From IMG/VR virus record IMGVR_UViG_3300035561_000221, positions 1 to 34,799 of that record: 34,799 nt of DNA. The stretch is one strand, 5' to 3'. The first letter of the stretch is position 1. Every line of letters begins with the position of its first letter. Shown in pieces: positions 1-34,799 of the stretch. The stretch comes from a virus (Duplodnaviria > Caudoviricetes). The notes beneath the pieces were generated by a model. That model was not told the origin of the DNA. It saw only the letters and a program-made list of their open reading frames with translations, and ran no database searches. The position numbers and the translations under genes were made by a program.

Positions 1-10
1 TTATTCGCAT
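1..10 (-). CDS. 5' start of a gene running off the left edge (MRI...)
   Basis: Minus strand reads AGGAGGAATT-ATG: strong SD at 15-20 and ATG at 10-8. Confidence 0.6.
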
Positions 11-103
11 AATTCCTCCTCTATATATAAGAGTGAATTATGAAAAATATTGGGTAACATCTGAAGCTAATTCTATATGTTTATGGAAATTATAAGCGAA
101 GAA

Positions 104-1042
104 CTATTCAGAGAAGTAGATTTTTTTCAAATCATATTGATATTTTTCTTTGTGAGTAACTGGATTATAAATAGTAGATTTTGAGATAACACCCTTACAA
201 GGATCACCAATATGAAATTCCTTCATCCTTTCCAAAAGATCATACGAGAAATGACCATGAATGCTTGTTTCATCTTCTAATAATATCTCAAATCGACCTT
301 TAGAGCTTATTGTAACCAACTCACCCTTGAAATCAACATTTACCGGATCTGAAATTTTTATTTTTGTTAATGTATTATGAAGAGATGCTATCTTTTCATT
401 CTCTCCTTTCCAGACATGGGTTTCACCTTCAGGGCTTTTCCAAGTAATATCTACTTCGAGTTCATCTTTTGATAATTCTGACAAAAAATATGAAATGCTT
501 TTAGCACTTTTAGCACCTATATTTTCCACACATTCTATTATTTCATCTGCGTCTTCAGAATTGAAAGTCTCGAAAGTTTTTTTTAATGCTTCCTGTAATA
601 TACTATATCCAAAAAGGTCAGGAGTGGTTCTTCCAGATAAATAGAATATAGTTGATCCTGTTCCTATACCTTCAAGTCTTAAATCTATTGTTTCATTAAT
701 TATTGCTTCTCGTTTTTTACCACCCTTATTCCCATATTCAATATATTTTGAAATATTGAATATGGATTTAGCAAAGTAGTTAGTGATTCCTCCAACAACT
801 CGTAAAGGAATACTGCCAAAGTTTGCTTTATCACCTTTGAGTCTAAGTTCAATAATCTCTTTCTCTCTTTTAAGATTTTCTTTATATAATTGATAATTGA
901 GATCGGTTAATTGGTTATTATAGCTCTCAAGTTCTAATTTCAAGGAGAAATCTGTTGGATTATTATCTATCAATGCTTCGATCTCTTCAATTTTTTCTTC
1001 AATCTGAGCTATATGTTCTCTTAATTTCCTAAAAACTGTCAT
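104..1042 (-). CDS. Hypothetical protein, partner of the nucleotidyltransferase (N-terminal coiled coil, beta-rich possibly OB-like C-terminus)
   Basis: ORF 104..1054. ATG at 1042 has a GAGGTG SD overlapping the upstream stop. Heptad-like N-terminus. Confidence 0.7.
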   Translation of the reverse strand: MTVFRKLREHIAQIEEKIEEIEALIDNNPTDFSLKLELESYNNQLTDLNYQLYKENLKREKEIIELRLKGDKANFGSIPLRVVGGITNYFAKSIFNISKYIEYGNKGGKKREAIINETIDLRLEGIGTGSTIFYLSGRTTPDLFGYSILQEALKKTFETFNSEDADEIIECVENIGAKSAKSISYFLSELSKDELEVDITWKSPEGETHVWKGENEKIASLHNTLTKIKISDPVNVDFKGELVTISSKGRFEILLEDETSIHGHFSYDLLERMKEFHIGDPCKGVISKSTIYNPVTHKEKYQYDLKKIYFSE

Positions 1043-1050
1043 AATACACC

Positions 1051-1488
1051 TCAAATAAACAATCTAAAAATGCCTTTTGGCTCTTCTTCTCGTGAAAATC
1101 CAAACCAACCTCTCCAGTAACTTCGGTTGTTTTGGTTATTGTTAGGTAATATGAATACATCACAATTATATCTTATTTTTGAATGATCTCGATTATTTAA
1201 CTCAATCAATATTTGTTGTTTATCAGGAGCTAATTGATTAACATCATTCGGATCGACAAAAAAGATTACATCTATATCACCAGGTTCAGGTTTTAAAGTA
1301 GAAAAAGAACCATCAATCCACACTTCGGCTGATAATCCAGTGGATTTGAATCTTTCAAGAAGAACTGCGAATCTGCTAAGCAGATATTCTCGACGAGATC
1401 GATTATCGAATGGTTCTAAAAAAATATTTTCAAACTGATCTGAATCAATATCTTTAAATCCAGCAGAATGTAATGGTGCAAAATCCAT
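1051..1488 (-). CDS. Minimal Pol-beta superfamily nucleotidyltransferase (DUF6932-like)
   Basis: Motif WIDGSFSTLKPEPGDIDV (hGS...DhD) and a later CDVF acidic residue; 145 aa. Confidence 0.82.
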   Translation of the reverse strand: MDFAPLHSAGFKDIDSDQFENIFLEPFDNRSRREYLLSRFAVLLERFKSTGLSAEVWIDGSFSTLKPEPGDIDVIFFVDPNDVNQLAPDKQQILIELNNRDHSKIRYNCDVFILPNNNQNNRSYWRGWFGFSREEEPKGIFRLFI

Positions 1489-1491
1489 AAT

Positions 1492-2055
1492 CTATTCTTG
1501 ATCTGAGTCTTTAAATAAAAGTAAACAATCACCAAGGGTATGGACATAATCTACATCAATCAAGCTTGATATACTATCTAAGCTTAATGGACTTTCCATG
1601 TTTCTATTAGTCTGAATTAAATAAAATCCATCATCATCTTTACCTATTGGAGTACAATGCCAATTATTTGGCAGGCACATTGTATAAGATGCACTTAATA
1701 ATGCGTCATTATCGTGTAAAATTTGAGAAATACGATCTACATCTTCCTGTTTATTTAATGATAATAGTTCAATGTTTATTCCAGAATCAGGATATATCTG
1801 TAAATGATAATTCTTTATGAAATTATTATCAATATTAATTGCTCTCTGTAGATAACAATTACGCATTAAACTTAACTCAGCATTAGCTAAATTACTTGGT
1901 CTATTAACAGCATTATTGAAGTCATTAATGAATTTGACCATAATTTCATGTGGTTCATTGGGTAGAAAATGACTCATAATCAAGCAATAACTAAACACAA
2001 TACATGAACCTTGTGTTTGTTTTTTGGAAAATTCAGGAAATGTTCTTTCAACCAT
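1492..2055 (-). CDS. Putative papain-fold cysteine peptidase (C39-like)
   Basis: Q13-x4-C18 at the start of a helix (KQTQGSCIVFS); WHCTPIGKDDDGFYLIQT resembles the His/third-residue strands of C39. AAGGAG SD. Confidence 0.55.
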   Translation of the reverse strand: MVERTFPEFSKKQTQGSCIVFSYCLIMSHFLPNEPHEIMVKFINDFNNAVNRPSNLANAELSLMRNCYLQRAINIDNNFIKNYHLQIYPDSGINIELLSLNKQEDVDRISQILHDNDALLSASYTMCLPNNWHCTPIGKDDDGFYLIQTNRNMESPLSLDSISSLIDVDYVHTLGDCLLLFKDSDQE

Positions 2056-2071
2056 GTTCTCTCCTTTTTAT

Positions 2072-2800
2072 TTAAACCACTCTAAACAATAAAGCCATCT
2101 CACCAAGTATTCTGAAGGTCTCCAACTCGTATTCTTCTAAGACAATAACATCGTACTCTTGATTCAACGGTCTTAGAACAACTCGCTTTTTCTCTTCATC
2201 AAGCTGTAGCTTCTTGAGTGTAATACCATCCGGTGTCTGGCAGGCACATATTTTACCATTTAAGTTCAATAGATCCGATGATTCGTGAATAACCACAATA
2301 TCACCATCGGAAATTCTGGGTGACATACTATTTCCCATTACCCTAAGAGCGCAATAAGTTTTTTCTTTATCGGATAAATATGCTCTGGGAATCTCAATAT
2401 ACTTCATGGGTTCGATATCTTGATTCTTAACAGGTTCTCCGGCAGCAATCTCTCCATAGATAGGGAATGTAACAATTCGGTTCTCAAAAGGATTGATTCT
2501 ATATTGGAATACAGATCCATTACCAGATAGTTCTTCCAGATTAGTCTTTTTGCCATCCTGATTCAACTTCCCATCAGCACCGGGAATGAACATTTCGCCC
2601 TTTCCGGTGATCAACCAGTTAAGATTCAGTCCATATACTTCATTAATACGAGCCATCGCAGGTGGTGAAGGTTTACTTGGCTTGGTGCGATTTACCCAAT
2701 CAGAAACATTGCTCTGTGTCACTTCAATAGCTCTGGCAAACTCGGATTTCTTTATCCCAAGCACATTTATGAAGGCTACGAGCCTGTCTTTGATATCCAT
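2072..2800 (-). CDS. Phage repressor, XRE HTH plus S24 (LexA/CI) autopeptidase
   Basis: N-terminal HTH, LNWLITGKG, Ala-Gly cleavage site EIAAGEP, catalytic GNSM and TLKKL. Divergent from ner. Confidence 0.93.
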   Translation of the reverse strand: MDIKDRLVAFINVLGIKKSEFARAIEVTQSNVSDWVNRTKPSKPSPPAMARINEVYGLNLNWLITGKGEMFIPGADGKLNQDGKKTNLEELSGNGSVFQYRINPFENRIVTFPIYGEIAAGEPVKNQDIEPMKYIEIPRAYLSDKEKTYCALRVMGNSMSPRISDGDIVVIHESSDLLNLNGKICACQTPDGITLKKLQLDEEKKRVVLRPLNQEYDVIVLEEYELETFRILGEMALLFRVV

Positions 2801-2969
2801 TTGATCTCCTTTTTAGCCCCTTTGTAGAGCTAAATTTCGCTATTGCAAGGGACTGCGAATGATGGCAGTTTGTCCTTGACAACTTCGCAGGTAAATAATT
2901 TCATAGACCTGCAAGTGACATGGTTTGCAACATTGCGAAGCATGTCAATAAAAAAAACAGGAGGTTCCG
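2801..2969. promoter_or_regulatory. Lysis/lysogeny switch region with operator-like repeats
   Basis: Lies between divergent repressor and ner. TTGACA on + (2876-2881) and on - (2943-2948). Imperfect IR ACTTCGCAGGT 2882-2892 / ACCTGCAAGT 2907-2916. Recurrent TTCGC/TGCGAA half sites. The -10 boxes are not clear. Confidence 0.6.
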
Positions 2970-3212
2970 GTGAGATCACCTTACACACCAGAAGAGATGA
3001 AAGCGGCAATGGCACTTAAACGCCTTACTACAATAGCGTTAGCCAATGAGATGAGTATTTCCCGAAGGACTCTCGATTATTTTCTAAATGGAGAGATGGG
3101 AATGAGTCGAGGAGAAGAATTATTACAAAAGTTGCAGCCTGAATTAGCTGAAATAGGCAAAGTAACAAAGAAAATCAAGAGACGCAAACTTCAACATTGC
3201 GAAGAGAGTTGA
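2970..3212 (+). CDS. Ner/Cro-like HTH regulator
   Basis: AGGAGG SD before GTG; MKAAMALKRLTTIALANEMSISRRTL HTH; lies directly before the transposase as ner does in Mu. Confidence 0.75.
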   Translation: MRSPYTPEEMKAAMALKRLTTIALANEMSISRRTLDYFLNGEMGMSRGEELLQKLQPELAEIGKVTKKIKRRKLQHCEES

Positions 3213-3214
3213 TT

Positions 3215-5206
3215 ATGCAATGCAGAGAGCTAACTATCGAAGGGATTCAAGAGAACTTTTCGGTCAGCCAATCCTCTGCTTATAGAATGGCTAAGAGTAA
3301 AGGATGGGATTGCAAATCAAAACCACTTCCCAGAGGTGGTCGCAAAAATTATTATTTAGTTCCAGAGAAGCAAATCCCACAAAGTGAGTCCAAAGCAAAA
3401 GACAAATCACTTCCTGAAGCAGTCAAAGCAGAAGTAGTTCAGTATGATCCGACCATACCGGATCTGCTACCCAGTATTAAGATACCGGAGCATGAGCTGC
3501 GTAGAGCTCAATTAAAAGCCGAGTTATGTGAGAAGATGTTGGTTCAATATGAAATCTGCAAAGTAAAGAAAGAGGCAATTCAAACGGTGTTGGAATTGTA
3601 TAACTCCGGACATTTGATTCCAGACCTGTTGAAGATTGAAGGTAAAAGAGCATTTCGGACATTCAGGTTATGGTTAAGCATCTATCAGGAGAATGATAAA
3701 GATTTCAAAGCACTGACCAGATTAACCAGAGCATCCAACTCCAAGAAAGCAACTGAAGTTGAACAGAACTTCCTGTTGGGACTCCTTCTGGATGCCAATA
3801 AAATTAAAATCGGTTCTGCTATCAGAAAGCTGAAGCAGTTACATAGATTAAAGGTAATAGAATCCCCAACCAGCGAGAGAGCATTACGCAGATGGGTAGA
3901 AAGCTGGCGAGATGATCATATCCAGCAGTGGAAACTCCTGCGTAGAGGTAAGAAATATTCCAAAGACCATTATGTAATGAGTCTGCTGCGTGAAGAAGCT
4001 CTTGAGGTTGGCGATGTCTGGGTAGCAGACGGTCATAAACTGGCATTTGATATTATCGATCCAGTCTCCGGTAAACCGAAACGCATGATGCTGATTCTAT
4101 TCTTTGATTGGGCATCACGATATCCTGTGGGAGCATCAATAGCCAACACCGAAGATTCAGAGCATATCCTCTTGGCACTGAGGAACGGCATCATACACTG
4201 GGGTGGCAGACCTAAGTTTGTTTATCTGGATAATGGCAAAGCCTTCCGAGCCAATCTGTTTCATGAGAAGTGGGAAAACCACGATCTGGAAAAAGAACTC
4301 TGTGGAGTATTCCCAAGATTGGATATCGAAGTTGAGTTTGCCAAAGCTTATAATGCCAGAGCTAAAGTTGTTGAGAGATTTTTTAGAACATTCCAGGAAG
4401 ATTTTGAGAGATACATGGCTACCTTCAGAGGAGCAAGCATAGCTGATAAACCAGCCTTCCTGATGCGTAACGAGGATTGGATACGATCACTGAGAAAACG
4501 AGAACCACTCACACTGGATCAGGCAAAGCAGCTCATGGCAGTCTACTTTCAGGAATTCTATGGCAGAAATCCTCATGGCGGTCTGGCAGGTAAAACTCCT
4601 CTGGAAGTATTTCAGAAAGAACCGGCACCGGAAGATCGTAGAATTGAAATCTCTGAGCTTAACTTCATGATGCTCAAGGTAGAGCAGCGAACTGTAAAGG
4701 CAAACGGAGTCCAGCTTGCCAATATCCTCTTCTACCATGACTACCTGATGAGCTATGTCGGTAAGAAAGTCTACCTGCGCTACGATTTGATGGATATGAG
4801 ATCCATACTGGTTTATGATGAGAATGAGAAACTTATCTGTCAGGCTCTGGCTCGTAAATCCACTCATCCCTTTGTTAAACTGGCAAAGGATAAACCGATG
4901 GCTCGCAAGACTTGGAAGAAGCAACTGGCACATCAACGTAAGCTGGAAAAGACGCTGCAGGAAAGCTCTGCTGCTATTCGCAAGCAGGTTGAAGAAGCCA
5001 CCTCAGAGTTTGTTCTACCACACATTGAGATGAGTAAATCGATATTTAATAACACACCACTACTTAAACATGCTACATCGGAAAGAGAAGAAGCTGCTAT
5101 TGAAAATTTATCGCATGATCCCAGTCTTACACCTGCCAAGCAGCTATCTGAAGAAGAACAAGGTATTAAAGCTTTAGATAAACTATTTGATAAAATCGGA
5201 ATTTAG
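3215..5206 (+). CDS. MuA-like DDE transposase
   Basis: N-terminal Mu-type DNA-binding motif (AKSKGW...RGGRKNYY); DDE triad WVADGH / YLDNGKAF / VVERFF; C-terminal Mu-transposase beta-barrel (VYLRYD). ATG 3215 preferred over TTG 3197. Confidence 0.95.
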   Translation: MQCRELTIEGIQENFSVSQSSAYRMAKSKGWDCKSKPLPRGGRKNYYLVPEKQIPQSESKAKDKSLPEAVKAEVVQYDPTIPDLLPSIKIPEHELRRAQLKAELCEKMLVQYEICKVKKEAIQTVLELYNSGHLIPDLLKIEGKRAFRTFRLWLSIYQENDKDFKALTRLTRASNSKKATEVEQNFLLGLLLDANKIKIGSAIRKLKQLHRLKVIESPTSERALRRWVESWRDDHIQQWKLLRRGKKYSKDHYVMSLLREEALEVGDVWVADGHKLAFDIIDPVSGKPKRMMLILFFDWASRYPVGASIANTEDSEHILLALRNGIIHWGGRPKFVYLDNGKAFRANLFHEKWENHDLEKELCGVFPRLDIEVEFAKAYNARAKVVERFFRTFQEDFERYMATFRGASIADKPAFLMRNEDWIRSLRKREPLTLDQAKQLMAVYFQEFYGRNPHGGLAGKTPLEVFQKEPAPEDRRIEISELNFMMLKVEQRTVKANGVQLANILFYHDYLMSYVGKKVYLRYDLMDMRSILVYDENEKLICQALARKSTHPFVKLAKDKPMARKTWKKQLAHQRKLEKTLQESSAAIRKQVEEATSEFVLPHIEMSKSIFNNTPLLKHATSEREEAAIENLSHDPSLTPAKQLSEEEQGIKALDKLFDKIGI

Positions 5207-5216
5207 GAGAAGGATT

Positions 5217-5939
5217 ATGAAAGAGTATGCACTTGTAAAAACACAGAACGTGAAGGAAGCAGAGAGATTGATACGCTACCTTCATGAAAGACCCATTACC
5301 GAAATGGTCGGTCTGGGTCTTATCTACGGACCTCCGGGACTGGGCAAAAGCAGATTTGCCCGGCAAACAGCTATCCAGCGAGATTACATTTATCTGAGAC
5401 TGGAAGCTACTATGACAGTTAAAAGCTTCGCAGTTAAATTACTTGAGATGATTCACTTCCACTTCGGCATGCCTAAGATGAGATTTAGAGGAACAGCCAA
5501 TGAAATCTTCAATCGATCACTTGCTATTCTGCTTAATTATCCCAACACAGTATTGGTCATTGATGAGATCGACTATGCCTTCAATTCTAAGAAGATACTG
5601 GGCAGCATTAGAGATATTGTAGATGAAACACTGGCAATCGTAATATTGGTAGGCATGGCAGATGCTAAAGAGAAACTTCTGCTTGCTGACAGTCACTATT
5701 TTGACCGCTGTAATTTCTTCTGTGAATTTAAGAAACTGGATCAGGCAGATACAATGCACCTCTGCAGCGAGATCTGTGATGTGAAACTTGATCCTGCGCT
5801 TATTAAACACTTATCAGCCAAGACTAAAGGCAACATTCGTAAAATGGTAAAGGTATTATACTCGGTAGAGAATGTGGCAAAGAATGAAAACCTCTCGGAG
5901 ATAGGATTAAAGGACGTAACCAAGCTTTCATTAGTATAA
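5217..5939 (+). CDS. MuB/TnsC-like AAA+ ATPase
   Basis: Walker A GPPGLGKS, Walker B LVIDEID, GNIR sensor; directly follows the transposase. ATG 5217 has an SD. Confidence 0.93.
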   Translation: MKEYALVKTQNVKEAERLIRYLHERPITEMVGLGLIYGPPGLGKSRFARQTAIQRDYIYLRLEATMTVKSFAVKLLEMIHFHFGMPKMRFRGTANEIFNRSLAILLNYPNTVLVIDEIDYAFNSKKILGSIRDIVDETLAIVILVGMADAKEKLLLADSHYFDRCNFFCEFKKLDQADTMHLCSEICDVKLDPALIKHLSAKTKGNIRKMVKVLYSVENVAKNENLSEIGLKDVTKLSLV

Positions 5940-5949
5940 GGAGACCAAA

Positions 5950-7038
5950 GTGCAAATATCAAATTTTAAAAAGGTCAGGAATTTCATGGAATACTGGCGC
6001 AAGCCTTTTAGCGCAGAGATCGTCAGTTCCGAAACCGGACTTACTCTCAAGCAGGTGACCAGAGTCTTGGGTAAGATGAAGAAGATGGGCATGGTCAAAA
6101 AGATAGCTACCGATGGCAAGTTGGCTATCTACGTACAGGAATTGAACTACGTTGAGGAGAATCCGGTAAATAATTATAATTACGAGTTGGATTTTCTCAA
6201 TGCCATGATCAAGAAATTAAAGACTGCCAATTACAGCAGCACTCGCCAGTTGGAAGAAGTATTAAATGCAGATAGACGCAAAGTAACAAGATACCTGACC
6301 GCTTTGTGTTCTATCGGAATGGTAAAACTGATAGATGGAAGATATAAGATAATAAAGAAGGTCGATCTGCTTCTAATAGGCAGCAAGTTCGACAAGAACA
6401 TTTTAACCAAAATGAGAGATGAGCAAGAAGGAGTAGTAATGGCAAGAAAAGAGAAAGTCCTCAGAGATGCATCAGGTCGAGAGTATCCTGCTAAAATTCT
6501 CGATCCTCAGATTGTAAAGCGGGATAATCTGGTAAACAGGGTAATGAGCAGAGCAGCACGTCTGCATGATAAAATCGCTTATGAGAAAGATAAAATGGCA
6601 GCAGATATCGATAAGTATCTGCAGAAGACAGCAGAGCAGTATGGAGAGAACTGGAAAGGCAATGCGGAGCTGGTTTCCTTTGATGGTAAATACAAAGTGG
6701 AAGTCCGCAACCGAGAAAGAATCGAGTTTGATGAGAAACTGCAGGTAGCCAAGCAGAAGATTGATGAATGTCTCAAACGCTGGACAGAGGATTCCAACGT
6801 GAACCTGCAGGCTGTGATCAATGAAGCCTTCCAAGTGGATAAGAAAGGCGAGATAGCCAAACACAGAATCCTTGCCCTGCGTAAATACAACATCAAAGAC
6901 AAAAACTGGAAACAGGCAATGGACATTATCGATGAAGCAATTCAGATAACTTCCACTAAGCAGTATATAGCCTTCTACAAACGCAAATCACCCAAAGGCC
7001 CTTTTGAGCTGATCTCACTGAATTTCAGTGCGATATAG
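5950..7038 (+). CDS. Tandem winged-HTH region fused in frame to a DUF3164-like Mu early protein
   Basis: Two wHTH-like segments in the first about 160 aa. C-terminal KGNAELVSFDG...FDEKLQVAK...AFQVDKKG is DUF3164-like. SDs before GTG 5950 and before internal ATG 6439. Confidence 0.75.
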   Translation: MQISNFKKVRNFMEYWRKPFSAEIVSSETGLTLKQVTRVLGKMKKMGMVKKIATDGKLAIYVQELNYVEENPVNNYNYELDFLNAMIKKLKTANYSSTRQLEEVLNADRRKVTRYLTALCSIGMVKLIDGRYKIIKKVDLLLIGSKFDKNILTKMRDEQEGVVMARKEKVLRDASGREYPAKILDPQIVKRDNLVNRVMSRAARLHDKIAYEKDKMAADIDKYLQKTAEQYGENWKGNAELVSFDGKYKVEVRNRERIEFDEKLQVAKQKIDECLKRWTEDSNVNLQAVINEAFQVDKKGEIAKHRILALRKYNIKDKNWKQAMDIIDEAIQITSTKQYIAFYKRKSPKGPFELISLNFSAI

Positions 7039-7061
7039 CAGGTAGCGGATAGGCATAATGA

Positions 7062-7090
7062 ACTCCGAGTTTCCGGAGTGTTTCTCTTTG
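7062..7090 (+). terminator. Possible intrinsic terminator 1 after the early operon
   Basis: ACTCCG-6 nt loop-CGGAGT followed by GTTTCTCTTT. Confidence 0.45.
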
Positions 7091-7122
7091 CGCTAAAGTT
7101 TTATTAATATCATTGGCATACG

Positions 7123-7160
7123 TGGGCATCGCTGTTTGACGCTGATGCCCATTTGCTTTA
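7123..7160 (+). terminator. Possible intrinsic terminator 2
   Basis: TGGGCATC 7123-7130 / GATGCCCA 7144-7151 followed by TTTGCTTT. Confidence 0.5.
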
Positions 7161-7184
7161 TCTGAATACAGGAGAAGAAGAAAG

Positions 7185-7394
7185 ATGCAGGTTTTTAATG
7201 AACAAAGATGTTACACACCACAGAGAGTTTCTGAAATACTCTCGGTTGATATCAGTACAGTCTACAGACTGATCAGAGACATTGATGATCCGCTTCCGGC
7301 ATTTAGGCTCAAGAATAACGGGCAACTGAGAGTGCATGGCAAGGATCTGAATAAATACTTTGAGGATCATAAAGTAGATCCCCTAAACGAATGA
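7185..7394 (+). CDS. Small Xis/MerR-like HTH protein (HTH_17-like)
   Basis: YTPQRVSEILSVDISTVYRLI...LPAFRL...QLRV pattern; AGGAG upstream. Confidence 0.8.
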   Translation: MQVFNEQRCYTPQRVSEILSVDISTVYRLIRDIDDPLPAFRLKNNGQLRVHGKDLNKYFEDHKVDPLNE

Positions 7395-7783
7395 TGACCC
7401 AGAGACAGGCTGAGTATGCAAAGAAGCTGAGACGCAATATTGTCATCTTCGCAAAAAATGATCTCCGGATGACAATCGATCAGCTTCATGATCAAATGCA
7501 TGATCTCGGTTATGGAACTTCCCTGAGAAAACTCAGCCTGTCATCCCTAATAAACCTTAATACATCACTGCATGGTAAAACTCCCCAAATTTACGAAATA
7601 CTCGATGCTCAGGGCAAAAAGATCTGGGCTTTGTATAAACTGTCGGATTGGAATAAAGAGAAGCTGTACGGCTTCATTGCTCAACATTTTGGTAAATCCG
7701 GTATCAAATATCTAACTAAGCAGGAAAAAGGTGCTTTGATTAAAGTCTTGGAAAACTATGAACAGCCGAGAATACAAGATTAA
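7391..7783 (+). CDS. GemA / Mu gp16-like protein
   Basis: QGKKIWAL...LYGFIAQHFG...YLT...LIKVLE resembles the GemA C-terminal pattern; Mu context. Confidence 0.65.
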   Translation: MMTQRQAEYAKKLRRNIVIFAKNDLRMTIDQLHDQMHDLGYGTSLRKLSLSSLINLNTSLHGKTPQIYEILDAQGKKIWALYKLSDWNKEKLYGFIAQHFGKSGIKYLTKQEKGALIKVLENYEQPRIQD

Positions 7784-8219
7784 ACGAGAATCCGCTAAAA
7801 AGCTCTATCTCAAAGGTGAAACCGATATAAAAGCTTTAGCTCGTATCTATGGTGTTGCCGATAAAACGATGCGTAACTGGATCAAGAAAGGAAACTGGAA
7901 CGATGAGCTGGATGAGATAGCAAACCTTGAGGATGAGATTCGGATAGCTGTGAAAAAGGCTTTAATCAAGGCTCTTAAGGAATATGCCAGAGCTCCGCAG
8001 GATACAGCACTGCAATCACTGGTGTCGCTACTGCGTCAATACTCCAAGAATATCGAACCGACCAGAGATTTTATTGAATACATGAAGAAGTTTCTGGATT
8101 GGCTGATTGATTTCTATTTAGCTCGTAATGATGAGCAGACAGCAATGGCAATCCAGAGGGAGATATTGGGAGCTTCCGGTATAGTAGAATACTTCAGGAT
8201 GCGAGCAACCAGTGGTTAA
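7758..8219 (+). CDS. Terminase small subunit-like HTH protein (DUF1804-like)
   Basis: AKKLYLKG...ALARIYGVADKTMRNW..KGNW HTH; overlaps the large terminase start. Confidence 0.72.
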   Translation: MNSREYKIKRESAKKLYLKGETDIKALARIYGVADKTMRNWIKKGNWNDELDEIANLEDEIRIAVKKALIKALKEYARAPQDTALQSLVSLLRQYSKNIEPTRDFIEYMKKFLDWLIDFYLARNDEQTAMAIQREILGASGIVEYFRMRATSG

Positions 8220-9756
8220 GTTTACTCAGGCAGATTATAAGAACTTTTCTCAGATAGCCGAAAAGACTGCCAGTGTTAAACCATTTCTCAACGACACACC
8301 TGCCAAGAAATCCAGAAGAATAAAAAAGGCTACTGCAAATAGCTGGCAGGGATTTTCTTATTTCTGTAAAAGTTATTTTCCACATATCTTCAAACTTCCT
8401 TTCTCAGATGATCATAAAGAGATGTTCGAAACTACCGAGTATTACAATGGCATTACTTCCATTACCGGCTATCGTGGTCTTGGTAAAACAGTACTTATGG
8501 GAGTTGTCTATCCTATCTGGAAGATCATCAAAGGTGAGAGATATGTTATCCATACTGCTGCAGATGCTGATCTGGCAGAGGAGAGAACTGCCTTTACCTA
8601 CAATGAGCTAACCAACAATAAAAGGCTTCAATCCGATTTTGAAGGTCTTATCCCTATCGATAAAGATGAATCTGATTTTTATTTGCAAAATAGAACCAGA
8701 ATCCGAGCCAGAGGAATTAAGCAGTCTTTCAGAGGATCTATCAATCCCAGAACATCTACTCGACCTGGTCTGGTAATCTGTGATGATATCGATAAAGAAG
8801 AAAACATTGGAAACCAGAGCATCGGTAGAAAGAAGATGGATAAGATCGTGCAGGAGATCGGTGGTGCTTTAGATCCAAAAGGAAATGGTAAGATCATCTG
8901 GCTGGGAAACCTTGTTCATCCCAATTATGCTATCTGCCAATTTCAGCAAGGCATCATCGATGAGATCAAATCCAACAAGAAAAGATTCAATCCAGATAAG
9001 ATACAGCATCTATTTACCGATGGCAGGAGACTAATGCGATTTCCGGTTGAGCTTAAAAATGGCAAATCCGCTTGGGAAGATCAGTATCCTACCAGTGAAC
9101 TGCCAAAGCTCAAGCAGAAGTTCGGTCTGACTGGTTATCAAAGAGAGTTCTTAGGTAAACCTGTGATTGAAGGTAATATGTTCAAGTTTCACTGGTTTTC
9201 TAAATACTCCAGACTACCAAAACGAATGAAGAAAGTCTGGATGTATGCTGATCCTGCTTGGGGTGAGAAAGGCTGCTACAAAGCTATTATCTCTGTTGGC
9301 TATGATGGTAATCGCTTTTATATCATACATGTCTGGATCAGGCAAACTGAGAACAGCAAGTTCTTCAGTTACTATTATGATGCCTACACTGAGCTTTCCC
9401 AGCGATACGGAATTCACTTTCGATCAGCTATGGAAACTAATTTCGGACAGCACAGAATCCTCAGTGATTTTGATCGCTGGTGTAAGGAGAATAATCGGAA
9501 TCCTATCTCTCATCGCATAAGAAGGATCAATAACGATAAGAACAAAGGTCTCAGGATAGAGCGCACAGACACCGTTATTGAAACCGGAAAAGTGCAATTT
9601 CCTGATGGTCAGGATACTCCCACACTGATCAATCAATTCCTTACCTATCCTGATGGCTATGTAGATGGACCAGATGCTCTTGCCGGATGTCTGGAGAGAT
9701 TTCCGGAATATGATGTCGGCAGAAACAGAGTCAGAGTCAGGAGCTTTTCCTTTTGA
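8212..9756 (+). CDS. Terminase large subunit
   Basis: Walker A GYRGLGKT, Walker B VICDDID, nuclease motifs YADPA and DGPDAL. Confidence 0.92.
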   Translation: MVKFTQADYKNFSQIAEKTASVKPFLNDTPAKKSRRIKKATANSWQGFSYFCKSYFPHIFKLPFSDDHKEMFETTEYYNGITSITGYRGLGKTVLMGVVYPIWKIIKGERYVIHTAADADLAEERTAFTYNELTNNKRLQSDFEGLIPIDKDESDFYLQNRTRIRARGIKQSFRGSINPRTSTRPGLVICDDIDKEENIGNQSIGRKKMDKIVQEIGGALDPKGNGKIIWLGNLVHPNYAICQFQQGIIDEIKSNKKRFNPDKIQHLFTDGRRLMRFPVELKNGKSAWEDQYPTSELPKLKQKFGLTGYQREFLGKPVIEGNMFKFHWFSKYSRLPKRMKKVWMYADPAWGEKGCYKAIISVGYDGNRFYIIHVWIRQTENSKFFSYYYDAYTELSQRYGIHFRSAMETNFGQHRILSDFDRWCKENNRNPISHRIRRINNDKNKGLRIERTDTVIETGKVQFPDGQDTPTLINQFLTYPDGYVDGPDALAGCLERFPEYDVGRNRVRVRSFSF

Positions 9757-10631
9757 ACTATTATGATCAGTTGATGTATAAATATTACCGCATCCTCAAT
9801 AATGCTTGGAAAAAGGAAGTAAAGGATTCGGCAAGGCAGGCAATTCAGATGCTGTCAGATCTTCCAAAAAGTGAGAAGCTCAAAATCAAGCATATTGACG
9901 ACATTTTAGAGATAGTAGGCTCCAACCTTAGTGAAGACTTTTCCTCGCTTGTACGGCAGGATACGAAGGCTTTTATTCAAAAGTCTCTCAGGCTGGGTAT
10001 CAATGATGTTCAGAAGCAGGTTCCGCATAATACTTCTATTGGATTGTATGGGATTCAGGAGAGGAAACTGGAATCACTCATAACCAAGCAAAATCTCTTC
10101 TGGATAGGCAATCGATACGGAACTGATATCGAATCCGGATTTAAAGAAACTCTCAAAGAAGCTGTATCTTCCGGTTATACCAGAGAAATGCTGGCAGATA
10201 AGCTAAAAGAGCAGTTTCAGCACTTAGGTGAGAAATCAGCTCATTACTGGCAAGGGTTAGCAGAGCATACAGCTCTGAGAGTACGAGAATTTGGCAGGCT
10301 GGAAGGCTACAGAAAAGCCGGAGCTAAAGGATATCGATTAGTGGTGATCCTGGATGACAGAACATCTGAGATATGCAGAGCTTTGGCTGCTCAGGATAAG
10401 GTTTATCCTCTGAATGATGCAATAGATGTAATGGAGCAGCTTATGAATATTGATACCCAGAAGCATTCACTGGAAACAGTTAGAGAAATGACTAAGGAAA
10501 TTGCGCCTTGGGTATCGGAAAAACAGATTGAATATGATCCGCATGGAAAAGCGATTGGTGTGTCCGGAAATCATACTCCGTTTCCACCGTTTCATTGGAA
10601 GTGTAGGACGACTACGGAGATTGTGTATTAG
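9753..10631 (+). CDS. Mu gpF / SPP1 gp7-like minor head protein
   Basis: DDRTSEIC and PPFHWKCRT motifs. Confidence 0.88.
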   Translation: MNYYDQLMYKYYRILNNAWKKEVKDSARQAIQMLSDLPKSEKLKIKHIDDILEIVGSNLSEDFSSLVRQDTKAFIQKSLRLGINDVQKQVPHNTSIGLYGIQERKLESLITKQNLFWIGNRYGTDIESGFKETLKEAVSSGYTREMLADKLKEQFQHLGEKSAHYWQGLAEHTALRVREFGRLEGYRKAGAKGYRLVVILDDRTSEICRALAAQDKVYPLNDAIDVMEQLMNIDTQKHSLETVREMTKEIAPWVSEKQIEYDPHGKAIGVSGNHTPFPPFHWKCRTTTEIVY

Positions 10632-13600
10632 TGATTTCTTTAGTTTTCTTACTTTGGATCTGAAGTTGCGCTGTTATTTTGATGTCAAAATGTTTTTCAA
10701 TTTTTGGTTTCATTTTATAATCCACATTATGCATATAAAGATATCTATAAATGAGGTGTCTTAACATATTATAAACGAATAAATTATCTTTGTAATTCTC
10801 TTTCATTTGGATTAGTTCAGTTAATGGTAACTCGTGATTAAATTCCATTCTCATAACTAAATAAATAATTTCATACGCAGGATGTTGATTCTCTTCAACA
10901 ATTTTGCTGTTATCATCGAGTAAATCTTTATCTCCCAAAGATAATGAAGTTTTCATTAGAATGGCATTTATTGTTGAAAATGATAATGCAAGAAGAAATT
11001 TACGAGCCATTTTTTCAAGTTTATCTTCGTCAATATTTGTATGGTTATTAGCTTCTAAGATTTTTTCTTTGATGAAATCAGCAGTGATATCTAAAGTTTC
11101 TTCATGTGCTTTCATTAAAAAATTTAATAATCTTAAACTTGAGTCTATTGATTCTTTGGTAAATTTCTGAATATTCTTTTTAGGCAATGAACCTGCTCTA
11201 TTCTTTAATATTTGACCATAAATTTCAAGGTACTTAACTTGAATTAATACTTTATTGAAAATATTTTCGTCAATTTCATCATCAGAATCAGATTTGTCCT
11301 GTTCAACTATATCTTCATCTTCTTTATCATTATTCCGGTATTCTATTTCATCTCGTTTCTTCTGAATTTCTTCTCTTTGCTTTAAAATACTTTCCTTTTC
11401 TTCAATTACTAAACCGGGTACTTCTTTAAACAAACCATTTAAATACTCTGTACTTTTAGAATTTAATAACTCTATATCATTATCACTGAAAAGGTTAGTT
11501 ACATTCTTCAGTAATCCTTCCCAAAATGAAGAATCTTCTAAGAAATGTGTTAAAAAAATCAAGATATTAGCATTCTGATACAAGTAAACTTTAGAGCATA
11601 TTTTCTCAATTTCCTTTTTAACAGTATCATCTTCATAGTTTTTTGATATATATCGAGCCGTACAAAAATAATACACATAAGGATGATTAAATACAATTCG
11701 ATCATCCTCTGTGGTCTTAAGAATTCGTGCTGTAATCAAATTACTCAATACCACCTCAGAGCTGGCTGGAGGATTATATTCTTCTATATATGTTTTATAG
11801 AAAGAATCAAAATCATCTCTTGAAATAGAGTGAGATTCTATAATATATAATTTGTATGCAAAATGTGATAGAAAATTCATATAAGCATCAAATTTATCTG
11901 AAATAACACGAGATAGTGCAAAGTTAATAAATGAAGCATAACAATCACCATACTTTGTAAGTTTATAGTTGCTTGCAATACTGGAAGTACTTATTTGAAG
12001 AATATTTAGAAGGTAAAACGGATAAGGCTCAATTACTTTTGTTAATGTAACAGCGGAGACTTTTTTGTGCATATCCTCTAATGCATGAACTATTTGATTT
12101 TCTTCAAAAACAGAATCTTGAGAGAGTTCAATCCATTTCTTATAAAGCTCATCTCTTTTAGATATCCCAAAAGGTTTGATTTTTAGAATGGAAGCATCCT
12201 TCCAATATAAATCATGAAATTCTTTTTTTGCTCTGTAAACCTCTACATCACTCATAGTTAAGATTATTTTTCCTGAAAATTCTATTAAATATTCTAAAAT
12301 AAGCTTTTTCGTTTCGTGGTTTATAGGAGATTTATCAAAATCATCGATCATTACAATTCTCTGTTCTTTTGGTAATGATGTATATGCATCCCAATCTAAA
12401 TTTTGATATTGTTTATTTAAAGAAGTTTTCAGATGTCTAACAATATTTTTATTTTTTAAATGTTTACCATTAATATAAAGAGGAATAGTGCTACGTAGAT
12501 AAAAGGAATAGCTATACTTCAATAGCGAAGTCTTGCCTGACTGTTCAGCTCCAACTATTATTACTTTCTTATTAGTGTCTTCTTCAATCGCTTTAGAGAA
12601 ACAAGTATAATTTGGATCTATACTTTCCACTGCAATATCTTCTACATGAGGAGCTACGAAAACATCATCTAAACTAAGTTCTCCTTTGATTGGATGTGTT
12701 AATTTAAAACCGTTATCATTTAAGAAATATTTAAAATTGTCAGTAAGTTTAATTCTATGATGAGCTTTTAGCTCTGTACTCTTATCTAATACTGTTTTAA
12801 AAACACCTTCCGATAACTTAAAGGATTTGAAAATCTGTGCTTTTTCAGCCAAATCTAAAATTATTAAATTAAAACCAGAATCATCTAATCCATTATATTG
12901 ACATGTAGTAACTATTGCAGCATAATCATTATCAATATCACTATTTACACTATTTGCACCTTCCTGATGTTCATGACCAGATAGGATGATATTTGAAAAA
13001 TCAATTATAGAATCAATATATTTCTTCTTATCAAATGACTTTGGGGTGAGCCAATTAAAGGGATGATGGAATACTGTAATATTTATTGATTTGTCTGGTA
13101 TGTCAATTTCATTAATGATATCATTATTGGGAATCCAAACAGCAGCAGGATTCTCATGTCTTAAAGACAACCATGATGTATTTATTAGCTGAAATACTAT
13201 TTTGTAACCATTTATATCATAATATCCTATATATACTAACTTGTCTGAATGCAACACATTTAAAAACTTGAATTTCTTACTGAAATCATAGAAATTTCTT
13301 AAGACAGAACAACAAGTATCGATTCTATTTCCAGAAGTATCAAAATTAGTTAGAATTTTGTTAATAGTATCTTCTCTTGAGGTGTTGTCCTCATCTAAAA
13401 TTGCATCATGATTGCCTGGAGCAAATAGTAAGTTTATTTTCTTGTCTTTTAGTTTGTCTTTTATACCCTCAATAATAAGTTCAGCATAATCATACTCATC
13501 TTTATCACCACTTTGCACTAAATCACCGGAGATTACTAAAAAGATATTTTCAATTCCGACAGTTTCTGAGATAATTTTGTTTGCTAACAGATCGATTGAC

Positions 13601-13668
13601 TTTTCAATATCATCAATATTTGCTTTAGATATATGTAAATCACCAATATGTACTATTCCTAATTTCAT
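10612..13668 (-). CDS. Calcineurin-like metallophosphoesterase fused to STAND-type P-loop NTPase and helical C-terminus; probable anti-phage protein
   Basis: MPE motifs GDLH, SGD, GNHD, HHP, GHEH; Walker A GAEQSGKTS, Walker B VMIDDFD; FNHPYVYYF winged-helix motif. AAGGAG SD. Confidence 0.85.
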   Translation of the reverse strand: MKLGIVHIGDLHISKANIDDIEKSIDLLANKIISETVGIENIFLVISGDLVQSGDKDEYDYAELIIEGIKDKLKDKKINLLFAPGNHDAILDEDNTSREDTINKILTNFDTSGNRIDTCCSVLRNFYDFSKKFKFLNVLHSDKLVYIGYYDINGYKIVFQLINTSWLSLRHENPAAVWIPNNDIINEIDIPDKSINITVFHHPFNWLTPKSFDKKKYIDSIIDFSNIILSGHEHQEGANSVNSDIDNDYAAIVTTCQYNGLDDSGFNLIILDLAEKAQIFKSFKLSEGVFKTVLDKSTELKAHHRIKLTDNFKYFLNDNGFKLTHPIKGELSLDDVFVAPHVEDIAVESIDPNYTCFSKAIEEDTNKKVIIVGAEQSGKTSLLKYSYSFYLRSTIPLYINGKHLKNKNIVRHLKTSLNKQYQNLDWDAYTSLPKEQRIVMIDDFDKSPINHETKKLILEYLIEFSGKIILTMSDVEVYRAKKEFHDLYWKDASILKIKPFGISKRDELYKKWIELSQDSVFEENQIVHALEDMHKKVSAVTLTKVIEPYPFYLLNILQISTSSIASNYKLTKYGDCYASFINFALSRVISDKFDAYMNFLSHFAYKLYIIESHSISRDDFDSFYKTYIEEYNPPASSEVVLSNLITARILKTTEDDRIVFNHPYVYYFCTARYISKNYEDDTVKKEIEKICSKVYLYQNANILIFLTHFLEDSSFWEGLLKNVTNLFSDNDIELLNSKSTEYLNGLFKEVPGLVIEEKESILKQREEIQKKRDEIEYRNNDKEDEDIVEQDKSDSDDEIDENIFNKVLIQVKYLEIYGQILKNRAGSLPKKNIQKFTKESIDSSLRLLNFLMKAHEETLDITADFIKEKILEANNHTNIDEDKLEKMARKFLLALSFSTINAILMKTSLSLGDKDLLDDNSKIVEENQHPAYEIIYLVMRMEFNHELPLTELIQMKENYKDNLFVYNMLRHLIYRYLYMHNVDYKMKPKIEKHFDIKITAQLQIQSKKTKEITNTQSP

Positions 13669-13698
13669 TTTAACTCCTTGCTAACCATGATAATCAGT

Positions 13699-16272
13699 CT
13701 ATTTTTCTCCCCACACTTCACCAATTTTTTGTTCAATCTTATTTTCCATCATATTGGTTAGTTTCTTACATTCCTCAACTACTTTTATCTCATCTTCTAT
13801 AACCGCAATTATTTTCTTCTGAATACTAATAGAAGGTACTGGGATATCAAATTGTTTGATTTGATTCGTATTTAAGTTTTTAAATACAGCACCAACTGAC
13901 TGATTATTATTTGACGATTGTTTAAGTAATAGTATAAAATATAAGAATTCTGGTATTATTTTTCTTGAAAGATCTCTAAAGCCCACAAAACCGTCATGAA
14001 TACAGGCATCAACCGATAATATTGTAGTTAACCCAGGATTACCACTTACAGCCATAACAACTTCACCTTTTTTCATTGGTCGACTTTTTTTTGCACCTTC
14101 AAAAGTTAAAAAATCGGTTTTTGGTGTTGTATACATTCCATCCCTTGTTACATCAGCAATCATAAGTCGAGGAACATTACCTCCATAATACTTCGGATCA
14201 CCCTTTGGACGAGGAGAGCTACCACGAACTAAGGTACAAAGTTCATTTACTTTTTGTGTGTTCCAATTAGGGTCAATACGAAAACTTGGTTTCCAATTTT
14301 CTATAACTTGTTTAGCTCCATCTATGACCTTTTGATATTGTTTAATTTCAGCCACGATTTGCTCTTGAACTTCCAGCGGTGGAAGTGGGAATTTGAGTGT
14401 TCTTAAATCTTTGTTAGAAATATGTAAAATATTTACTCCCTTTGCATAAGAGGCTAACACTTTTTTCAAAGGAGGATTACTTATTAACAAAGCTAAATAA
14501 TCTGATAAAATTGTTTCATTATTTGTTCTTATAATATTTATATCGCCACCTAAGATTACACCATCTTCATTTAATGACCTTGCAACTGCAATCCCCATTG
14601 CATCAGCAGTAGTAGTTGAAGGTACAAGAACATCTCCTTTTATAGATAATATTTTGCCTTTGAAATTTGTTCTGCTAACAACTTCCTTTATTAATGGCTG
14701 ATACATAGTATAGATTTCTCCATAATGAATACATTTATATTGACCATCTTTATCAATATCTTTTTTTGATAAGCCCTGACCTCGCAAAAAATGGATTTTT
14801 TTTTCTAATTCTAATTCTTCTAATCCTGTCATTGTCCATTCTGCACTATTCCCAATAGTTAATTTTCTATATCTGTCACTTGTTAAATTATACTCTCCAT
14901 TTTCTGCAATTTTTGATTTCTTCACTGAAAGAACCATAGATTGTTTACTTTTATCATCTACTATTTTTGTTTCTTTCCATTGCTTTAAAATTTCTAAGGC
15001 TTGTGGTAGATCATTTTTATCTATTTTTCGTCTTTGGGCACCAAGATCAAAACCGTCATTCTCAACTTTTACAAACAAAATCTCATCATTATGTTTTGCC
15101 AGTGCTTTATCTAATATCAAAATTGATGTTTTAACACCTGAATATGGCTGAAATACACCACTCGGTAAGCTGATTACCGCCCATAAACCCCAATTTTCAA
15201 TTAGATTTTTCCTAAGACTTTTATATGCATTGCTGGCTTGAAAAATGATACCTTCAGGCACAATAATGCCTGCTCTACCACCAATCTTAAGATGTTCAGC
15301 AATATAATCTACAAACAAGACCTCCGATCTTCTTGCCTGAACACTAAAACGCTTATGAGGAGTTATCCCTCCTTTAGGAGTCATAAAAGGTGGATTTGCA
15401 AGGATCACATCATAATCTTCATCCCAGCGTTTTTCATCACTTAAGGTATCATATTCATAGATTTGTGGTTCTTTAAAACCATGAAGATATAAATTTACAA
15501 GAGCAAGTTTAACCATATCAGGAGAAATATCATATCCATTAATATTTTTTGTTAATTTGATTTTCTCATCTGGAGAAAGCAAGTCACCTGTGTAGACTTT
15601 CTTGTCAGCAATAATAGTTTCAGTAGCTGTTTCACCTTGTTCAACAACACCATTTCCGTTTTTAGTTTCAGATGAATTTGTTTTCAAAATATGCTTAAAT
15701 GAAGATATGAGAAATCCAGCAGTTCCACAAGCTGGATCGAGGATTGTTTCATGTTTTTTGGGTTCAATAATACTCACAATAAAATCTATAATATGACGAG
15801 GAGTTCTAAACTGACCAGCATCACCTTGAGAACCGAGAATTGATAATAAGTATTCAAATGCATTTCCAAGATTTTCACTATGATCATATTGAAAATTATT
15901 GATTTCTTTTAGAAATAAATTCAGTGTTCTTGCATCCCTAAAAGGTAGAAATGCTCCTTTGAATATGTCTCTAAATAATTGTGGTATATACGGATTCTGT
16001 GGCATTTTAGCAATAGCTTGGACATAAAGATCAAGACGACTTTGACCTGACATCTTGGAATCCATTAACTTTGACCAAGCAAATTCTTTATATTCTTTTA
16101 TGAAAAACTGAGGTTGAAGACCGACTTCGATATTTTCCCGATCCATATCATCCATGAATTTGTATATCAAAGCTGTGGTGATTTGTTCTACTTGAGCTTT
16201 TGGGTCTGGTACTTTACCAACCAGAATATTTCTGGCAGAGTCAATTTGTCTTTTTATATCAGCATTCAGCAT
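13699..16272 (-). CDS. hsdM: Type I R-M methyltransferase fused to specificity subunit (HsdM-HsdS)
   Basis: GQFRTPR, DPACGTAGF, ANPPF; C-terminal about 380 aa has two TRD-like units ending in FPLPPLEVQEQIV and IPVPSISIQKKII. Confidence 0.9.
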   Translation of the reverse strand: MLNADIKRQIDSARNILVGKVPDPKAQVEQITTALIYKFMDDMDRENIEVGLQPQFFIKEYKEFAWSKLMDSKMSGQSRLDLYVQAIAKMPQNPYIPQLFRDIFKGAFLPFRDARTLNLFLKEINNFQYDHSENLGNAFEYLLSILGSQGDAGQFRTPRHIIDFIVSIIEPKKHETILDPACGTAGFLISSFKHILKTNSSETKNGNGVVEQGETATETIIADKKVYTGDLLSPDEKIKLTKNINGYDISPDMVKLALVNLYLHGFKEPQIYEYDTLSDEKRWDEDYDVILANPPFMTPKGGITPHKRFSVQARRSEVLFVDYIAEHLKIGGRAGIIVPEGIIFQASNAYKSLRKNLIENWGLWAVISLPSGVFQPYSGVKTSILILDKALAKHNDEILFVKVENDGFDLGAQRRKIDKNDLPQALEILKQWKETKIVDDKSKQSMVLSVKKSKIAENGEYNLTSDRYRKLTIGNSAEWTMTGLEELELEKKIHFLRGQGLSKKDIDKDGQYKCIHYGEIYTMYQPLIKEVVSRTNFKGKILSIKGDVLVPSTTTADAMGIAVARSLNEDGVILGGDINIIRTNNETILSDYLALLISNPPLKKVLASYAKGVNILHISNKDLRTLKFPLPPLEVQEQIVAEIKQYQKVIDGAKQVIENWKPSFRIDPNWNTQKVNELCTLVRGSSPRPKGDPKYYGGNVPRLMIADVTRDGMYTTPKTDFLTFEGAKKSRPMKKGEVVMAVSGNPGLTTILSVDACIHDGFVGFRDLSRKIIPEFLYFILLLKQSSNNNQSVGAVFKNLNTNQIKQFDIPVPSISIQKKIIAVIEDEIKVVEECKKLTNMMENKIEQKIGEVWGEK

Positions 16273-16280
16273 CTACACTC

Positions 16281-18785
16281 CTAATTCATATATGTATTTA
16301 TTCTAACATAATCTTTTACATAAAGTGGGATGGTTTCTCTCCAACCATTCAAAGCTTTATATTCTTCAAATGTGAAACCTGCATAATCTCTTGGGAAACG
16401 ATTATTATTCAACTCGTTTCTGAAGTATTCATCTGCCACAAAAGCTTTTAGGAAGTTCTTAATATAAGGTATATATTTACTTTCCGGTTTATAAATCGAT
16501 ATAAATTTCTCACATTCATCTTCCAGAAGCTCATCTCTACTTTTGAAGTGTTTTATCAATCCAAAAATCCTTTCCAAGAATTCTCTCCAAGTTATACGAC
16601 GATCAAGATTCTGGCTCTTTCTAATTTTATCGAGATTTAAGAATAGTTCAGGTTTATTTTCATACTTTTCACGCAAAATTCTAATAGCCTGATCCCATAA
16701 ATCATCTTCAACAGCCTTTTTAACATCTTCGTCATTTATAATTGCAGCTTGAGCTTTTTCAAATAATTTGCGATCTATTTTCATCCCATCTAAACCAATC
16801 TCGGTTTCTTTAATGGTTTTTACAAAATCAGGATCTGTTATTTCGACATTGCCTGATACTGGAGGTGGTTCAGGAGGTTCACCAGTTGTTCCTGTCTGCA
16901 CTGGAAGTTTGATAACTTCATCATAATTGTATTTTTCTTCAAAGTACTCACAATTAGCAAAAAAGTCGAATAACTTGAAATTCTTTTTACTTACTTCATG
17001 GTTTTCATTGTACTCATCAATATATTTAAAATCAAATTTACGTGTTCCTCGACCTTTAATCTGGATAAAATCAGTTGGTGAAAAAATAGGTCTCAGAAGT
17101 CCAATATTCAAAATGTCTTCACAATCATATCCAGTTGTCATCATTCCTACAGTTACACAAACTCGGGCTTTACTCGATTTATAAGCCTCCAAGAATCTTG
17201 TATGACCACGTAGATTGTTATTTGCGAAATTGATTGAATACTGTTGAGCGTTCGGAATTCTGGAAGTTATCTGGATAGCAAAATCAGAATTGTATTTATT
17301 GGGATACATCTTATCTGCTATTTGATTCAATAATTGAGTAATTTTAGAAGCATGATTTTGGCTGACGCAGAATACTATGCTTTTGCCCACTTCTTTGCTT
17401 ATTGGGTCTTTAAGAGCATTTTCAATGAAGGTCTTACAGAAAACGAAATTAGTCTTTTTAGAGAAAAATTTCCTTTCAAAATCCTTCTGGAAGAAAGTTT
17501 CCTCTTCTTCTCCTTCTTCCTTTTCGACCATTACAGAATAGCCTTCATCAGAAAGCAATTGTGTTGTTATATCAGTACGAGCATCAACTACAATCGGACT
17601 TATCAAATATCCGTCTTTTACTCCATCAATCAAGCTATATTTATAAGTAGGTTCTCCGGAATTACAACCGAAAGTAGTATAAGTATCAAGTAATTGCCTC
17701 TTCTCCCATGCTCTGGGATCATTTACTGACAGCTCATCTGAATTAATATTCTTCAGGTAATCCTTCGGAGTAGCAGTTAAACCTAATTTGTAACCTATAA
17801 AATATTCAAATACGGCTCTGGAATTTCCTCCTATTGCTCTGTGGCACTCATCAGCAATTAACAAGTCAAAATCGGTAGGTGAGAATAATTTCTTGTATTT
17901 GTCTTGTGTAGTAAGGCTTTGAATAGTAGTGACAACGATCTCAGCTTTTTTCCAATCATCTCGATTTTGTTTGTAGATAACGCTTAAGTAGTCATTTTTA
18001 AGATATCTCTCAAAGTTTTTATGAGCTTGATCTTCTAATTCTAACCTATCAACGATGAACAGAACTCGTTTTGCATTCCCAGTTCTTAAAAACAATTTGA
18101 TGATAGCTGCTGAAATTAGTGTTTTACCTGTTCCTGTAGCCATTTCGAATAAATATCTGTCATTCCCTTCTTTTGCAGAGGATTGAAGCGATTTGATTGC
18201 TTTTAATTGGTAAGGTCTTAGAATGCGGAGATTGTTGTCATACAAATACTGATCTCTTGTAGATTCGTTTTTGAACAATGGATCTGATTTAAAAGAAGGA
18301 TTTTGAGAGATAGCAATATAATCATTCTCAACTATTTCATCTGCGAGCTTTGTATTATTTGGTTTGAAATCAAGCCGATGTTCTAACGATTCTTGAGTTG
18401 GAAATTCAGTAATAACCTCCGGAGTACCTCTTTCTAAATCCCAGAAATAATGGAGGTTACCATTTGATAGGATTACAAAGCGGACATTTTGAGAATAAGC
18501 ATAATCACGAGCCTGCTCTTTTGCATCAAGAGGATTGATATCTTCTTTTTTAGCTTCCAACACAACTAAAGGGAAACCATTACTATCGAGTAAAAGAAAA
18601 TCAACAAATCCGTTTTTGGTGATCTCAAAATCTTCACCAAAACTATCAATTTGCTGGTGAGTTATTTTCACATTCGGTTCTAACTGAATATTAGCAGTTT
18701 TTCCATTTTCATCAAAGAATAACCAGCCAGAATCTTCCAATAATCGATTTATCTTAATCCTTGCCTTTGCCTCTTTTTCTCGCAT
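16281..18785 (-). CDS. hsdR: Type I restriction subunit R (EcoEI/EcoAI-like)
   Basis: Nuclease VDFLL...VLEAKK; helicase motifs MATGTGKT, DECH, TAT, TTGYD, QIKGRGTR. Confidence 0.92.
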   Translation of the reverse strand: MREKEAKARIKINRLLEDSGWLFFDENGKTANIQLEPNVKITHQQIDSFGEDFEITKNGFVDFLLLDSNGFPLVVLEAKKEDINPLDAKEQARDYAYSQNVRFVILSNGNLHYFWDLERGTPEVITEFPTQESLEHRLDFKPNNTKLADEIVENDYIAISQNPSFKSDPLFKNESTRDQYLYDNNLRILRPYQLKAIKSLQSSAKEGNDRYLFEMATGTGKTLISAAIIKLFLRTGNAKRVLFIVDRLELEDQAHKNFERYLKNDYLSVIYKQNRDDWKKAEIVVTTIQSLTTQDKYKKLFSPTDFDLLIADECHRAIGGNSRAVFEYFIGYKLGLTATPKDYLKNINSDELSVNDPRAWEKRQLLDTYTTFGCNSGEPTYKYSLIDGVKDGYLISPIVVDARTDITTQLLSDEGYSVMVEKEEGEEEETFFQKDFERKFFSKKTNFVFCKTFIENALKDPISKEVGKSIVFCVSQNHASKITQLLNQIADKMYPNKYNSDFAIQITSRIPNAQQYSINFANNNLRGHTRFLEAYKSSKARVCVTVGMMTTGYDCEDILNIGLLRPIFSPTDFIQIKGRGTRKFDFKYIDEYNENHEVSKKNFKLFDFFANCEYFEEKYNYDEVIKLPVQTGTTGEPPEPPPVSGNVEITDPDFVKTIKETEIGLDGMKIDRKLFEKAQAAIINDEDVKKAVEDDLWDQAIRILREKYENKPELFLNLDKIRKSQNLDRRITWREFLERIFGLIKHFKSRDELLEDECEKFISIYKPESKYIPYIKNFLKAFVADEYFRNELNNNRFPRDYAGFTFEEYKALNGWRETIPLYVKDYVRINTYMN

Positions 18786-18913
18786 TCTCTGTACCTTCTT
18801 TAATTAACTTGAACTGACCACATGATCTGAATAACCTAATCCGTCAATAAGATTCTATGGTAAACCATCACAACTCGATTTGCTTTATACTGTTACGTAA
18901 TCTTAATACCCCC

Positions 18914-19321
18914 ATGAGAAGTAGTGATTTTATTGATTGGAACAGAGTTAAGTTTTTTAACAAAAATGAGTTTAACTGCAGATGTTGCGGGAAACATATC
19001 ATCTCAGCTAATCTGGTTCTGAAGCTGGATCTGGCAAGAGAGTTGGCAGAGACTCCATTTATCATCACCAGTGGATATCGCTGTCCCAAACACAACCAAG
19101 AAGTTGGCGGAGTTAAGAATTCTGCTCATGTTCTCGGTCTGGCTGTTGATATCGCAGTTCCCGATAACGTTGCACGTCTTAATATCCTTCGTGGTCTTAT
19201 CATTGCAGGTTTTCGCAGAATCGGTTTAGGTAAAGACTTCATCCACGCAGACGTAGATAAATCCAAACCAAACAATCTCTGGCTATATCCGTCAAAAGCC
19301 GGACAGGCTAAGGATAAATGA
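18914..19321 (+). CDS. Peptidase M15A endolysin
   Basis: EFNCRCCG, SGYRC..HN..VGG..SAH..G.AVD, FIHAD. Start uncertain (18857 or 18914). Confidence 0.88.
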   Translation: MRSSDFIDWNRVKFFNKNEFNCRCCGKHIISANLVLKLDLARELAETPFIITSGYRCPKHNQEVGGVKNSAHVLGLAVDIAVPDNVARLNILRGLIIAGFRRIGLGKDFIHADVDKSKPNNLWLYPSKAGQAKDK

Positions 19322-19779
19322 TGCTTCCCATTGATACATCAACTGCAATCTCAATCCTTAACCTGAACACAGATGACAGGATCATCGCTACATTTGATCA
19401 GCATGCTCCGAGAGTAGTTCTGCTGCTTAAGCGAATCACTGATGAAGACATCTGGAACGATCTGCAAGCTGATCAGGCTGATGAAGATACTCAAAACTCT
19501 TTCAAGTTTGCATATAGTTACTATCTGTTGGTTTCTGCAGTTGAATTCCTAAACCTTAAAACTCTGGGTGAAGGGATTATCAAATCCACTGGAATTGATC
19601 AGCAATCAACCGAGCTTCTCACCGGAAGTGAGATCAAAGCATTCAAGAAGAATCTGGAGATCCAAGCTTTAGAACTTATCTCCGAATATCTGAATGAAAC
19701 TGGCTTTGATCGTTTGAAAGAGCTAAAAACCGGAAAATCCAAGATTAACCAAACCGGAATCAAGATAACAGTGATATGA
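19318..19779 (+). CDS. Hypothetical virion protein, possible head-tail adaptor
   Basis: Helical 153 aa protein coupled to its neighbours; assigned from position only. Confidence 0.45.
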   Translation: MMLPIDTSTAISILNLNTDDRIIATFDQHAPRVVLLLKRITDEDIWNDLQADQADEDTQNSFKFAYSYYLLVSAVEFLNLKTLGEGIIKSTGIDQQSTELLTGSEIKAFKKNLEIQALELISEYLNETGFDRLKELKTGKSKINQTGIKITVI

Positions 19780-20243
19780 CTGGCATCGATAAAGAAATCC
19801 TCAGAGCAATCTTCAAAGCAATCGAAAGCAGACTGCATCGCATTGGCAGTGTTATTGAAGGTGAAACTCGCCGACTGATACTTCAGAAGGATATCAAAGA
19901 CAAAGGCGATTTCCTGCAGAATACCGGATATGCTGTGCAGTTTAATAACGCATCTATCGATCTGGTAGTGGGATCTAATGTTCCTCATGAGCAGTATGTA
20001 TTGGGTGGCAAAGTACCTTCCTGGACTCCGATTGAACCACTCAAAGCATGGGTAGAACGCAAAGGTCTATCTTGGGTCGATAAGATAAACGGAAAGCAGC
20101 TTTCAATTGATCAGATAGCATATATGATCCGAGCTAAGATTAAACGAGAAGGCATTCCAGAACGCAACGTCTTTGCAGAAGTTATCAAGAATAAACAGCA
20201 GTGGATCTATAACCAATTGGACAGCATCGAGGTAGCTCTATGA
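19776..20243 (+). CDS. Neck / tail completion protein (HK97 gp10 / Mu gpG-like)
   Basis: VVGSNVPHEQYV..G...PIEPLKAWVERKG...I.REGI pattern. Confidence 0.65.
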   Translation: MTGIDKEILRAIFKAIESRLHRIGSVIEGETRRLILQKDIKDKGDFLQNTGYAVQFNNASIDLVVGSNVPHEQYVLGGKVPSWTPIEPLKAWVERKGLSWVDKINGKQLSIDQIAYMIRAKIKREGIPERNVFAEVIKNKQQWIYNQLDSIEVAL

Positions 20244-20617
20244 CCTTCTCTGAGAAAAGACAAAAGATCAACACTGCTATTGAGAACTCTGGAATCTTAA
20301 CTGATAACATCTCCTTCAAAAAAGATGAAATTCCCAGAGGATTTCCTGCTGCAATAGTTACTCTTAATGGCGAGAAAGGCATTAAACCTACTGCGAAGAG
20401 ATATTGCGAATTTGACTATGATATAGCAGTTTTCCTGATTGTAGACGTTAACAAATCCGATGATCCAGATGCAGATATCCTGAGTTTAGCTAATACATTC
20501 AAAGAACAATATCGAGCTATTCTCGGCAGTGATATTGCCAAGATCGATTACTATCCGGCACGAGCTGACTCCGGCAGGAAAGTACGCATTGCCAAATTCT
20601 ATACGGTGGTTGAATGA
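20240..20617 (+). CDS. Putative tail terminator
   Basis: 125 aa, FPAAIV motif, follows the neck gene. Confidence 0.5.
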   Translation: MTFSEKRQKINTAIENSGILTDNISFKKDEIPRGFPAAIVTLNGEKGIKPTAKRYCEFDYDIAVFLIVDVNKSDDPDADILSLANTFKEQYRAILGSDIAKIDYYPARADSGRKVRIAKFYTVVE

Positions 20618-21801
20618 GAGTGCAGAAGATTGGAGGATACCAGATCGGGATAGTAGATACAGCAGAACTGCTTTCTAAAAACTATGCTTCTAAAGCTGTA
20701 AATCTGGATTCTCTTAAATGGGTAGGGAAGCAAAGAATTAGTAAGTCTGCCGAAAAGAAGAAAGTTGTCTCAGCTCCTCATTCGATGGGTAATCTGCTAA
20801 AACTGCTGGAGAAGGATGAATACCATTCCGGCTGTATCGAAGCTAAGATCAACACATGTCTCATGCAGGTTGAAGTTAAGAACGCATCTTTAAAGAAATG
20901 GTTCTTAGAAGCTGAATATCCGGGCAATGATGATATCACACTTTCACTCAATGAATTTCTTAAATACTTCCTCGCTTGTGGTAATGGATTTCTGCTCAAG
21001 ATGCGCAACACTTCAAATCAATGGGTTGGCTTGGAAAGGCTTCTGCCAACTGAGACTCAGATCGTAGAAAACTATGACGAGTTCGGATTCTTCAAACCTG
21101 ATTTCATTCAAGTAAAGAATGGCAAGAAAAAGCTCTTTTCCGGAGACGATGTTATCCATCTGAAAAATCCAACTCATAAAAGTAATGCATGGGGATTGGC
21201 TTGTCTGCCTGTTGCTATTAATATCGAGATTTTGGAGCAAATCAAAACCTTCGATTATAACAACTTTGTAAATGGTCTGCTGGTCGATTACTTCATGATC
21301 GTAGAAGGCGGAAGCCTGAAAGACGATGTGGTTGAAGATGCAGAAGGCAATGAAGTTCTCAAAGATGCATTTACTGTAATTGAAGAAACACTGCAGGCAG
21401 CTAAAGGCAATAATAAATCACACACGACTGTACTTATCGAGACAGAAAATAAAGATGCTAAAATCAGATTAGAACCACTGCGTCAGCAAGATAGAGATGG
21501 TGGATTCATATCACTCAAGAAAGACCTTCGGGAAGGGATATTTGCCTATCACAGAGTTCCGGCAAGGATCGTTTCACAATTGATTCCAGGACAACTGGGT
21601 GGAGATAATAAATCCGATATGCAGATGTTCTATCATTTCGTGATCAAACCGCTGCAGCACCGCTTGGGTCAGGTTTTAGCTCAAGAGTTCAATAGAGAGT
21701 TTAATTGGAAATTAACCGCATCAGACTTCGATTTTGGTGATCTAACAACCATCTTTGAAACTGATGATGAAAAGCTATTTAAAACAAATAGAAACAACTA
21801 A
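20614..21801 (+). CDS. Portal protein (PBSX/HK97-like)
   Basis: CGNGFL, DVIHLKN...WG, AYHRVPARIV, FYHFVIKPLQ motifs; 395 aa. Confidence 0.88.
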   Translation: MRVQKIGGYQIGIVDTAELLSKNYASKAVNLDSLKWVGKQRISKSAEKKKVVSAPHSMGNLLKLLEKDEYHSGCIEAKINTCLMQVEVKNASLKKWFLEAEYPGNDDITLSLNEFLKYFLACGNGFLLKMRNTSNQWVGLERLLPTETQIVENYDEFGFFKPDFIQVKNGKKKLFSGDDVIHLKNPTHKSNAWGLACLPVAINIEILEQIKTFDYNNFVNGLLVDYFMIVEGGSLKDDVVEDAEGNEVLKDAFTVIEETLQAAKGNNKSHTTVLIETENKDAKIRLEPLRQQDRDGGFISLKKDLREGIFAYHRVPARIVSQLIPGQLGGDNKSDMQMFYHFVIKPLQHRLGQVLAQEFNREFNWKLTASDFDFGDLTTIFETDDEKLFKTNRNN

Positions 21802-21811
21802 GGAGGAAAAG

Positions 21812-23551
21812 TTGAAATTCAGAAAAATCCTGAAGAAAGGCGAGCTTCGTAATGTCGAGGTAGATCTGGTTTCGCTGTTGTTTGATGATATGACACCGGC
21901 AAACCAGAAAGGCTTTATTGTGAAGTCAGCCAATGGTAGAAGCTTTGTAGTAAAAGGCTCATCTCAGAAATTCAAATCCGAGACAGTGGGTACAGAAGGG
22001 AAACTCTATGTAACATTGATGGAGCCTGATGTAAAAGATGCTCAAGGAGATTTCTACAACAAAGCGGAAATCGAAAAAGCCTGCGAGTATTTCAGTAAAC
22101 ATGGAATGGTTGGTAAGAACGATATCAATCATAATAACTATCCAGTTGAGGACTTCTTTGTTTCTCAGAACTATATCCTGAAGACCAAAGATGAAGCTCA
22201 TTTTCCTGATACGAAAGTGGGAAGCTGGGTACAGGTTCTCAAATGCGAAAACCTCAAATCAGATCTCTGGAAAAAGATCGAGAAAGGTGAATTCAACGGT
22301 GTCTCCATCTACGGTAGAGCCGATGATCTGGGAGCAGCAGAAGAAACACTGAAAGCTATCCGTAAAGAGTTGGCAAACCTGAAAGACCTGCAGAAATCTA
22401 TGAAAGACTCAGGAAGAAAATCTGAGCTGGAATCGGCAGTAACAGAGCTGGAGACTAAACTCTCACAACTGGAATCTGGTCTGGGAGACGATGTGCTTCG
22501 TGAAGCTGTGAAAAGCATCGAGAAGTCACTATCTAATCTCTCAATCACCATGAACAAAGCGATCTCCAAATCCATTCAGGGAGAACCTGGAGAAGATGAT
22601 ACAGATCGAGAAGTTTTTATTAATGGTGATAAGGTAATCGTCAAAGCTGCTCATCGTGAGATTTACAAAGGCATTGCCGATGTAGATTCCGGTAAAGCGA
22701 TGAACATCCTGACTCCTAATAACACTTCGCTTTTCATCGATGAAGTGATCGGATCTAAACCATCCGATACTTTGGCAGATGTATCTGTTATTCCGCTTCT
22801 AAAAGACGAGAAAATCGATGTAGGTCTTGTAGAAGATTTGATCTTCAAGAACAGTTTGGATGGAGCTCTCACAGCACAGGATGTAGGAACAGCAGATCTG
22901 GATTGCCCAACAGGTATTCTTAATGCCGAGTTCACTCTCGGTCGAGATGTAGTTGAATTCTACAAAGACAAATATGGTGAAGATGCCTTTGGAGCTTATG
23001 TAGAACAGCACATCGCCAAGAAAGCTGAAAAAGCGATCCGTCTGCTTCTGTTCAAAGGTGATAGAGCATCTGCAACAGCTAAGTTGAAAGCACTGAATGG
23101 ACTTATCAAGCTGGCTACTGACGGAACAGATATCACTGACATCAGTCCTACTACGTATGATGAGTGGACAGAGAGATTTGAGCAGACTCTGCTTCTTTTC
23201 AGTGATGAGATGCTGGAAGAGCAGGAAAACTTCAAAATCTACGTTTCCCATAAAGATCTGATCCGCATCAGAACTGAGCTGGGACAGCGAGAAACCAACA
23301 AAGGTGATAAGCTGCTTCTGGAAGGTGGCAAAGTATCATTCTCCGGAATCCCTGTAAAAGCTCGTCTCATGCCTGATAACTACATCGTAGCAGGTCTGAC
23401 CAAGTTTATCATTATCGGCTATCGCACTGATGCCGAACTGAAAGTTGAACATCACGGTTCTGATTGGAAATACCACTGGTATATCAGGATCAGACCGGGT
23501 ATAACCTACGTTCCCAATTTCGTGAAAATATTCCATCTCACTGACGCATAA
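21812..23551 (+). CDS. Fused XkdF-like prohead protease, coiled-coil scaffold and major capsid protein
   Basis: AAGGAGG SD then TTG at 21812. EPDVKDAQGD...GSWV...WKKIEKGEFNGVSIYG is XkdF-like. Central coiled coil. C-terminal LLLFKGD...LNGLIKLA...FSGIPV is HK97-fold capsid-like. Confidence 0.85.
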   Translation: MKFRKILKKGELRNVEVDLVSLLFDDMTPANQKGFIVKSANGRSFVVKGSSQKFKSETVGTEGKLYVTLMEPDVKDAQGDFYNKAEIEKACEYFSKHGMVGKNDINHNNYPVEDFFVSQNYILKTKDEAHFPDTKVGSWVQVLKCENLKSDLWKKIEKGEFNGVSIYGRADDLGAAEETLKAIRKELANLKDLQKSMKDSGRKSELESAVTELETKLSQLESGLGDDVLREAVKSIEKSLSNLSITMNKAISKSIQGEPGEDDTDREVFINGDKVIVKAAHREIYKGIADVDSGKAMNILTPNNTSLFIDEVIGSKPSDTLADVSVIPLLKDEKIDVGLVEDLIFKNSLDGALTAQDVGTADLDCPTGILNAEFTLGRDVVEFYKDKYGEDAFGAYVEQHIAKKAEKAIRLLLFKGDRASATAKLKALNGLIKLATDGTDITDISPTTYDEWTERFEQTLLLFSDEMLEEQENFKIYVSHKDLIRIRTELGQRETNKGDKLLLEGGKVSFSGIPVKARLMPDNYIVAGLTKFIIIGYRTDAELKVEHHGSDWKYHWYIRIRPGITYVPNFVKIFHLTDA

Positions 23552-23568
23552 AAATAAGGAGGTAAAAC

Positions 23569-23769
23569 ATGTGGAAATGGATACTTAAACAAGCAATCAA
23601 AGCTCTTGCTGAGCCGATTGTAGATGCGATCATTGCTGCACTGGAAAACTTAGCTGCTAAAACCAGTAACACTATCGATGATGCTTTCGTAGCGAAGTTC
23701 AAAGAGTTCAAAGAAGCCATTGTTGGTTGGATTCTTTCTAACTGCGACAAGATCGCTAAATCAGCTTAA
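23569..23769 (+). CDS. Small amphipathic helical protein (possible lysis accessory)
   Basis: Strong SD AGGAGG; LAAKTSNTIDDAFV motif; function uncertain. Confidence 0.5.
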   Translation: MWKWILKQAIKALAEPIVDAIIAALENLAAKTSNTIDDAFVAKFKEFKEAIVGWILSNCDKIAKSA

Positions 23770-23780
23770 GGAGAAAGCCA

Positions 23781-24329
23781 ATGCCAGTACAGAAACCAGC
23801 ACTTCCTACTGGTCTTAGTTCAGGAGATCTTGCCGATCTCCTGAACCAGATTGGTAAGGTAGATGTCTATAACATATATGCCGGAGTAGGCAGTCTCACC
23901 GCAGCAGAGATAACTTCAATCTTTGCATCGCAAGAAACGATAAATACAGAGCTGGATAGCAACTTTGAAGAGATCGGAGAACTTGCAGAGAAGCCATTCA
24001 AAGCAGAATCCAAAGCAGAGAAGCTGAAGACTCGTCATTACCAGTTAGAAGGTAAGAGAACCAACGTGATAACTGTCACTATTGTCGGTATTTCCGAAGC
24101 CAAAAAGAACTGGCTGGAAGACCAGAGTGCCGGAATGACACAGCTTACTTTCATCGCTTTATCCAAAGATAAGACACAGGCTATTCTTATCAATGGCTGT
24201 CGCTGGACAGTGGACTGGAGTGGCGAAGCCGACGGTCTTTATACTCAGGAAGTTACAACCGAGTTTATCGGTAAAACCTCTGAGAAGGTAGTATTCTTCA
24301 ACCAGATACCTGAAACAACCGGAGTATAG
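23781..24329 (+). CDS. Putative major tail tube protein
   Basis: 182 aa, beta-rich, upstream of the chaperone and tape measure genes; AAGGAG SD. Confidence 0.6.
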   Translation: MPVQKPALPTGLSSGDLADLLNQIGKVDVYNIYAGVGSLTAAEITSIFASQETINTELDSNFEEIGELAEKPFKAESKAEKLKTRHYQLEGKRTNVITVTIVGISEAKKNWLEDQSAGMTQLTFIALSKDKTQAILINGCRWTVDWSGEADGLYTQEVTTEFIGKTSEKVVFFNQIPETTGV

Positions 24330-24518
24330 ATGGATCGTGAAATAGAGAAGAAAATCTGCGATGTCCATAAAGAGATTTATGGCAATGGGGATTCAGCTAA
24401 GTCGATGGTCAGCAGGATAGTTAAGCTGGAGACCACAATCAAAGTTTTGACTTCGATCTCAGTTAGTCAGTTTTTGCTTTTGGTCGGCATAGCAATGAAA
24501 ATGTTTTTTGGAGTATAA
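24330..24518 (+). CDS. Small coiled-coil plus C-terminal TM protein (holin/XhlA-like)
   Basis: IYGNG...RIVKLE followed by hydrophobic SQFLLLVGIAMKMFFGV. Confidence 0.55.
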   Translation: MDREIEKKICDVHKEIYGNGDSAKSMVSRIVKLETTIKVLTSISVSQFLLLVGIAMKMFFGV

Positions 24519-24520
24519 TC

Positions 24521-24853
24521 ATGAACCTTACATACTCAAAACTTAGAAAAGTACTCTCACTCTTTTTGAAGAATCCAATCCTTCGAGATGGTCTTCAAGA
24601 GCTGATCTCTGGCAAAGAGCAGGAACTGGATGAACTTGGATTCTTAGACCTCTTGGATAAATCTCAAGTTGATTTGGAGCTACTGGAAATACTGACTGAG
24701 AAGAAAGCATCCGATATTCTGGCAGATGATGCCATTGGAGTGTTCGCAGATTTTTTTTGCTCTATCAAAGCCAGTTGGCAGAAGTTAAAGCCACTGCTTT
24801 CCAGTTTAGGATTAAAGGTAGAAACCAGTCTGACTTCCACATCGAAAGGTTAG
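24521..24853 (+). CDS. Tail assembly chaperone (gpG-like)
   Basis: Acidic helical 110 aa protein with an in-frame slippery T TTT TTT at 24751-24757. Confidence 0.65.
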   Translation: MNLTYSKLRKVLSLFLKNPILRDGLQELISGKEQELDELGFLDLLDKSQVDLELLEILTEKKASDILADDAIGVFADFFCSIKASWQKLKPLLSSLGLKVETSLTSTSKG

Positions 24854-24963
24854 AGATGGCACTGCGCAATATGGGATTTGATCAAATGGATTTTCAGGAG
24901 ATGACGCTTCCGGAGCTGTATCTCCGCTACTGCCTTCAAGCTGAAAATATTAAGGAAAAATAA
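24751..24963 (+). CDS. -1 frameshift extension of the tail chaperone (gpGT-like)
   Basis: The -1 frame is open from the T8 run to TAA 24963 and contains MGFDQMDFQEMTLPEL, typical of gpT segments. Confidence 0.62.
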   Translation, partial: FFLLYQSQLAEVKATAFQFRIKGRNQSDFHIERLEMALRNMGFDQMDFQEMTLPELYLRYCLQAENIKEK

Positions 24964-25724
24964 TGGATAGTATAATTGCATGGATAGGTGGGAAAAGGCT
25001 TCTCAGAAAGAAGCTGGCAACACTTATACCAAAAGACATCAGAGGATACATCGAGCCTTTCGGTGGAGCTGGTTGGCTACTGTTTCTGAAAGAGAAATGG
25101 GCAAAGCTGGAAGTATATAACGATCTGGACAGCAGACTCACCAATCTGTTTCTGCAGGTGAAATATCATCCTGAAGCCTTGCAGAAGGAGTTTGATTGTT
25201 TGATTGGCAGCAGAGATATGTTCGAGTTATTTAAAGCCAATGATGGTTTGACCGAGATACAGAAAGCAGCTCGTTTTATGTATCTTATATCCAGAAGCTT
25301 TGGATCTAGAGGTGGAACCTTTGCTACTGCCAAAACTCAAGGACATTGTAAACTGGAGAATAAGGTCAATCGCATAGAAGCTTTATCCAAAAGGCTGGAT
25401 GGAGTTATTATCGAAAATCTGAGCTTTGAGAAGCTGATAGCTCGCTATGATACAAAGGACAACTTCATCTACTGCGATCCTCCATATATGAACGGCTTTA
25501 AATATGACAATTCTTTAAACTTCGATCATCAGAAGCTCTATGACACTTTAAAGAAGATCAAAGGCAGATTTCTGCTTTCTTATGATGATTGTGAGCAGGC
25601 AAGAGAGCTGTATAAGAAATTCAATATAATCTCTGTAAGTAGAGTGAAAGGGATTAACCGCAAGGCTGGGGAAAGTTATTACAAGGAGATCATAATATCA
25701 AACTATGAGGTAGAAAATGTATAG
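24963..25724 (+). CDS. Dam-family (D12 class) N6-adenine DNA methyltransferase 1
   Basis: WIGGK, YIEPFGGAG, YNDL, DPPY, LSYD motifs. Confidence 0.93.
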   Translation: MDSIIAWIGGKRLLRKKLATLIPKDIRGYIEPFGGAGWLLFLKEKWAKLEVYNDLDSRLTNLFLQVKYHPEALQKEFDCLIGSRDMFELFKANDGLTEIQKAARFMYLISRSFGSRGGTFATAKTQGHCKLENKVNRIEALSKRLDGVIIENLSFEKLIARYDTKDNFIYCDPPYMNGFKYDNSLNFDHQKLYDTLKKIKGRFLLSYDDCEQARELYKKFNIISVSRVKGINRKAGESYYKEIIISNYEVENV

Positions 25725-26676
25725 AACGGCAGAATTTGTAACTCCCAAGCATCCCGATAAACTGTGTGATCAAGTCTCTGATGCTATCTTAGATGCATGT
25801 TTGAAAGATGATCCCAGCTCCAGAGTTGCAGTAGAAACTATGGGAGGTCATGGACTGGTTTACGTAACCGGAGAGATTACCACTAAAACAACTCCCGATA
25901 TCAGAAAAGCAGTTAAATCTGTTGTTGGAAACGATATCAGCATCCAGCTCAACATTGTAAAACAAAGCGAAAATATTGCAGGTGGTGTTGATAGTGGAGG
26001 AGCTGGAGATCAAGGTATTATGATCGGCTATGCTTGTAATGAGAATCCAGCTTTGATTCCACAGGAAGCATTCCTGGCTCGCAGCCTTTGTCGGTTCATC
26101 TATAAAGAATTTCCAGTAGATGGTAAAACACAGATCACTCTTAAAGATAACAGAATCATCAGTATTGTAGCCAGTTTTGTAAATACAAAGAAAGCTGATC
26201 TGAAGAACCTGATCATCGATTGGGCATTATCAATGAAGCTGGATATTGAGAATTCAATTATCTATGCTAATCCTGCTGGTGATTGGAGCAAAGGCGGATT
26301 TGAAGCTGATACTGGACTTACAGGTAGGAAGTTGGCAGTTGATAACTACGGACCTCGCATTCCATTGAGTGGCGGAGCTTTCTCCGGAAAAGACGCAACC
26401 AAAGTTGATCGTTCTGCAGCATACATGGCTCGTAAGATTGCTGTTGATTATCTGCGTAAATTCAATGCTGAGGAAGTGTTTGTGAGACTTGCCTATGCCA
26501 TTGGTGTTGCTCATCCAATGGAAGCTACAGCTATTGTTGATGGTAAAGAGTTTCCGGTTTCAGGATATGATCTAACTCCAAAAGGCATAACTGAATATCT
26601 GGATTTGAATAAACCAATCTACAGACAAACAGCCAAGTGGGGACACTTCGGCAATGGATTTAACTGGGATAGATAA
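25717..26676 (+). CDS. metK: S-adenosylmethionine synthetase (compact phage form)
   Basis: EFVTPKHPDKLCDQ, GAGDQG, DGKTQ, DTGLTGRK, GGAFSGKDATKVDRS, WGHFG. Confidence 0.96.
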   Translation: MYRTAEFVTPKHPDKLCDQVSDAILDACLKDDPSSRVAVETMGGHGLVYVTGEITTKTTPDIRKAVKSVVGNDISIQLNIVKQSENIAGGVDSGGAGDQGIMIGYACNENPALIPQEAFLARSLCRFIYKEFPVDGKTQITLKDNRIISIVASFVNTKKADLKNLIIDWALSMKLDIENSIIYANPAGDWSKGGFEADTGLTGRKLAVDNYGPRIPLSGGAFSGKDATKVDRSAAYMARKIAVDYLRKFNAEEVFVRLAYAIGVAHPMEATAIVDGKEFPVSGYDLTPKGITEYLDLNKPIYRQTAKWGHFGNGFNWDR

Positions 26677-27452
26677 TGAATAGCATCATTGGCTGGGTAG
26701 GTGGTAAACGATTACTGAGAAAGGTAATCGTTCCTCTTATCCCAAAACACAATACTTACTGTGAACCCTTTGGCGGAGCAGCTTGGATCCTATTTGGAAA
26801 AAGCTCTGATCACAAGAACTGGCAGATATCAAAGAAGCATAAGTATCGGGAAGTATTGAACGATATCAATGGTGAACTAATTAACTTCTGGAGACATATA
26901 AAATACCATCCAGATGCCTTTAAAACTGAGGTTGAGCAGTTTATGGCTTCCAGAGAGTTATTCACTGAGTTTCTAAATATGAAACCGAGAACGGACTTTG
27001 AAAGAGCTATGGTTTTCTATTATAAATTGGCATGCTCTTTCGGAAGCTTATCCAAGACTTTTGCTGTTCGCGGTCATCGATCAATGCTGCCTATTCGCAA
27101 TGGAGATAAACTCCAGCAGGCAGCAGAAAGACTTAAAGATGTGGTCATTGAGAAACTTAGCTTTGATGCTGTGATAGCCAAATACGATAACTCCAGAAGT
27201 TTCTTCTATATCGATCCTCCATATTACGAGCATGAAGATCTGTATGAAAGGGATTCAGCAGATTGCTTTGAGCATCATGAAGAGCTTAACCAACTACTGA
27301 AATCGATTAAAGGCAAGTGGCTTTTATCCTACAATGACCATCCATATATCCGAGAACTCTATAAAGACTTCAAAATAGAGAATGTAGAAACTCTCTATTC
27401 TTTATCAGGTGCTTCAAAACCTAAAACGGAAATTATTATCAGGAACTACTGA
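26676..27452 (+). CDS. Dam-family (D12 class) N6-adenine DNA methyltransferase 2
   Basis: WVGGK, YCEPFGGAA, LNDI, DPPY, LSYND motifs. Confidence 0.93.
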   Translation: MNSIIGWVGGKRLLRKVIVPLIPKHNTYCEPFGGAAWILFGKSSDHKNWQISKKHKYREVLNDINGELINFWRHIKYHPDAFKTEVEQFMASRELFTEFLNMKPRTDFERAMVFYYKLACSFGSLSKTFAVRGHRSMLPIRNGDKLQQAAERLKDVVIEKLSFDAVIAKYDNSRSFFYIDPPYYEHEDLYERDSADCFEHHEELNQLLKSIKGKWLLSYNDHPYIRELYKDFKIENVETLYSLSGASKPKTEIIIRNY

Positions 27453-30097
27453 TGGCATCTCTGAAGTTCAGGATCATCATTGAGAATGGAGATGCTAAAG
27501 GTGCTGTAGCAGATGTTGAAGCACAAGTAGATAACCTCAAGGTAAAAGCAGAGACTCCATCCAATATCAAAGTAGATGCTCAAACTGCTCTGGCTACCAT
27601 TCGTGATGTGATGATCAACCTGCAGTCATTAAAGACAGTGGTAGATGGAGTTATCGGCAAAGCCAATGACTTTCTAAATGCATCATTGAAACAGCGACAG
27701 GCAGTTACACTGGTTAATATCGCTTTCAAAGATCAAGCTTCAGAGATAAGAACTCTGGCAACCGGACTTCAATCCATAACAAATCATGGTGATGAAGAAC
27801 TGCTTCCACTGATGGCAAAATTGGCTCAGACCTATAAACTTACTACTGATGAAGTAAAGCAGCTATCACCATTATTAATAGATTTTGCTGATGCCAATAC
27901 TTCTACCGGAATGACTATTTCATCTGCCTTTGATCTGATGGGTAGAGCTATCAATGGCAATACAGCTATGCTGGGCAGATACGGTATTGAACTTGATAAA
28001 ACCAGATTGGCACAGGAAGGTGTTAGCTATCTCGTAGAAAAGCTCTCTAAAGATTATGGTGGAGTATCATCTGCATTGGCAGATCTGAGACTGCAGAACC
28101 AGAACACTTGGGGAGATATCAAAGAGCAGATTGGAGATATGCTCAATGTGCTGATAACTCCGCTTCTTAAAGGTGTAAAAGCTCTGTTCGCTTGGTATAA
28201 TAAACTCACTCCAACAGTGAAAGGTTTTGTTACTGGACTGGCAATTGCCATTCCGATCATTGGAGCTGTTACTACTACAATCACCATTCTCACCACAGCT
28301 ATAATTGCTCTTAGAACCGCAATAAATCCTGTTGTGGGTATTATCTCTCTGGTAGTGGGAGGATTAACCGCTGCTGGCTTTGCTTTCGCTGCTTCCGCTG
28401 TTGAAACGGGTAATGCTGAAGATGCTTTGGCTCGTTATAAAAGACAGGCTCAGGAAGCTAAAACCAAGATGGATGACCTGATAGCTAATATGATCGATTT
28501 CAACGATCTGGTGAGTAGAAGCAGAAAGGAAGTGGAATCTCTCAGCTATGAAGAAGCCAAACGTCAATACGAGGAGATCGGGGAAGCTATCCTTGAAGCC
28601 AGACGTAAATATGACGAAGCAATGGATTCTCATGATGACGATGCTTCTTGGGCAGCCTTTGAACAGGAACGTGAACTGATGGCACGTCAGACAGCTCTGC
28701 GTAAGAAGCTGTTTGATGATGATATGAAAGCTATCGAGGAATACCATTCCGGCAAACTTCGTATTGAAAAAGAGAACACTTATGAAGGTATAAGATTATT
28801 ACGATTCAGAGTTGATAATGCCCAGAAAGCTTATGAGGATATTAAAGAGATCAACGGTGCAACTATCGATGATAAACTGGCAGCTTATCAGAAATGGCAG
28901 TCTCTTGAGAAGCAGTTATCTGATGCGATTCAATCGGAAACAGATAAACGAATAGCAATTGAAAATCAATACTCACTACTGGCTATTGAAGATGCATTAG
29001 AGAGAAGAATAGCTCAACTCAATGCTGAAAAAGAAGCAGAGTTAAAACGAGCTGAAACTCTCAAAGTAAGTGAAGAAACACTGCAGAATATTCGCACCTA
29101 TTATGCCAATGAAGAGAAGAGGATCAGGCAGGAATACCAGCAGCAGAAAGAGACTGAAGCTGAGGAAAAAGAAGCCAGGACTCGTCAGCATGAACAGGAG
29201 CTGGAAGCTATTCGGGATGAGTTTCATTCCAGATCTGAAGAATATGCAATCAAAACTTACGATTCAGAGATGGCAGCAATTGAGTCCTATTATGATCGCA
29301 AAAGAGCTAAACTGATAGAAGCTGGATTTACTGAAGAACAAATCACTGAACAGATCGAAGCAGCTAAGCAGAGAATTAGAGAAAGCTACCAGCAGAAGGC
29401 TGTGCAAGGCTTCTCCGGTATGTTTGGAAATATTGCCAAAGCAGCTCAAGCATTCGGTAAGAAAGGCTTTAAAGTCTGGAAAGCAATGTCGATGGCTCAG
29501 GCTCTTGTAGACACCTATTCATCGGCAACAGCAGCTTACAAAGCGATGGTTGGACTTCCCATAATTGGACCTGGTTTGGCTATTGCAGCAGCAGCGGCAG
29601 CTATGGCAGCAGGTATGGCAAATGTAGCAATGATCTCCAAACAAAAATATCAGGAAGCAGCAGAAGGCGGTCTTATGAGAGGACCTTCTCATTCTGAAGG
29701 TGGTTTCCTTATTAATATGGAAGGTGATGAATATATAACTCGTAAAAGTCGAGTACGGGAGCTGGGAGCTAAGTTCTTTGATTTTATCAACTATGCTCCT
29801 CTTGATCATGTGAGAAAAATCATAGGTGGTGCTTTAATACCAAGTATCCCGATGGTTTCAACTCCGGTATTCAGCTATGCTTCAGGTGGTAGTGTGGGAA
29901 ATGGAAATGGTTTGAATCTACTTATTAATAAAGTAGAGGATCTCATTTCCGAAAACAAGCTTTTACATAAGACTCTGCAGAATAAGAAACTGACTGTTCA
30001 TAACCATATCTCAGCCAACGACATTATCGATAAAGCTGACTCGGTTTTGCTTAACGAAAAATCGGAAGAGGGCAATCTGATTCGGAGTGAATTATGA
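27452..30097 (+). CDS. Tape measure protein
   Basis: 881 aa helical, Ala-rich; LGRYGI; hydrophobic segments; C-terminal GGLMRGPSHSEGG motif. Confidence 0.9.
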   Translation: MASLKFRIIIENGDAKGAVADVEAQVDNLKVKAETPSNIKVDAQTALATIRDVMINLQSLKTVVDGVIGKANDFLNASLKQRQAVTLVNIAFKDQASEIRTLATGLQSITNHGDEELLPLMAKLAQTYKLTTDEVKQLSPLLIDFADANTSTGMTISSAFDLMGRAINGNTAMLGRYGIELDKTRLAQEGVSYLVEKLSKDYGGVSSALADLRLQNQNTWGDIKEQIGDMLNVLITPLLKGVKALFAWYNKLTPTVKGFVTGLAIAIPIIGAVTTTITILTTAIIALRTAINPVVGIISLVVGGLTAAGFAFAASAVETGNAEDALARYKRQAQEAKTKMDDLIANMIDFNDLVSRSRKEVESLSYEEAKRQYEEIGEAILEARRKYDEAMDSHDDDASWAAFEQERELMARQTALRKKLFDDDMKAIEEYHSGKLRIEKENTYEGIRLLRFRVDNAQKAYEDIKEINGATIDDKLAAYQKWQSLEKQLSDAIQSETDKRIAIENQYSLLAIEDALERRIAQLNAEKEAELKRAETLKVSEETLQNIRTYYANEEKRIRQEYQQQKETEAEEKEARTRQHEQELEAIRDEFHSRSEEYAIKTYDSEMAAIESYYDRKRAKLIEAGFTEEQITEQIEAAKQRIRESYQQKAVQGFSGMFGNIAKAAQAFGKKGFKVWKAMSMAQALVDTYSSATAAYKAMVGLPIIGPGLAIAAAAAAMAAGMANVAMISKQKYQEAAEGGLMRGPSHSEGGFLINMEGDEYITRKSRVRELGAKFFDFINYAPLDHVRKIIGGALIPSIPMVSTPVFSYASGGSVGNGNGLNLLINKVEDLISENKLLHKTLQNKKLTVHNHISANDIIDKADSVLLNEKSEEGNLIRSEL

Positions 30098-31527
30098 TCT
30101 ACCGAGTTGATTTCATTGATAATACCAACTACACTGTTCAGCATAGTTTATCACTTACTGATGGATTGGATAAGATCAAAACCAATGCTGAAAAAATTGC
30201 TGGAGTTACTTACTTCGCCAAAGAACCCAGAAGGATTGAGTTTGAATGCTTCAAAGATGTATGGATTGAAGATAATATCCTCTCCGGAGACTACGAATTA
30301 GATCGGTATGTATCCCAGTTCTTCATCAGGTTATATGAAAATGACAATCTGGTATTTCATGGTATTATTGATACTTCCTTTGTCAGTTATAATGCAAAAA
30401 CAGAGGTGGTGAGTTTTACCTGCTATGACTATCTCAAGCTGATCTCCAAATGCTCTGAAATTAAGATGATCTATGCTCTTGTTCAAGGTTATCATCCTGG
30501 CTACTGTTTTGGATATATGATGCAGGGAGTTGAGCTACTTCTTGGAGTAACACTTAGTCATGTCTGGGGATCAGGCTGGTCACCTCTCAATATCCAGAAA
30601 ACAGCATTACAAATACTATCGATAGAATGGAGAAACATAATCTCCACATTTGATAGCTGGAACGGAGAACTGATAATTGAAGCAGGTTTTCTCACTTACA
30701 ATATGTATGTTCCGGAGTTCAGGTTATTGATATATAAAGATCATCATCAATGGGAACATCGTCAAATAAAAGTCTATGGTAGAAGATATCGAATCTACAA
30801 TCACATCTGCTTTTATCAGATTACAGATAGTGACATTAACGAAAAGACCAGCAGTTATGATGAAGATGATATTGATGAGCTGGAAGCAGAGAGACTGGAA
30901 ATATGCAGCGATTATTATACTTCAATGTCATGGATAGGGAACGACACTCTCAACATCGATGGTAGATCATATAGCTTTGTAATAAATCCCGAAGATTTAC
31001 CTACTAACGGAAGTCAGAATGTGACTGAGACTAAATATCTTGAGTTCACAGGAAATGTTATTCCTTACAATATATATCCCAAAGGCTTTTATGAGAATGG
31101 TGGCGAAGATACTGAAAGATTGAAAGTTCTCAAAGCTGTATTGATGCTGCATAATCTGACATTGGTTTCAGATGCTAACGGCACTATCAGGATGGTAAAT
31201 AAAAACGATTCATCCAATAATACTGTTGCTATCGATTCTGCTGATGTAGTTGAATTCAAAGTGAAAAGACTTAATAGATCTATTCCAGACGTATCTACTC
31301 TTGATATCCTGCTTGGCGATACTACCATTCTTAAAGGAATAACATCGGAATATTATATCGATTTCTTTAGTCAGATCTGGGAGCTGACAGTAACAATTGA
31401 TAACCTTTCAAAATACCAGTTACTATTATTTTACCAGATCCAGATCACTGGGTTACTCTATCGTATTACTGAAATCCAACGAGATGCAAAAGCCGATGAA
31501 TACAAAATCAAAGCTTGGGAGTTATAA
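30094..31527 (+). CDS. Tail tip / hub-like protein
   Basis: Follows TMP; LVFHGIID...FTCYDYL pattern typical of hub proteins. Confidence 0.55.
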   Translation: MIYRVDFIDNTNYTVQHSLSLTDGLDKIKTNAEKIAGVTYFAKEPRRIEFECFKDVWIEDNILSGDYELDRYVSQFFIRLYENDNLVFHGIIDTSFVSYNAKTEVVSFTCYDYLKLISKCSEIKMIYALVQGYHPGYCFGYMMQGVELLLGVTLSHVWGSGWSPLNIQKTALQILSIEWRNIISTFDSWNGELIIEAGFLTYNMYVPEFRLLIYKDHHQWEHRQIKVYGRRYRIYNHICFYQITDSDINEKTSSYDEDDIDELEAERLEICSDYYTSMSWIGNDTLNIDGRSYSFVINPEDLPTNGSQNVTETKYLEFTGNVIPYNIYPKGFYENGGEDTERLKVLKAVLMLHNLTLVSDANGTIRMVNKNDSSNNTVAIDSADVVEFKVKRLNRSIPDVSTLDILLGDTTILKGITSEYYIDFFSQIWELTVTIDNLSKYQLLLFYQIQITGLLYRITEIQRDAKADEYKIKAWEL

Positions 31528-31976
31528 TGCTGAGTTATGATGGATTCCGTATTATCAAAATAGCAGGTGGTCAAGCTGATGGTTACGTAGTTGAGAACGG
31601 CATTGTAGATTATGAGCCGGAAGTTAAATACAGAATTGAAAAACAGAATGCATTTGATCCTACTATTATAATAAGGAGAGAACCTTATCATGAAGACTCG
31701 ATTGAATGTGAAGCAATCCTGCTGCCCATAGAATACGATAATCTGGTAGAGCATCTTACCGATGCAGATGAATTATATATAGAGTTTGATACCGCAGATG
31801 AAACACTTCAATTTCCGCTTATTATCGATAAACTACCGAAGCTGGAAGATGATACGCGGTCATTTAAGAATAAGGTTAAATTCTCTTTTAAATCAATATA
31901 TCAGAGTTTGAACTATATCAATTTCAATAACATTTTTGGCTGGGGATCAGACTGGGGCGAGAACTGGGGATTCTAA
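31527..31976 (+). CDS. Distal-tail-like protein
   Basis: TAATG coupling; beta-rich; ends GWGSDWGENWGF. Confidence 0.45.
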   Translation: MLSYDGFRIIKIAGGQADGYVVENGIVDYEPEVKYRIEKQNAFDPTIIIRREPYHEDSIECEAILLPIEYDNLVEHLTDADELYIEFDTADETLQFPLIIDKLPKLEDDTRSFKNKVKFSFKSIYQSLNYINFNNIFGWGSDWGENWGF

Positions 31977-31985
31977 GGAGTAGAA

Positions 31986-32816
31986 ATGGCTGAGACCACT
32001 AATTATAACTTATATAAACCACAGGCTGGTGAATCAGGCTGGGCACAGGCTTTAAATAACAATCTGGATGTTATCGATGCTCAGATGAAATCCAATCAGG
32101 ATGGTATCTCAAACCATACTGGAACAGGCTCAAACAAGCATAATGCTGATCAAATAAAGACTGCCAATGGATCCAATGTGGAATCTGAAATAGCTGCACT
32201 TATCTCCGGAAAGTCAGATGTAAATCACACTCACAATTATTCAGCTCCTGGTCATGGTCATGTAGCTGATGAAGTTCTTATGCCGGATAATCAGGATGTT
32301 GGTCATCATATCAATAACATTAATACTGATATCGCTACTATTAATAATACTCTGAATCTGATTATTGTAGATCTAACTACAGTAAATTTATCTGCTCAGA
32401 TCAGTAATCGGTATGGTGGTATAAGAGTTATCAATAACATATCGCCAGTAATCAATGTATCAAACTGGAGTGTTGAAGTACAGAAGGATGGAATTACTCT
32501 TTGTGAGATTTACAGTTCTTCTAACTACATATTTATTGATGGAGATTTACTCACAAATGTTGTTGATGGAGATGTGCTAACTATCATCACCACAGCCTAT
32601 TCAGGATTATCCAGCAAATCAAAAACCTATTCGCATATCTTTCATGAAACCAATAATAACATCATTGAGAGGTTGAATCTGATCGAGTCGCAGTTAACCA
32701 TTGGTAATATTATCGATTCCTTTGCTCAGGATGCTGATGCTTTGCAGGCATTGGCAAATGTGCTTCATTCATCCAATACCTTAGCTCAGAAGGTATCTGA
32801 GTTAATGCAGACATGA
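31986..32816 (+). CDS. Tail fibre / receptor-binding protein subunit
   Basis: N-terminal TTNYNLYKP...LNNNLDVID anchor motif, HxH motifs, coiled coils, Ig-like central part. Confidence 0.65.
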   Translation: MAETTNYNLYKPQAGESGWAQALNNNLDVIDAQMKSNQDGISNHTGTGSNKHNADQIKTANGSNVESEIAALISGKSDVNHTHNYSAPGHGHVADEVLMPDNQDVGHHINNINTDIATINNTLNLIIVDLTTVNLSAQISNRYGGIRVINNISPVINVSNWSVEVQKDGITLCEIYSSSNYIFIDGDLLTNVVDGDVLTIITTAYSGLSSKSKTYSHIFHETNNNIIERLNLIESQLTIGNIIDSFAQDADALQALANVLHSSNTLAQKVSELMQT

Positions 32817-33055
32817 AATCAATAAGATTCAATTCGGTGTGGGATCTGATTAATAAGAAAACCACTCCCACTGTATCTACGGATAAGAATATCGCCTTTG
32901 TGAAGACTATTTATTCCACAGTTGATGAGAAAGAAGATCTTGGCATTAACGATCAAAATCTAATCCTCTCCGGCAGTGAATTTCCTGCAGAAGCAGGTAA
33001 TGGTCAGATATTCATAAAAGATGGAAAACCATATATTTATAAGGAGCAAACATGA
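32813..33055 (+). CDS. Small fibre-associated protein
   Basis: ATGA-coupled; C-terminal FPAEAGNGQIFIKDGKPYIY motif. Confidence 0.55.
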   Translation: MKSIRFNSVWDLINKKTTPTVSTDKNIAFVKTIYSTVDEKEDLGINDQNLILSGSEFPAEAGNGQIFIKDGKPYIYKEQT

Positions 33056-33213
33056 ATGTTAAAAAGCTGATTGAACAGCAGAAAGAAGAACTGAAATCTG
33101 AGCATGAAAGACTCAGTCTTTTGCTCAATGATACACAGCAGAAAATCTTAAAAACTGAAGGTGCTCTTCTCATGATGCAGCACTTTGAGAATCTAATAGA
33201 AAAGGAGAAGTAG
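33052..33213 (+). CDS. 53 aa coiled-coil protein, possible fibre chaperone (below the ORF-track cutoff)
   Basis: AAGGAG SD and ATGA overlap; MNVKKLIEQQKEELKSEHERLSLLLNDTQQKILKTEGALLMMQHFENLIEKEK. Confidence 0.65.
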   Translation: MNVKKLIEQQKEELKSEHERLSLLLNDTQQKILKTEGALLMMQHFENLIEKEK

Positions 33214-33214
33214 A

Positions 33215-33691
33215 ATGGCAGGACAATGGAAATCGATTCTTGATTCCGACCAGCTTGGTGTTGCTAATGGAGTAGCACAGTTAGGTGCTGATGGAAAGCT
33301 ACCTGATACTCAATTACCTGATATCTCGGCAGCTAAGATTACTGGTGTTTTATCTGCATCACAGATACCCAGTCTCGATGCTTCCAAGATCACTTCAGGA
33401 AGTTTCAATGTGGCTCGCATTCCAAGTTTGGATGCAGCTAAGATCAGTTCCGGTACACTTGGTGTTGATCGCATTCCAACACTGGCTCAGAGCAAGATCA
33501 GCGGTCTTACAACTGCATTGGCAGGGAAGGTAGATACCAGCAGGACTATCAACGGATTGGCACTTTCATCAAATATCACTCTAAAAACAAGTGATCTGAT
33601 TGAGAAGGTGACATCATTACCAGCTTCTGGAATTGAAGGTGAGATTGTTAACTACAATGATAAACTCTACCTCTGGAAGGAATCAGCTTAA
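33215..33691 (+). CDS. Tail fibre repeat protein
   Basis: NGVAQLGADGKLP, then four about 19-aa repeats (IPSLDASKITSG-like), RTING, and a C-terminal LYLW motif. Confidence 0.75.
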   Translation: MAGQWKSILDSDQLGVANGVAQLGADGKLPDTQLPDISAAKITGVLSASQIPSLDASKITSGSFNVARIPSLDAAKISSGTLGVDRIPTLAQSKISGLTTALAGKVDTSRTINGLALSSNITLKTSDLIEKVTSLPASGIEGEIVNYNDKLYLWKESA

Positions 33692-34380
33692 TGTGGAGTT
33701 TGATCATTCAGGAGTCAAATCTGAATGTCGCAGTTAAAGATACTGTGCTGAAGGAGATGCTTTCGAATGAAGCCAAATTAAAGTCTTATCTACTCGGTGA
33801 GGATAAACCAGAAGAGGTTATTGATTTCGCTGTTGATTCAGGACTATTCATCACTATTCATGTTCCCACAAAGCTAACAAGCTGGAAATCGTTTCTGAGA
33901 GACAGATCTGATAGAATTGAGTTCAGAGTGTATCGATATCTGAATGGATCAGTTGATGAAGCAGAGCTTGTTTATGAAGAACTAGGAATTACAACACCGG
34001 AACCCGAAATACATCATAAATGCGAGATTTACCTATTACCGGGTAGATATTACTTTAGGCTAACTGGCTGTGAATCTGCATTCTGTGAGTCATCTGCCTT
34101 TTGTCCTGAACATGAATTTATCGCTTTCAATGCCAGTGAACCCTTTGAAGGTAAATTACCTAAATGGACAGAGACTCCCAACTCTCCGCTTTGGTTCTCT
34201 ATTTATGATCTGGAGTTTAATATATTATTGGAATCATTGTATTTAGGATTTCAGAAGAATATGTTTGAAGATGTGAATTTACTCGAAGGAGCTTTCTATC
34301 ATTGTCCAGATGGGGAAGGAGTTTTAAGGACATTTATTTTCGATGGAACCAGTCAAATATTTGAAGGTTTCCGACTATGA
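33691..34380 (+). CDS. Hypothetical protein, last phage gene, probably fibre-related
   Basis: TAATG-coupled 229 aa ORF; Ig/FN3-like central pattern (FRVYR...PGRYYFRL). Confidence 0.55.
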   Translation: MWSLIIQESNLNVAVKDTVLKEMLSNEAKLKSYLLGEDKPEEVIDFAVDSGLFITIHVPTKLTSWKSFLRDRSDRIEFRVYRYLNGSVDEAELVYEELGITTPEPEIHHKCEIYLLPGRYYFRLTGCESAFCESSAFCPEHEFIAFNASEPFEGKLPKWTETPNSPLWFSIYDLEFNILLESLYLGFQKNMFEDVNLLEGAFYHCPDGEGVLRTFIFDGTSQIFEGFRL

Positions 34381-34426
34381 TTTTAGCGAAAAATGAATCC
34401 AAAAACGTGCAAATGGTAGGGAATCG

Positions 34427-34750
34427 AGTGGCAAAATTGCCATCACTTGCAATATGCCAGATATATTCTTTATGTGCCTGATATTTATAGAGTTAAGTAG
34501 AGTTAATGAATTTATGCCACCATTTTTGCCTTAACGCACGGTAAGGAAGAATTGGTGTCACAAATGGCAAAATTGCAATCACTTGAAGTAACCGAAAGTG
34601 GCAAAACTGCAATCACTTGAAGTTCGAGACAATAAGTTGTTTTATATCTTTAAATAATAAACAGTTAGAAGATTGAGAAGTGGTTTACATAATGTTAAAG
34701 TGGCAAACATGCTGTCACAAGTGGCAAAAACACCTGTCACTTTTTACTCA
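34427..34750 (+). repeat. Right-end array of putative transposase binding sites and terminal CA
   Basis: Five copies of about AAGTGGCAAA-N5/6-(A/T)(A/G)TCAC at 34427-34446, 34562-34582, 34596-34616, 34698-34718 and 34719-34740, then TTTTTACTCA. Confidence 0.8.
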
Positions 34751-34787
34751 CGGTTACTACTTCCTCTTTGGGGAATTTTGAGAAAAA

Positions 34788-34799
34788 TGGTGGAGGTGG
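34788..34799 (-). ncRNA. Possible 3' end of tmRNA (ssrA) or tRNA-Ala, truncated by the window edge
   Basis: Minus strand reads CCACCTCCACCA, matching the alanine-acceptor ...CTCCACCA end. Only 12 nt are visible. Confidence 0.5.

Follow-up and report, generated by a model that had tools for sequence, protein, structure and literature searches.

Transposable phages are textbook random mutagens, and integrase-type phages and islands recombine within the ssrA or tRNA gene and duplicate its 3' end. To our knowledge, protein-directed choice of the site is held to be a trait of the Tn7 branch that is built on TniQ. This branch is marked by TniQ/TnsD and homes to tRNA genes at 30-33 nt (PMC10293859). 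The Tn7-like homing to tRNA involves TnsD/TniQ in types I-B2 and I-D or short crRNAs in type V-K (PMC10293859, PMC11406308). CASTs have tRNA targets, and the MuA/MuB branch stands apart (PMC11406308); in the Mu clade, a conserved gene follows that of MuB (PMC10293859). Among the transposable phages, the TA-TA prophages of Leptospira have 6-bp repeats and random sites (PMC8705779), and the hotspots of phage Ab30 lie 55-61 bp from a BIME-like motif, receive ~5% of the events and show no orientation bias (PMC5977238). TnGBS inserts 15-17 bp upstream of the -35 box (PMC3942029). No report of a transposable phage targeting tRNA or tmRNA genes, or of a wHTH selector, was found in the literature, subscription journals and supplements being outside the scope, and the available part of 10.64898/2026.05.11.724261 holds nothing on site choice.

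The stretch of DNA analysed here (the window) is the entire virus record IMGVR_UViG_3300035561_000221, 34,799 nt, and is a transposable prophage of Ca. Cloacimonadota (Table 1). The named homologues of its transposase are almost all from Ca. Cloacimonadota, and the transposase family is present in 82 of 232 Cloacimonadota genomes. The phage is Mu-like in the broad sense, that is, a transposable phage. Like the Mu-like and saltovirus phages, it has a DDE transposase adjoining an AAA+ ATPase, repeat-bearing ends, a short target duplication (seen in its relatives and predicted in the window) and, among its 36 ORFs, head and tail genes within the ends and no integrase. TA termini are shared with the Leptospira prophages, the duplication being 5 bp in the relatives of the window versus 6 bp in Leptospira (PMC8705779). 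Two features of Mu proper are missing: TG...CA termini, the window having TA and its relatives TA or TG, and near-random insertion. Known transposable phages insert near-randomly, whereas most surviving right ends of the window's clade are found at RNA genes in one orientation. The portal is of the PBSX/HK97 type, unlike that of the known transposable phages compared.

With the Tn7-like transposons the element shares a TnsB-like transposase, a TnsC-like ATPase, the TniB Pfam match, oriented insertion tens of bases behind tRNA genes, varied tRNA targets and the exchange of targeting modules. It works like a Tn7-type homing element, being inserted in one orientation beside an attachment gene, yet fails Tn7 membership, lacking both a TniQ/TnsD selector and a nearly fixed offset. 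Tn7-like transposons have a TniQ/TnsD-family selector, many of them TnsA or Cas as well, whereas the phage has none of these and its candidate selector is a 158-aa tandem wHTH. Their offset is nearly fixed at ~30-33 nt as opposed to 28-87 nt in the window's clade (PMC10293859), and the Tn7-like homing elements are transposons, while this one is a phage. The earlier note's description of an integrase-free DDE phage without TniQ or Cas holds: no integrase, TniQ, TnsA or Cas was found with Pfam and PHROGs among the 36 ORFs of the window, outside which lies a left stretch of ~563 nt up to the left terminus of the phage, as placed by comparison with locus L002. The integrase-type elements of ssrA likewise use tmRNA/tRNA 3' regions as safe sites, but the window phage has no integrase, lies 41 nt outside the gene and has relatives with a 5-bp duplication.

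The transposase matches PF09299. Against the PDB, the family profile of the transposase matched TnsB of ShCAST (E 2e-15), and only TnsB chains, with no MuA chain, were among the matches listed. Both Walker A and Walker B are intact in the ATPase, which matches ShTnsC weakly (E 5e-5). The next ORF, 5950-7038, encodes a 362-aa HTH and DUF3164 protein; in many relatives DUF3164 is a separate gene or absent. Two cargo slots of the window, after MuF and left of the repressor, are occupied by defence genes, and relatives retain both slots, filled with other DNA. At 24963-27452, a phage-borne S-adenosylmethionine synthetase stands between two Dam-type methylases, amid the head and tail genes.

Table 1. 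Features of the window, with coordinates, strand and basis of assignment
Feature	Position	Strand	Basis
Left-end cargo: PDC-M63A/B-like pair and 187-aa ORF	104..2055	-	
CI-like repressor	2072-2800	-	Pfam/PHROGs scan
Small HTH gene, divergent from CI-like repressor	2970-3212	+	Pfam/PHROGs scan
DDE transposase, MuA/TnsB-like (D278, D345, E393)	3197..5206	+	PF09299, phrog_310; DDE invariant
AAA+ ATPase, MuB/TnsC-like, likely start 5217	5187..5939	+	AAA_22, TniB, phrog_296
Tandem winged-helix domain pair (aa 1-158), candidate target selector	5950..6423	+	AF2 pLDDT 91, wHTH fold, alignment
DUF3164 domain, fused to wHTH pair	6424..7038	+	PF11363 E 2.6e-57
HTH_17, GemA-like, terminase small and large subunits, MuF-like	7185..10631	+	
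Defence cargo: PDC-S60-like phosphoesterase-NTPase, type I R-M (fused M-S, plus R)	10612..18785	-	
Endolysin, PBSX/HK97-type portal, protease-capsid fusion, two Dam methylases, MetK, tape measure, tail genes	18857..34380	+	
Array of ~22-nt repeats, core AAGTGGCAAA, likely transposase binding sites of right end	34425..34740		
Right terminus, terminal inverted repeat TAAAAAGTGACA, TA end	34735..34746	-	Common to L002, L086, L087, L085
Predicted 5-bp target duplication CTCAC	34747-34751		5-bp duplications in relatives; left copy outside window
Host spacer, 41 nt	34747..34787		
tmRNA 3' end (acceptor strand and CCA) of host, or displaced copy; cut by contig edge	34788..34799	-	

At the right edge of the window, the minus strand reads CCACCTCCACCA, ends at 34788 and points toward the phage. 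The earlier note took this for the probable 3' end of a tmRNA or tRNA gene, and rightly so: in Cloacimonadota, CCACCTCCACCA is the 3' end of the tmRNA gene, all 30 loci obtained with a T-arm/acceptor pattern being called tmRNA. By itself the 12-mer does not identify the gene, since only 5 of its 14 matches in 5 genomes are the tmRNA gene. A displaced copy of the tmRNA 3' end exists in genome G114, and the 12 nt in the window may belong to a whole gene or to such a copy. The ARAGORN run on the flank that the note had proposed gave no call, and Rfam found no match in the window either, because only 12 nt of the RNA gene are present; the assignment comes from the same 12-mer ending the tmRNA at the 30 loci. 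The note's terminal CA with a gap of 37 bp had to be replaced. The ends of relatives match up to ...GTCACTTTTTA and diverge past that point; TAAAAAGTGACA is common to the window, the left ends L002, L086 and L087 and the right end L085, with divergence beyond. Five of seven two-ended relatives have 5-bp target duplications, which place the cut at the base equivalent to 34746. The right end of the phage is therefore 34746, its terminus is TA and not CA, and the gap to CCACCTCCACCA is 41 nt and not 37. The CA at 34749-34750 is ruled out as the terminus by the relatives' ends and the 5-bp duplications. The core repeat AAGTGGCAAA has 11 matches versus 2.9 expected, 5 of them within the terminal array. 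The left flank of the close relative L002 (L002:1-127) presumably is a fragment of a RadC-like gene. Four IMG/VR relatives, all of them fragments, hold no right-end DNA, and contigs from the public sequencing runs compared do not reach across 34730-34799. Genome G005 (L085) has a complete tmRNA gene and, 65 nt from it and in the same orientation, an almost identical right end with an unrelated spacer; in G009 the right end is 87 nt from the tmRNA gene. The three tmRNA cases thus have offsets of 41, 65 and 87 nt.

Further cases were collected by two routes, through the transposase and through the end motif, neither of which used RNA genes for selection. Among 11 transposase-picked elements of the window's clade in which the tail side was followed, five end less than 100 nt from an RNA 3' end (the window, G009, G123 Val, G114 Asn and G005 Arg), two lie within 300 nt (G116, G200) and two within ~1.5 kb (the first element of G008, and G115), and the ends of the remaining two are not near an RNA 3' end. 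In the 232 Cloacimonadota genomes, the end motif gave 73 matches versus 2 for the reversed control. After 6 inner matches were collapsed and G108, G136 and G179 were left out (no second repeat), 18 of 30 right ends of the window's clade lay 28-87 nt behind a tmRNA or tRNA 3' end as opposed to 0 of 34 left ends (Fisher p 2.4e-8), counts in which related host genomes are not independent. All the RNA-adjacent right ends face the gene. The 18 ends belong to 15 genomes and 10 RNA genes, tmRNA and nine tRNA genes, the targets being tmRNA, tRNA-Pro (three anticodons), Val, Arg, Asn, Asp, Lys and His; for an assumed genome of 3 Mb with 45 RNA genes and 10% intergenic DNA, the chance per end is below 1%. 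The elements chosen through the transposase alone agree with this distribution. The relatives' positions and orientation support the reading of a site-targeted transposable phage, and random loci, which the note considered as the opposite outcome, are not what related prophages occupy. The targeting of tRNA and tmRNA genes is therefore supported well beyond the single insertion in the window. A constant distance between the end and CCA, which the note had named as a sign of targeting, is ruled out by the 28-87 nt spread (median 60 nt), and no 10-bp helical period was found in the offsets (Rayleigh p 0.18). Neither the variety of the tRNA targets nor the promoter-side sister clades described below had been anticipated in the note. 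A later end pattern gave 8 further right ends: 3 at tRNAs (48, 61 and 65 nt), 2 abutting left ends and 3 neither. Searches with an end pattern gave 0 matches in viral contigs and 3 loci in metagenome contigs, none with an RNA gene and two with abutting ends. In the spacers of G123 Val, G126 Val, G124 Pro and G142 Asp, stuttered partial copies of the terminus stand outside the full end, and the true offsets of these four shrink to ~41-63 nt.

The same distribution might be produced by random insertion, as in Mu, if selection retained harmless copies and tRNA read-through favoured one orientation. Only surviving lysogens are observed, a left end facing the tRNA would be transcribed into the early genes, and some ends do sit elsewhere. 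However, harmless intergenic DNA is plentiful, and 18 of 30 ends at an assumed 5% per end corresponds to p 2e-16; this explanation is highly improbable.

Of the other 12 right ends, three lie at 121-253 nt; one has a group II intron in the gap and is at ~39 nt without the intron; one is 164 nt from a displaced tmRNA 3' copy; one, in an element with an intact duplication, is 712 nt from a tRNA gene; one abuts a left end; three are preceded by left-end-like sequence; and two have no RNA gene and no explanation. In G115, no recognisable terminus is found beside the tmRNA gene, only eroded end repeats ~1.1 kb away, and the Arg element of G114 ends 14.5 kb from its tRNA. At L190:3254-5403 (G114), a group II intron follows a tRNA-Met terminator, 6 nt from the right end. 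Two left ends, G115:C1:2516457 and G008:C1:2417578, are found upstream of a tRNA operon (Arg-Met-Met-Arg-His-Met), at 207 and 518 nt from its start, with end and side opposite to the rule. A tRNA-clade right end at L200 (G126:C1:1837649) is located beside CRISPR-like repeats, ~150 nt from a TTGACA box.

Arrays of left ends are also present behind tRNA and tmRNA genes, and the right end of one element is at places only 22 or 47 nt from the left end of its neighbour. The left-end arrays, the closely spaced ends and the stuttered termini indicate that one site was used repeatedly, a pattern that random insertion with subsequent selection does not explain. The islands behind tRNA and tmRNA genes are built by such repeated insertion. 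Orphan left-end arrays and phage remnants are found behind tRNA/tmRNA genes at G114:C1:2325404-2345756, G115:C1:1903501-1968688, G117:C1:2243548-2266355 and G200:C3:1143927-1148980.

The RNA-side elements come together in a single clade of the transposase tree (16 rows, support 100/99), which midpoint rooting nests among elements without a tRNA at the right end. The sister-clade elements sit upstream of host genes pointing away. A search of 64 genomes for three sister-clade end types yielded 75 loci, counted together with the seed elements that supplied the end patterns; a tRNA 3' end facing the element was found at 0 of the 75. TGTCAA, the reverse complement of the -35 box TTGACA, occurs 30-55 nt from 22 of 30 type A ends versus 2.3% of 17,758 intergenic positions. 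At 25-110 nt, it occurs in 24/30, 15/28 and 4/10 for the three end types versus a background of 7%, seven of the 75 loci being left out as left-end-like or doubtful (one of these, L317, has TGTCAA at 43 nt), and a fourth end type shows it in 9/12. None of 33 tRNA-clade right ends has TGTCAA at 30-55 nt. A -10-like hexamer is enriched at the sister-clade sites (30% vs 14% shuffled), and an outward ORF is close by in 38 of 43, a count with no null distribution. The sister clades are promoter-targeting transposable phages and non-phage transposons. Promoter-side elements were located in G013, G032, G036, G104 and G123-G126 (loci L247-L321 and L363-L374), their right ends mostly 33-55 nt upstream of the TTGACA box of an outward host gene. 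In G123 and G126, tRNA-side and promoter-side elements coexist without mixing. Neither the narrow distance to TTGACA (22/30 vs 2.3%) nor the opposite preferences of two clades in one genome is explained by random insertion and selection. The Mutator-like elements TnGBS, ISLre2 and ISKra4 resemble the sister clades in oriented insertion with the right end toward the -35 box, but have an unrelated transposase and no ATPase and insert at 15-17 bp as opposed to mostly 33-55 nt (PMC3942029); the transposase of the family studied here is of the Mu/TnsB type and not Mutator-like.

Targeting could also be real but depend on the host, with the transposase or the ATPase sensing a host feature and the wHTH protein acting as an early regulator. 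Such a feature might be the local DNA structure, or else a protein present both at tRNA terminators and at promoters, such as RNA polymerase or a nucleoid protein. Polymerase traffic is heavy at both classes of target, and in many spacers there is a terminator hairpin with the phage end behind it. In Pseudomonas phage Ab30, for which the available text names no selector, the hotspots are 55-61 bp away from a host repeat (PMC5977238), and the promoter targeting of TnGBS is attributed to the transposase itself (PMC3942029). Against a host feature, the spacers of the window, G116, G123 Pro and G166 show no obvious hairpin, the two kinds of element share G123 and G126 unmixed (0/33 for TGTCAA, 0/75 for tRNA), and a plain regulator need not alter its recognition helix with the insertion site; it is an unlikely determinant. 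A terminator is unsupported as a requirement at the target, several spacers having no obvious hairpin.

A wHTH-type gene lies directly after the ATPase gene in nearly every element examined, phage or not; its restriction to tRNA-side elements is ruled out by this family-wide occurrence, and the gene order transposase-ATPase-wHTH holds across the family. The wHTH profile matches 370 representatives. The AF2 model has two winged-helix domains (pLDDT 91), and residues 1-69 have the wHTH fold with Z up to 10.6; the full-protein Foldseek matches to SelB, RPC62 and TFIIIC reflect the tandem wHTH architecture in general and have no bearing on function. The wHTH domain had no match in GenBank phages, and its search of the Atlas gave Cloacimonadota clusters. 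The first wHTH domain matches 4-9 repeats in each of the proteins P0131, P0133, P0143, P0151 and P0158, of which one cluster is named from Cloacimonadota. In the promoter clade, no wHTH gene was found after the ATPase in G123:C2:3291255, 507508 and G125:C19:518665, where it was possibly deleted after insertion.

Of the early genes, the wHTH gene diverges fastest, and its exchanges follow the ATPase and not the transposase. Between the window and the tRNA-Arg element of G005, identity is 88% in the transposase, 68% in the ATPase and 35% in the wHTH; between the window and the tmRNA-side elements of G009 and G115, it is 63-65, 66-69 and 61-62%, respectively. G114-Arg and G116-Pro share 93, 84 and 31%. 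Outside near-identical copies, the two Arg(CCT)-side elements are the mutual best wHTH match (42%). In the ATPase and wHTH trees, the G005 module groups with G114/G116, contrary to the transposase tree. The second recognition helix reads DRRKVTRY in the three tmRNA-side elements (window, G009, G115) and in G007. Six Cloacimonadaceae elements have SRQ(W/F) instead, and the three among them whose ends were mapped (G013, G032, G104) are promoter-side; the helix differs in each Arg, Asn, Pro, Val, Lys and Gly case. The tmRNA trio has shared ancestry in the wHTH tree but forms no clade there. The helix thus appears to follow the target class, a correlation that covers about ten elements linked to sites, with the G115 and G114 Arg links loose. 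Identity matrices, trees and helix alignment make ORF 5950-7038, already proposed in the earlier note, the best candidate, and on this sequence evidence the tandem wHTH protein is likely the target selector.

The ATPase is swapped together with the wHTH gene, and the two are therefore indistinguishable as carriers of specificity. Specificity might then belong to the ATPase, or to the ATPase and DUF3164, with the wHTH gene only travelling along, and the ATPase is indeed decoupled from the transposase just like the wHTH (the window compared with G005, and with G007, where transposase identity is 76% and ATPase identity 85%). This is rather improbable: the ATPases of G114-Arg and G116-Pro are 84% identical, whereas their wHTH proteins are 31% identical and their RNA genes different, and DUF3164 is absent from non-phage members that are still found at -35 boxes (G104). 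MuB and TnsC bind DNA without sequence preference, which also counts against specificity in the ATPase.

The reading preferred here, to which a probability of about 0.6 may be given, is that the window prophage was sited by the wHTH protein, which would read the target gene and load the ATPase and transposase in one orientation. The wHTH pair would bind DNA by its sequence, close to the 3' end of the RNA gene in question, and nucleate the ATPase, the filament of which would grow to a variable length and so set the offset. The filament would place the transposase 30-90 bp on, with the right end nearest, as TnsD does with TnsC. The ancestral wHTH may have read TTGACA, one clade having diversified to read tRNA genes, and lytic copying may proceed by a second, untargeted route, with which the unexplained right ends are compatible. 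The chances are about even that, in general terms, the 158-aa tandem wHTH, unrelated to TniQ, is an exchangeable sequence-reading selector for a MuB/TnsC-type ATPase, that the -35 box is what the ancestral selector reads and the second recognition helix was retuned in one lineage to individual tRNA/tmRNA genes, and that the whole is a compact, re-targetable three-gene integrator with a 35-kb cargo.

Site choice at tRNA and tmRNA genes by a transposable phage with a swappable DNA-binding protein would be an undescribed way to safe sites. A phage lineage behind chosen RNA genes, together with sister lineages at promoters, would mean target selection outside the Tn7 branch. The selector variants with known targets would form a natural series in which to study the loading of a MuB/TnsC ATPase by a small DNA-binding module, and the system could yield a small three-gene tool for the oriented insertion of large DNA. 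Another question that follows is how transposition can still serve for replication in a phage that inserts at chosen sites. For the hosts, RNA-gene targeting would explain the build-up of defence islands behind tRNAs in Cloacimonadota.
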